A stretch of 64,000 bases of DNA from Eledone cirrhosa (taxonomy: Eukaryota), in NCBI GenBank assembly GCA_964016885.1, contig OZ024740.1, positions 241,490,001 to 241,554,000 of the forward strand, written 5' to 3'. Below, one piece after another: positions 1 through 64,000 of this stretch (within the stretch, counting starts at the first letter, position 1; the number at the start of each line of letters is the position of its first letter). The notes under the pieces were generated by a model. It did not search any database and was not told the origin of the DNA. It was given only the letters and a program-made list of their open reading frames with translations. The position numbers were made by a program, and so were the translations under genes.

Positions 1-415
1 CATATATATATATACATATTATACATATACAATATATATATACATATATATATATACATATATATAATACATATATATATATACATATATAATATACATA
101 TATATATACATATATATATATATATGTTAATATATATATATAATATATTATATATATACATATATATATATATATATACATATATACATATATATATATA
201 CATGTATATATATATAATATACAATATATATATATAAATATACATATATATTATATATATATATATCTATATATATATATATATATAAATACAATATATG
301 TATATATATACATATATATTATATATATATATTAATATATATATTATATATATTATATATAAATATATATATTATATATAATATATATATACAATATATG
401 TATATAAATATATAC

Positions 416-446
<31 letters not shown>

Positions 447-458
447 ATACAATATATG

Positions 459-506
<48 letters not shown>

Positions 507-673
507 CAATATATATATATACAATATATATATACATATTTATATATATACAATATATATATATAACAATATATATATATATATATACATATATAATATA
601 TACATATATACATATATATATATACATATTATACTTATATACATATATATATATATACATATATATAATATAC

Positions 674-722
<49 letters not shown>

Positions 723-768
723 CATATATATATTTATACCTATAGTATATATATATATATATATATAG
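1..768. repeat. Degenerate (TA)n microsatellite; similar (TA)n/(CA)n tracts at 1140-1820, 2830-3150, 42190-42850, 43480-44890, 49820-51330, 51630-52080, 56100-56720, 57450-58373, 60140-61165 and 62900-64000
   Basis: Direct inspection; source of the Y/I-rich spurious ORFs. Confidence 0.97.
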
Positions 769-809
769 AATATATTAATAAATGGAAACTATATTTATAA
801 AACCATAAT

Positions 810-875
810 TATTTTATTATATATATTTCAAGGGCTACCAAGGTACATTATGGTGCGCTTTCATCAGATAAAATA
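810..875 (-). ncRNA. Type I minimal hammerhead ribozyme, family A (mirror copy at 940-999 +)
   Basis: UAUUUUAU-CUGAUGA-stem II-GAAA-U-AUAU-A-UA-AUAAAAUA; 8-bp stem I and palindromic loop 3. Confidence 0.75.
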
Positions 876-1137
876 CAGATTTGTTTTATAAAGAAATATT
901 ATTTATAAAGAAATATTTATTTATAAAACAAATCTGTATTTTATCTGATGAAAGCGCACGATAATTTACCTCGGTCGCCCTTGAAATATATATAATAAAT
1001 ATAATTATGGTTTTATAAATACAGTTTCCATTTATTAATATATTGTATATTTACTCCAGTAACTTGTTGAATGCTTTATATCAGTTATAAAAAATTTGTT
1101 AAGCTTGTTGAATCACAACAAATTAAATACAACCTCT

Positions 1138-1218
<81 letters not shown>

Positions 1219-1575
1219 ATATATATATATACAATATATATATATACAATATATATATATATATTATATATATATATAATATAATATATATACAATATAT
1301 ATATATATATATATATACAATATATATATAAATACAATATATATATATATATACAATATATATTATATTATATATATACAATATATATATATATATATAT
1401 ATACAATATATATATATATACAATATATATAATATATATACTATATATATATATATATATACTAATATATATTATATATATATATATATACAATATTTAT
1501 ATATATACAATATATATATATATATATACAAATATATATATATATACAATATATTATACATATATATATATATAT

Positions 1576-1616
<41 letters not shown>

Positions 1617-1621
1617 TATAT

Positions 1622-1659
<38 letters not shown>

Positions 1660-1675
1660 ATATATATATATATAT

Positions 1676-1713
<38 letters not shown>

Positions 1714-1825
1714 ATATATATATTTATATATGTATATATATATGTGTGTGAATATGTATATGTGTATATATATGTATATATATATATGTATATATATATG
1801 TGTGTGAATATATATATATGTGTGA

Positions 1826-2823
1826 ATATGAGAACAAACGTGCTGTGTGGTTGCAAATGGGTTACATATGAATAAAGTTAGTCCTTCATCAGTGATCTTC
1901 CAGCCATCATTGTTATTTCATCGCTTTAAAGACCATATACGTCCGGTTGGTGCGAGCAACGGCTAAAGAAAGTCGTTGGGGACACGTAAATAAGAGGAAC
2001 GAGCGAGATTGTAAACAAACAAAGATGGTAAAGCAACGAAAAGTGAGGAAGAAAGAGTCAAGTCTCAGATTTCCCTGAATATATATTCGGTGAAATCGTA
2101 GACGAGAGAGAGAAAAGGGGAACCAGCTGGTCAAGCCTTGCAAATGGGGGTACATATGAAGAAAGTTAGTCCTTCATGATGGAGGACTAACTTTATTCAT
2201 ATGTAACCCATTTGCAACCACGCAGCACGTTTGTTCTCATATTCACACGTATATTTTCCCCCGCTGTGACCCGTCTTTTTCGTTCTTACTGCTTCCTCTT
2301 TCTGTATCTTTACCCTCTCTAACAGTCACTCTCTCTGTTAGCCTCTTCTTCACCCTTCACTCACTCACTCTCTGATACTACCTCTCCTACTTCCTCCCGT
2401 TTGACCTGTGCGTAATTCTTTTCTCTCGCACGCTTGACCAGGCTGGTTCCCCTTTTCTCTCTCTCGTCTACGATTTCACAGAACTTATGTTCATCGAATT
2501 CACGGACTGGGCTCCTTCTTCCTCCCGTTTGACCTGTGCGGAATTCCTTCCTTGCTCACATTTCGACTAGGTTTGATGGTCTTTATTCTCTCTCGTTCAC
2601 GATTTCACCGAACTTATATTCATGGAAATCTGGGACTTGACTCTTCTTCCTCACTTTTCGTTGCTTTACCATATTTGTTTGTTTACACTCTCGCTCGTTA
2701 CCCTTATTTACGTGTCCCAACGACTTTCCTTAGCCGTTGCTCGCACCAACCGGAGGTATATGGTCTTAAAAGCGATGAAATAACAATGATGGTTGGAAGA
2801 TCACTGACGAAGGACTAACTTTA

Positions 2824-2830
<7 letters not shown>
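1826..2830. repeat. Inverted, rearranged pLTR-like repeat between (TA)n tracts
   Basis: 1826-2176 is largely the reverse complement of segments within 2177-2830. Confidence 0.75.
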
Positions 2831-2863
<33 letters not shown>

Positions 2864-3068
2864 ATATTTATATATATATATATACAATATATTTATATAT
2901 ATATATATATACAATATATATATATATACAACATATATATATATATACAATATATATATATATACATTATATATATATACAATATATATATATACAATAT
3001 ATATATATACAATATATATATATACAATATATATATATACAATATATATATATATATATATATATACA

Positions 3069-3099
<31 letters not shown>

Positions 3100-3104
3100 T
3101 ATAT

Positions 3105-3149
<45 letters not shown>

Positions 3150-3151
<2 letters not shown>

Positions 3152-4895
3152 TTAAGTCGTTTGGAAGCCTTGACAATGCAGATGGGTAAATCTCCGGGTA
3201 ACAAGATCCGGTGGTGGAGAGAGAGATGTAAGTGGGTGTACGTTGAGATGCGTGGCGTGTAGAAAACTGTAGCGTGTAGAAGAATGTAGGAAAGAGCGTA
3301 AATGATAAAAATAAAAATAAAAACAAAAACACGAAATAGAGTTACCTTGGGAGAGATTTAATTGCCCTATATATTTCGGATTCACATTCATCAACTAGGA
3401 TTTTTTGCAGGGGGGGGGGGGGGGGAGGTTGTCTGTCGGAAAGGTGCGAAACGTCTCCTCCGCTGTTCGTTGTTTTGAATATCTGAGGTATTCAGCAGAG
3501 CGCGCGTGCGCGTGAAATGTAGTCGGTCAAGCAGAGGTCAGCGGCCGAAATACTTCTTTCAATTGTGGGAGTGGGGTGGCGCTAGCTGTCAGTCCATAGT
3601 ATTCTCTGCCTGTTTGGTGAACGTTACCGTGTGTGTGTGTGTGTGTGCGTGTGTTGTTGTCTCGCTTGAGTGTGTGTGTGTGTTGTTGCCTTGTTCCTCT
3701 GTATTGGCAGTGTAGTATGTTCGTATGGTGGAATGCTACTGTGTGTGTGTGCGTGTGTTGCTGTCTCGCTTGTGTGTGTGTGTGCGTGTGTTGCTGCATC
3801 GTTTGTTAACTTAAACCAACCACCTCATGTCGCTTCTCTCGGATTGGTTGTTTAATTGTGGTCCTAGGCGTTTGATCCTTGATACGTACTGTGCCGACGT
3901 TTCTTTCTATCGCTAGAATTGTGACAATGGGCCTTCCGTCTTTGTTTCCGCATTTGGCTATGTGTTTCCGGAAAGACGAGGCCCTGGTTTTAGTGTGCTC
4001 CTTGATCCGGATGTGCAGCGGCCTGATTGTGCTCCCTATATAGTATTGGTTGCACTTGTTACATTCTATCTTATACACGACGTATGTGCGTAGGCAACAG
4101 TTCGCATGGCGCATCGGGCAGTGTCTGGGGGAGCACGCGTCAGTTGATTTCCCGGGTTTCCTAGAGAGATATCTTCGCAGGGAGGGGCCCCAGAGGGCCA
4201 GGTGGATGTCGAGGCCCTCCCTCGTATAGCCTTGCGGATAGCGTTGGTGGTATTCTCGCCCAGGTGTGGCATTTAAAGGAAGCACTTGCCTTGGGTGCCT
4301 CTCTGTCTCTTGTGTCTGGTGTCTCCTACTCTTTCTGCGAGCGAGGTAGGGTACCCGTTCGTCTCCAGCACCTCGAGGAATCGCTTGGTATGAGTGACAC
4401 CACTCGCGGGATCGCGGCATCTGTTTTTGATTCGCGCGATCTCGTTCGTGATGTATCCTCTTTTGGCACTGTTAGGGAGGGCGAACTTGTAGTGGACGAA
4501 CAGGTCCCTGCAGTCTGCCTTTCGGTAGAAGTTGCAGTGGATCCCTCCCTGCTCCGTGATGTTGATTTGGAAGTCGAGGAGGGCAAGTGACCCGTCGTCG
4601 TTAGGGTGTTCAACACTGAAATCAATATTCTCGTCCGTGTTGTTGAACGTCCCATAAATTCCGTTCGCCATCTCCTGGGAAGATGTGAGGATGAGGATGT
4701 CGTCTACGTACCTTGAGAAAAAGGCAACGGCGTTGGGGTGACAGGCATTGAGTGCCTTGCGCTCGAGGCTGTCCATGTAAGAGATCGCTAGCACACCCGA
4801 CAGGCTTGAGCCCATGGGCAGTCCCGAGGTTTGCTGGTATGTTTGGTCAAGGAATCCGAAGTAGGTGTTGTCGACGACGATGGATAGGAGTTGGT
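3150..4895 (-). mobile_element. 5'-truncated Penelope-like element (RT C-half plus GIY-YIG), frameshifted, between (TA)n tracts
   Basis: GLPMGSSLSG, RYVDD, LALLD, FYRK, NGYP (4273-4890) and VYKIECNKCNQYYIGSTIRPLHIRIKEH (3806-4270). Confidence 0.88.
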
Positions 4896-4924
4896 GTATA
4901 TATATATACAATATATATATACAT

Positions 4925-4987
<63 letters not shown>

Positions 4988-5250
4988 AGGCATGTATTGA
5001 GTTAGAAACTCAAAATAGTCTCATTACAGTAAATTAGCTCTAAGAAAAAAGCTTTTCCGAGCCGTATAGTATAACTGAACCAAAAAGAAAAACGAACATA
5101 GACATTTACATATATGTATTCACATCGTAATGGACCAGAATCGCTAAGGGGAAAAAAAATACTAACTACAGAAAATATGGTTTGTCAGACTCAAATTTAA
5201 GAATAAATGAAGAAAAATAAATACAAACCATAATTGTGATAACAACCGAA

Positions 5251-5332
5251 CACCCGGACAGTTATGATAGAAACTGTTTCGCAATTTTATTTGTGAAAAC
5301 GATTAACAAAGTCATCAGCCCATCAGCGAGTG
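5251..5332 (-). ncRNA. Hammerhead-like motif (A9G variant)
   Basis: CACUCG-CUGAUGG-long stem II-GAA-ACAGUU..AACUGU-C-CGGGUG. Confidence 0.55.
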
Positions 5333-5788
5333 AAGAAATTAGTAACGTTATCACTTCTAAATATAATTAGAAACCGGATAATGTGTGTATATGTAACCAT
5401 ATTGTCTGCACTTAATATTTTTTTCACCTTAGCGATTCTGGTCCCATTTGAACACATATCTGTAAATGTCTGTGTTCATTTTTCTTTTTTGTTCAGTTAT
5501 CATATATATATATATATATATATGGAAAAGGATGAAACGAAATTTCATTTCTCACTCTTAGTCCGGCTGATACTTAAATGTAAGTATGTACACCTACATA
5601 CATATATGAATACAAACGTACAGTAGTATGTATATATATACATACGTGTACACATATATATATATGCACGTATGGGGTTACCGATCATTTATCATAATGT
5701 TCGGTTTGTTTATAAACAAACAGCCCGAATTACGCCGTACAGTATTTGGAAACCATCGTCGCCTTTTTTGTTCAACACTGACATAGGA

Positions 5789-5831
5789 ACGATGTACTAG
5801 TTTCGAGCTTCTTAGCTATCGTCAGCATTGT
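5789..5831 (-). ncRNA. Hammerhead ribozyme, family E
   Basis: ACAAUG-CUGACGA-uAGCU..AGCUc-GAAACUAGUA-CAUCGU. Confidence 0.72.
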
Positions 5832-6166
5832 ATACCTTTCTGTCAGATGATTGAACGTTTGAAAGTATATACTTTCCTTATGCATATCAACGACTGAGCA
5901 GCCTAATTTGCATATCGAGTGAGTTAGTCGGCCGGGCGAACCGAAAACGATAAATGGAAAAGGATGAAATGAAATTTCATTTCTTACTCTGAGTACGGCT
6001 GATACTGTACGGCGTAATCGGGCTGTTTGTTTACAAACAAACCGAACATTATGATAAATGTTCGGTAAACCCATACGTGCATATATATATATGTGTACAT
6101 GTATGTATATATACACATACTAGTGTACGTCTGTATAGATATATGTATGTACGCGTACATACTTAC

Positions 6167-6213
<47 letters not shown>

Positions 6214-6299
6214 CGAAGGAGTTGTGGTAAGGAACCAGATGGACCATAAGGTACCAGAGTACTCAATACTTAGGGTAGTAGAGTGGGGTCATACATTTT

Positions 6300-6332
<33 letters not shown>

Positions 6333-9139
6333 TATATATATATATCTATATTAATATAAATCGTTTTTATGTAAGGAATATTCAAAAGTGTGAGAGCACA
6401 CAATCAATAGAAGACGTCTGTAATATATAATGATTTATTTCACTATAGTCACTATAGTGTCATTGATACAATTTTTTCACCGAGAATCCAGATCTTCAGC
6501 CGTTAACACCATCATGCAATGATGGAACGATGTTCTTTTAAACGTAATATAATTGCACATATTATGTGAAACCCTACCTTTTCTAATTTATACTTATCGT
6601 AACGGAATGGTTTGCTGGCAGTTAGAGATTCTGAACCAGTGAAGGTTGTATTTTAACCGTTCAATCGAACAATGGTACAATGAAGATTTGTAAAACATTC
6701 TAAAGTTTCTCCCAGTGTCCATAGTTTACACAGAATTTTGATACACTAGTTTGAAACAAATAATCATTGAGCAGCTATGTTACGCCATTTGTTGCAAATA
6801 ATTAATGAGTGCAAAAGTTTCACATTTTCAAAATTAAATAGCTTCATTAGCGTACACTAGCAGAAAACCACCCTTAGGGTGGTTTTCTGCTAGCATGTGT
6901 AGTGTGTATATTGATATTATACGCAAATATATATGCATGTAGAAATGATATGTCAAATAAAATCGTAACTGACAATATCCATAGAAATGGAAGAGAGTCT
7001 GTGTTACACTTTCTTCTGTAATCAGTAAAGTAATCCATGATACATTAAAAAAGACGATATTATATATAAACTGCACTAGGAGAAAATTAGCGATGGAAAT
7101 ATATGCAATGTTTTTATAAGTGTTATAATATGACGGGCTCTAACCGGAAGTGTTGACATTTGAAAAATTTAAAGAAGTGAATCTTGAAATAAGCAATAAA
7201 ATTATTTATATTTAATCAAGAGTTACGAAATTTAGTACATAAATTATGTAATATCCATTCATTATTTATTCAAAGTAATCCCACTTATTTTACAAACGGG
7301 ATAAAAATATATATTCTGGACGCAGTCCCGCACTCCATTCTTTATTATAGTTAAGATTATTTATTTAACATTTAGGGCGGTGTATTAGCATTATTGGTAG
7401 ATATAGGCTTTGCCAATATATTAGCTTTGCCTTTCATCCTTACGGGGTCCATAAAATACCAGTAACGTACTGGGGTCGATTTAATCGACTTTCCCTTTCA
7501 CAGGCCTTGTGCCTAAATCAGAAACCATTATCTATTTAACGTTCTACGCGGAGCTTTGTAGCACTTCTTTCTTACAAATTAGATTTTCTGTCTCTTTTTG
7601 ATATATTTCTTGTTTGACTTTCGTTAAAATCTTATTACCGTTTATGAAAAGCCATATTTTCCCTTACGTATATCTTATCTTATATAGGTGTCATGATATA
7701 TCTATTCACCATTTATGGTGATATCTCTAACTAGTAAAATAAATCTAAATCAGGTAAATGCAGAGAATTAACTAAATGGCCATCACAATGATTAATTTCA
7801 GAATGCCAATATACAAATCTCATTAAACACCTGTTTGTTCTACCGAATTAGTGAAACGTTTCAACAAGATTTATAACATTTATATGGTTCAGTCTCCTGA
7901 ACCATACTGGAAATAATTTATGGCAGATCATTACGTCAAAATTGAATTCAAAGAATTTTGAAAATAATTGTTTCTAATTTTTGGCACAAGGACAGCAATT
8001 TGAAAGGAAGGGGGTGGGGGAGTCGATTAAATCAATCCCAGTGCGTTACTTGTACTATTTCATTTTATCGATCCCGTAAGGATGAAAGGCGAAGCTAACC
8101 TCGACAGGATTTGAACTCAGAACGTAAAGGCCTATAACTAAATGCTGCAAAGTATTTTGTCCGATGTTTCTGCCAATTCACCGCCCTATTTTGAAAATAA
8201 TGAATTTATATTTGTGGTACTTCAGAAAGAATTATATAAATGGTTTTTGACAGTATGAGTAAAAAGATTAGCGCACGCACGCACACACACACAGACACGC
8301 GTTCATGCACACGCACACACACGGACATATATAGACACACGAATTGATTGTTAAATTTGGGTACAAAAATAAGTTTAAATTCTATTTTTGAACCAAGACT
8401 TAAAACAATAAATAATTAAATTTGAACCAACATTTTCTTTACAAATATATTCCAGAACATTGTAGGTGTTGGATCTTTACTTACTTGAGCACGAAAACCT
8501 ATAGTGTATAAGCTTTATTTTGTTAACCGTCAAATACAGTATTTTATCTGATACTGATATCTTTTGTAGAATTATTTATAACTCGTTTTTTTCTTATGTA
8601 CAAATATCATAATTAGTGAATAATAGCCAACCTTGGTTACGGGTTTCTAAGGGGACAATAACTAGTTCACTATATTTCTGATGTTGAAAGTGATGACGAT
8701 GTAGAATTTTTATTTTATGTGACTTTGCTCGTAAAACATGAGTTTTTCTGGTTATTCGTAATGTTTATCGTTTACTGGCATACATCTTCAAAATTCGAGC
8801 GCATGCACACCTACTCGCATACTCATAAACATAGAAGACAGGTTTCCAGACAGTTTTTGTTGACCAAATTCCACTCGCAAAATACTGCTCAACTCAACAT
8901 TATTGAAGACATATGCTCAACATACTCATAAACATAGAAGACAGGTTTCCAGACAGTTTTTGTTGACCAAATTCCACTCGCAAGATACTGCTCAACTCAA
9001 CATTATTGAAGACAATCCGGAACCACATAGTCGCTAAGTGAATAACCTACGGTAAGAGAACATTTCAAAATGTTTAATTTGCCGTAATTTGCATCAGAAC
9101 CTTTGTAGAGAAGTAGGTGAAATAGTTAAAAGAAATTAC

Positions 9140-9303
9140 CAAATGGAAGTGTGGGTTGTCATCAAATTCAATATGTATGTTATTGAAGTACCATTCGTGT
9201 ACTGTATCTATATTAGGGTTGTAAGACACGTCACAACGCAGAGCTGCTGTTTCGTTCACAAGGACTTCTGTATTTTGCGGCTTTGCAGTTATAACTAATG
9301 CTT
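9140..9303 (-). CDS. Contactin-like exon, Ig6 N-half
   Basis: tatttcAG|...|GTaatt, 164 nt, phase 1-0; EALVITAKPQNTEVLVNETAALRCDVSYNPNIDTVHEWYFN...PHFHL. Rest of Ig6 and FN3 exons not found in the window. Confidence 0.88.
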
Positions 9304-9880
9304 CTGAAATATTAAAAAAAAAGCAAGGAAAATTGAAAAGATATCCTTTGTCAAATATATAGGTTACAACACAATTATCATACTAGTTCACTGTTATGAA
9401 ATGTGAATAAAAACGAAACCTTAGAGATATAAAACTTTATTCCAAAAGTAATTCGTAGGCAAATTCATTTAAGATCATATAGTTAGATTAGATATTCGAA
9501 ATGTTCCCCGGAACCAGCAGAAATTGTAAACAGCAATAAGAGTATCGTATTTAAGTGATTGTTAACAATCATCTCAAATGAGAAGCAACAATGTGATACT
9601 GAGTATTCATATGGAAACATTGTGGCTTGAAGCAGCTGTCTTGTCACGTTTAAAGTAACCACGTGAAGAGATGCATATTTGATAGAACGTCATATTTGAT
9701 CGGAAGTAATACTAAATCTTTTCGCTTTTCCCTTTTCCTTGCCCTATCCCCACCATTGTTTTCTTCTTGTCCTTGCATCCTATTCTTTTAGTTTATTGCT
9801 TTACGCCCAGCTTCTGCTTAAAGTTGTTTCTAATTTGCTATTGTCGTCATCAATAATTTAAATTCCGATGTATGTATGTA

Positions 9881-9910
9881 CTTCTGGTTTTATAATTTCA
9901 CACGTATTTA

Positions 9911-9965
<55 letters not shown>

Positions 9966-10663
9966 TTTCTAACATAGATACAAGACTATTTCATTGGAAT
10001 TTACACAATATCAACTAGGTAGATATGTATGCATGTCTGCATACGTCTGTATGTGAGCAGGTATGGACGTTATTGTATGTGTGGATGTGGATGTTTTGAG
10101 TTATGTGTGCATGTGTATATGCTTTGTATTTGTAGATGCAGAATTTTTGTATTTGTATTAGATGCAGAATTTTTGGAATGTTTACATATTTCTATTGTTA
10201 CATTAATGGATTGCACTTGTAACTTCCGAAATAGTCGTGTAGATAGGTGGGCTCTTACGCTTCGAGGTTCGTAAATGTTGTTGGAGGGATATGATGTGAC
10301 ACTCAAATGCTGTTTGGCCCGATGTTGGGCCTCTGCTTCCCTGCTTACGTTTCGAGTAGAGCGGTCTATGTCACTGTTGAAGTGGAAGTTTCCGGTGTTG
10401 TTTAGAATTTTTCGAGTTTTAACATCAATTGCTCGGATTTCGTCTATCATCCATTCGAGTATTCCAAACGTTGGTGTTAGGACAGATACAGCAAACACAT
10501 CGTGAGCCATTGTTTTACTGTGCGCAGAGAGTTCCGATGATCATATTTTTCTTAATCGGGTGTAATATTCCTTGGTTACGCGTTCCTTATTACAAATACT
10601 ATTATAGGATATAATCTCATCTATCCCCTGGTCTATAGCAGTTCTCATCAGTCTATCCCCAGG

Positions 10664-10665
<2 letters not shown>
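9881..10665 (-). mobile_element. Dong/R4-like copy with internal deletions
   Basis: GIDEIISYN..KERVT, TPTFGILEW, NFHFNSDIDR, KLQVQSIN plus family 3' UTR. Confidence 0.85.
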
Positions 10666-10695
<30 letters not shown>

Positions 10696-10718
10696 TGTAT
10701 GTATGTATGTATGTATGT

Positions 10719-11354
<636 letters not shown>

Positions 11355-11369
11355 CGCGCACACACACAC

Positions 11370-12780
11370 ATGGAGATACCAGTCACCGTTGTTCAGAGTG
11401 TAGGATCGGTCCAGTGCAAGGCCTTTCATCACTTAGGAAATAAACTTCAAGCACAGGCGTCATATGATCCAAGCATCTTTCACGTATGTTGCATGAGTAT
11501 GGCAGGCCGTAGCTGAAAGAGACAAACCACTAAGAAACGATGAACTCAAATAATGATATATTTGTCAATGGCAATGTGGGCTCTGGAACAAGAAGTGAAA
11601 GGGTTTGACTTAGCAGGTATCCCAGAGAACTTCAGCCCAGGTCTGGTCGTCATCCGGCTATTGCGCGAAAACCAAAACCCAAACATTTTAAATATTAGTT
11701 TCTGGAATGTATGGACATTGTTAAACCGTGAACCTGCATCATCTTGTCCTAAAAGAAGGTCAGAACTTGTGGTTAAAGAGCTTCAACAGTATAACGTGGA
11801 TGTTGTAGCCTTGTCTGAAACTATGTTTGTTGAGGAGGGTTATTTTCAGGAATGGCTTGGGGGGATACACTTTTTATTGGATTGGAAGGTCCGAAGGATT
11901 GAAAAGAGGGGCTGGGGTGGATATGCTGTTAAAAATACAATTGTTTCCAGACTAGAAGAGATTCCGCTTGGTTTCTCTGATCGATTCATTTCTCCGAGGG
12001 TTCCACTATCAAGAAATTCTCGAACATTTTCATCAACAATGCCTTCGTCATATACTCAATATCAATTGGTAATCACATATGAGTGATGTTAAAGTGCTGG
12101 AACGAAGTCATTTTGAAAGTATTGAATCTCTCATAATACAATATAGGTTGCGTTGGAGCGGCCATATTGTAAGAATGCCAGATCATCGTATTCCTAAGCA
12201 GTTACTAGACGGGGAGTTGGTAAAAGGCACTTCCGCCAAGGAATAAACCAAAACTCAGATATAAAGTCTACATCAAAAGAGCTTTGATAAAGTGAAAAAT
12301 CAAAGAAGATAACTGGGAAGACATTGTCATAGATCGATCATATTGGAGGAAAAATGATTTTAATGGAAAACAGGAATTTAAAAAATCTCGCGTGGAACAT
12401 GAAAAGGCAAAGAGGGTCTACACGATATTACTTTACATGGGTTTTCGGATGCTCAAAATTACTTAATATGCAATGAGTGTGGCCAGATTTACCTCAGTAA
12501 AGCTGGTCTTAGAAGTTATCATAAAAGCCATGTACAAAATGTTGCCAGTTATAGTCTCTTTGGTATTTCTTCCTGTCGGAATTGTGGAAAACAATGTGCC
12601 TCGACCGGTGTACAACAACATCATTTGAAAACTCACCAAAGCAAAACAGGGAACCGACGTGAAAGTAATGTTCATTGCATCATATGTAGAAAGGAATATA
12701 AAGCGTCATGTTTGTGATACCTATGTGTGAGAGGAGATCAAGTGGTGGACATTCTTGAAATCAAAATGCAGCCATCATGT
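11370..12780 (+). mobile_element. RTE-like LINE with large internal deletion (APE start fused to RT end and C2H2-like tail)
   Basis: ISFWNVWTL..RRSELVVKELQQYNVDVVALSET (APE); RLRWSGHIVRMPDHRIPKQLLDGEL (RTE C-terminus); ends cagccatc(atgt)n. Confidence 0.82.
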
Positions 12781-12819
12781 ATGTATGTATGTATGTATGT
12801 ATGTATGTATGTATGTATA

Positions 12820-13070
12820 TTCTTTTGGTTTTATTATTTCATACATTTTCACCAATATAAAGAAACCTAGTTTCTAACATAGACACAAGACTCTTTCATT
12901 GGAATTTAGACTACCCCAAATCGGTAAATACATATGTCTGTATGTGTTTCTGTGCATGTGTGCAGGTATGGATGTCATTGCATTTGTGAATCTGTATGTT
13001 TTGAGTTATATGTGTACATGTGCATATGTCTCTGTATCTATACGTGTATATGTAGTTATTACATACTGAA
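12820..13070 (-). mobile_element. Dong/R4-like 3' UTR-only fragment
   Basis: ttctaacatagacacaagactctttcattggaatttaga matches the family 3' UTR; flanked by (ATGT)n. Confidence 0.75.
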
Positions 13071-15585
13071 TTTATTAAATGTTTTAAATATTGTATGTAT
13101 GTATGTATGTATGTATGTATGTATGTATGTATGTAGGAAGATATGTTTATGGATGCATACATACGTATACCTATGTGCACGCATGTACGCCCACACACAC
13201 ATATATTATGATATATATTTTTTTATTAGGTTCAAAAATGAAATAAAAAATACTTATCAAGCTGAAGTAAGCACGGAGAAATGATATTCCATTCTATCTG
13301 ACTACAGCTATAAAAAGTATCTAAGTTAACTGTTGGTGTGCTGTGCAGCTTGCACATAACATAATACGTTTATTAAGCAGTTTATTATTTATTTACCGTT
13401 GTACAAAGAATAATAATGAGGAATGTCACAATAGACTTCGATCGACAGTACACCCGGGGTAAGGCAGACTAACGAAAGTTATACTTACATTAGTTAAGCC
13501 GGGTGAGGTGTGGAACTAAATCCCTTCAAGATAACGAAACACTTGTGAATAATTCAATGAAGCTACGATCAACAAAGGCAGCAAAGTGGCAGAGTTGTTC
13601 AAATGTCCTATAGAATGCTTTGTGGTATTTGTTCCAGCACTCTGCATCCTGAGCTCAAATGCCGCTGGTACTTTACTCCTTGTTATCTTTCGAGGACAAT
13701 AAGTAAACACCAGTTTAATATTATGATAAATTCTTCTTCTATATCTCTTTCATGTTTCTCTCTCACCTCTCCGCTCTCGCTCCCTGTCCCTGTCTAGCTT
13801 TCACTCTTTCTCTGCAAGAAATTGGCAAGAAATTTGCTGTTCCTATCTGGCGAGGAATGTGTGCTCCAATAAGTTTAAATGCCGAAGATACGGCGTCAAC
13901 TGCCCATAACATGGCACTATCTGCAAAGGCGAGCATTATTATCATGATATTCATCTAGATCAAACTGTTGGGTGCTGGTCATAAACTGGGTTCAAACATA
14001 TAACATGTACACAAAAAACTTATGTAACTGGATCAATTACAAGAAGAATTTGATTTGATCCTTCAAGAATGGCAACATGGAACAATAAAAAAAGGCAAAT
14101 TCCTTACGGTATCCAATAAACCTTGGAAAAACTACTGGTCTTAATTTCATCCAATTAGTTGGTGAATTAGAAATCCCATTTGGGTGTTCCATATCAAGAA
14201 ATATGGTTCTCGACTATCAAAAATAACCTCAACTTTATATGCACCTTATCAGTATTATGAAGCAAGTAAGATAATATACGATTTCAAACACAAGAATTAT
14301 TCCATGCATGTGTTAGTTTATTACGACTTGCTTTTGACTGGTACTTTATTTTATCGAAGCTGGAGGAGTAGTAGTTATCTTAAACCCCATCGGTATTTGA
14401 ACTAACTATAATATTTTGTCTGACATTTTGCCGGTTCTACTAATCTATCATCACTAGTAATGATATTAAAATATTCCTTGAGCTTAAAATAAGGCAACAA
14501 AATTAACAAATCAAATTGAAAGACGGATATGAGTTGAAGTCCCATGGAGTAAAGATAATATAGAGGTTGGATAACTTTGACTTTGATAAATACTTGGGCA
14601 TATATGAAATAATAATTGTGTTTGAAAGCTGTACGAATATGAATAGGAAATGACTATTTTCGTAGAGTCATAAAGAATAGTTAAACTCATCTCAATAGCT
14701 AAACACATTTTCAGCACCAAGGATAACATAGATTGCACTACAAAGTAATAGACAATGATTTTACAATCCAGAACACTTGAAATTCTCTATAAAATCATCA
14801 TATACATAATGAGTCTGCTATCCAAAGACTATGCATTCGAAGGAGATAACTTGGATCAATTTAAAATGCAGCTATTGATGTTTCCCACCATATTTCTAAC
14901 TTACAAGAATGTCTACAACATGCCTCTGTTGATTATGTTGTTTGAAAGTGAATAAGATTGCAAAAAATTAAAATGTAAAAGTCAGGAGAACAAATGGCCA
15001 TACTTATGACACACATAAGATCACCATGAACATACGACAAATAAACGAGGAGGCCGCTTCGTGATTAGTCACCCTGCAAGAATTTGTAGCCAAATTGCCA
15101 TACTACTCTCTCAAAGGATACTGACTAGAATAAGCTAGATTGGAGGCTTTTGTTTTGCACCGAATTATTTCTCCATAATGTGCTAACTCCATCAGAGAAT
15201 GACAATGCCACTAATAATGTTTAATGTATGCTGTGAATATTCATTAATCAGTAGGCCGACACCACCTTACTCTCTGCTTTGTCACTCTATATACTTCATG
15301 TATTGTATAAAAATAATTTGATAACATTGTTCATTCCGATATTACAAACCAGCTAGAGAATCACGATGTGGTTGTTCGGACTGTTAGAAATAGCTGCAAA
15401 ATATTTTTCAAAGTACACACTGGATAATGTAGTTTTAGATACCTTTCAAAGAAGCGGAATAGTCACGGCTGCAGAGTCCTAAATCTCAAACACAATTGAT
15501 CTAAGACTAATTAATCAATGATAACAAAATATTTCATGCAATTAGTTCATGCCGACACGAAAAATATAATATAAAATAGTCATGC

Positions 15586-15873
15586 CTGTTACGCTTAAAT
15601 GAAATGGTAAAGTTGCCTCTCCGAATCTGTTGCTGGCGATACACAAATAGATTCCTTGGTCGTTTGTATTAACTTTCTGTATTAAAAGATTTCCGTTTAG
15701 TAGTTGTTGTAGTCGTGATGTTGTCAGATCATTTGTAATTATCTCATTGTTCCGATTCCATGTTATATTTGGGAGAGGAGCTGCTTCCGTTTCACATAGA
15801 AGTGTAACGTTTCCACCGACAGCACCTTTGATGTTTCTTAACGTTTTACTTCGGAGGAAATTGGGTTTGAAAG
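15586..15873 (-). CDS. Contactin-like exon, Ig5 (not in ORF track; putative GC donor)
   Basis: tttcAG| then AFKPNFLRSKTLRNIKGAVGGNVTLLCETEAAPLPNITWNRN...NGNLLIQKVNTNDQGIYLCIASNRFGEATLPFHLSVT; the phase-1 end at the domain boundary is CAG|GCatga, giving 288 nt. Confidence 0.88.
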
Positions 15874-15989
15874 CTGAAATTAAATGAAGAGGAGGATCAT
15901 GTTGATTATGATGATGATGTAAATCGTATTCTCTTAATTGTTACAACACATAGATACACACATACGTATATACATGCATACACACCTGC

Positions 15990-16910
15990 TTATAAAACAA
16001 AGTGGCCATAGAAATGGATCCAGAAGTATCTCCCATCTTTTCTTTGTTGATGACCTGAAGTTGTATGGGCTAAATACCAACTATATCAAAAAACAATTGG
16101 ACCTCATTACACAATTTTTTGCAGACATCACAATGAAATTTGATGACTTCAAATGTGGCTTGACAATACAACCTCTATAGTCAGGTGACAACTACAGATA
16201 TCTTGGACAGGATGATAATGTCAGATATGATGATATGATGATAAATAAGGAGAGAACCAGAACTGAATACCTTAGGACAGTAAAGAAAATATGGTAATCA
16301 GAACTATCAGCGTACAACAAATACATTGCCCACAATACTTATACTGTGCCAATCCTAACACCAACATTTGGCCTGCTGAACTGGTTCATTGCAAGAACTA
16401 ATTGAAATGGGTGCAAGAACTCGCCAGCTTCTCAGTGTTACTGGAAACTTTAACATCAATGGTGATGTGGATAGGCATCTGGAACGCACTTAGAAAAAAA
16501 AAATGAAGAGGAATATGTTAAGATGGATTGCACTAAGGAATACTGGTGGAACCTGAAAATAAAAACTGCCACCAAATTAAAGCACAACCGGCCTGATATT
16601 GTTGTTTGGGACCATACATTGAAAATGTGCTCTGTTGTAGGGATCAGCTTCCCACTTGATATCAAAATTTGTAAGAAAAATACAGGAGAAGGAGGAAATA
16701 TACGGACCATTGATGAGGAATTTGCAGTTACACCTTCAGCTTTATACCCATCATTATTGGAGGTATAGGTTATATATCAACCCGCTTGGACCAACGTATG
16801 ACTGAACTTGGATATATAGACAAAGAGCACAGCTCCCTAATTCATAGACTACAAATGGGTGCGATAGCTGGCACCTTCAAAATTTGAAAAACATTCTCGC
16901 GATTCAAGGG
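15990..16910 (+). mobile_element. Older Dong/R4-like subfamily fragment
   Basis: SHLFFVDDLKLY, YRYLG, EYWWN...HNRPDIVVWD with stops and deletions. Confidence 0.78.
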
Positions 16911-17021
16911 ATGACCATTTCTTTTCTTTTACAACCTTCTCACCAGGAAGGCAGCCGGTCAAAGATGTACTCGATATTAAGAGAAAGAGAAACATACATA
17001 CATACATATAAATAATGCAGG

Positions 17022-17577
17022 CCCCAATAAAATGCAGGCATAAACAGACCAGATATAATGATATGAGACAGGGAAAAGAAGGCATTCACAGCAGTGGAAG
17101 TTAGCTGCTCAGCAGATGCCAATATAATATCAAAGTTTAGCGAAAAGGAGGATATTTATGCAGAACTAATGAGAAATCTGCAGATACTCCACTTTAATTA
17201 TACCTTCAGATTTATGCCTGTGGTTATTGGAGCACTGGGATATTCTAGTAACTGCCTCAATACAAATCTTGAGAAGCTGGGCTTCACAGGAAAAGAAAGA
17301 ACACAACTAGTTAGGAAATTACAAGTAAAATCCATTAATGGAACACTAAAAATATGTAGAACATTAAAAAGATTCTGCATCTAATAACTGCATATACACA
17401 TGTACAGATACACATGCAACTCAAAACATCCACATCCACACATACAATAACATCCATACCTACACATATCTACCTAGTTGATGTTGTGTAAATTCCAATG
17501 AGAGAGTCTTGTAATTATGTTAGAAACCGACTCTCTCTCCATTGGCAAAAATTTGTGGAATTATAAAACCAGAAGGA
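17022..17577 (+). mobile_element. Dong/R4-like 3' fragment
   Basis: EVSCSADANIISKFSEKEDIYAELMRNL...KICRTLKRFCI plus 3' UTR. Confidence 0.88.
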
Positions 17578-17609
17578 ACACACACACACACACATACACA
17601 CACACACAC

Positions 17610-17950
17610 ATGCATACAAGATGGCTCCATCTCGATTTCGAGAATTGTCATCACTTGATCCTTCTCTCACACATTAGTGGCGCGAACATGACATTTTAGC
17701 CCTGGCAATAACTTACATATCTTTTGGGATAAGCTGCAGCAAGGAAGACGAAAAAGAAGCCTTTTTTGGCTATGCCCGGACATGCTCATGCAACATACGA
17801 GAAAGATATTTAGATCAAATAATACCTATGCTTGAAGACTTTTTAACTTTGAACAACAGCGATAGTTATCCAAAAAGAACATGTCAACATCAGTGGTTGC
17901 CATCGAGTTGCAGGTTTTAGGTACGAGTTTTCCTTCTCCTTGAATTAAGG
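17610..17950 (-). mobile_element. RTE-like short derivative (5' UTR plus 3' end)
   Basis: Reverse complement resembles 11460-11520 and 12730-12780. Confidence 0.6.
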
Positions 17951-18322
17951 AATACAGATCTTTCATTACCAGTGGGCACCAAACAAATGTGTTCTCTTGG
18001 CGTTCAATAAAAGAACAACTCCGTTTTATGGTCTAGTTAGATAATAGAATCATAGACTCCTCATGACCACACCACTAAAAATCATGCCTGCACTTGGTAA
18101 CTGATCATGTTGTGCTAGGCCACGAAACAGGAGTCAACACCATCGCCGATGCCTTTTAAATGACTTTTAAGTTCCTTTATTCCAAATAACATGGGTTTAG
18201 TCAAGACTACATGTGACTTACTAACTGAGCGTAGTAGAAAGCTCAGTTCTTGAGTCATATAATATATTCGCAGTTACATAAGTAGAACTAGTCTTATGAA
18301 AATAGACAGAACGTGATCTTAC

Positions 18323-18592
18323 CGAGAACCGACAACTGTGCTGTACTGAATGTTACTCCATATTTGTTTGAAGCGACGCACTGGTACATTCCGTCATGAT
18401 ATCCTTTTCTAGCAGAATCAATAATAAGTGTATTGGCTGATATTGTTACATCTTCTGAAGAACGGAGGATAATCCCATTCTTGTACCATGTATAAGACGG
18501 TTCAGGTTGACTGAAGGCTTCACAGCTCCATCCTACTTGAGAATCAATATCAACAAACTGGGGCTTTAGACGAACGACCATAATCGGCTTAC
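18323..18592 (-). CDS. Contactin-like exon, Ig4
   Basis: ttcgcAG|...|GTaaga, 270 nt, phase 1-1; SKPIMV...WSCEAFSQPEPSYTWYKNG...DGMYQCVASNKYGVTFSTAQLSVL. Confidence 0.92.
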
Positions 18593-18999
18593 CTGCGAAA
18601 GAGAATATCACAATTACTATTAAAAACTACCATTATATTTAGTCTTGTTCCTTTTATTATTTTCGTATTCGAGCATGTAACGTGTACTACGGAGTTCCAC
18701 AAGCTGCATAATTGTTTAACCCTTTAGCATTTAAACCGGCCATATCCTGCCAGAAATCTCTTACCTCTTTCTGTTAAAACTGGCTATATCCGGTCGCTCC
18801 TACTGATGTTAAAGGATGGTTTTCAAAAGAAATAATATCAAATTCTCATAGATTCGATATTATGTGAGATAATTATGTATGGTAAAACCTTTACTGTGAA
18901 AATATAATAGTAAATATAGAATAATTTAAATGCTAAAGGGTTAAGTGAAGTTTTCCGGCGAATTGAGCGGGGTCACAGCTCTGATACTATAGGCATTTG

Positions 19000-19630
19000 G
19001 TTAGAATGCCCCGGGGAAGAATCGCTGGGCAGATTTTACGAGCAAAACCAACCAGCAGAAAACCCAGGAGTAGAGCCCGAGCATGACGGTTTGATAACAT
19101 CCATGAGCTTAACTTGTCACGTTCGGGGATCCAGCCAGATCAGTTGGAGATAGTTGCTTCTGACAGGACCCGCTGAAGGGATGCTTGAGGACTCTGCCCA
19201 CCACGACCCTCTCAGGAATAAGTGGGCTAAGAAGAAGAAGAAAAAGGTCTGCCATTTATCTTTTATATTATATTAGAGAAGGTATAGAAATGTTTTCGTC
19301 GATTGTGCTTTGGTGAACTGACAAAATTTCCAGACTGGTAAATCGTTGTCCCTAAAAGATGTCACAGGACAATTCCCATTGGCCTTCATCAGAATCAGTA
19401 AGGTTCTATAGACTGCTGCGAGCTATTGGAGGAATAGTGCAAAGCTTATCTTCTTCTTTCTGAGAGGGTCATAGGGGTACAGTCCTCAAACACACTTTCC
19501 AGCGGGTCCTGACAGAAGCAGCCATCTCCAATTGATCTGGCTGCATCCCCAACTGTTATCAGCCGAGCTCTGGATGTTATCCAACCATCTTACTCGGGGG
19601 TCTACCCCTGGGTCTCTTGCCGGTTGGACA
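19000..19630. repeat. Two inverted ~200-bp copies of a LINE 3' end with (AAG)n tail
   Basis: 19045-19240 versus reverse complement 19450-19628, e.g. cagccagatcagttggagat / atctccaattgatctggctg. Confidence 0.75.
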
Positions 19631-20354
19631 AAGCTTATGCATAAAACTATCTGCCTCTATATCCATAAAATTGGGTATCTTCGTCCAGGCAACGGGTTTT
19701 GACGTATATTGTAACACAACACAAAGCTAGAAATGTACAAAGTTACACCGCGCAATCGTGCACGGAAGAATAAAAAGGAAAAGTCGAACTTAGGGAGCTT
19801 AGTATGATAATTAATAACGTTAAGCCAGTCACGATATGTCTTCGAGTGTTACACCTATAATACCCTTACCTATAGAACGAAATCACAGACTTAGTCAAAA
19901 TATTTAACATAATAATGTCTTACAAAGCCAAAAATATTGAGGAAAAGGTAAATCGATTATATCGACTCCAGTACATTACTGGAAGTTATTTATTCAACAC
20001 CAGAACTATGACAAACAAAATCGACTTCAGCTGGATTTAAACTCAAATTATAAAGGGTCATAATTAAATGCTGCAAAGGAATTTGTCCTAACGATCCTGC
20101 TAATCCACAGTCTTCAACAACCTTAACTAAGGGACATAGGGGAAAAAATGAAAATATTTAACATAATGATACAATGTTAAGAAGTTATATAAATTTATGC
20201 ATCAGTATGACAATAATGAAAGGGGAATTTCCCCTAAGTGTCGCTAATAGTAATAAACTGTGAAATATATGTATATTATGGGAGTTGAGTTCCAGAGCAC
20301 TCATTAACTTATGAACTTAGGTTTTAACCAATATCCTCTTCACCGGATGACTTA

Positions 20355-20426
<72 letters not shown>

Positions 20427-20629
20427 TTCCATCGATCTAGCCTGCGAGACAACCTTTACGTGATTGTTCGGCCAGCATGGAATAGGAGCAAACTACACTC
20501 TACCGCCATAAACAGTAAAAGAACACTTTTGTGTCCGCCTAAAAATAACGGGATGGTCAGGGATGGAATACTTTTGATCTAAGCATGATGAATCAGGATT
20601 GCTCTAGGGTTAGACAACAACAAACCAAT

Positions 20630-21100
20630 AACTTTACCACGACATATTTGAAGGCTAAGATCTTTGATACTTACATCCTACCAGTTGTGTAATATGGTCT
20701 TGACTGTGTTAATTGGACGACAAAGTCACTTCAGAAAATCTCTACATTCTAGAACCACATCATGAGACTTATGACTGGCAAGCGGCTCAGCGACCGTACC
20801 TGTATCAGTGGGCTGCTCAACATTACCAAACTTAGACCCATTACATCAATTGTCAAGTCAAGATTACTCAAACTATACGGCCGTATAAAAAGATCAAGTG
20901 GTTGTGAGTAGGTTATGCCTGGAAGGAAGGTTGGCTGGTGAGAGAAGCAGAAGCTCTGCGGCCAAAACGATGGCTTGACAATGTCAACTTATGGACTTGA
21001 CTTGATCTTTGCTCTGATCTCTGATGCTGGTGATCGAACTTTGTGGAGAGAGATATCACATGTTGATGCGCAGTCTGCAACTGGCAGAGTTTAGCGTCAC
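20630..21100 (+). mobile_element. RTE-like RT C-terminal fragment
   Basis: IFDTYILPVV*YGLDCVNWT...NHIMRLM...PKRWLDNV. Confidence 0.6.
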
Positions 21101-21594
21101 AAGAATTTGATTAAAAAAATAGTTTAGTGGTCTGAGTTGACAAGGTACTGGGCTACGTCGTGGGACGGAGGTAGTTTGTTTCTGATTATGGGAATAAACT
21201 TATTATTGAACACTAGATATAATCAGCCTATGGAATTGGCTCTATATACCGTTGAGCAAGATTGGATATTAGTTTAACAACAAAAATTCCGACGAACAGT
21301 GGAGAATCTTTCATCCTTATCGTAAATATTTCTATCGATTAAAGTACTAGTTTACTAACAGATGTAGAAATTAGCATTCTAAGTTTTGCATTTCAGTATT
21401 TTACATTAAAATATCATGACTGCATATGAAATTGGTTCATATCAAAGCGGTAAAGATTTCTCGCTGGTTTGCTAAATTGTCACTTGTTCATGTATGTAAC
21501 AGGATAAGCTGCCATCTCTTACTGTTTTTTCAATATCTGTTTTAACATTTTATTTTTATGTACGTACGTTTGTATGTATATATGTATGTATGCC

Positions 21595-23630
21595 GTTTTC
21601 CGGTTTTAGTCGCCAACGACTCGACCATGCACAGGTTGTACTGGATTACAAGTTACCAGTAGCACTGAAGAGCGATGGGTCAAAGGGCGGAGGAACTCAG
21701 GAGAGTCAACGGCCATCCAATAAAATATTTATTTTGTGGAGCGAGAGACTCCTATTTTTCATTAAGACATCTCTCTAGGAGAAAGTCGCTCTTATATAAA
21801 ACCTGCGACTTCGTAATCATCCAATGATGTAGACCAGTTCTATTTTTTTGGTAAATGCATTCCTCACTTAAAAAAACCTTTCCTCACTTAAAACAGTTTC
21901 AAGCACAGACATCGCTTAATATGTGAAATATTTTGTGATGCATGGTATTGCTGGCCATAGGCAAGTCCTTAGCAGGACTAAAAATCCATACCGTGATGCT
22001 CATGCTTAAGTGATGGTATTACTCGAAATCGAGTTGCAGTCATCATCATGTATGTATGTATGTATGTATGTATGTATGTATGTATGTATGTATGTATGTC
22101 AGGTCACCAGTGGTGCTACTGGTAACATGTATCCCAGTACAACCTGTCTCATGGTCGGGTCGTTGGCGACTAAACTGGCAACCCCATCAAGGTTTCTTGG
22201 TGAGGAGGGTGACTTTGGACATCCTGCAGGACTAAAAACAAAACCTGTCAAAGGGCAAAGGAGCTCTTAAGAGTCAATGGCCATCCAAAATCACCGGGAG
22301 AGATGACCCCTTAGCCTTTGTCAAGGCAGAATTCTAGGAGAAGGACAACTCTGATATAACACCTGCAACCCTAATGGTATCCAATGATGTTGACTTGTTC
22401 TTCTTTTTGGTAAATATCATCTTGGTTAAGAGAGTGGGACTGGTTTTGTGCAGTGCCTTTGCTCACCATAAAAGCTTCACGGCACAGGCATTGCTTTAAA
22501 TCTGGAGATCTCTCTGCACTTGTCATATGGTACCATGGGCCTAGCACTATGTGTCAATAATTGTCACAAGTGTAGTGTTTGTACCAGAGTTTTCAAGTCG
22601 CTGGCTGGACTAAAAAGTCACACTTGTTTAGCGCATCAGTAGGGGTTCTCCTACATGGATATAAAGTAGTGGCCGTACTCGAAAACGAGTTGGCAGCCAC
22701 CATGTATGTATGTATGTATGTAAGGGCAAAGGAGCTCTTAAGAGTCAATGGCCATCCAAAATCACCGGGAGAGATGACCCCTTAGCCTTTGTCAAGGCAG
22801 AATTCTAGGAGAAGGAAAACTCTGATATAACACCTGCAACCCTGATGGTATCCAATGATGTTGACTTGTTCTTCTTTTTGATAAATATCATCTTGGTTAA
22901 GAGAGTGGGACTGGCTTTGTGCAGTGCCTTTGCTCACTATAAAAGCTTCACGGCACAGGCATTGCTTTATATCTGGAGATCTCTCTGCACTTGTCGTCAC
23001 ATGGTACTATGGGCCCAGCACTATGTGTCAATAATTGTCACAAGTGTAGTGTTTGTGCCAGAGTTTTCATGTCGCAGGCTGGACTAAAAAGTCACACTCG
23101 TTCAGCGAATCAATAGGGTTTCTCCTACATGGATATAAAGTAGTGGCCATACTCGAAAACGAGTTGGCAGCCACCATGTATGTATGTATGAATCAATGGC
23201 CATCCAAAATCACCCGGAGAGATGACCCCTTAGCCTTTGTCAAGGCAGAATTCTAGGAGAAGGAAAACTCTGATATAACACCTGCAACCCTGATGGTATC
23301 CAATGATGTTGACTTGTTCTTCTTTCTGGTAAATATCATCTTGGTTAAGAGAGTGGGACTTCCTTTGTGCAGTGCCTTTGCTCACTATAAAAGCTTCACG
23401 GCACAGGCATTGCTTTATATCTGGAGATCTCTCTGCACTTGTCGTCACATGGTACCATGGGCCCAGCACTATGTGTCAATAATTGTCACAGGTGTAGTGT
23501 TTGTACCATAGTTTTCAAGTCGCTGGCTGGACAAAAAAGTCACTCTCGTTCAGCGCATCGGTAGGGGTTATCCTACATGGATATAAAGTAATGGCCGTAC
23601 TCGAAAACGAGTTGGCAGCCACCATACATG
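21595..23630 (+). mobile_element. Cluster of RTE-associated short elements, including three tandem ~470-bp units
   Basis: Units at about 22250-22715, 22723-23190 and 23191-23625 each end cagccaccat(gtat)n; shared 5' leader at 22102, with an inverted copy at 21601-21677. Confidence 0.8.
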
Positions 23631-23675
23631 CATGTATGCATGCGTGCATACGTGCATGTGTGCATATTTGCAATG

Positions 23676-25245
23676 TCTTCTGGTTTTATTATTTCACAAA
23701 TTTTTGCCAATAGAGAGAGATCCCGTTTCTAACATAGTAACAAAACTGTCCCATTGGAATTTACACAACATCAACTAGGTACATATGTATGCATGTTTGC
23801 ATGCATGCATGTGTGTGCAGGTATGGATGTTATTGTATGTGTGGATGTTTTGAGTTGTATGTGTGCATGTGTATATGCAGTTATTAGATGCAGAATTTTA
23901 AAAATGTTTTACGTATTTTTACTGTTCCATGGATTGTACTTGTAATTTCCTAACTAGTTGTGTTCGTTCAGTTTCTGTGAACCCAGCTTCTCAAGATTTG
24001 TATTGAGGCAGTTAGTAACATATCCCAGTGCCCCAATAATCACAGGTATAAATCTGAAGGTGTAATAAGGTTGGAGTATCTGCAGATTTCTCATTAGTTC
24101 TGCATAGATATTCTCCTTTTCACTAATCTTTAATATTATATTGGCATCTGCTGGGCAGCTAGCTTCCACTACTGTGCATGCCTTCTTTTCCCTGTCCTAT
24201 ATCATTATATCTGGTCTGTTATGCCTGCATTATATTGGGGTTTTTACTGGAACATTCCACCAGTACGCTTTCATATTATGTATATGTATCTCATCCACAT
24301 TGCTGTAGCTTTTAATGTGTTTATTTTTGGGGCTATCCTTTTTACTGATTGCATTGTATAGTGTTTTTGACATTACATCATGCCTCATAGGTAGATGGTA
24401 CCGGGATGGCATCTTTGGACAGCTGCTTATGAGATGGGTGACATCTTCGATGTTAATTCGGCAGAGCCTGCACTTGTTACATCTAAGTGTTTTGCATACA
24501 TCCCTATTTCTTTTGTGAATCAGGTATTTTGTGTTGATTTCCTGTTCTCGGATTGCAAAAGCGTATCCTTCAAAGTGGGAGCCAATATAGCGGTTGTTTG
24601 TCCAAGATAGACTACTTTGCTTACCTATATTACTCTCATTTTGAAGTTACCTGGCAACATATAAACGCATGATTTCTTGCTGATAAGCATGCAGTTTTTC
24701 GTCCATGGATTCACTGTGGTAGTGCTGGGCAATTTCCCTGGATGTGAGATTTTGATTATCATGCAGGAAGTATCTTTCAAGGAGTTCCTTCCCAATTTAT
24801 CTGTCTCATGCAGATAGACTTGCTCAATAGACACGCTCCTACGCTTCGAGGTTTGAATATGTTGTCGGAGGAATATGATGCGACACTCAAATGCTGTCTG
24901 GACTGATGTTAGGCCTCTGCCTCCTTGCTTACGCTTCAAGTAGAGGCGGTCTATGTCAACTGTTGATGTGGAAGTTTCCGGTGTTGTTTAGTATTTTTCG
25001 AGTCCTAACATCAATTGCTCGGATTTCGTCGTTTATTGTCCAATCCAGTATGCCAAACATTGGTGCTAGGACAGGCATAGGAAACACATTGTGAGCCACT
25101 GTTTTATTGTGCGCAGAGAGTTTGGATGACCATATCTTTCTTTATCGGGTGTAATATTCCCTGGTTACGCGTTCCTTATTACAGATACCATTATAGGATA
25201 TATTCTCATCTATCCCCTGGTATCTGTAGCAGTTTTCGTCAGTGT
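23676..25245 (-). mobile_element. Dong/R4-like copy, same family as 36777-39307, truncated and degenerate
   Basis: Reverse complement matches the 3' part of the 36777 copy (CYRYQGIDENISYNG, KRKQGGRGL, MRHD, ASCPADAN, 3' UTR). Confidence 0.9.
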
Positions 25246-26056
25246 ATCTCGAGGTATATGTATTTCTAGCGGTAACAGTGCTAATCAACCAATGAGTGGT
25301 TGTCACGTTCTTTTGTTTGATCGTTCCGCATGATTCACGTGTAGAATCTGACATGTTTGATGCCTCCTGATCCCATCGAACAGAACTGAAAAGGCTGTAT
25401 ACTAGAGAACAGCAAACGAGATGCGTTGAAAGAACCATTCCAGCTCGCAGGTGTCAACACTGTTTTAATAACAGTGAGTAAAGAAGGCGTCTGGAGGAGC
25501 AGGACGCCATAAGTTCCCATCGCTATAGGTTTAACGAAGCTTACGTCTATCGCTGAATTCGCCAAGTTGCTGCCGAAAAAGTATCGTTGAACATCGCATC
25601 CCAGACGAAGAGCACATCCAGTGGAACCAGAAAACTGTAATACCATTAGGCCTTTGCCGTCCTCTCGGTCTAACCCCAACGGTTCAAACTACAATGGGAG
25701 GTTAGCATGGTCCAAGTGAAACTTAACGATATCATTATGAGAGACATGCAATGGGAGGCATCCGGCACTGAGGTGGTATGACTGTGGATGAAGACTGAAA
25801 GCGACTATACTGGTTCTCCAACAGTGTTTATGTTGCCGGAAAATCCTGAGACAGAACATCGGGAAAAACATACCTTATGCTTTCGTATCCTAGTGAATTA
25901 ATCACCCAGTCATGGTGCAGCTGTTTATTTTCCTGATTTATTAACACAGAAAGGGAAACCACTCCAGCTTATTCACGGAGCAATAGCACATGCGCAGTAA
26001 AGTACATTAGATCAACATATGTATAAATGATAAAAAATACGTTGTATATTACTCAC

Positions 26057-26241
26057 TTTGTAAACGAAGGTAATACACCTTCTCATCACTTGCTATTAAA
26101 CCGCGTTGTACAGTACATTTATACTCTCCCTCGTCATCCATCATGGCTTCTTTTATATACAATACACGGTTGAGATTACTAAAACTTACTCTGTCAGAGA
26201 ACTTGGCACCAACTCTACTCCATTTGTAGATCATTTCATGT
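26057..26241 (-). CDS. Contactin-like exon, Ig3 C-half
   Basis: cactctAG|...|GTgagt, 185 nt, phase 2-1; AHEMIYKWSR...NRVLYIKEAMMDDEGEYKCTV...YLRLQ. Confidence 0.9.
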
Positions 26242-26274
26242 CTAGAGTGAAATGAGAAAATTAAATAATATTAA

Positions 26275-26500
26275 GAATAACGGTTTCTGATTTAAGCACA
26301 AGGCCAACACTATTGGGGGAGGGGTAAGTCGATTAAATCGACCCCAGTGTATTACTGGCGCTTTATTTTATCGACCCCGTAAGGATGAAAGGAAAAGTTG
26401 ACCTCGGCGGGATTTGAACTCAAAACATAAAGAGCTGTAACTGAATACTATGAAGCAACGTATCTGACGCTCTAACGATTCTATCAATCCACTATACTTA
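26275..26500 (-). mobile_element. tRNA-derived SINE; related copies near 7375-7530, 7965-8190, 13590-13690, 14335-14440, 19940-20110, 32780-32880, 33190-33320, 35110-35200, 35480-35630 and 47240-47360
   Basis: Shared gagttcaaatcc B-box, gcctttcatcctt.cggggtcgataaa core and ggccttgtgc.taaa tail. Confidence 0.8.
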
Positions 26501-26559
26501 AATACTGCGAATAATATTAATGGTTTTTAAAACATGTACGAAACACGGTACATGACAGT

Positions 26560-28095
26560 GAACTGGCCACAATTATCTGGGATATGCCCTACAAAAAACA
26601 CATGCACACTGATAAGCACCGCAATCGCTTCTGACCAAATTATTGCTTGAAAAGATGTGCTAAAACTGTCAAATTACAAAGATATTGAATATGGAATATA
26701 CATAATGTGGGGCGTGAAAGTAAAAACTGTGTCAATTATAATCGGAGCACTAAACATAGAAGCTATATCAGGACTCACAACATTACGCACTATCCAAAAT
26801 ATACGAGCCGATGAATGAAACTGAAGCACCAGAGGAAGGAGATATCAAAGAAATTGAACATATTAAGGTGGCTGAAGACGGAATTTCTGAAGATAATAGA
26901 CTGCTCATGGAAAAAGTCGCAGAAAAATTGAGAAGTGAGGAAACATTTAAACCAGTGGATCTGAAAAATTTGATCGAAAGAAGTTAACCGAAGCCACAAG
27001 AATGGTAAAATATGTCATTGGTCACTTTACAACTGGTATTGGAGAAACTAACAAACTGTTGATAGCAAGTTCAAATTTGGTATCAGATATCCTTGGAATA
27101 AAACAGAGAAGAAGTGGAAATATAAAACTCTGATGGAAAAGGCACATCAAACAAAAGATAGGATTTATAAAGAGTGAGCTTAGCAAATTGAATGAGTGGA
27201 AGAAATCTAAATTGAAGAAGTGGCGTGAAATAAGAAGACTGGAAAGGATCTACCATGTCAAAAATAAAGGATTACCAACAGTTATAGATGAATTGAAATA
27301 GGGAATGAAAGTATTAACTGCAAAAATGAGGAAATATAAACAAAATAAGATGCTCCAATCAAATCAGAGAAAGCTTTACGAGAAATTGAGTGGAAACGAG
27401 AGGCGCAATGTTATAAAATCGGATGCAGAGAACAACATATTGTATGTGGGACAAAGATGTTGAACATAACAGGAATGCTGGATGGCTGCAAGGAGCGAAA
27501 TGAGAGTTAACAGGAGTAAAGCAGCAAGAGAATTTGATAATGGCATGTGATAAGGTGAAATAATAACCAACAAAAACAGATGAAACGATTGCCAAAATAT
27601 AAGGCAATTTAGCCTGAAGGAGTACACGGATACCGACTAAAGAGCTTTAGTTGTGTTCATGATCAGTTCACGGAATAGTTGAATGAAATTGTAGCAAATA
27701 AAAGTGTACCAAGATGGATGGCCAAAGGTAGAACATGTCTTATCCAAAACGTTGAAAGTAAGAGTAGTTTAGTTTCCAACTATAGGTCGATAACGTGCAT
27801 TGCCATGATGTAGAAGTTGCTAAGAGGAGTGACTGGGGAGGAGTTGTACCTGCACAGAGAGAGAGGGAGAGAGGGGGTCCCAGTTGAATAGAAAGGCTGA
27901 CAAAAAATAATAGAGACACGACAGATCAGTTGCCAATAGATAAAATGATGTTGAAAAATTGCAGAAAAAGAATGACAAACTTGTGTGAGGCGTGGATCGA
28001 TTATGAGAAGGCTTATGGTATGATCTCATATCGGCGGCTTTTGGAATATCTAGATTTAGTAAAAGTGGCAGAAACACCAAGGTTTTGTTGAAATG
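26560..28095 (+). mobile_element. Degenerate RLE-type (Dong/R4-like) LINE remnants
   Basis: Broken frames contain endonuclease-end residues (MWG.KVKTVSIIIGAL) and, downstream, RT-start motifs (W..GRTCLI, NYRSITC, AWIDYEKAY). Confidence 0.6.
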
Positions 28096-28800
28096 ACATC
28101 AGGAGAGCTTACAATGGTATATGTTCCTGGTTTTTGCGTTCTCGGTTCAAATCTGATTGTGGCCTACTATGGTGGTAGATTAATCCCTCGTCCGAGTTAC
28201 ACCACAACCTGACCCTCGGTGGAGTCCACTATGTTTCAAGTATTCGGATTAAGTCTCTTATTATAGGTTACCTTTCTCCCTCACTCCTACCAGTCTTGGA
28301 AGCCATGTAATGTGTCATGGGCACTATCATTCCTTTTGACCAAGCGATACAAAACATAAATGTGTTATGGCATTTAACAACGAACTCTATATAAGTGTAA
28401 CTATTTAGTGAAGGGATTGTCTAAATAAAGGATTAGAATATGCAGAGGCTGTGATTCCCATAAATTATTGTACCGGTTCGTTTTAGGCTCCATCGAAGAT
28501 ACCATCTTTTTGTCTTCATGCAATATGTATGGCTAGTTAGCCCGACATAGTCAAACCTTCTACAGGATAAACCCACGTGAGAAGTGGAACCCAACATTTC
28601 AGGATAATTGAACATTGGTTAACGTTACAGTTCTTTCTTTTCGAACAGTAATAAAATTGATGCTCTACGCAGTAGTCAAAATTCCCAGTGGTTTGAGATG
28701 TCTGCTACGTGGCCATATACATAATGCAATGGCGGTGATTAGATTATAAAGGTCGATATAACTAGATATGAAAATATAGGGAAGAAAGCCATAGTCTTAC

Positions 28801-28921
28801 GCTTCATCAGATGATCCTTGAGCAAAACATTCCAGATGGACATCTTCACCAATTGAAGGTTGGTTCGGAAAGGCAGCAATAAAGTCATTGTGAATAACAG
28901 GACCCCAATTTACTTTAGAAG
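28801..28921 (-). CDS. Contactin-like exon, Ig3 N-half (not in ORF track)
   Basis: ttcacAG|...|GTaaga, 121 nt, phase 1-2; PSKVNWGPVIHNDFIAAFPNQPSIGEDVHLECFAQGSSDE. Confidence 0.88.
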
Positions 28922-29145
28922 CTGTGAACACAACATGGAAATAAAGAAAAGAAATATGTGCACATATATATATATATACGTATATATATAAATAATATAG
29001 AAATGATTTCTATATGATTAAAACGTATTGTATATTTAATAATATACTGTATGTTTATTTAAAAACATTTTGAAGGTCATTCGCTATGAATTTTAAGGTA
29101 GTGTCTAACGTCACATACCTAGTCTCGGCAAAAGCAAAGAGGAAT

Positions 29146-29189
29146 AATCGACAGTCACAGTTTCTCACTTGTAAGTTGTTGTCAAGACC
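29146..29189 (-). ncRNA. Hammerhead-like motif with U3-A8 core, at a hairpin apex
   Basis: GGUC-UUGACAA-caACUUacAAGUga-GAAAC..GUC-GAUU. Confidence 0.55.
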
Positions 29190-29377
29190 ACATACCTCTT
29201 CTCTTTTGGCGAGACTAGGTATGTGACGTTAGACACTACCTTAAAATTCATATTGAATGGCCTTCAAAAAAACATACAGTATATTGTTAAATATACAATA
29301 CGTATCTTCATATATACATCGCTATTTCAGAGCACCAATACTATATATTTATATAAATATAAGATCCCCCCCAACAC

Positions 29378-29443
<66 letters not shown>

Positions 29444-29758
29444 TATACGTCCTTCGGTCACGAATGACCATTTGTTTTGCATCTAGAAAGTTCCCTTCCG
29501 AAGCACAAGTCCAGGCAGGGTGCTTTTGCGGAAAACCAGCAGTCATCCATACATACAAGTTTCCCCTCTCCAGGTCACCGATATTTTTACAAGAGAAAAG
29601 CAAAGGCCATCGCAACTCATATTTTTCCTAGCTGAATGTATTGGATCAACGTTAAATAAAGTGTTAAATAAAGTGTTCTGCACAAGGACATATTGTGAAT
29701 CGAATTCACAACATCACGATTGTAAGCCCAGTGCTCTAACCAACTTGCGCCCCCCCAC

Positions 29759-29814
<56 letters not shown>

Positions 29815-30477
29815 TCATAACGATTTTAAAATGCAGAATTATACATTACTTAGAGATAATATCAAATTATTTGGATAAGAGGAATAGACAACATAAGAAA
29901 GGCGAAATATAGTTAATAATAAATAATGACAGCGAAGTGAAGTGAAATCGAAATTCTTCAGCTTGTCACAAATCGTTTCAATGGACACAACGAAAAATAC
30001 TGCGATAGCACGATTACTGCTGGAACATATGTTCATAAGTAGGCAAGCTAGAAAGTGGGATGACCAACACTTAATCATAAGCAGTCGGGCTAGAGAAATG
30101 TATTTTCATGAAGGGATGGTTCAGAAATATTTTTAGGCTTGTCACATATATTAGTGGTTATGACCCAGATTATATGCCCTCCTAACGGCTCGGCTTTCTC
30201 GACACCAACCAGAAAATATTAAAGGTAAAAAAACTGAATGAATTTATTCTAGAAAGTTATAGGTTTATATTTAAATTTCATGTTGCAGATCCATATTATA
30301 TGAGATCTACATTTTAGCAATCCTTGATTTTGATTCCTGAGTATACCTACTGCGAAGAAATATGACACCCCATAAAACCTTTTGTTACATAAAGTCTCTA
30401 AACTATTTGAATTTACGATTTGAATTCAATTTTACAGTTTAACTATCCGATGATATCGAAGCTCACTACGTTACAGA

Positions 30478-30690
30478 CTGGCTGAATGGTTAAGAAGTTC
30501 GCATTGCAATCATTATATTCTGGGTTCGATGCCACTGCGGGGCATCTTGAGAAATTTAACATAGGCACGGGCCAACCCATGCTTCATGAGGGAAACTTGG
30601 GTAGACTGGAACTGTTTGGAAGCCCATCGGATGGACTCTACCTTTAATACAAACTACCAGCCTTGTCACATAGTGTCACATTGAATAAAA
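30478..30690 (+). mobile_element. Second tRNA-derived SINE family (fragments also at 8815-9050, locally duplicated)
   Basis: A box tggctgaatggttaag, B box gggttcgatgcc. Confidence 0.6.
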
Positions 30691-31011
30691 TGAGTTAAAT
30701 TATATAAATAACAACACAGAGAATATTATGTGAATTAAAATGTCCTGCAACAACATAGTTAAACACGGCGTTACAACAAAATACACAATGTTGTTCATGT
30801 AATTTTGTATAAATAGTAAATGAGCTTAAAGGAACCGGCCAAAAATAAGAATTACGAAGTGCAAATCAACCGACAATCAAACTCGAATTAGAGGCCAGAC
30901 ATGCTAGGAGTATACCAGCTCTCTATAAAGTTAATACATTTTACGACATAAACACATGGACATATTGTATGGCTGTAGTAAAAATTTGAAATATTTAATG
31001 AATAAACTTAC

Positions 31012-31251
31012 GTTTGTTCTTGACAATTAGTCGAATAGCGTTGCTTATGCGACTTGGAAGTTGTGTCGGAATGTTCGCATTATCGTTTCTCTCATTTTTG
31101 ATAAATAAGGTAGCAAGGCATCGGTATTCTCCTATGTCTGCCAAGGAAACTTCTGAGAAATACAACCGACCATTCCTTGATATAAACATGTATTTTTGTT
31201 TCGTTGTACGAACAAAATCGATGTCATCTTTCATCCACTGGTATGTTATTG
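31012..31251 (-). CDS. Contactin-like exon, Ig2 C-half
   Basis: ttttcAG|...|GTaagt, 240 nt, phase 1-1; AITYQWMK...MFISRNGRLYFSEVSLADIGEYRCLAT (contactin Ig2 motif FIS.NG.LYFSEV). Confidence 0.9.
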
Positions 31252-32313
31252 CTGAAAATATAAAAAGAGATATGTTGTGAGAATTATTAAATACCTCTAG
31301 AGGAACAATATTCCATTTGCTAACGGAAGTTAAACAAATGAAATTGAGGTCTTCATAACTTTGTTATGAGCCATGTGTAAAATGAAATGACTTTAATTTG
31401 GGATCGAAATCCAGTTGTGAACTCGTCTCAAACATCTACAATTTCACTCGGCAAACCCTTCGTCGAGCCAACCAGGAATACATGATTGCTCAATCGGCTA
31501 GAAAATGCTGTCAGATATACTTCAAACCTTACAGTATTAAAAAAGGGAAGGATATACTGGATTATGAAATCCTTGATGCACAGACTAAGAAAAGAAAAAA
31601 AGAAGACGGGGTCGTCATAGCTGGAATGTTTTTCGTCATATACACGTGGTAGTTAAAGTGATAACATAATTAATTCTCTGAAATAATTATCAGATTAATG
31701 TCGAGTTTTGTAGGATTGGAGTAAAGATGCTTGAATCAACCACTGTATTACTGATATAAATTTATTTTGTTTTATCTTCCAAGGGTCGATGAATAGTACA
31801 AACGACTCCAGTGGAATCTGCGCGCAGAGGGATGAATCTAAACGGTATTCAGTCGGATGCAAAACTATTTCTGTTAACTGATTACTCTAATGTTGTTTTC
31901 TTATGAAAATGTTTCTTAGAGAATGACATTCTGTTAATCCAGTAAATTTCTGAACTTCTTCATGGCGTGTTTTTTATTGCCATCTACATGCGTCAATGGA
32001 AATCGTGAACACAACTGCAAACTAATGTAACAGGAAATAATTTTGGAATGTTTCTGTTGTTTTTGTTATTGTTGCTGCTACTCTATTTGTTCTTGTTTTT
32101 GTTGGCATTGTTATTGTTGATGATGATGGTTTTGTTATTATTGCTGCTTAATTACGAATGAGCGCTAATCAAGCGCACTCACGACAAAAGTATTTCTTCT
32201 TATATATTATCCAATTTCTATTTCTCTTTTTTGTTTCAACTAATTGCACGGGCAGACTGTAGATAATGAGAGAAAAAGGATTAGTATAGATAATTAAAAA
32301 ATAAATACATTAC

Positions 32314-32409
32314 CTGGTTTATATGAAATATGACTGCAAAGAACAATGGCTGGATCGTAAGCATCAACATGGACCGGTTCTGGGATAACATTGGAGAAAT
32401 CACCAAGAT
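32314..32409 (-). CDS. Contactin-like exon, Ig2 N-half (not in ORF track)
   Basis: ttattAG|...|GTaatg, 96 nt, phase 1-1; reads YLGDFSNVIPEPVHVDAYDPAIVLCSHISYKP in frame with both neighbours. Confidence 0.85.
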
Positions 32410-35400
32410 CTAATAAAGCATAATGGTAATTACCTTAACTGGATTGTTCACTTGAAAGAATAATATTAGTGTAAAAGTAATTTTATATGGAAGTATGAGG
32501 AATTGATTTTAATAAACACATCTCATCATCATTATCATGTGTAATACATTGACTGAGCCTTGGCAGCACATTCTTTTATTGCAATGGAGAGGAAGCAGTT
32601 GTCTTGGAGGAAAGGGGTACTATGTACGAAGCCTACCCACAGCGCAGTGCAACCAATTCTGAGAGGAAGAAAAAGAGAGAGGGGGAGAGAGGGAGGGAAG
32701 AGAAAGGAAACAGAGGGAGGTGAAGAGAGGGAGGGAATCGAGAGGAGGAAGAGAGAAGAGGACAGAATGGACACCAGTATATGACTGGCACTATATTTTA
32801 TCGACCGACGGTAGAACGAAAAGCAAAGGTGGCCTCGCATTATTAGATTCAGAATGCAAAATGTAGGAATAAAAAACCCACCAGATATTTTTCAACGTAC
32901 TTATCAAATCCGAAGGAATGAGTAGCCAAGTCACTCCTAGCAGGGATCTGAATTCAGAGTACCATGTTACGTAACTAAACACTATCAGGCTTTATTTGTT
33001 CTTTTACAATATTTACTATATTGCACCTGGACTCCCGTACAGGTACGTTGAAAGACAAAGTCGAAACAAGCGATATTTGAGGTCGCGACGTAACGGTATG
33101 TATCTAAATACCACACAATATTCGGAATAAAGTATTTTAATTACTTCTCAACAGTCTCATTGACTTTAATCCTTCATACCATGTTGACTACTATATTTTA
33201 TTGATCTCTGCGGGGTCGATAAAATAAAGTGCTAGTCAAATGCTGTGATCGAGTTAATCGACTATATTGTCGACTATATCTACAAAATATTGTGACCCTG
33301 TGCATGCTAGAAATCAATACCAATACCATCGAGGTGGGCGTAGGAACAACACAATCAGTACGACGGCAGCTAAATGGCAATTTCGTCTAGAACGTCGGAT
33401 ATAATACTTTGCCTTATTTTTTCTGACTCACAAATTTAGCTGAGGTAAAACTCGCCTTCCTTCTTTTGTGAGTCTATAAATTATGTACTAATCAAAAGAA
33501 GTGAATTGGCGGAATTGTTAGAGCATTGGAATTTACAATGACTCTTTGCATTCTGGTGGAAGCGCCAGTGACGACAGTATAAAAACTGTATAAAAGCTGT
33601 ATAAAAACATGCTCTTCTCTTGAACAACATGAGTAGCGTGAAGAGCAGCGACTTGAATGCATTGCCAAATGCTTGTCTTCCAACTTCTCCAGGTCTCTCT
33701 CTCTCTCTCAAAATTGTTTAACTTGTATAACTTCTGCCACACAGTGTCATGCAAGGAATAGATATTAGTACCTACTTCATAGAAAACTCAATGCCATTGA
33801 CGATTTCGTTCTGCTTAATACTGGAGTTAACTAGAGGAGTATATGGAAGTCAACTCAATAGACTCAGCTTCTAGTTAAAAAGTATTAAAATCGTTTTAAC
33901 CTTTATATATATCGTCCAGATTTTATTTTAAATATAATATGAAAATCACATATAATTTTTATCTGTTTCAAAGAGAGCGCACAAGTGCTGAGATATTAGA
34001 AAATGATTTTCTAAGTTTTCTTCTGTCTAGGCTTAATTTTAAAATTGTTTTTTCATGGTCGATTGAATCGCCGCAATATATTCCTGTTGCTTATTTTATC
34101 TAACATAGGTGGATTAAATGTAAATTCGATACCAACAAAACGTCAATCTAAAACAGTGTAGGATCAAACCAGACAACAGAAGACCAAAATAATCCCGGTG
34201 TGTAGTAATAGTGACAGATTCCATATACATATATTTTGTAATGTAATCCAGCCATATGACCTTAGCAAATATATCTTGTCGTGAATATCAATTGAAATTG
34301 GTCTTGCTTCATCTTAAATCATCAAATTAAAGCGACGGGGCAATATAAGTTAAAATAAAACAATATCAGGATAATAGTAGTAGCCTACATTAACAAAAAT
34401 ATAGAGTGAAGTTTGTGAGTATAGATAATTCCATATTGAGTGGAAAGAAGTAGAAGCTAACATTTTGCAGGTTTCTCATCCGTTACAGAGAAAAACATTT
34501 TAACTGAAATAGCTGAAATGATCCCCACCCCTCTCTCTATTTCTGACAAAATGTCAGCACTAGAAAATCAGAATCCTCTTCTTCTCAAGGCATACGAACT
34601 TATCTAAACTAAACATCAATTTCGCAACATGCTGCAAAGTTCATAAGGCTACCTATTGATGATTACTCTCATGTCTTCATACATAGGAGTTGGAAACGTT
34701 TTACATGGCAATGGTAGTAGTGAGCTTCATTAGCCATTTCATGGGTGGAACACAACTGAAGATTTTGACTTCATGCAGTATACATGAGACCCAGAGAAAG
34801 AGATAAACTCAGGTCTGTAAGCTGAAGAAACACCGTACGTGTCCATTTTACACTGTGTGTGAAGAGAGAGAGCCATTATATGGCCATTCTACTGCTAGAG
34901 TAGCAACTAAATCTCCATTTAGTCTGAAAGACAGATAAAATATAGTCTTGTTCATGAGCTTTTACCTCCTGGGAAATTCATGGGAGGGGGAGGGGTCATC
35001 GATGGAAACGGCGCGTCTTTGATATTTAAACCTGGTTGAGCCCTTCCGTTTCAGGTCGAAGCAGCCGATTATTTCCAGATAACGAGAAAGACATAGAGAG
35101 AAAGGATTGGTCCTAGTATCGATCTCGAAAGGATGAAAGGCAAAATCAACTTCTAGCATTTGAACTCAGATTGCAGAAAAGCGGCCGATGCAGAAATGAC
35201 TCCGGTATTTAGCTAGCTTCATATAGTGTTAGATATATAAAAAAGACGGGATAGTGGTGATTGGAATAACTCTCAGTGTAGTATTGTTTCATAAGTATTG
35301 ACGTAGGACCTAAGCAACAACATCAATAACTTTCAACTATAGGTGGACTGATTTTTGAGACTTAGTTATGGATATTACTGTAATGAATGTGACAGCATAA

Positions 35401-35681
35401 GAACCAACAACCGACGCTACGGCTAATATTCAGACACATATTTATAAGCTGGTTTGTCCTACATTCTTTATAAAGTATAATAATTGTTTCTACTTTAGGC
35501 ACAAGGCCAGCAATTACCCAGTGAATTACTGGTACTTTATTTTATCGACCCCGTAAGGATGAAAGGCAAAGTCAACCTCGGTGGAATTTGAACTCAGATC
35601 GTAAAGGGACGTAACTATGCTGGAAAGCATAATATAAAGTATAAACATAATGCAATATCATGTTATAAAAAGATCACTTAC

Positions 35682-36014
35682 ATGCGAAAGATAATTGAAC
35701 GATATTACCCAAAACTTTGCCAAATTCATTTTCAGCGCTGCACTGATAATACCCTGCATCGTGAATACCAACTGGTTTGTGAATTGTAAGCTTTCCATTG
35801 GTCAGTGTATAGCGAAAATCTATAGTAGAGGTCACTGACACCCAGCTGTTGCCTTGAGCCCGATGCCATTTATACACTGGCTTTGGATTAGCCTCAGCCA
35901 CACATTCAAGAAATACGGAAGGCCAGGACTCAATGATTACTGTATCTACTGCATCGATAGTAATGTTGGGACCTTTAAGTATCTCATTTCGGTCTTTCAC
36001 CGGCTTGCCGTAAT
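35682..36014 (-). CDS. Contactin-like Ig cell-adhesion protein, exon encoding Ig1 (first exon recognised here; upstream exons not found)
   Basis: ttttaattgatAG|...|GTaagt, 333 nt, phase 1-1; DYGKPV...FLECVAEANPKPVYKW...GKLTIHKP...DAGYYQCSAENEFG...VQLSFA is an I-set Ig domain typical of invertebrate contactins. Confidence 0.9.
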
Positions 36015-36191
36015 CTATCAATTAAAAGCAACAAATCAAAAGTAATACAGAGACATTATTTTTTCAATAGCATTGAAAATCTTTTAGTACATGAAGGTTA
36101 CGAAAAGATTCTCTCCCTCTCTCCCTATATATATATATATATATATATATACGATATTAATAAATGGAAACTATATTTATAAAACCATATT

Positions 36192-36256
36192 TATTTCATT
36201 ATACATATTTCAGGGATACCAAATTAAATTATGGTATGCCTTCATCAGACAAAATA
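36192..36256 (-). ncRNA. Hammerhead ribozyme, family A
   Basis: UAUUUUGU-CUGAUGA-AGGcAUACCA..UGGUAUcCCU-GAAAUAUGUAUA-AUGAAAUA. Confidence 0.78.
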
Positions 36257-36332
36257 AAATATATAACAGTTTTACAAATAAGCGTTGACGTACCCTTTTA
36301 AAATGCGACCATTATTTTAGGAAACCATCTGG

Positions 36333-36385
<53 letters not shown>

Positions 36386-36776
36386 TGTGCGTGTGTGTGT
36401 GTTTTATATATATATATATATATCATATAGAAATGACTTCTACGGGACAAGAACTGTTTCATTTGTCTGAAATAACAAAAGGATGATTTCAAAACGAATG
36501 AAACGTTTGTAGTCTTGAAATGAAACATTTCTAAATCATTTATCTTCTCTACTTAATGTATTGAGTACCTTATTTAACTGATATCTTTCCTTTTCTCTTC
36601 GAAAATCATTCATAATTATATATATATATATTTCAAGGGTAACAAAACATACCAGATAAGGTATGTTTTCCTTGGCTATGTCAAAATTTATATACACACA
36701 CATATATATATACATACATACATACATACATACATACATACATACATACATACATACATACATACATACATACATC

Positions 36777-39307
36777 CAAGATAAGAAAACACCAGGAAGA
36801 GACATGATTGTCGGCTACTGGTACAAAAAACTAATATTCTATGGGAGGTATCTTACTGACCTCTACCAACAAGTTCTTAAGGGAGATACACTTATACCAG
36901 AATGGTTGACATTAGCACAAACGTTACTGGTCCCCAAGAACAAAGACACCCACTTGACAAAAAACTACCGACCCACTGCATGCCGGAACCTGATGTATAA
37001 GATGTATACAGCCTGCCTCAACCTATTCCTCCAAGATCACTGTGAAAATAATAACATCATCACAGATGAACAAGCAGCTGGAAAGAAAGGGGTTTGGGGA
37101 TGTGCTGAACAACTCCTAATCAACAAAACTGCGATGTCGGAGGTGCAACAACTTAGGAGGAATATGACTACAGTCTGGCTGGACTACAAGAAAGCTTTCG
37201 ATTCTGTTCCCCACTCTTGGATGATAGAGGCCCTCCAACTTGCTAAAGTCCCAGACATTATTGTCAGAGCCATAGAGAGGCTGTCTTCTTCTTGGGCTAC
37301 TATCCTAAGGTTAAAGACAGAGAGGGAGGACTCTATTTTCACTGATAAAATAAAATATTGCAGGGGTATATTTCAGGGGAACAGTCTCTCTGTGATATTG
37401 TTCATCTTGTCATTAAACCCCTTGTCCTTTCTGCTCAAGAAATGTGAGGGATACATCATTGGCTCACAGGAGGACAGAAATACGAACCTAACCCATAACT
37501 TCTTTGTGGACGATCTGAAACTCTATGACAAGAACATGGATGGGATGAAGAAAAATCTTGACCTGGTTACAACGTTCTCAAAGGATATAGGAATAGAGTT
37601 TGGCCAAGTTAAATGCTCATACATGACTGTAAAGCGGGGAAAAACAACAACCCAATCTAGCAACATTGTCATCAATGGTCTAACTGTTTCACCGATATCT
37701 GATGAGGACTGCTACAGATACCTGGGGATAGATGAGAACATATCCTATAATGGTATCTCCAATAAAGAACGCGTAACCAGGGAATACCACACCCGATTAA
37801 GAAAGATCTGGTCATCGGAACACTCTGCGCAAAACAAAACAGTGGCTCACAATGTGTTTGCTGTGCCTGTCCTAACACAAACGTTTGGAATACTCAATTG
37901 GACAATAGACGAAATCCGAGCCGTTGATGTTGGAACTCGAAAAGTACTGAACAACACCGGAAACTTCCACATCAACAGTGACATAGACCGCCTTTACTTG
38001 AAACGTAAGCAGGGAGGCAGAGGCCTAACAGCAGCCCAGACAACATTTGAATGTCGCATCATATCTCTCCGACAACATCTACGAACCACGAAGCGTAGGA
38101 GCCCGCTTCTCGAGCAAGTCTATCTGCATGAAACAGATAAGATCATGAGAGTTGGGAAGGAACTCCTCGAGGGATATTCCCTGTGTGATAATCAAAATCT
38201 CACACTCAGGGATGTCGCTCAGCAGTATCGCAGTGAATCCATGGATGAAAAACTGCATGCCTATCAGCAAAAAATTATGCATGGATATGTTGCCAGGAAG
38301 CTCCAGAGTGAGAGTAATATAGATAAGGAAAGTAGTCTATCTTGGACCAACAACCGCTATATTGGCTCCCACTTTGAAGGATACGCTTTTGCAATCCAAG
38401 AACAGGAGATTAGCACGAAATACCTGATTCACAAAAGAGATAGGGATGCAGGCAAAACACCTAGATGTGATAACAAGTGCAGACTCTGCAGAACTAACAT
38501 CGAGGATATCACCCATGTCATCAGCAGCTGTCCAAAGATGTCATCGCGGTACTATCTACTTATGAGGCATGATGTAGTGGTCAAAACACTGTACAATGCA
38601 GTTCGTAAAAAAGATAGCCCCGATAACAAACACATTAAAAGCTACAACAATGTGGAATACATCCATGTACATAATATGAAAGAGTACTGGTGGAATGTTC
38701 CAGTAAAAACCCCAATAAAATGCAGGCATAACAGACCAGATATTATGATATTGGACAGGGAGAAGAAAACATGCACAGTAGTGGAAGTTAGCTGTCCAGC
38801 AGATGCCAATATAATATCAAAGATTAGCGAAAAGGAGAATATTTATGCAGAACTGATAAGAAATCTGCAGATACTCCACCCTGATTACACCTTCAGATTT
38901 ATGCCTGTGATTATTGGGACACTGGGATATGTTAGTAACTGCCTCAATACAAATCTTGAGAAGCTAGGCTTCACAGGAACAGAAAGAACACAACTACTTA
39001 GGAAATGACAAGTACAATCGATTAATGGAACAGTAAAAATATGTAAAACATTCCAAAAAATTTGCATCTAATAACTGCATATACACATGTACAGATACAA
39101 AGCATATACACATGCACACATACAACTCAAAACATACACATCCACACATACGATAACATCCATATCTACACATGCATGCATGCAGACATACATACATATC
39201 TACCTAGTTGATGTTGTGTAAATTCCAATGAGAGAGTCTTGTGTCTATATTAGAAACCGACTCTCTCTCTATTGGTAAAACTTTGTGAAATTATAAAACC
39301 AGAAGAA
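36777..39307 (+). mobile_element. Dong/R4-like RLE non-LTR retrotransposon, 5'-truncated, inserted in (TACA)n
   Basis: RT motifs NYRP, WLDYKKAFDSVPH, GIFQGNSLS, FVDDLK, YRYLG; CRLC..H....C knuckle, RHD, RPD...E restriction-like endonuclease; premature TGA at about 39006 where other copies have TTA; 3' UTR ends ttataaaaccagaagaa before (cata)n. Confidence 0.92.
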
Positions 39308-39309
39308 CA

Positions 39310-39341
<32 letters not shown>

Positions 39342-39399
39342 ACGTTGAAAGAGATAGAAGGCTAAACAATATAAAATGGACTGTAAGATGAGGTAACGA

Positions 39400-40790
39400 A
39401 AAGTAAGTTATGTGGTAATCTTTGTTGTTCTTTTTTCTGTCCAATATTTCGGGACCTAAAAGTCCCTTCATCAGGATTTAAGGAACCTTCAGTGGATAAC
39501 ATTCCAATTTTCTCTCTTTGGGATTAGATTTTAATTTTGATTTAAATTTTTTCGAAGTCATTTTCAAGCGTTTTTTTATGATTATTTCGCTTTTCACGAG
39601 AATGACGTCCATTGACAATATAGTATTGCGCGAAATTAATTTTGGCTTTTGTATGAGATGTTTAGTTTGAGTGTCTCTGGGTGTGTCTTTTTATGTTAAG
39701 TACTGTGTGCTGAGTTGTAATCTATTATTTATTTGCGGGTTGAGTCTACGTATGAGGAAGGCTTCCTTAATTCTTAAATTACCCATATTCTATCACTAGC
39801 TTTAATAGTAACGGTAAAATGTTGGTTGATGTTGCTACATTTGTCGATGTGTTTTTTTAATGATGATGCATGTGTGTTGAGGTGTTCTTTAATGCGAGTG
39901 TGGAGTGCTCGAGTTGTGCTACCAATGTAGAAGTCCTTACATTTGTTGCATTCAATCCGGTATACCACATGTGTCCGCTGGCACATACCTGTATCGCGGA
40001 TAGCGCAGTTAGTCAGCGAGCATTGATTGTTGTTGTCTCTGGACAACCGCTTTTTAGACAGGTATCCACACAGTGAAGGGCCGGAGTGTGTTAATTGTAT
40101 GTCCAGTCCTTCTTTGCGGATAGCTGTGGTTATGCTTTCGCTGAAATGTGGTAATTTCATGAAGCAGGTGCTGGAGGACGCCTTCTGTCTGCGGCGCCTT
40201 CGATTCTTAAGTCGATTCACTGTGGATGTTGGGTATCCGTTCGTCTTCAGTGCATCTATGAAGTGTGCAGTGTGAGTGAGCTGGTCTTGCTGCATTTATT
40301 CCGGATACGAATAAATTCATTTCTTATGTATCCAGTTTTAGCACCAAGGGGGAGAGCTCATCTATAATGCACAAACAAGTCTCTTCTGGCAGCTCCGCTA
40401 TAGAAGTTGGTGTATTGAGTACCTTCTGATACTCTAAGTTGGAAGTCTAGCAGAGACAAGGAACCATTTTTATCGGGGTGTTCTGTGGTAAATCGTATAT
40501 TGTTATCTGTGTTTGAAAACACTGTAGATATTATGTCGGCCTCTTCACGGGATGATGTGAGGATTAGTATATCATCTATATATCGGGTGAAGAAAATACA
40601 GGCTAGGCAGGTGTTGAGCACTCAACGTTCCAGTTGGTTGATATAGGTAATGGCTAGAAGTCCTGAAAGACTGGGCTCCATGGGAAGGCCTGTTGTTTGT
40701 TTGTATGTGTAGTGTTCAAAAGTGAAATATGTATTTTCTACGATGACGGATAGAAGCTGATATATGTCTTGCGGAGTGAGGTCGAAGCTA
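39400..40790 (-). mobile_element. Degenerate Penelope-like element related to the 3150-4895 copy
   Basis: GLPMEPSLSG, RYIDD, LSLLD, NGYP, VYRIECNKCKDFYIGSTTRALHTRIKEH spread over three frames; HHR-like motif downstream at 39440-39478. Confidence 0.85.
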
Positions 40791-40919
40791 TATATTTTGT
40801 ATGAAATGATGCAGACAGTCACTAGGGTTGACCGCTGGCGGGTACTGTCATTTAGAGGGAGACAACGTCGAAGCTAAAGGCATATCTGTTGAGTTTAAGT
40901 TGGTTATATATATATATGT

Positions 40920-41500
40920 AGGGTCACTCTTGAGTACTACTGGTAACCTGTAACCCAGTACAACCTGTCGCATGGTCGGGTCGTCGGCGACTAAACCGGC
41001 AACTCCACCAAGTTTACTTGGTGAGGAGTGTGATTTTGGACACCCTTAAGGACAAAAAACAAAACCTGACAAAGGGCGGAAGAACTCATAAGTGTCAACG
41101 GCCATCCAAAAGTGTGTAAATATGTATATGGGTGCATGTGTATGTATATGCACGGGGACATAGAAATAGTCGGGCTGGACACCCGCTGGCACGGTTAAAC
41201 CACTGGGAGTGAAGGACCCCTAGCCTTTGTCAGGTCATTCTTCTAGGAGAAGGCAACTCAGGAAACTGGGTAACTCCGATATAAAACCTGCGGCTCAGTA
41301 GTTACCGATGATGTTGATCTTTTCTTCTTTTCGAGTTATATCTACTGTCGCTCACAGAGTGGGATTGGCTCAGTGCACAGTCTTTCCTCACTTTAAAAAA
41401 TATCTTCACACACACGCATTTCACGATAGAATTAATTAATAATTATTAATAATGGTATATCGTGCAATGGCCATACTCAATAACGAGGGGGCAGCCATCA
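40920..41500 (+). mobile_element. Short non-autonomous RTE-associated element
   Basis: Same family as 10719-11245. Confidence 0.75.
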
Positions 41501-42186
41501 TATATATATATATATGTTTGTGTGTGTGTGTGTATGTTTATGTTTGAATACATAAGAATTTCTGAAGTAACACGAACTATATCGGAGATAATCTCCTCTT
41601 CTCATAAACATTACGTACATTGTGTAACAAAGACCACTTGTTACTGCAAAGAGTAAGAAGGAATAGCATTTCCTCACGAATCTTGTTGAATAATTTCAAC
41701 AAAATGTTAACAATAATTATTCTTTTAATACAACTACTTAAATGTCATCGCTGGTAAACATACATACAGAATGTTTTTCTACCCTACCTATTTTGCCCTG
41801 TTTCATAATATAATATAGATGTACGTATAATATCATGTGTGTATGTGCGAGTTTATATACGTTTTCATATACACCTTTATTATGCTTAAACGTTGTCTTA
41901 GTGGTACCAGCCAAGTTCCCAATATATGCAAATGACCATTTTCAACCGATGCTTACTATTTGGTATATGGAAATAAGCAAAATTCATCACCCAAAATTCT
42001 ATATAGACTATATTCTATTTCATGCCTTTACGTTTTGGGTGAATGTCATTGATGAGAGATTAACAAATCTTGAAATAGTGTTTCATTTCATTTCAGCATG
42101 AGAATATATTTTTCTTAGGCAGTGAGGCTACCCATATGTTCATTGTATATAAACATATTATATATATATTTCCATACCTCTCTCTC

Positions 42187-42352
<166 letters not shown>

Positions 42353-42551
42353 TATATAAATATAAATATATATAAATATAAATATATATAAATATAAATA
42401 TATATAAATATAAATATATATAAATATAAATATATATAAATATATATAAATATAAATATATATATAAATATATATATAAATATAAATATATATATATAAA
42501 TGTATATATATATATATATAAATATATATAAATATAAATATATATAAATAT

Positions 42552-42582
<31 letters not shown>

Positions 42583-42733
42583 AATATATATATATATAAA
42601 TATATATATATAAATATATATATATATAAATATATGTAAATATAAATATATATAAATATATATATATATAAATATATATATATATAAATATATGTAAATA
42701 TAAATATATATATATATATATATAAATATATAA

Positions 42734-42854
<121 letters not shown>

Positions 42855-42936
42855 GTTATTGCGGGTTGAATCGGAGGTAACCACAGTAAGTAAGGTACTC
42901 AATACATTGCAGAGTATAAAAGTTTTAATATAGATG

Positions 42937-42987
42937 AGATTCTACAGGACTAGAACTGTTTCATTCTTTAGAAATCATCAGGAATCT
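42937..42987 (-). ncRNA. Hammerhead ribozyme, family H
   Basis: AGAUUC-CUGAUGA-uUUCuaaaGAAu-GAA-ACAG..CUGU-A-GAAUCU. Confidence 0.8.
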
Positions 42988-43572
42988 GGGTATCAAAAAA
43001 TAAATATGGTATTTATAGGTCTCTACAAGTGGTAGGAGAGGGTGGGGAGTGGGATGGGTGTAGGTCATTGGTTGATAGAAAAGGGAATTCATTAAAGCTA
43101 ATTCTACAAAGCTATAGTTTATTTTTTTATTAATTTTCGTTTTTAGGGTAACAAAGGCAGACAAAATTCTATAAACAGGTTCCGGATGGCATACCATTCC
43201 TTGTCATTAAGTTTCTCTTAAGCTAACAGATGTCTATAAGATCAGTGGGGGGTCAGTCATGGTAGATAGAATTAAAGGAAAGGGAGATTCTTTAAAAGCT
43301 AAATTCATTAAGGTTCTACTAAGTGACAAAGGTTTAGAGAATTCTGTAGACAGATTCAAAATACTGAGTGCATATCTTACAATTCTCTTCGAACTTCTCT
43401 TAAACTGATCAACTATATGCCAAAAATCAACAGACACATTCACAAAAAAACAGACTCACTCACACACTCACGCGCAACCATAAACACACATACACATACA
43501 CATATAGACACATAGAAACACACACACATATATAAATATATTTAGATATATATATATATATATACACACATA

Positions 43573-43692
<120 letters not shown>

Positions 43693-43821
43693 CACATACA
43701 CACATACATATATATACACATACACACACACACACATATATACACATATATATACACTCACACACATACATACATACACACAAATATACATGTGTATACA
43801 TATACACATATATACACATAC

Positions 43822-43872
<51 letters not shown>

Positions 43873-43928
43873 CAATACATATATATACACACATATATAT
43901 ATATACATATACACACACATACACACAA

Positions 43929-43965
<37 letters not shown>

Positions 43966-44057
43966 AACAAATATATACATATACATACACACACACACAC
44001 ATACATACATATATACACATACACACACACATATACACATATATAAGGAAAAAGCAC

Positions 44058-44117
<60 letters not shown>

Positions 44118-44247
44118 TACACCATTCATACATATATTCATATATATATACATATATATATATATATACATACATATATATACATATATACATATATATA
44201 TATATACATATATACACAAATACATACACATATATATACACATATAT

Positions 44248-44290
<43 letters not shown>

Positions 44291-44464
44291 GTTATTCCGG
44301 GTTGAATCGGAGGTAACCACAGTAAGTAAGGTACTCAATACATTGCAGAGTATAAAAGTTTTAATATAGATGAGATTCTACCGGACCAGAACTGTTTCAT
44401 TCCTCAGAAATCATCAGGTGATGATTTCTAAAGAATGAAACAGCTCCAGTCCTGCAGAATCTCA

Positions 44465-44544
<80 letters not shown>

Positions 44545-44545
44545 T

Positions 44546-44576
<31 letters not shown>

Positions 44577-45046
44577 CAAATATACATATACACATATATA
44601 TACACATACACACACACACAATATATATACACATATATACATATACACACACACACATACATACACACATACACACATACATACATACATACATATACAA
44701 ATATATATACATATATACATATACATATATATATATATATATACATACACGCACATATATATACATACATATACACACACATATATACACACACACACAT
44801 ATACACATATATACACACATACACACACACACATACACATGCATATATATAAATATATATATATATCTATATATATATCTATATATATACATATGACCCT
44901 CCCAAAGTATAACAATATCGGTTACAACACACGATTTCAGATTTCAGATAAAGAATCTTGCTAAACAAATTCAGAAATATATTTATATATTTTAAAATAT
45001 TTATATATATATATATTTATATATATTTATATATATATTTATATAG

Positions 45047-45107
<61 letters not shown>

Positions 45108-45110
<3 letters not shown>

Positions 45111-45950
45111 GAATCTAGAAGCAGTTTAGGTATGATACTTGTTATTACTAATTATATCTAAATGTTTCTTGTCTCTCTCTTCATAATGTATTTTTAACTC
45201 TGATACTGGTTCAGTCTAGTTCAACTGGATTGGTCTGTCCCAGTCATTCATTTAGCAACATCGGTGAAGTTGGCACCCTTAACTCACAGTTGGGTGCGGA
45301 TGCATTCATGTATATATGTGTGTGTCCGCATGTAACTGTGTGTTTCTAAATATATTGTTAATAACTCCCTCTGGTCGAGCAATCTTTGAAGTGTGAGGAC
45401 AGCTGGAAAGCTTCCATTACTCATACTTCTCGCCTCCTTCACCACCTCTTCTACGGCCTCGATATAAAAACCCCCTCCGCCTCCGTGGTATTTTCTTCGG
45501 GGTTATAAGAGGCTTAGCTCTGTTTCTCGACCGTTATATCGCGTGACTATCTCCCCCTCCGCCTTTTGGGATTCTTTCTCACGTCGTGTAGACGCGTTCT
45601 TGAGACTAGTAAAATGAGGTATCCTCTTGATAAGTCGGCAGACCTCGCAAGGACTCTATATCTTTATCATATATTGGTTTTGTTTATGCCACGAAACTAC
45701 ATAGTCGAGGAATCTAAAGCAGTTTAGGTATGATACATTTTATTACTAATTATATCTAAATGTTTCTTCTCTCTTCATAATGTATTTTTAACTCTGATAC
45801 TGGTTCAGTCTAGTTCAACTGGATTGGTCTGTCCCAGTCATTCATTGAGCAACATCGGTGAAGTTGGCACCCTTAACTCACAGTTGGGTGCGGATGCATT
45901 CATGTATATATGTGTGTGTCCGCATGTATCTGTGTGTTTCTAAATATATT
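45108..45950 (+). repeat. 1.4 tandem copies of a ~599-bp HHR unit
   Basis: 45109-45356 is repeated at 45708-45950. Confidence 0.85.
45622..45711 (+). ncRNA. Hammerhead ribozyme with U3-A8 core, family J
   Basis: UCCUC-UUGAUAA-GUcGGCA...UGCCAC-GAA-ACUAcaUAGU-C-GAGGA. Confidence 0.72.
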
Positions 45951-46572
45951 ATAAATATATATATATATAAATATAAATATATATATAAATATATATAAAT
46001 ATATATATATATAAATATACATATATATAAATATATATATATATATCGTTTCTGAATTTGTTTAGCAAGATTCTTTATCTGAAATCGTGTGTTCAAACCG
46101 ATATTGTTGTTCTTTGGGAGGGTCATGTTGCCAATAAATTGAAGTGAACCAACTGGTGCGTGTGTTTCTTATTGGCAACATGACCCTCCCAAAGTATAAC
46201 AATATATATATATATATATATATATAAATATAAATATATATATAAATATTTATATATATATATATAAATGTAACTATGTATACGTACATACATATATGTA
46301 TACAGACGTACAGTAGCATGTATATATATATATATATACATACAGGAACATATATATGCACGTATCTCTGGCAGAAAGGTATACGGTGCTGACGATAGCT
46401 AACAAGCTTAAAACTAGTACATCGTCATGTGTCAGTGTTGATCAAAAAGGTGACGTGTTTTCCTAACACTGTACGGCGTAAATCAGGCTGTTCGTTTGTT
46501 TACAAACGAACAAAGCGATCATTATAATAAATGTTCGGTAAACTGATACGTGAATATATATATGTGTGCCTG

Positions 46573-46669
<97 letters not shown>

Positions 46670-46777
46670 GCTACTGTACGTCTGTATACATATATGTATG
46701 TACGTATACATACATACTTACATTTAAGTAAGTGCCGTACTAAGAGTGAGAAATGAAATTTCGTTTCATTCTATTCC

Positions 46778-46841
<64 letters not shown>

Positions 46842-46880
46842 GATATTAACAAATGGAAACTATATTTATAAAACCATATT

Positions 46881-46945
46881 TATTTCATTATACATATTTC
46901 AAGGATACCATGTTAAATTATGGTATTTCTTCATCAGACAAAATA
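46881..46945 (-). ncRNA. Hammerhead ribozyme, family A
   Basis: Same fold, stem II AUACCA/UGGUAU. Confidence 0.72.
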
Positions 46946-47152
46946 CAATATATACCAGTTTTATAAATAAACATTGACGTACCCTTTCAAAATGCAACCG
47001 TTACTTTTGGAAGACATCAGGATAGTTTTGTGTGTGTGTTTGCATGCGTAGTTTTATTTTATTTTTCCTTTCCTTCTCCCTTCTCCAGCCTCACTTTCAT
47101 ATAGATTGCATTTTTGGTTTTGTAATCCAAATTCAATAAACAAACCAGCTTT

Positions 47153-47212
47153 TTCCGTTCTGATGATTGAAAGCAAAACCTTTTGCTTTTAAGAAACCAC
47201 TGGTAAATGGAA
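47153..47212 (+). ncRNA. pLTR hammerhead ribozyme (identical copy at 51473-51532; diverged copy at 50034-50093)
   Basis: UUCCGUU-CUGAUGA-UUGAAAGCAAA..UUUGCUUUUAA-GAA-ACCacuGGU-A-AAUGGAA. Confidence 0.85.
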
Positions 47213-47528
47213 TAATTGCCTTATGTTGTTTATTACATAATTGTTTCTACTTTAGGCACAAGGCCAGCAATTACCCAGTGCATTACTGGCACTTTATTTT
47301 ATCGACCCCGTAAGGATGAAAGGCAAAGTCAACCTCGGCGGGATTTGAACTCAGATCGTGCTCTGTTGCCTACTCTTTTTTCCTGGACTTTTCCGATGGA
47401 ATTACTTGATTTATACAGCTCCAACCGGGATTGATCGCAGCATATTCTATATTACATATACGATTGGCACTTTCCAGCCCGATTAGTTGAGCACTCTACA
47501 GTTTTCAGGAATTTAACCAACATACACC

Positions 47529-49655
47529 ATGGACCTTTATGATTTGGATTATTCTATCAAAAATATACCCACTCCTTCCAACACGACTTACACCAAAATC
47601 CTCATTGATAAAATCGAACAAGTCGTTAAAAGAATGAGATGGAAGGCAATGGTTTACGATGGACTATTCAGTGCTGATACTAAAGATTATTTTGACATTA
47701 AATCCCGTAAATATCCACCTAGAATTAAAGACATGGCCAACTTCGAATTAGACCTCGTTAATCTAATTAGTGATATCAAATTTCGTAAGTACAATAATAA
47801 CTTTCAAACTAAACTTTCTAACGATATCTCTAATTTTAGAAATTCTACAAACACTTTCGTTCTTTCTGATAAAACTAAAGACCTCTTTGAAGTTAATAGT
47901 AATTTGTATAACCAACTTTTAACTAATAGTATTACCAATAAATATCAATTAACTAATAATAATAGCTACAATACTATCAATAAAGAAGCTAAAGAACTAG
48001 CTAGTTCTTTACAAATAGATAACCGGATTGAAAGCTTAGCTAAGCGTAAAGAATATATTACCCTTAAAGACCATAAATTGGACTTTACTAATCGACCTAG
48101 TTGTAGACTGATTAACCCGGCTAAATCCGAGGTTGGCCTTGCTAGTAAGAAAATCTTAAGAAAAATAATTCTCCAAATTAGAACTAACACTGACCTTTCA
48201 CAGTGGCTAAATACTTCCTCTGTTATTTCTTGGTTCAATAATATACAAGGTAAAAATAAGTGTAGATTTACCCAATTTGATATTGTCGATTTTTACCCTT
48301 CTATTACTGTTTCCTTATTAACTAATGCCTTAGATTTTGCAAGACCCTTCATTAATATCTCTAAATTAGAAGAGGACATTATCTTTCATGCTAGAAAAAC
48401 TTTACTTTTTACTAATGATAATATTTGGGTTAAAAAGTCAAACCCTGAAAACTCTTTCGATGTTGCAATGGGTTCCTATGACAGTGCGGATGTGTGCGAC
48501 TTAGTAGGATTATTCCTTCTCCACACACTCAAAGAGAAATTTCCGTCCCATAATATCGGTTTATACCGTGATGACGGATTAGCAGTTTCTCATACCACCA
48601 ACGGCCATAATCTTGATAAATTCCGTAAAGATTTAATTAGTACTTTTGCTAATCTTAACCTTAAAATTACTATAGATACGAACCTTACTAATGCTAACTT
48701 TCTTGATATTAATCTTGATCTACTTACTGCCTCTTTTAAACCCTATCATAAACCTAATGAAAATCTTAGGTATATACACAAAGAGTCTTGCCATCCCCCT
48801 ATAGTTTATAATAATCTTATTCCTAACATTAGCCTTAGGATATCTACCTTATCTTCGTCTATAGACATTTTTAATAAAGCGGGCCCTTATTATAATAAAG
48901 CCCTTAAGAACAGCGGTTTTACAGAAAATATTTCTTATTTACCTACTCCCCCCCCCTAAAACTAACCATAATAACAGGAAAAGGAAGATTATTTTGTTCA
49001 CACCCCCCTTCTCTCTAAATGTCAAAACTAATGTAGAATTCCTTGAACTATTAGACAAACATTTTCCTCCTATTCATAGATATTATAAGATTTTTAATAG
49101 GAATGTAGTTAAGATCAGCTACTCTTGTTGCCCATCCATGAAGTCCAAAATCACCAGTTCAAACCGTACGAGGATAAATCCAGGATGCAGTTGCAGGAAG
49201 CCGGATGAATGCCCATTGCAGGGTAAATGTAACACGAAATCTGTCGTTTATGAGGCTAAGATAACGCCAGTTATCAACAACCAGCCAGCCAGGAGTGAGC
49301 GATATGTCGGTATGACCCAGGACAGGTTAAAAACCAGATTTTACTCACATGTCGCTTCTTTTAAGCACTCTGATAAACGAACATCAACGGCCCTCGCAAG
49401 TAAGGTATGGGATCTCAAGGATAGTAATATCCCGTACTCTATTGATTGGTCTATTTTAGACCATTCGAGAGAGTACCAAAGGGGCACAAAGAATTGTTCT
49501 TGTGTACCACAGAAAAGTATAGGATTTTGCTAAACTTGAGAGCCACTTCCGCTTGCCTTAACTCAAAGACTGAGATCTTCAGATGCTGTCCTCATCTGAA
49601 ATCGCATCTGATCTGTAACTGGATTGACACTCCTATGATAAATCAACCGCCTTGA
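47529..49655 (+). pseudogene. PLE reverse transcriptase / GIY-YIG endonuclease ORF, broken by frameshifts near 48955 (C run) and about 49500
   Basis: Three consecutive ORF pieces (47529-48959, 48994-49533, 49446-49655) give continuous RT-thumb-GIY-YIG motifs. Confidence 0.85.
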
Positions 49656-49906
49656 ACTCCTTTTCTGCTCTTTACTTCTGCTACGGTTTTTATTTTGCTG
49701 ATTCTAGCTTCTGTACTCTTGTATATTTAACATTTTTTTCTCTCTTACCTCCCCTTATATTTTTACCTCCTCTTAGCCCCCCCCCCATATATTCTTTTTG
49801 TTTTGCCCTTCACATACCTATGTGTATGTGTATGTATTATTTTTTTTTTTTGTGTGTATATATATGTGTGTATATATGTATATATATGTATATGTGTATG
49901 TATATA

Positions 49907-49955
<49 letters not shown>

Positions 49956-50254
49956 TTGTGTATGTGTATTTATATGTATATTTGTGTGTGTATATGTATG
50001 TATATGTGGATAAACCAGGTTTTTTTCACTTTTTTTCATTCTGAAGACTGAAGGAAACATTTTTTGCTTTTAAGAAACCTCTAGTGAATGGAATAATTGC
50101 CTTATGTTGCTTTATTACCTTACTACTATATATACGTTTATGTAAGGTTCATTTGTCTTTTCTAATACTGAGTTTTACACATACACACATGTATATGTGT
50201 GTGTTTATGTGTAGGCACATGTGTATATGTACGTATGTGTGTATGTGTGTGTGT

Positions 50255-50317
<63 letters not shown>

Positions 50318-50368
50318 ATGTGCGTGTGTGTTTATTATTTTATGTTTTTATGTATGTGTGTGTGTGGT

Positions 50369-50403
<35 letters not shown>

Positions 50404-50567
50404 GTGTATTTGTTTTTGGTTGTGCGTGTTTTTGATATATACGTATTTGCATGTGTATAATTGTTTAGCTATGTATGTATATGTGTGTTTATGTATATGC
50501 GTGTGTGTGTGTGTGTGTGCGTTTATATTTTTATATTTTTGTATATATATATATATATGTGTGTATA

Positions 50568-50618
<51 letters not shown>

Positions 50619-50865
50619 ATATAATTACATATACATGTGTGTGTGTGTTTAATATGTATACGTGTGCGTGTTTGTGTATGTATGTGTATGTATGTGTTTT
50701 TGTATTTGTTTATGTATATTTATGTATGAGAGTGTGTGTATGTGTTTACTATTTCGTACGTATGTATACGTGCTTTTTTGTGTGTATTACTTACCTCGCG
50801 TGTCTGTCCTGTTAGCTGGGTCATGTATCGCTGTCAAAAATTTTTAAAATAAAATATATAGATAT

Positions 50866-50908
<43 letters not shown>

Positions 50909-51653
50909 CTTATATTTATTTGCGTGTGTGAATATGTAGAGGAGTGCATTCATGTATGTGTATGTATGTACGTTTTGTATGTTTGTGTGAATGTATGTAT
51001 GTGTATATATATGTGTGTGTGTATGGCTATGTTTGTGTATGTGTATGCTTGTACACACACATGTGTATGTGTGTGTATGTGTATGTGTGTATATGTATAT
51101 ATATGTATATATATATATATATATGTACATATATATATGTGTGTGGATATGTGCGTGTGTGTGTGTGTGTGTGTGTGTGCGCGTGTGTGTATATGTATTA
51201 ATGTATGTATGTGTATATGTGTGTATATATGTGTTTGTGTAGGTAAGTGTACGTTTTATATATATGTGTATATGTATATATGTGTGCGTACACACACATA
51301 TATATATGTATATATGTATGTGTGTGTAAGTATGCTTTTGGGTTTTTTTGTGTGTGTGTTTGCATGCGTAGTTTTATTTTATTTTTCCTTTCCTTCTCCC
51401 TTCTCCAGCCTCACTTTCATATAGATTGCATTTTTGGTTTTGTAATCCAAATTCAATAAACAAACCAGCTTTTTCCGTTCTGATGATTGAAAGCAAAACC
51501 TTTTGCTTTTAAGAAACCACTGGTAAATGGAATAATTGCCTTATGTTGTTTATTACATAATAATAATAATTAAGCTCTGTTGCCTACATAGAGCACTCTT
51601 TTTTCCTGGACTTTTCCGATGGAATTACTTCACACATATATATATATACAAAT

Positions 51654-51718
<65 letters not shown>

Positions 51719-51733
51719 AATATATATATATAT

Positions 51734-51768
<35 letters not shown>

Positions 51769-51848
51769 AATATATATATATATACAAATATATATATATA
51801 TACAAATATATATATATATATATACAAATATATATATATATATATACA

Positions 51849-51982
<134 letters not shown>

Positions 51983-52074
51983 AATATATATATATATATA
52001 TATATACAAATATATATATATATATATATACAAATATATATATATATATATATATATACAAATATATATATATA

Positions 52075-55000
52075 TAAATATAATAAATAACAAAGAACGC
52101 CTATAGCATATGCATATCTTTACTTGCTAACATTGTTTCATCCGCACTATAAGTGGGACTCATCAGAGCATAAAGGTTAATTACATACCATACAAGCAAT
52201 AACAAATCCAAGACATTGAAGAATGAAAAATAATAATAGACGATAAAGGATATTAAGGAAGTAAAAGTAAAAATAAAGATAAGAATAAAAATAAAAATAA
52301 AAATAAAAATAAAAATAAAAATAAAAATAAAAATAAAAATAAAAATAAAAATAAAAATAAAAATAAAAATAAAAATAAAAATAAGATAATAAAATAAACA
52401 ATGAAAAATAAGCAATGAAAAATAAGGGGTGCTATCAGTCACAGTTGGGCGGGGTGCTGTCAACATATAGTTACATACAAGCATACACATGGATAAGAGA
52501 ACAGACAAGAGTAGATAAGATAGATGGGATTAGGTAAGAGTAGGTAAAAAATAGGTGAAAAACAGACTTATAATATATATAAGAAAATATAAAGAAATAC
52601 ATAACAAACTTACATATAAAATATAAAATATACAGATAATAGTGATACAGGGTAAGGAATGAGATAAAATAATATAAAATTAAAATTAAAATTATATAAA
52701 ATAGAACATAATATAATATAATCGTAAAATAAGATAAAATAAGGTAAACTAAAATCAAATAACATAGACTAAATTAAAATAATATAATATAAGATATAAT
52801 TAAGTCTAATTAATAGCAATAGAGGTGTCGTGAACGGGAGGTTTCTGGATGCCGGTGGAATGAACCAGCAGGGCACCATTAGTCTAAGTAATAGCAATGG
52901 TAGGCCTCGCAGCTCCCCGCATAGACTAGGTGAGCATAGGAACCGTAGAAATAATAATGCTAATAATACTGATGGAAATAGAAAGAATAAAAAGAATAGA
53001 AGATTGAATACATACTTCAACTCCCCTTTTAATTCTGAAGTGGCTATAAATATTCCTAGGGCCTTCTTCTCTGTGTTAGAAAGGAACTTCCCTCCTGGTA
53101 ATAGGTACCACTCTATCCTCAATAAGAATATTGTTAAACTTTCGTATTCTACAACCCAAAATCTGGCCTCTCATCTGGCCATTACTAATAATAAGAAAAT
53201 AAAGGAAGGCCTGGACAACCTAAGCCTAGGGGAAAACACGGTAGTGGACAGTGGGCAGAAACACAAGTGGTGATCATTCTGAGAATAGCATCACCAGAGG
53301 TTGTAACTGTAGAAGGGCTTCAGGCTTCCCCCTGAATGGTTTCTGCCTTGTTAGAAACATAGTTTATGCGTGTGATGTAGTAACTACGGCGTCCACTAAG
53401 ACCTATATAGGATCAACCTCCACCCCCTTTAAGACCAGGTTTAACTCTCACCAATGCACTTTTAGACATAATAAACTGAGGAACTCCACCTCCTTGGCAG
53501 CGTACGTCCATAATTTAAAAAATGCACGAACACATTACACACTTACTTGGCGGCAGGTTGCTAAATCCCATCCATATACTCCTCATAATAGAGTATGTAA
53601 CCTATGCCTTGCCGAATCCCACTCTATTATATTTGCTAAATGCCCTCTACTAAATAGAAAGTCTGAAATATTTTCCTCTTGCCCCCACCGGATATTAAGC
53701 TCTTTCTTCTACTTTAAACCTGTTAGCTAGCACTTCCTTATTCCTCCAGTTGGGCTGTCTTGTGTAACTGTCTCTGACTGTGTGTAACTGTCTCCTATTG
53801 TTGGTCGTCTATGTATACGAGTCGGTGAATGTATACGTATGCCTGTGGGAGGATATTGATCTGGATATTGGGATGTGCAGGTGAGCGGGTGTGTATGTTA
53901 ATAAGCACCCCTGTTTGGCACAGTGGATGTAACCCATCCACGCTCGCCTACCCACCATTGGTGCATTGGTGGGTCTATCCTGACGTATATCTTGTTGATC
54001 TGTACCTCTGTATGCGCATGAGTTGTGATGTAATGTATTTATGTAAAGCGTGTACTGCGATTTAGGCTGCACTAATAGAAATTTAGCCTGTAACTGTGGG
54101 CGGACCCGTGCCATCCCGCCGTAAGCAGTGGATACGTGGCGCATGTACGTGTTGCCCTCATATTCTGTGGTTTAAGATCTACAGGCTGACCTCTGGGAGC
54201 TCTTGCCCGGGGTTGTAGTCTTTCTAGCACGATCGGCCTTCCATATATTAACGGTCGTTGTTATGATCCCGAAAGTAACGTTTTGGCCCCGATAGCCCTC
54301 CGTAGTTACTAACGGTCTGTGTACACTTGAATCGGGCAATGGCACGTGCGGACATGAATATCTCCGTGGGATTTCAACTTTATTTTACTACATCTCATCG
54401 TATGTATTTATTTTGAATGTATTACCTGTGGTGGTGGGTCTGGTCTAATGTGGTATTTCGGTGTTTAATATCAGCTTTGACCCGGGTGTCCTACGCTGTG
54501 TGTGTGTGCGTGTGTGTCCGTGTATACATTTATATGTGTATGGGTGTAGGTGGTTGTATATGTCTGTATATAAAAAAAAAAATATATATATATATGTATA
54601 CCGTCTCTGCATATGCATGTGGTGTGTATATGTGCATATACGTGCTGAACATATTGATGTGCACAATCTTGTGATGTCCCAATGCGGTGACTTAATGGCT
54701 CTTGAAGCTATTTTTTATATATCTTCTGTCCTTTTATATATCTTTTGTATGCGCTACAACTGTGTCTGCTTGCTTTGGCTAACCCGCCTGCACCTCGCTT
54801 GCTAATGCACGTGAATTCTTCTACCTCCTTCGATGCACCTCTCTCTGACCATTGGACTCCTGCCCGGGTGTGAACCGGTTTGTGATTATCCCACCGCTCA
54901 ACTGTGTGAATGCACACCCGTGACTTTCGAGTGAACTTTTGAGACTGCCCAACCTGGATCGCCTCCATTGCCTTGCAATGGTCAAGTGATACTGGGGACT

Positions 55001-55232
55001 GTGACACTTAGTGCCTCCGTGGGCCCCTGATGTTTTCAAGAAATATACTTTAAAAAAATGGTCAAGTGATACACATAACTGTGACACTTAGTGCCTTCGT
55101 GGGCCCCTGATATATTCAAGAGATATATTCTAAAAAAATATATATCTTATCTCAATTTACTTTATTTCATTTTATTTTATTTTATTTCATTTCATGTTAT
55201 CTAATTTTATTTATTTACTTATTTAACTCCAT

Positions 55233-55264
<32 letters not shown>

Positions 55265-56020
55265 ATTTAAATTTTAATTTTATTTATTTATTTAATTTTT
55301 ATTTATTTATTTATTTATTTATTTAATTACATTTAATTACATTTAATTATACATTTAATTATATCTTATATTATATTATTTTAATTTAGTCTATGTTATT
55401 TGATTTTAGTTTACCTTATTTTATCTTATTTTACGATTATATTATATTATGTTCTATTTTATATAATTTTAATTTTAATTTTATATTATTTTATCTCATT
55501 CCTTACCCTGTATCACTATTATCTGTATATTTTATATTTTATATGTAAGTTTGTTATGTATTTCTTTATATTTTCTTATATATATTATAAGTCTGTTTTT
55601 CACCTATTTTTTACCTACTCTTACCTAATCCCATCTATCTTATCTACTCTTGTCTGTTCTCTTATCCATGTGTATGCTTGTATGTAACTATATGTTGACA
55701 GCACCCCGCCCAACTGTGACTGATAGCACCCCTTATTTTTCATTGCTTATTTTTCATTGTTTATTTTATTATCTTATTCTTATTTTTATTTTTATTTTTA
55801 TTTTTATTTTTATTCTTATCTTTATTTTTACTTTTACTTCCTTAATATCCTTTATCGTCTATTATTATTTTTCATTCTTCAATGTCTTGGATTTGTTATT
55901 GCTTGTATGGTATGTAATTAACCTTTATGCTCTGATGAGTCCCACTTATAGTGCGGATGAAACAATGTTAGCAAGTAAAGATATGCATATGCTATAGGCG
56001 TTCTTTGTTATTTATTATAT
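52075..56020 (+). mobile_element. 5'-truncated Naiad-type Penelope-like element with an inverted copy of its 3' repeat at the 5' end
   Basis: 52830-53730 encodes YFNSPFN..VKLSYS, GCNCRR..PL...C, IVYAC...YIGST..FKTRFNSH, CNLCLAE, LLNRKSE; about 52075-52815 is the reverse complement of about 55350-56020; HHR in each repeat. Confidence 0.88.
55928..55973 (+). ncRNA. pLTR hammerhead ribozyme (inverted copy at 52125-52170 -)
   Basis: UGCU-CUGAUGA-GUCC..GGAU-GAAACaauGUU-AGCA. Confidence 0.78.
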
Positions 56021-56127
56021 CACGGCTCTGACATCAGACATTGAGCTAACCTTATACTGCCTGCTGGATAAGTGGAGTGTTATACACCCCTGATCCTTTC
56101 CCTAGTATACTATATATAAATATATAC

Positions 56128-56164
<37 letters not shown>

Positions 56165-56205
56165 CAAATATATATATATATATATATATATACAAATATA
56201 TATAA

Positions 56206-56288
<83 letters not shown>

Positions 56289-56427
56289 TATATATATATA
56301 AATATATATATATATAAATATATATATATATAAATATATATATATATAAATATATATATATATAAATATATATATATATAAATATATATATATATAAATA
56401 TATATATATATAAATATATATATAAAT

Positions 56428-56474
<47 letters not shown>

Positions 56475-56561
56475 AATATATATATATATATATAAAGATA
56501 TATATATAAATACAAATATATATATATATAAATATATATATATATATTTACAAATATATAT

Positions 56562-56595
<34 letters not shown>

Positions 56596-56643
56596 TTACA
56601 AATATATATATATATATATATATATAAATATATATATAAATAT

Positions 56644-56675
<32 letters not shown>

Positions 56676-56831
56676 CTATAAATATATAAATATATATATA
56701 TATTTATATAAATATATATATACTCTTTTACCTCTCTTTTACCTGTTTCAGCCATCCGGCTGAGGCCATGCTGGGGCACCGATATATTTATATAGAAAGA
56801 TTTGAATGGATACAGTTTAGTTGAAAGGAAT

Positions 56832-56952
56832 TTATTGACACGATGTTTCTATAACAGTTACATAACCTAAAACCGCTGCTATCTACAAACTTTTAGTTAT
56901 GCAGACATTCAATATTTCAATATTATTATTTACTGTCATTTCATCAGAATAA
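56832..56952 (-). ncRNA. Hammerhead ribozyme with long stem II insert
   Basis: UUAUU-CUGAUGA-aAUGACAGU..(~70 nt)..ACUGUUAUa-GAA-ACAucgUGU-C-AAUAA. Confidence 0.68.
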
Positions 56953-57456
56953 TATTACTGAGGACCTATTTAGTTTTTATAGAGAATATTAGGAGGGAGG
57001 GGTGAAGTTGTTAGAAGAATAGTTGAAGGAGTGGTTTTTCGATAGCAGTGAGAATTCTTGGTGGCAGTGAGTAATTAGATTCCCATCTGTTGTTTTGACA
57101 TTTTTTATAGAATATATTATTGGTTATTTTTCTAAATCTATAGAAGGATTAGAGATAGTAAAGATATGCGTGGTTGGTTTTGTGTTTGCACTTAATTAAC
57201 ATTCAGACTTAAATTTTTCTTTCAAGTGTACGTATCCTTTCACCCACGCATTCACACACAAATATATTTGCACACCTCTACAAAATACATATACTCACAA
57301 TTCACATATTCATACTTACATATATATACACATGCATACACATATATATACACACATGTATTCATGTACATACATACGCGCTCATGTGTATACATTTTCA
57401 TACTCAACTTATCTTTGTATACACACTACAACACAACGGAAAATACTGTATATATA

Positions 57457-57524
<68 letters not shown>

Positions 57525-57555
57525 CATATATATAAATATATATATATATATAAAT

Positions 57556-57648
<93 letters not shown>

Positions 57649-57649
57649 C

Positions 57650-57720
<71 letters not shown>

Positions 57721-57721
57721 C

Positions 57722-57802
<81 letters not shown>

Positions 57803-57803
57803 A

Positions 57804-57840
<37 letters not shown>

Positions 57841-57841
57841 A

Positions 57842-57888
<47 letters not shown>

Positions 57889-57897
57889 TATATATAA

Positions 57898-57928
<31 letters not shown>

Positions 57929-57941
57929 AATATATATATAA

Positions 57942-57972
<31 letters not shown>

Positions 57973-57983
57973 AATATATATAA

Positions 57984-58018
<35 letters not shown>

Positions 58019-58079
58019 AATATATATAAATATATATATAAATATATATAAATATATATATATATATAAATATATATAA

Positions 58080-58112
<33 letters not shown>

Positions 58113-58162
58113 AATATATATAAATATATATATAAATATATATAATATATATAAATATATAC

Positions 58163-58211
<49 letters not shown>

Positions 58212-58220
58212 ATTATATAT

Positions 58221-58271
<51 letters not shown>

Positions 58272-58373
58272 AATATATAAATATATATATAAATATATAA
58301 ATATATAAATATATATATAAATATATAAATATATATATAAATATATATATATATATAAATATATAAATATATA

Positions 58374-59637
58374 TTTGGATTTAATGCTCTGAAATAGCGA
58401 TATATATGTGAAGACAAACAGAATATTCGAAAATATTCTGTATGTTTATAATAAACATTTTGAAGACCCAATCGCTATAGAATAGAATACGTCACGTATT
58501 ACAATTTGAGATTCTCGATAAAAGCAAGGGAAGTAATCTACGCGTTTCATTCTTATTAGAAATCATCAGGATTACATATCCAATGCTTTTATCGAGAACG
58601 ACACAGCTAGAGACTTATAGAATACTTAGCTGTGTACAGGAACTGGTTTGAAAGAGCGGTAGCCGGTCCGGCAGAAATTAGAATTTGGATTTAATGCTCT
58701 GAAATAGCGATATATATGTGAAGATAAACATAGAATATTCGAAAATATTCTGTATGTTTATAATAAACATTTTGAAGACCCAATCGCTATAGAATAGAAT
58801 ACGTCACGTATTACAATTTGAGATTCTCGATAAAAGCAAGGGAAGTAATCTACGCGTTTCATTCTTATTAGAAATCATCAGGATTACATATCCAATGCTT
58901 TTATCGAGAACGACACAGCTAGAGACTTATAGAATACTTAGCTGTGTACAGGAACTGGTTTGAAAGAGCGGTAGCCGGTCCGGCAGAAATTAGAATTTTG
59001 ATTTAATGCTCTGAAATAGCGATATATATGTGAAGACAAACATAGAATATTCGAAAATATTCTGTATGTTTATAATAAACATTTTGAAGACCCAATCGCT
59101 ATAGAATAGAATACATCACGTATTACAATTTGAGATTCTCGATAAAAGCAAGGGAAGTAATCTACGCGTTTCATTCTTAATTCTAAACGTGTAGATTACT
59201 TCCCTTGCTTTTATCGAGAATCTCAAATTGTAATACGTGACGTATTCTATTCTATAGCGATTGGGTCTTCAAAATGTTTATTATAAACATACAGAATATT
59301 TTCGAATATTCTATGTTTGTTTTCACATATATATCGCTATTTCAGAGCATTAAATCCAAATTCTAATTTCTGCCGGACCGGCTATCGCTCTTTCAAACCA
59401 GTTCCTGTACACAGCTAAGTATTCTATAAGTCTCTAGCTGTGTCGTTCTCGATAAAAGCATTGGATATGTAATCCTGATGATTTCTAATAAGAATGAAAC
59501 GCGTAGATTACTTCCCTTGCTTTTATCGAGAATCTCAAATTGTAATACGTGACGTATTCTATTCTATAGCGATTGGGTCTTCAAAATGTTTATTATAAAC
59601 ATACAGAATATTTTCGAATATTCTATGTTTGTCTTTC
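58374..59637. repeat. Tandem plus inverted ~311-bp HHR repeat (retrozyme-like)
   Basis: Units start at 58374, 58684 and 58996; orientation flips at about 59180. Confidence 0.9.
59469..59511 (+). ncRNA. Hammerhead ribozyme, family G (minus-strand copies at 58533-58575 and 58845-58887)
   Basis: GUAAUC-CUGAUGA-uUUCUaauaAGAAu-GAAACGCGUA-GAUUAC. Confidence 0.85.
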
Positions 59638-60033
59638 TATATATATATATATATATAAATATATATATTTATATATATGGAAAGTTATATTTAAAATTGT
59701 TGGGTTACAACTAGTAAATATTTATAACTGATATAAAAGCACTCGACAAATATTTGGAGTATATTTACAATATTAAATAAATGGAAACTATATTTATAAA
59801 ACCATATTTATTTCATTATATATATTTCGGGGATATCATATTAACAATATGCTATGCCTTCCTCAGACAAAATACAATATAAACAGTTTTATAGATAAAT
59901 ATATTCGACATACCGTTATAAACACCGACTTCCATTTGGAGAGGTTTACGCCGCCAGCGTAAACCTCTCCAAATGGAAGTCGGTGTTTATAACGGTATGT
60001 CGAATATATTTATCTATAAAACTGTTTATATTG

Positions 60034-60099
60034 TATTTTGTCTGAGGAAGGCATAGCATATTGTTAATATGATATCCCCGAAATATATATAATGAAATA
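60034..60099 (+). ncRNA. Hammerhead ribozyme, family A (mirror copy at 59809-59874 -)
   Basis: CUGAGGA core, GAAAUAUAUAUA, same stem I. Confidence 0.7.
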
Positions 60100-60165
60100 A
60101 ATATGGTTTTATAAATATAGTTTCCATTTATTTAATATTTTCTATATATATATATATATACAAAT

Positions 60166-60198
<33 letters not shown>

Positions 60199-60199
60199 A

Positions 60200-60262
<63 letters not shown>

Positions 60263-60405
60263 AATATATATATATATATAAATATATATATATTTACCAA
60301 TATATATATATATATATATAAATATATATATATAAATACAAATATATATATATATAAATATATATATATATATTTACAAATATATATATATATATTTACA
60401 AATAT

Positions 60406-60436
<31 letters not shown>

Positions 60437-60453
60437 CAAATATATAAATACAA

Positions 60454-60485
<32 letters not shown>

Positions 60486-60595
60486 TATACAAATATATAT
60501 ATATATATACAAATATATACATATATATACAAATATATATATATATATATATTTGTATATATATATATATATTTGTATATATATATATATATTTG

Positions 60596-60628
<33 letters not shown>

Positions 60629-60653
60629 ATATATATTTGTATATATATATTTG

Positions 60654-60684
<31 letters not shown>

Positions 60685-60792
60685 ATATTTATATATATTT
60701 ATATATATATATATTTATATATATATATATTTATATATATATATTTATATATATATCTATATATATATCTATATATATATATATATTTGTAA

Positions 60793-60843
<51 letters not shown>

Positions 60844-60888
60844 TATATATATATATATATATTTGTAAATATATATATATATATATTT

Positions 60889-60943
<55 letters not shown>

Positions 60944-60974
60944 ATATATTTATATATATATATATATATTTGTA

Positions 60975-61029
<55 letters not shown>

Positions 61030-61034
61030 ATTTG

Positions 61035-61065
<31 letters not shown>

Positions 61066-61112
61066 ATTTATATATATTTATATATATATATTTATATATA
61101 TATATATATTTG

Positions 61113-61165
<53 letters not shown>

Positions 61166-61169
<4 letters not shown>

Positions 61170-62066
61170 GGTAAAAATGAAACGAAATTTCTTTTCCCAC
61201 TCTTAGTACGGCTGTTACTTAAATATAAGTATGTACACGTACATACATATATGTATGCAGACGTACAGTAGTACGTATATATATATATATATACATACAT
61301 GCACACATATATATATGTACGTATGGATTCACCGAACATTTATTATAATGCTCGGTGTGTTTGTAAACAAACATCCCGTATTAAGCCGTAGTGTCCACCA
61401 ACCATCGTTGCTCGTTTGTTCAACACTGACAAAGGAACGCTGTACTAGTTTCAAGCTTATTAGCTATCATCAGCAACGTATACCTTCCTGCCAGATTGTT
61501 GAACGTATATACTTACCTTATGCATATTAACGGCTGAGTAGCTCAATTTGCATATCGAGTGGGTTAATCGGCCGGTGCACCGAAAACGATAAATGGTAAA
61601 AATGAAACGAAATTTCATTTCCCACTCTTAGTACGGCTGTTACTTAAATATAAGTATGTACACGTACATACATATATGTATGCAGACGTACAGTAGTATG
61701 TATATATATATATATACATACATGCACACATATATATATGTACGTATCGATTCACCGAACATTTATTATAATGCTCGGTGTGTTTGTAAACAAACATCCC
61801 GTATTAAGCCGTAGTGTCCAGCAACCATCGTTGCTCGTTTGTTCAACACTGACAAAGGAACGCTGTACTAGTTTCAAGCGTATTAGCTATCATCAGCAAC
61901 GTATACCTTCCTGCCAGATTGTTGAACGTATATACTTACCTTATGCATATTAACGACTGAGTAGCTCAATTTGCATATCGAGTGGGTTAATCGGCCGGGT
62001 GCACCGTACTAAGAGTGGGAAATGAAATTTCGTTTCATTTTTACCATTTATCGTTTTCGGTGCACC
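61166..62066. repeat. Tandem ~424-bp HHR repeat with short inverted tail (family E; also 5522-6170 and 46260-46780)
   Basis: Units start at 61166 and 61591; 62005-62066 is an inverted copy of the unit junction. Confidence 0.88.
61437..61479 (-). ncRNA. Hammerhead ribozyme, family E (tandem copy at 61860-61902)
   Basis: ACGUUG-CUGAUGA-uAGCU..AGCUu-GAAACUAGUA-CAGCGU; palindromic ACUAGU stem III. Confidence 0.78.
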
Positions 62067-62793
62067 CTAAGAATTTTTAAACTAAACATATGGTCATTAT
62101 TTTTTTCACACATTATTGATATGTGTCTCATTCATGAATATTGATATTTACATTATAATACCTAATTCATATGAATTGATAAACTGATGAAACATAATAT
62201 TTTAAATCTATCATCTTCCTTTCTGAATATATCTACTTGCTCTCCTCCTCCCTCTACACTTGACGGGATTTATGTATCGGCTGATTTAACTCTACCTCCT
62301 GTATCTCACCCCTCCCCTATCTCTCCCACCTCGTATAATAGATATTACTCGATCTACCTCTTTTCTCCCACCACCTATATCTCTCTCTACCTCTCTTTAT
62401 TTGTTTTTACTTGTATTTCTCTCCGTATCATTAACACTATAACTAAATAAATAAATTAATAAATAAATAATTACAGTACCCCCTTCCCTCCTAAATCTCT
62501 CAGTTGTACGTTATTCATCTGTGCCCCAGCTGCCTATCATTTTTCACCTCCTCAATATTTCTCTCTCTCATATCTCTCTCTCTATCTCGCTCTGTTGTTT
62601 TTTCTTTACATACTTTTGTTCATTTTCTTCGTCTTCCTCTCTAACTGTCCTTAGCACTATACACTTTCTTTCTTTTTCTCTTCGTATTTCTTTCTAACTG
62701 TCCTTAACATTTTCACTACCAAAACAACTTTTTAAATGGAAGTTGTAAAGTTTAAGGTATGTCAAATTTATTTATAATACTGTTTATATATTG

Positions 62794-62859
62794 TATTTTG
62801 TCTGAAGAGGGCATACCATATTTTTAATATGATATCCCTGAAATATATATAATGAAATA
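62794..62859 (+). ncRNA. Hammerhead ribozyme, family A
   Basis: CUGAAGA core, GGG../..CCU stem II, same stem I. Confidence 0.72.
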
Positions 62860-62998
62860 AATATGGTTTTATAAATATAGTTTCCATTTGTTTAACATCG
62901 TATATATATATATATTTATATATATATATATTTATATATATATTTATATATATATATATTTATTTATATATATATATATATTTATTTATATATATATA

Positions 62999-63047
<49 letters not shown>

Positions 63048-63067
63048 ATTTATATATATATATATAT

Positions 63068-63101
<34 letters not shown>

Positions 63102-63109
63102 AATATATA

Positions 63110-63220
<111 letters not shown>

Positions 63221-63243
63221 ATATTTATATATATACATATATT

Positions 63244-63298
<55 letters not shown>

Positions 63299-63301
63299 AT
63301 T

Positions 63302-63380
<79 letters not shown>

Positions 63381-63382
63381 AT

Positions 63383-63545
<163 letters not shown>

Positions 63546-63548
63546 ATA

Positions 63549-63598
<50 letters not shown>

Positions 63599-63617
63599 AT
63601 TTATATATATATATATT

Positions 63618-63652
<35 letters not shown>

Positions 63653-63655
63653 ATT

Positions 63656-63688
<33 letters not shown>

Positions 63689-63691
63689 ATT

Positions 63692-63726
<35 letters not shown>

Positions 63727-63768
63727 ATTTATATATATATATATATAAATATATATATATATTTATAT

Positions 63769-63901
<133 letters not shown>

Positions 63902-63916
63902 TATATATATATAAAT

Positions 63917-64000
<84 letters not shown>

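Follow-up and report, generated by a model that had tools for sequence, protein, structure and literature searches.

A worn hammerhead repeat forms a head-to-head inverted pair in an intron of Eledone cirrhosa and is probably a non-autonomous Penelope-like insertion

Introduction

Why does a hammerhead ribozyme motif with a U3-A8 core pair sit in the loop of a long fold-back inside an intron, and does it act on the transcript that carries it? We followed up a preliminary description of such a motif, made from the letters alone, in a window of 64,000 nucleotides from Eledone cirrhosa (assembly GCA_964016885.1, contig OZ024740.1, positions 241,490,001 to 241,554,000 of the forward strand). All coordinates below are positions within this window.

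Several known systems bear on the question. Animal non-LTR retrozymes have been defined and tied to Penelope-like elements (PMC7229834; 10.64898/2026.07.22.740005). Penelope-like elements are reported to target microsatellites and to leave inverted 5′-truncated copies, with palindromic head-to-head junctions that were attributed to self-priming (PMC3846280, PMC8557442), and a Penelope-like protein is reported to cut AT-rich DNA, extend both strands, and insert in vitro without ribozyme cleavage (PMC11167929). The U3-A8 pair has been described in about 1,300 Penelope-like motifs of Schistosoma mansoni (Cercyon-type), where pairs of motifs on opposite strands were also reported (PMC4209133), and natural U3-A8 variants are reported with activity in vitro cited (PMC3088659).

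Results

Geometry of the fold-back

The minus strand of 28990-29350 folds as a single long hairpin (-170.1 kcal/mol, z -23.9, with 0 of 100 shuffles equally stable), bearing out the fold-back of the preliminary description, and the plus strand also gives one long hairpin (z -19.0). The parts of the insertion and its host exon are as follows.

28801..28921, minus strand: host exon of 121 nt, downstream of the element, placed by its splice signals
28952..28999, no strand: AT microsatellite bordering the insertion on the left
29023..29127, minus strand: left arm, the 3′ tail of the repeat unit in the ribozyme sense, with a decayed trace to about 29001
29128..29209, minus strand: type I hammerhead including its natural extended stem I; this is the fold-back's "loop"
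29210..29334, plus strand: right arm, an inverted 5′-truncated copy of the left-arm tail, ending in the family 3′ motif at 29318-29333
29340..29440, no strand: AT-rich, (GT)n and (AT)n DNA bordering the insertion on the right

The duplicated arms run over 29023-29127 and 29210-29303, with 90 matches, 4 mismatches, and one gap of 11 nt, and they contain 43 bp without a mismatch (29085-29127 and 29210-29252), which is the near-perfect block quoted earlier. Fainter similarity reaches about 29005 and 29320 outside these arms. The arms had been drawn at 29010-29143 and 29195-29320; their outer part is indeed duplicated, but the inner part (about 29128-29143 and 29195-29209) is the ribozyme's own extended stem I, since the sister repeat described below has a natural 16-pair stem and no fold-back there. 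The perfect block begins at the base of this stem, and both 3′ tails face outward, which makes the structure an inversion set head to head at the 5′ end. Its outer ends differ from each other and show no target duplication by eye, where the microsatellite flanks could mask a short one. AT-rich or microsatellite DNA flanks the insertion on both sides, a weak test of class as such tracts are common in the window; general repeat finders run on the window were likewise dominated by microsatellites. MicroRNA matches to the hairpin fell far under their cut-offs and were rejected.

Homology to a sister repeat

A sister repeat, family G, lies in the same window.

58374..59635, no strand: family G, head-to-tail units of 310-312 bp, with C3-G8 hammerheads at 58569 (minus), 58881 (minus), and 59475 (plus) and a fold-back centred on 59178

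Family G aligns with the fold-back element across the extended stem I, the core, and the 3′ tail, with the cores in register, so that the flank likeness first noted against the 58374 unit is homology. The right arm scores 123 against family G, and 300 shuffles score 62 +/- 6 with a maximum of 83. A 16-nt 3′ motif occurs five times against 0.03 expected, and only in the fold-back element and four G units. As had been proposed, related families carry both core pairs: U3-A8 in the fold-back element and C3-G8 in family G. Rfam gives a weak HH9 match at family G, 22.1 bits, below the cut-off of 52. The array itself doubles back over 58721-59635 (445 matches, 6 mismatches), turning at about 59178 inside helix II of a hammerhead.

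The hammerhead motif

On the minus strand, the loop holds a type I hammerhead in which no core letter is missing, as the preliminary description had suspected: the 3-8 positions are paired (U3-A8), and G12-A15.1 and U16.1-C17 are all present.

29186..29191, minus strand: stem I 5′ strand, pairing with 29149-29144; 6 pairs, 3 of them G-U in the fold-back copy
29185 (U3) to 29179 (A9), minus strand: core U3 U4 G5 A6 C7 A8 A9, read from the sequence
29165..29178, minus strand: helix II, C-A and A-G mismatches and then 3 pairs; the second mismatch is the copy's rare letter at 29177
29164-29161, minus strand: G12 A13 A14 A15.1
29150..29164, minus strand: helix III and cleavage site, A-U, C-G, U-U mismatch, G-C, and a 3-nt loop; U16.1 at 29151, C17 at 29150

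The predicted cut falls between 29150 and 29149. A strict descriptor, with a stem I of at least 6 pairs, found 15 C3-G8 motifs and 1 U3-A8 motif in the window and none with other letters at 3 and 8; on 60 shuffles it gave no C3-G8 match and a U3-A8 match in 1. The core had been described as "again" U3-A8, but no second such motif in the window passed the descriptors, and a looser U3-A8 scan added just two matches, at 7958 and 38956, each with a stem I of only 4 bp.

Local Rfam scans of the fold-back gave no hammerhead at E up to 10, and over the whole window none was among the matches listed (150 of 201). The covariance model R1, built from 3 of 5 sequences, all C3-G8 (the 47160 and 42981 motifs aligned poorly), does not detect the fold-back hammerhead at E up to 5 and additionally fails on motifs 867, 36248, and 59866. 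Pattern scans of metagenomes gave 0 matches.

Helix I closes the motif, with stem I pair probabilities of 0.89-0.96 in the hairpin context. The lowest-energy fold of this copy pairs the core with the cleavage triplet, and reaching an active-competent fold takes 8.3-8.5 kcal/mol; six other motifs of the window need 1.1-7.3, which makes this copy the costliest of the seven tested. Helices II and III have probabilities near 0 in the fold-back copy and are also low in the family G control (0.13-0.15 and 0), and the fold-cost test is soft because ViennaRNA under-predicts both helices in family G too. Little or no RNA cleavage is predicted for this copy.

The repeat family in reads and contigs

Sequence records from four of seven listed runs were aligned to 29005-29215 at 80% likeness, a procedure that favours window-like copies. 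They number 1458 in X1 (contigs of organism A), 455 in X4 (contigs of organism B), and 695 and 658 in X5 and X6 (RAD reads of two more A samples, mostly from a few loci), so that all four runs contain records of what is a multi-copy family in two organisms. In each of the four, loose ends before 29023 run on into the family 3′ end. Summing contig depth in X1, which gives no measure of copy number, yields about 128,000 for the tail and about 1,100 for the core, and this ratio of about 100 to 1 is the pattern of heavy 5′ truncation.

Twelve joints were listed, of which eight switch strand, two skip, and two go back; the last are tandem joints of the family, both from organism B, and the fold-back copy itself is not tandem. 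The strand switches fall at varied places, most of them linking 29058-29087 with 29122-29214. One contig of A and one of B have a near-identical strand-switch joint, 29060/29061 to 29182, either an old shared insertion or a recurring junction.

The records also show how far the fold-back copy has departed from its family. The majority letter differs from the window at 29177 (1068 of 1143 depth in X1, 152 of 182 in X4, 42 of 42 reads in X5, 83 of 84 in X6), at 29159 (223 of 251 depth in X1), at 29189 (507 of 530), and at 29144 (831 of 911), in each case in most or all runs, and at 29153 a differing letter makes up about half of the contig depth. Each of these five family letters makes a Watson-Crick pair from a mismatch or a G-U in helix I, II, or III, those at 29159 and 29153 together replacing the U-U of helix III, and the majority letters restore one pair each in helices II and III. 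About four rare letters fall within the 48 nt of the ribozyme (29144-29191), while the arms show 4 differences in 94 positions; part of the changes may be older than the insertion, or the arms may have been homogenised. The rare letters all lie outside the core, a number too small to be meaningful as a sign of selection on it, and we set that idea aside.

No difference row falls at 29179-29185 among the 40 listed of 101, where shares of about 25-30% do appear. U3-A8 therefore appears to be the majority, family state in both organisms, as inferred from 40 of the 101 rows, whose ranking rule is not stated, in an alignment that favours window-like copies. It could instead be that U3-A8 drifted in this single copy from a C3-G8 ancestor. 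The 15 C3-G8 motifs among the 16 strict matches of the window, the several other rare letters of the copy, the decay of a C7-G8 CpG as a possible source of A8, and the partial listing of rows would all fit such drift. We consider it improbable, as 29185 and 29180, with an X1 depth of about 1,100, do not figure among the rows listed, and the two changes are exactly compensatory. A divergent X6 copy (71 reads, probably one locus, loose end at 29181) also keeps U3 and aligns through A8, with one core letter missing.

Both arms carry a letter at 29104 that is absent from 95% of X1 depth, which fits arms copied from one template, and they share minority letters at 29038, 29076, and 29097 as well.

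These data also bear on whether the structure could be a hammerhead-capturing miniature inverted-repeat DNA transposon, or an artefact of assembly. Long inverted arms around a short middle would suit such readings, but family G repeats head to tail the linear unit whose 3′ tail makes up the arms. The unequal outer ends lack the matched termini of such a transposon and show no visible target duplication, the mismatches and gap between the arms do not fit a copying artefact, and a 431-nt contig of X4 matches 29078-29212 and runs on without a listed joint at that place. We find both origins highly improbable.

The host intron

The element lies within a minus-strand intron of 2.09 kb (31011-28922). 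The acceptor AG is at 28923-28922, about 227 nt beyond the predicted cut, so the earlier placement on the pre-mRNA strand roughly 225 bp from an acceptor was accurate. Three neighbouring exons and an exon at 9077 match Pfam as Ig domains, the exon at 35677-36021 has contactins as its best match (E 1e-30), and the protein atlas returned Ig-domain clusters from mixed animal phyla. Exon 28801-28921 has no Pfam match of its own, and we infer its contactin identity from its phase and the neighbouring Ig exons.

Could the motif be an active intronic ribozyme under selection, which cuts contactin pre-mRNA ahead of the acceptor and tunes splicing or output? Its sense orientation and intact core letters would suit that role, as would the long hairpin that locks stem I, and U3-A8 is reported active in vitro (PMC3088659). 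The rare letters, however, break pairs of helices II and III, in the predicted fold the core is paired to the cleavage triplet, the active fold costs about 8.4 kcal/mol, and hammerhead repeats occur on both strands throughout the window. One of them, a sense-strand C3-G8 hammerhead at 36248 (minus), lies about 200 nt before the acceptor of the contactin-like exon near 36017, which indicates that such a placement is not unique to the fold-back element. We give the selected-ribozyme reading very little credence. The effect on contactin pre-mRNA hinted at earlier has nothing to support it: at helix positions this copy differs from its family, and of the seven motifs it has the poorest fold. A role in contactin splicing is likewise unsupported.

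Other hammerheads and Penelope remnants in the window

Five further fold-backs bear hammerheads (831-981, 44369-44466, 58721-59635, 59828-60080, and 61574-62066), and two of these turn inside the ribozyme. The preliminary description had treated the hairpin with a ribozyme as remarkable; five more in the window, and published cases in Penelope-like elements (PMC3846280, PMC8557442, PMC4209133), make it less so.

These other copies are varied. The fold-back at 44369-44466 turns in the hammerhead core itself and is related to the 42981 motif. Head-to-head hammerhead pairs at 831-981 and 59828-60080, the latter with arms identical over 123 bp, belong to an AT-rich family with a long helix II that also occurs at 36248, 46937, and 62802. 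A further C3-G8 family lies in tandem and inverted pieces at 61170-62066, 5525-6077, and 46367-46776, and its copy at 46383-46425 has lost G12. Identical 174-bp copies at 47047-47220 and 51367-51540, with an 11-pair helix II and a stable helix III, gave the best-folding motif tested and are likely to be a young, active type. The window also has a large inverted repeat around a unique middle (52095-56003), a short palindrome (2138-2217), and a tandem array with units of about 470 bp (22252-23641).

Remnants of Penelope-type reverse transcriptase (RT) with GIY-YIG are found at 3809-5001 and 39777-40873, and their database relatives carry both domains. The broken elements span 3809-5330 and 39470-40873 (minus); upstream of the first there is a hammerhead-like core at 5318, and downstream of the second a minimal core of this kind at about 39474. 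Within the window, no DNA likeness was detected between these remnants and the family of the fold-back element.

Discussion

Our preferred explanation, which we hold to be probable, is that the element is a hammerhead repeat present as a head-to-head inverted intronic pair: a worn, non-autonomous Penelope-like insertion, or non-LTR retrozyme, with an inherited U3-A8 pair and predicted poor or no cleavage. It builds on direct observations: the hairpin and its motif, homology to family G, the many related copies in two organisms, and the RT/GIY-YIG remnants. Features shared with the retrozyme class are a short, non-coding, multi-copy unit with a type I hammerhead, 5′ truncation, and an inverted 5′-truncated copy.

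Such an insertion could have arisen as follows. A Penelope-type RT/GIY-YIG protein, acting in trans, would nick AT-rich DNA, and target-primed reverse transcription would proceed from the 3′ tail of the RNA through the hammerhead. The cDNA end may then have halted in the 5′ strand of the extended stem I and folded over to pair with the stem's 3′ strand, and extension of the snapped-back cDNA on itself would yield the second, inverted tail. Later substitutions would have weakened helices I, II, and III. The mobilising partner in this scheme is putative, as the remnants of the window share no DNA likeness with the family.

The junction at the stem's base and the shared letter at 29104 make a snap-back on the extended stem I the favoured reading at this locus. 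For the snap-back step alone there is a rival within the same element class, in which each arm was primed on an RNA of its own, at one of the two target-DNA ends, and the arms were joined by annealing of stem I strands. Purified Penelope-like protein, a predicted dimer, is reported to cut and extend both strands (PMC11167929), and the 4 differences in 94 positions plus the 11-nt gap between the arms, together with the mostly asymmetric strand-switch joints of other copies, would agree with two-end priming. Against this, the arms share the rare 29104 letter and the minority letters at 29038, 29076, and 29097, which two RNAs from one source locus would also explain. We regard two-end priming as rather unlikely and retain the snap-back for this copy. 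It is not a general rule, because strand switches in other copies are mostly asymmetric and scattered. That the extended stem I primes second-strand synthesis, and that a U3-A8 lineage of two species seeds introns with ribozyme-capped hairpins of 100 bp, is a doubtful proposition.

The intronic hammerheads of amniotes are conserved single-copy motifs. The fold-back element shares with them (RF02275, HH9) a type I fold inside an intron; unlike them, it is one worn copy of a repeat and has no HH9 match. The resemblance to reported non-LTR retrozymes includes low-GC non-coding units of about 300 bp with one type I hammerhead (PMC7229834; 10.64898/2026.07.22.740005), tandem copies (as in family G) beside scattered monomers, and an intronic position, 44% of copies being in introns in Xenopus tropicalis (10.64898/2026.07.22.740005). 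A mismatch at the base of helix II recalls the axolotl retrozyme HHR_Amex2. It differs from the retrozymes so described in being an inverted pair rather than a tandem, and its family differs in the U3-A8 pair, the C-A base mismatch, and a longer helix III.

The inverted 5′-truncated pseudo-LTR copies of Penelope elements offer a close reported match in arrangement, with a head-to-head inversion at the 5′ end, a palindromic junction, 5′ truncation, a microsatellite target, and no clear target duplication (PMC3846280, PMC8557442). Unlike the endonuclease-bearing Penelope copies in those accounts, the fold-back element has no ORF and turns at the base of the ribozyme's extended stem I. The U3-A8 pair, another feature first singled out as remarkable, was already published for Penelope-like elements: the Cercyon-type motifs of S. 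mansoni likewise have the compensatory pair throughout a repeat family (PMC4209133), and natural variants with it are reported too (PMC3088659). The S. mansoni motifs are described as minimal, with a long helix II and no helix III, whereas the fold-back family has a helix I of 6 bp, a short helix II, and a real helix III.

A literature search, run other than by organism and outside repeat libraries and supplements, found no paper on the fold-back family or on priming by stem I. Both the arrangement and the core variant have thus been described for Penelope-like elements, and measured against the accounts cited here, the hammerhead retrozyme family itself is new.

In conclusion, this locus adds a hammerhead retrozyme family in which sister families differ at the 3-8 pair and a U3-A8 core occurs with a full helix III. 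Neither C3-G8 descriptors nor Rfam pick up families of this kind, and hammerheads in animal genomes may therefore be undercounted. If stem I does act as a primer, the hammerheads of Penelope-type elements would gain a structural job in integration, apart from cleavage, and if young fold-back turns cluster at ribozyme helices, both the origin of the inverted repeats and the purpose of hammerheads in Penelope-like elements would become testable from genomes alone.

Follow-up and report, generated by a model that had tools for sequence, protein, structure and literature searches.

A non-coding hammerhead repeat of Eledone cirrhosa with two fixed 3' ends and scattered 5' ends, a likely passenger of Penelope-like retrotransposons

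Does a hammerhead ribozyme set the 5' end of the RNA from which a retrotransposed repeat is copied? The question is raised by a 64,000-nt stretch of the Eledone cirrhosa genome (assembly GCA_964016885.1, contig OZ024740.1, positions 241,490,001 to 241,554,000; hereafter the window), which holds an insertion in a (TA)n tract that starts close to the predicted cut site of its own hammerhead. An earlier note on this DNA had proposed that self-cleavage made the template RNA's 5' end. Our analysis leads to another reading, which we hold with high confidence: the element is a 5'-truncated copy of a non-coding repeat of about 595 nt with a predicted hammerhead, probably copied into (TA)n by the machinery of a Penelope-like element (PLE), and it likely starts at the cut by chance.

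Table 1. Features of the insertion, with positions counted from the first base of the window
Feature	Position	Strand	Remarks
Left-flank target tract, (TA)n	44985..45107	strand-less	
Unit 1	45108..45706	+	599 nt (family ~595); 5'-truncated near the cut site; non-coding; 42% GC
Type I hammerhead motif	45622..45711	+	the insertion's sole complete copy; cut predicted after 45706
Stem I	45622-26/45707-11	+	5 bp
Core UUGAUAA, U3-A8 variant (DNA TTGATAA)	45627..45633	+	U3 = 45627, A8 = 45632
Stem II	45634-40/45687-92	+	C45636 bulged; 46-nt loop region
GAAA	45693-96	+	
Stem III, short	45696..45705 (45696-99/45702-05)	+	perfect palindrome in most copies (dimer-type); disrupted here by A45701
Unit 2, partial	45707..45951	+	runs from the cut to site B (3' end)
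3' end site A	45774..45785	+	~+80 from the cut; ends 68/119 sampled arms; internal in the window copy (also near 45191)
3' end site B	45937..45951	+	~+244 to +250; ends 45/119 arms; the window copy's own end
Right-flank target tract, (TA)n	45952..46046	strand-less	

The hammerhead with a UUGAUAA core that the earlier note had described was confirmed, as a motif of type I. All named pairs are standard in our descriptor scan and pairing check, the motif has a Watson-Crick 3-8 pair, GAAA, UH and three stems, and a cut is predicted after C45706 (Table 1). Searched against Rfam, it gave no hammerhead hit, either above the gathering score or with E values up to 10, so the call is based on our own scan and pairing check. 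The motif is beyond chance, its core and stems being kept across 133 complete ribozyme copies from 80 loci, where the U3-A8 core is retained in 128 and stem III is self-complementary in 126. The description of U3-A8 as a known covariation also held: such hammerheads are reported to occur naturally and to be active in vitro (PMC3088659, PMC4209133), and about 1300 Schistosoma PLE motifs have this core (PMC4209133); the C3-G8 pair of the hammerhead is treated in PMC3884650. A45701, a rare base found in 2/133 copies including the window copy, breaks the self-complementarity of stem III (duplex of -3.8 kcal/mol, where a family copy has -12.9). The active fold of the window copy is predicted to lie 3.4 kcal/mol above its lowest-energy fold, and a strong hairpin (45879..45935, + strand, -30 kcal/mol) stands directly before site B.

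The insertion consists of a (TA)n tract, one 599-nt unit, a partial second unit of 245 nt and a further (TA)n tract. AGGAATCTA is found at 45109 and again at 45708, a spacing of 599 that includes a 4-nt insertion private to this copy. The element had been said to begin, one period upstream, with the post-cleavage sequence; its start does lie within 1-2 nt of the predicted cut, but it reads (TA)n-A-AGGAATC, with the post-cut G missing or altered. The element is non-coding, with no overlap with any stop-free frame of 100 aa, and lacks the RT and GIY-YIG ORF of an autonomous PLE; its combination of a non-coding tandem unit with a type I hammerhead is that of a retrozyme. The + strand of the unit folds much better than shuffled sequences (z -5.35, 0/100) and the - strand no better (z -1.53, 5/100). 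The window copy deviates from the family majority at 11 positions, compared with a median private rate of 0.34%, and is therefore regarded as fairly decayed, with a single ribozyme. Insertions are called active in a 2026 preprint (bioRxiv 10.64898/2026.07.22.740005) when they hold at least two consecutive complete hammerheads; the window insertion has one, and other loci of the same family, such as L054 and L078, have such consecutive copies.

Both neighbours of the element (44893-44985 and 46046-46205) are 3' ends of another PLE-like family, so that the element sits in a TA tract amid other PLE ends. This neighbouring family carries a C3-G8 hammerhead in loci L149 and L172 and ends at +160 and +222, and its right-hand copy, at 46046-46205, joins the two types of end head to head. 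Elsewhere in the window, the descriptor scan detected further hammerhead-like C3-G8 motifs, several of them repeated, at 945, 47160, 51480, 55932 and 62802 on the + strand and at 867, 36248, 46937 and 52166 on the - strand, which likely mark the termini of further PLE families. Disrupted coding fragments that resemble PLEs, with RT or GIY-YIG-like motifs, occur at 3806-5001 (-), 39774-40295 (-), 47517-49533 (+) and 53245-53730 (+), and among those tested against the Pfam RT family the sole match was 4276-5001. A 782-codon frame at 36660-39008 (+) with an RT domain (PF00078, E 3e-22) belongs to a non-LTR retrotransposon, and related fragments lie near 24230-25453. Other short tandem repeats by microsatellites were seen at 22274-23638 (448 nt), 58373-59179 (312 nt) and 61164-62006 (423 nt). 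Immunoglobulin-domain exons occupy 9074-36021 (-), with 4/4 of those tested matching Ig families; we presume that they resemble a contactin-type gene. The element is on the other strand, upstream of these exons, and may be intronic.

Genome-wide counts, which cover the 3.0-Gb assembly, gave 3936 exact matches to a 30-nt motif just past the cut and none to its reversed control. The copies are dispersed over many contigs as short arrays with a period of 587-595 (mode 595, 13/32 spacings). In a sample of 119 arms from 78 loci, 28 cross the cut site two or more times and the longest exceed four units. Median divergence is 2.18% between loci, 0.54% between units of one arm (85 comparisons) and 0.17% between opposite arms of one insertion (99 comparisons), and the low last value compared with that between loci argues that both arms come from one source sequence.

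Variants common to at least four loci are strand-biased, A>G being seen at 15/128 A positions and T>C at 6/211 T positions (p 0.002), private variants show no such bias (p 0.47), and most stem variants still pair, via G-U. The shared variants are consistent with RNA structure being under selection, or with A-to-I editing of the template, with the direction of the A/G change uncertain because G>A is equally common. A diverged subfamily piece (L096:942-1236) has the same two end sites, and both of its arms begin at +10 to +12. An intron bounded by a 5' splice-like word at +21 and an acceptor-like word at +107, enclosing site A, was considered and rejected: the corresponding deletion is absent in the 80 loci checked, among which only two internal jumps occur, both away from the supposed intron. 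A 621-nt contig that loops back by 595, from one of four contig sets of unrecorded kind, was set aside as evidence of a circle, since a tandem repeat would give the same.

The feature that the copies have in common is the position of their 3' ends. In the sample, 113/119 arms end at site A or B and 6/119 elsewhere; 102 of 114 such ends, counted before hand corrections, run into a TA tract. Contigs of one run (X1), which may be the assembly's own sample, switch to (TA)n at 45785 (site A) and at 45355 (the site B equivalent). We infer that site A is a start of reverse transcription. The choice of end in head-to-head pairs is strict: 36/40 combine A with B, 4/40 contain an odd end and none is A+A or B+B; independent choice of the end site would give about half mixed pairs. 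This A+B pairing is the 'tail' signature of PLEs, with a tail on just one of two inverted ends, and the family also shows the 5' truncation, partial tandems and head-to-head inversions of PLE-mobilised sequences. One-sided tails, inversions and TA targeting have been described for PLEs (PMC8557442, Craig et al. 2021; PMC3846280, Arkhipova et al. 2013).

The repeat is thus likely an ordinary passenger, spread by Penelope-like retrotransposons. In the course of events that we propose, tandem copies would be transcribed and two hammerheads would pair through the palindromic stem III and cut as a dimer; the cut unit would be ligated into a circle, which we rate as a somewhat probable form of the template, the alternative being an uncut linear multimer. 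The RT and GIY-YIG endonuclease of a PLE, likely Neptune, would serve as the copying machinery. Its protein would cut both strands of (TA)n and prime internally at A on one end and at B on the other, synthesis would cross the intact ribozyme junction and halt at scattered points, and the new strands would be joined either together, giving an inverted insertion, or one of them to the flank, giving a single arm. The window copy would be a B-primed single arm that stopped after ~845 nt. The thousands of copies with (TA)n flanks, two fixed 3' ends and scattered 5' ends argue for PLE copying, as does published work with a PLE in which reverse transcription starts at two internal sites and cleavage is dispensable in vitro (PMC11167929). 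A tail of ~165 nt, compared with 30-40 nt in published PLEs, speaks against it.

The closest rival accepts PLE copying and differs in the template, which would be an uncut multimeric tandem transcript; no circle would form and the ribozyme would matter little for insertion. We regard this as a serious possibility, though one that we do not favour. An anole PLE uses unprocessed RNA in vitro and its ribozyme mutants insert normally (PMC11167929), PLE-type hammerheads cleave poorly in vitro (PMC4209133), and the predicted energy gap below the active fold of the window copy points the same way. Against such a template, the core, the stems and the palindrome of stem III are conserved in about 95% of copies and the + strand is strongly structured; related metazoan repeats are expressed as circles (PMC7229834), and the arms longer than four units also weigh against it.

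A further possibility concerns the cut site itself, namely that ~1% or less of insertions, perhaps including that in the window, come from partly cleaved linear RNA with run-off of the RT at the cut. Genome-wide, junctions were counted as motif copies with non-ribozyme bases upstream, using four negated positions. There were 25 at the cut site (17 in a three-position version of the search), of which 12 keep the post-cut G. A control at unit position 413 gave 22 raw matches, or 20 after removal of two 2-nt deletions, and one at position 219 gave 13, or 7 after removal of six apparent TG-run changes. Once a local duplication and a duplicated locus were discounted, 23 at-site junctions remained; relative to exposure as estimated in the sample, they give rate ratios of 0.9 against the first control and 2.4 against the second (p 0.04), and 1.3 pooled (p 0.39), the bound on a narrow excess at the cut being set by these two distant controls and the sample.

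The sample comprised 53 loci taken in order along one contig (C1), among the first 100 listed of the 3936 motif matches, and 25 loci from 30 sequences fetched out of the 40 top DNA hits. It excludes overlapping duplicates, the locus of the window and one near-duplicate; two diverged-subfamily pieces and one 30-nt patch were dropped, and two BLAST breaks were corrected by hand. Both sources require sequence at the cut site and are thus biased toward finding starts there. Fifteen 5' ends lie at +1 to +50, against three among the 49 nt that precede the cut (p 0.008), yet the first 50-nt bin is ordinary compared with the whole unit (p 0.45), in a post hoc comparison of bins whose rates vary about tenfold and peak at +351 to +450. 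At two loci (L129 and L135) both arms begin at the cut site; the L135 junction falls on a 4-nt palindrome, where fold-back joints arise elsewhere in the unit too. A small contribution of cleaved templates may thus exist, as the retained post-cut G, these two loci, the higher ratio and the asymmetry of ends around the cut suggest, and the same asymmetry and ratio count against the reading that we prefer. The ratio near one against the other control, the variation among bins and the missing or altered G of the window copy lead us to consider it improbable.

As a rule for the family, a linear template with a hammerhead-made 5' end at which copies begin is hardly tenable. It would explain why the window copy starts so near the predicted cut, but the 25 junctions amount to 0.6% of the ~3936 motif copies, like the controls and near the ordinary per-base 5'-end rate of 0.17%. 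The pile-up of 5' ends that it predicts did not appear in the sample: 2/119 arms begin at +1 to +3 (0.7 expected), compared with 140 read-throughs of the cut site in the same arms, and in the window copy, too, copying ran through an intact site, at 45706. Since the copies have common fixed 3' ends and not common 5' ends, its start at the cut is likely chance. Spread of the repeat as a satellite at the DNA level, through unequal exchange and with an incidental ribozyme, is very improbable: tandem units are present, but dispersed short arrays on many contigs, two fixed 3' ends with ragged 5' ends, 5' inversions and TA targeting give a polar end structure that contradicts it.

GIY-YIG matches are abundant in the genome (150 scored of 10596 candidates), and among 50 GIY-YIG loci one coding PLE family has a U3-A8 hammerhead (L170, L171, L175, L179 and L181). 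Its 38-nt ribozyme has 6009 exact matches by pattern search; a DNA search with its end gave nothing despite this abundance. In the L170 copy, a frame of 938 codons encodes RT, a C-x4-C-x2-C linker and GIY-YIG; this copy lacks part of the endonuclease present in sister copies. RT, a CX2-5CxxC Cys linker, a C-terminal GIY-YIG and TA targets, recognised by motif only, fit a Neptune-like family. Its arms have a two-end pattern like that of the repeat, which supports PLE copying, with 17/46 ending at +82/83 and 25/46 at +148 to +151, and its inverted pairs, scored by eye, have one of each end in 16/19 and are never alike. The first end lies at +80 from the cut in the repeat, +82 in this family and +160 in a C3-G8 family. 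Against the link, the similarity to the repeat at the end sites is insignificant (z -0.8 to 0.35), and no coding copy of the repeat's family was found among the matches listed for 50 PLE loci of 150 scored. The L170 family is therefore a circumstantial candidate for the driver of the retrozyme. In loci L190-L219 of the coding U3-A8 family, a sample biased to intact ribozymes, numerous 5' ends group 56-74 nt upstream of the cut and give short inverted insertions; a transcription start could explain this, as could a fold-back hot spot.

The element is a member of the already described, PLE-linked type of non-LTR retrozymes (PMC7229834, Cervera and de la Pena 2020; Li, Clavereau and Pollet 2026, the preprint cited above), and its U3-A8 core has likewise been published; the open-access literature on hammerhead ribozymes yielded no such element in octopus. 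PLEs are proposed in both papers as driver or origin of these retrozymes. Like them, the element has non-coding tandem units, a type I hammerhead and a GC content <50%, and no LTR, PBS or PPT. Its unit of 595 nt exceeds the 170-400 nt of PMC7229834 and falls inside the 51-972 bp of the preprint; it differs in its U3-A8 core, its long stem II insert and the single complete ribozyme of the window copy, and is known here from DNA. With Neptune-clade PLEs it shares 5' truncation, partial tandems, head-to-head inverted copies with a tail on one inverted end, microsatellite ((TA)n) targets and a hammerhead near the 3' end; it is unlike them in tail length and in having no ORF, and no homology to a coding family was found among the matches listed for 50 PLE loci.

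The nearest mechanistic parallel is PAc, an Anolis Poseidon element in which both strands are extended from two internal RNA sites bounding the tail and insertion in vitro proceeds without need for hammerhead cleavage (PMC11167929, Frangieh et al. 2024). Both have two internal starts downstream of the hammerhead, AT-rich targets and a template intact at the ribozyme site. The PAc sites are adjacent and are described as not homologous to the target, whereas in the element 165 nt separate the two sites and both finish on a TA-like word; PAc, with its C3-G8 core, is autonomous, the element non-coding with U3-A8. Hammerheads of the Schistosoma Cercyon PLEs (PMC4209133) also combine U3-A8, a short stem I, a longer stem II and a palindromic stem III region; they are mostly single and heterogeneous, and the element forms one homogeneous tandem family. 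Neither a strict A+B count nor a ~165-nt tail was found in the open-access main texts searched.

These features allow a tentative and rather doubtful model in which one PLE dimer primes both (TA)n ends from two non-interchangeable sites on one circular RNA, rolling through the junction, with the U3-A8 hammerhead serving as a landmark ~80 nt from site A that is shared with the Neptune driver (+80 vs +82). If it were true, its 165-nt tail and strict A+B rule would make this family a compact substrate for working out how PLEs produce inverted insertions. A pile-up at the cut would have been genomic proof that a PLE-type hammerhead sets the 5' end of its template, an open question in the field; the family points the opposite way, to a template that is nearly always intact at the cut site. 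What it provides is a clean genomic tally of the two-start-site rule, with near-identical arms, in a non-coding passenger, together with a named candidate driver, both of which are testable in the published in vitro PLE assay.

Follow-up and report, generated by a model that had tools for sequence, protein, structure and literature searches.

A tandem and inverted array of 312-bp hammerhead ribozyme repeats in a (TA)n microsatellite, probably a retrozyme-type element mobilised by Penelope-like enzymes

The locus at 58374–59637 of the 64-kb stretch of DNA analysed here (the window) raises the question of how a tandem array of hammerhead ribozyme repeats, followed by an inverted copy of itself, came to lie within a (TA)n microsatellite, and whether a circular RNA was its template. 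TRF delineated a tandem at 58373–59179 with a period of 312, 2.6 copies and 98% matches, correcting the 311-bp unit of the original prediction, and BLAST returned an inverted match at 58710–59646 with 97% identity. The main arm (58374..59179, minus strand) is 806 nt long and contains 2.58 tandem units of the 312-bp monomer, and the inverted arm (59185..59635, plus strand) contains 1.45 units, in good agreement with the approximately 2.6 and 1.5 units first proposed. Both arms are truncated at the 5′ end and terminate in (TA)n at the 3′ end, the inverted arm having no tail, and they meet head-to-head (5′ to 5′) at an inversion junction of 5 extra bases (59180..59184). The left part of the (TA)n target microsatellite was delimited by TRF at 57449..58373; the right part occupies 59638..59678, and a different hammerhead element starts directly after it.

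The 312-bp unit has a GC content of ~0.32 and was rejected as protein coding, the longest stop-free frame being 56 codons in any frame of a trimer; likewise, no RT or GIY-YIG ORF was found inside the element at 58374–59637. A Pol III promoter was considered unlikely, given the absence of a B-box pattern match on either strand (using what we take to be the B-box consensus) and the presence of two T4 runs on the ribozyme strand. The unit copies carry six private substitutions and one 2-nt deletion in ~1260 nt (~0.5%), with one private substitution located within the truncated half-ribozyme at the inversion junction. Because the copies differ so little, the insertion of the array appears to be young, as the original prediction had supposed.

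Three identical intact type I hammerhead motifs were identified by a descriptor scan, with cores at 58881 and 58569 on the minus strand and at 59475 on the plus strand. The two main-arm motifs (58845..58887 and 58533..58575) are spaced 312 nt apart and are predicted to cleave after 58851 and 58539, respectively, and the sole intact plus-strand motif (59469..59511) is predicted to cleave after 59505. Each consists of a 6-bp stem I, an intact core and a 4-bp stem II closed by a U·U mismatch at its base, where G-C is usual. The U that follows stem I on the 3′ strand occupies what we take to be the position of the loop 1–loop 2 contact. Stem III is the palindrome ACGCGU, with CGCG between A15.1 and U16.1; this palindrome and the 6-bp stem I of each complete unit had both been anticipated from the letters, and the former fits dimer-dependent cleavage (PMC4209133). 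The strict type I descriptor matched none of 5000 dinucleotide shuffles of the 312-bp unit. Rfam Hammerhead_HH9 was found at all three motif sites with a sub-threshold score (22.1 bits versus a gathering score of 52, E 0.036), and there were no Rfam matches at the gathering level in the 64-kb window. Rfam microRNA matches were dismissed, as all were below the gathering score and fell on perfect palindromes or AT repeats.

Two successive complete hammerheads had been predicted for the array; these are present in the main (left) arm only (58881 and 58569), the right arm having a single intact motif, so that at most one unit-length monomer (58850 to 58539) could be released from the locus. The ends of this predicted 312-nt cleavage-to-cleavage monomer (58539..58850, minus strand) would be held together by stem I and by an extension helix beyond it. 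The helix had been described as a perfect 15-bp clamp: it is indeed predicted to form, with 16 pairs of which one is G-U.

The predicted fold of the 312-nt monomer has a z-score of −4.85, with none of 100 shuffles equally good, and that of the circular monomer has a z-score of −4.2 (60 shuffles). In the predicted ensemble of the left-arm RNA, stem I has a pair probability of 0.85–1.0 and stem II of ~0.15, and a one-molecule stem III is unpopulated. The energetic penalty for imposing the monomeric active fold on two motifs is 13.4 kcal/mol, or 3.0 kcal/mol with stem III open, and the ACGCGU duplex is predicted to contribute −7.5 kcal/mol. The palindrome and these modelled energies would fit the dimer-dependent mode of cleavage reported for canonical hammerheads of metazoans (PMC4209133; PMC6765202). 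For a transcript of the whole locus, the prediction is a long hairpin in which the ribozymes at 58887 (minus strand) and 59469 (plus strand) become buried, with 43 of the 43 bases of a buried ribozyme paired far away. The inverted arm is thereby predicted to block monomer release from read-through RNA, and the copy at 58374–59637 would yield a monomer only if transcription began inside the left arm.

The outer ends of the array bear on how it was inserted. The 5′ truncation points lie 17 nt (left arm) and 9 nt (right arm) upstream of the cleavage-site position, and both arms begin inside the ribozyme core. In monomer coordinates, the left arm stops at position 167 and the right arm at position 130, or 141 counting an internal AT run, leaving a 37-nt PLE-type 3′ tail (58374..58410, minus strand) on the main arm only, or a tail of 26 nt if the internal AT run is target homology. 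Both 3′ ends are flanked by (TA)n, and a target duplication is unreadable inside the microsatellite. Published descriptions of PLE insertions include partial tandems, an adjacent inverted 5′-truncated copy and a 30–40-bp tail that is often one-ended, with (TA)n targets in the PLE clades Naiad and Hydra (PMC8557442). Purified PLE protein has been reported to cut and extend both strands of AT-rich DNA and to start at two internal RNA sites bounding the tail (PMC11167929). Judged by its sequence, the combination of an inverted 5′-truncated copy, a one-sided tail and (TA)n is the PLE insertion signature of these reports (PMC8557442; PMC11167929), and by analogy the inverted arm is the usual inverted 5′-truncated copy of such an insertion.

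Public sequence runs containing the stretch comprised three from one sample of organism A (X1, X2 and X3) and one from organism B in a second study (X4). No RNA run was listed as containing it, which has no bearing on expression. The 1060, 953 and 893 matching contigs in X1, X2 and X3, respectively, establish that the 312-bp hammerhead repeat is a dispersed multi-copy family with different flanks and joints, and that the present array is one of many copies, not the single-locus duplication that the original prediction had named as its possible undoing. Summed contig depth was near 100,000, compared with 3–32 for single joints; depth is not copy number, and read from it the family appears to be very high-copy. 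Further copies run out into TA-rich letters at 58710 (monomer position 141) in at least four, at least four and at least five contigs of X1, X2 and X3, respectively, and, among the matches listed, at 59362 or just after 59349 (positions ~165–169) in X2 and X3; these 3′-end tallies cover 12 of 17 and 20 of 146 rows. A single 5′ end was joined directly to TA, at 58450 (X1). All 15 joints listed (15 of 22) run from left arm to right arm, as head-to-head inversions would, each joint carrying little weight since its sides are only 20–29 letters long and were matched at 85% likeness; some of them (53/51, 137/129) may be short internal palindromes. The idea that 5′ ends cluster at the cleavage site as a rule was discarded, as the 15 joints, which belong to other copies, are spread across monomer positions 51–291. 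Because the scars follow PLE rules (inverted copy, one-sided tail, (TA)n), and because other genomic copies end at the same two places, we consider it very probable that the element is a PLE-mobilised retrozyme-type element.

These contigs also bear on whether the array or its inversion might be an assembly or chimeric-read artefact, which we regard as highly improbable. The inversion junction at 59180 was bridged by none of the best 27 of 2982 contig pieces, a gap that carries no proof by itself, and palindromes beside long (TA)n tracts are known to be hard to assemble (PMC8557442). Against an artefact, the two arms have different lengths, ends and flanks as well as private substitutions; independent short-read contigs contain the family together with its 3′ ends, and the unit is present in a second organism. 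Furthermore, the bin that contains the private change at 59115 had low depth (2.7 in X1 and 2.0 in X3), as a copy-specific contig would give.

Within the window, a contactin-like gene is represented by at least seven exons at 9140–36012 on the minus strand. Two Octopus species have contactin-like proteins that match the exon at 31 kb with 76% and 61% identity, which makes an octopod the probable host. No counterpart of the first 171 residues of the homologue was located in the window, including 36–64 kb. A Pfam search of ten ORFs identified RT at 4273–4998 and GIY-YIG at 3809–4471 and 39777–40295, with RT also present in a long ORF at 36660–39005, and no Pfam match for four PLE-looking ORFs at 47.5–49.5 kb and 52.8–53.7 kb. 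The presence of RT and GIY-YIG fragments in the window supports the involvement of a PLE, although no autonomous element sharing the tail of the array was found in the 64 kb. When the window was searched for pLTR homology, the sole matches were a relative at 29 kb, which is non-coding, and a ribozyme core at 42.9 kb. The relative (28967–29361) is ~75% identical to the focal unit and has the same inverted layout with a tail on one arm; it is non-coding, truncated before the ribozyme and without a hammerhead. A hairpin upstream of the 3′ ends is kept in this relative with one compensatory change, in a comparison of three sequences only.

The hammerhead core pattern produced 28 matches at 16 distinct sites in the window, compared with 0.75 expected by chance. 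Nine loci were inspected, namely the focal array and eight others chosen by eye, which give no frequency, and all have inverted segments with (TA)n at or near them. This recurrence at eight other loci selected for inspection argues against local amplification, according to which only one ribozyme-bearing unit arrived by insertion, with DNA slippage, unequal crossover or fold-back repair subsequently generating the tandem and the inversion on the spot (satellite birth). Growth of a PLE terminus into tandem repeats is discussed by Li et al. (bioRxiv 10.64898/2026.07.22.740005), and local copying would also be expected to produce the rare allele that all three copies share at 58661, 58973 and 59383 (monomer position 190), which accounts for less than 1% of summed contig depth and suggests that the three units descend from one template. 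However, the two outer ends of the array, which coincide with the two ends of other copies, are set apart by a PLE-sized tail and are both embedded in (TA)n, and the units differ only by private changes that form no pattern of nested duplication. We therefore consider local amplification improbable and retain insertion by PLE machinery as the explanation of the array.

Several other hammerhead-bearing repeats were noted in the window. A second, unrelated retrozyme-like family is represented at 61164–62067 by a 423-bp unit in two minus-strand copies, which contain type I hammerheads (cores 61896 and 61473) with a palindromic ACUAGU stem III; one end of this element lies in (TA)n and a short inverted arm is present at 62004–62066. 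Older relatives of the 423-bp family were found at ~5520–6170 (core 5825) and 46330–46780. Kinship with the 312-bp family was rejected, since only the ribozyme core and AT-rich words match between the two. Both AT-rich units contain, after the tail, a short GC-rich stretch that includes CCGG words (58650–58680 in the 312-bp unit and 61560–61590 in the 423-bp unit) and might be a promoter element. Hammerheads of a third family, which combine a long stem II with a stem III of the TATATA type, occur at 59678–60148, 760–1150, 36150–36340, 46840–47030 and 62730–62900; the copies at 59760–60148 and 760–1053 are near-perfect head-to-head palindromes in which one arm alone carries ~80–95 additional bases, more than a PLE tail usually has. 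Hammerheads at 42851–42990 and 44287–44471 have nearly the focal stem II, including the U·U closure, but a long stem III with which they could work as monomers; both elements begin at a (TA)n tract, and a short inverted arm accompanies the second.

Larger structures were also observed. A 4-kb element at 52078–56020 has inverted ends of ~700 bp with hammerhead cores at 52166 (minus strand) and 55932 (plus strand), and contains at 52800–53730 broken ORFs resembling a GIY-YIG endonuclease without RT, with no Pfam match. The segment at 47026–51561 has broken PLE-looking ORFs (47517–49533, no Pfam match) between identical 216-bp direct repeats, each holding a hammerhead core (47160 and 51480), and is a probable pLTR-flanked element that could lend itself to assignment to a PLE clade. 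A 448-bp tandem of three copies at 22274–23638 contained no hammerhead core in our scans.

Judged from sequence features, the element is likely to be a further family of a known class, the animal non-LTR retrozymes, and a non-autonomous PLE derivative. Families of this class described by Cervera and de la Peña (2020) include Rtz331 and Rtz353 of axolotl, those of mussel and coral, and newt satellite 2 (PMC7229834). As characterised there, they have 150–450-bp low-GC non-coding tandem units with one canonical type I hammerhead each and no LTR; the 312-bp low-GC non-coding tandem, with its canonical type I hammerheads, fits the retrozyme architecture originally proposed for it (PMC7229834). The axolotl ribozyme HHR_Amex1 has a palindromic tetraloop on a one-pair helix III and HHR_Amex2 has U·U at the base of helix II, so that two weakening features found in different axolotl families are combined in the focal ribozyme (PMC7229834). 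In contrast to the focal locus, which has all three, no inverted arm, tail or (TA)n target is described for animal retrozymes in the accessible text of that paper (PMC7229834). Endonuclease-positive PLEs are alike in their partial tandems, inverted 5′-truncated copy, 30–40-bp tail, AT-rich or (TA)n target and type I hammerhead within the repeat (PMC8557442; PMC11167929); the focal element differs from them in having no RT or endonuclease ORF and a ribozyme of canonical build instead of the minimal pLTR type. An autonomous PLE was excluded by the missing RT and GIY-YIG ORF, and a plant LTR retrozyme was excluded because it requires type III hammerheads in two LTRs, whereas the focal motifs are of type I in plain tandem units. 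The non-autonomous MRC1 elements of the Chlamys PLEs are similar in their non-coding, multicopy, head-to-tail PLE-driven insertions but belong to green algae and to a clade reported to lack canonical hammerheads (PMC8557442).

Li, Clavereau and Pollet (2026) have argued that retrozymes are non-autonomous PLE derivatives (bioRxiv 10.64898/2026.07.22.740005). The focal locus has the consecutive units with complete hammerheads (at least two) by which their preprint, in its accessible part, defines a retrozyme operationally, and PLE fragments co-occur with it. Their evidence consists of co-occurrence and pLTR homology in Xenopus, with no mollusc lineage named in that part of the text, whereas the evidence presented here is an insertion scar. 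In a search of mainly open-access literature, we found no octopod retrozyme family and no tail-and-inversion scars on a retrozyme; the 312-bp family may already be catalogued in repeat databases such as Repbase or Dfam. For the giant squid genome, the accessible source gives 235 Hammerhead_1 matches as a count only.

The nature of the RNA template was considered from the positions of the ends. The 3′ ends lie 130–167 nt downstream of the cleavage site, so that a cut linear monomer would yield at most 167 nt of cDNA, and an arm of 2.58 units would need a circle, an uncut multimer or template jumps. Circular and linear retrozyme monomers have been detected by northern blot in coral, mussel and axolotl (PMC7229834). 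In X4, the unit is represented by one contig of 342 nt (312 + 30) with eight differences and no gaps, from a library of unrecorded type; the six differences listed spare the core and include one in loop 2 and one in stem I that preserves the pair as G-U. The other two of the three matching X4 contigs cover the microsatellite edge only. We infer that 342 nt is the length of a closed loop in a 31-letter-word graph, and the contig fits a circular RNA or a uniform tandem.

Alternatively, the same PLE machinery could have inserted the same element from a linear multimer, left uncut after transcription of a uniform tandem array; the hammerhead would then be a slow or protein-assisted pLTR relic and circles would be irrelevant to transposition. 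We regard this as a serious possibility whose chances fall somewhat short of even. The shared allele and the 342-nt contig are accounted for by a uniform tandem source array no less well than by a circle. With the anole PLE, cleavage by the ribozyme was dispensable in vitro, uncut RNA was the main and favoured template, and the ribozyme needed protein (PMC11167929), and one of nine Xenopus retrozyme dimers cleaved in vitro, the other eight remaining uncleaved (bioRxiv 10.64898/2026.07.22.740005). The focal ribozyme itself has weak predicted stems II and III, its combination of a one-pair stem III with U·U at the base of stem II speaking against efficient cleavage, and the non-autonomous Chlamys PLEs, from their clade without canonical hammerheads, also insert as multicopy head-to-tail arrays (PMC8557442). 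On the other hand, the focal ribozyme is canonical and full-length, with a 6-bp stem I, an internal loop and a long clamp, and is not of the minimal pLTR type (PMC4209133). Among the ribozyme variants listed in organism A, all fall in loop 2 and none in the core or stems, and comparable animal repeats accumulate as circles (PMC7229834). Because of the weak ribozyme, the anole result and the single cleaving Xenopus dimer, a circular RNA as the template of insertion is only an even bet against an uncut multimer.

From the anatomy, the two 3′ ends, the tail, the inversion and the many relatives, all of which were read directly, we infer the following course of events for insertion from a circle. 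A tandem copy elsewhere in the genome would be transcribed, and neighbouring hammerheads in the transcript would pair through ACGCGU and cleave after GUA to release a 312-nt monomer. A host ligase would close the monomer, as proposed for other animal retrozymes (PMC7229834). A PLE protein would then nick both strands of the TA tract, and reverse transcription would start at two internal sites ~37 nt apart, ~130 and ~167 nt downstream of the cleavage site. The two cDNAs would circle for 2.6 and 1.45 turns before stopping and being joined 5′ to 5′. Taken as a whole, this chain, in which a retrozyme-type repeat was pasted into (TA)n by a PLE endonuclease and RT from a circular unit-length RNA, seems to us about evenly poised between being right and wrong.

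In the literature accessible to us, the link between retrozymes and PLEs has so far been based on co-occurrence and sequence homology, and the scars described here would connect a retrozyme with PLE enzymology through mechanism; that the circle takes part in transposition is likewise treated there as a hypothesis. The boldest reading, that these genomic scars record how a Penelope enzyme primed at internal sites of a small circular RNA, from both strands of the TA tract, and rolled past intact ribozymes, is offered tentatively and is rather doubtful. If it were true, the scars would be direct evidence for the hypothesised step from circular RNA to genome in animal retrozymes, in a cephalopod family of thousands of copies, and the closed 342-nt contig of X4 would be the circle itself. 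The inverted arms, if read through, would give long double-stranded RNA, which could matter for RNA editing in the host group, animals known for heavy RNA editing. With its young insertion, apparently very high copy number, fixed 3′ ends, tail and variable inverted arms, the family is good material for testing both the link to PLEs and the role of the circle.
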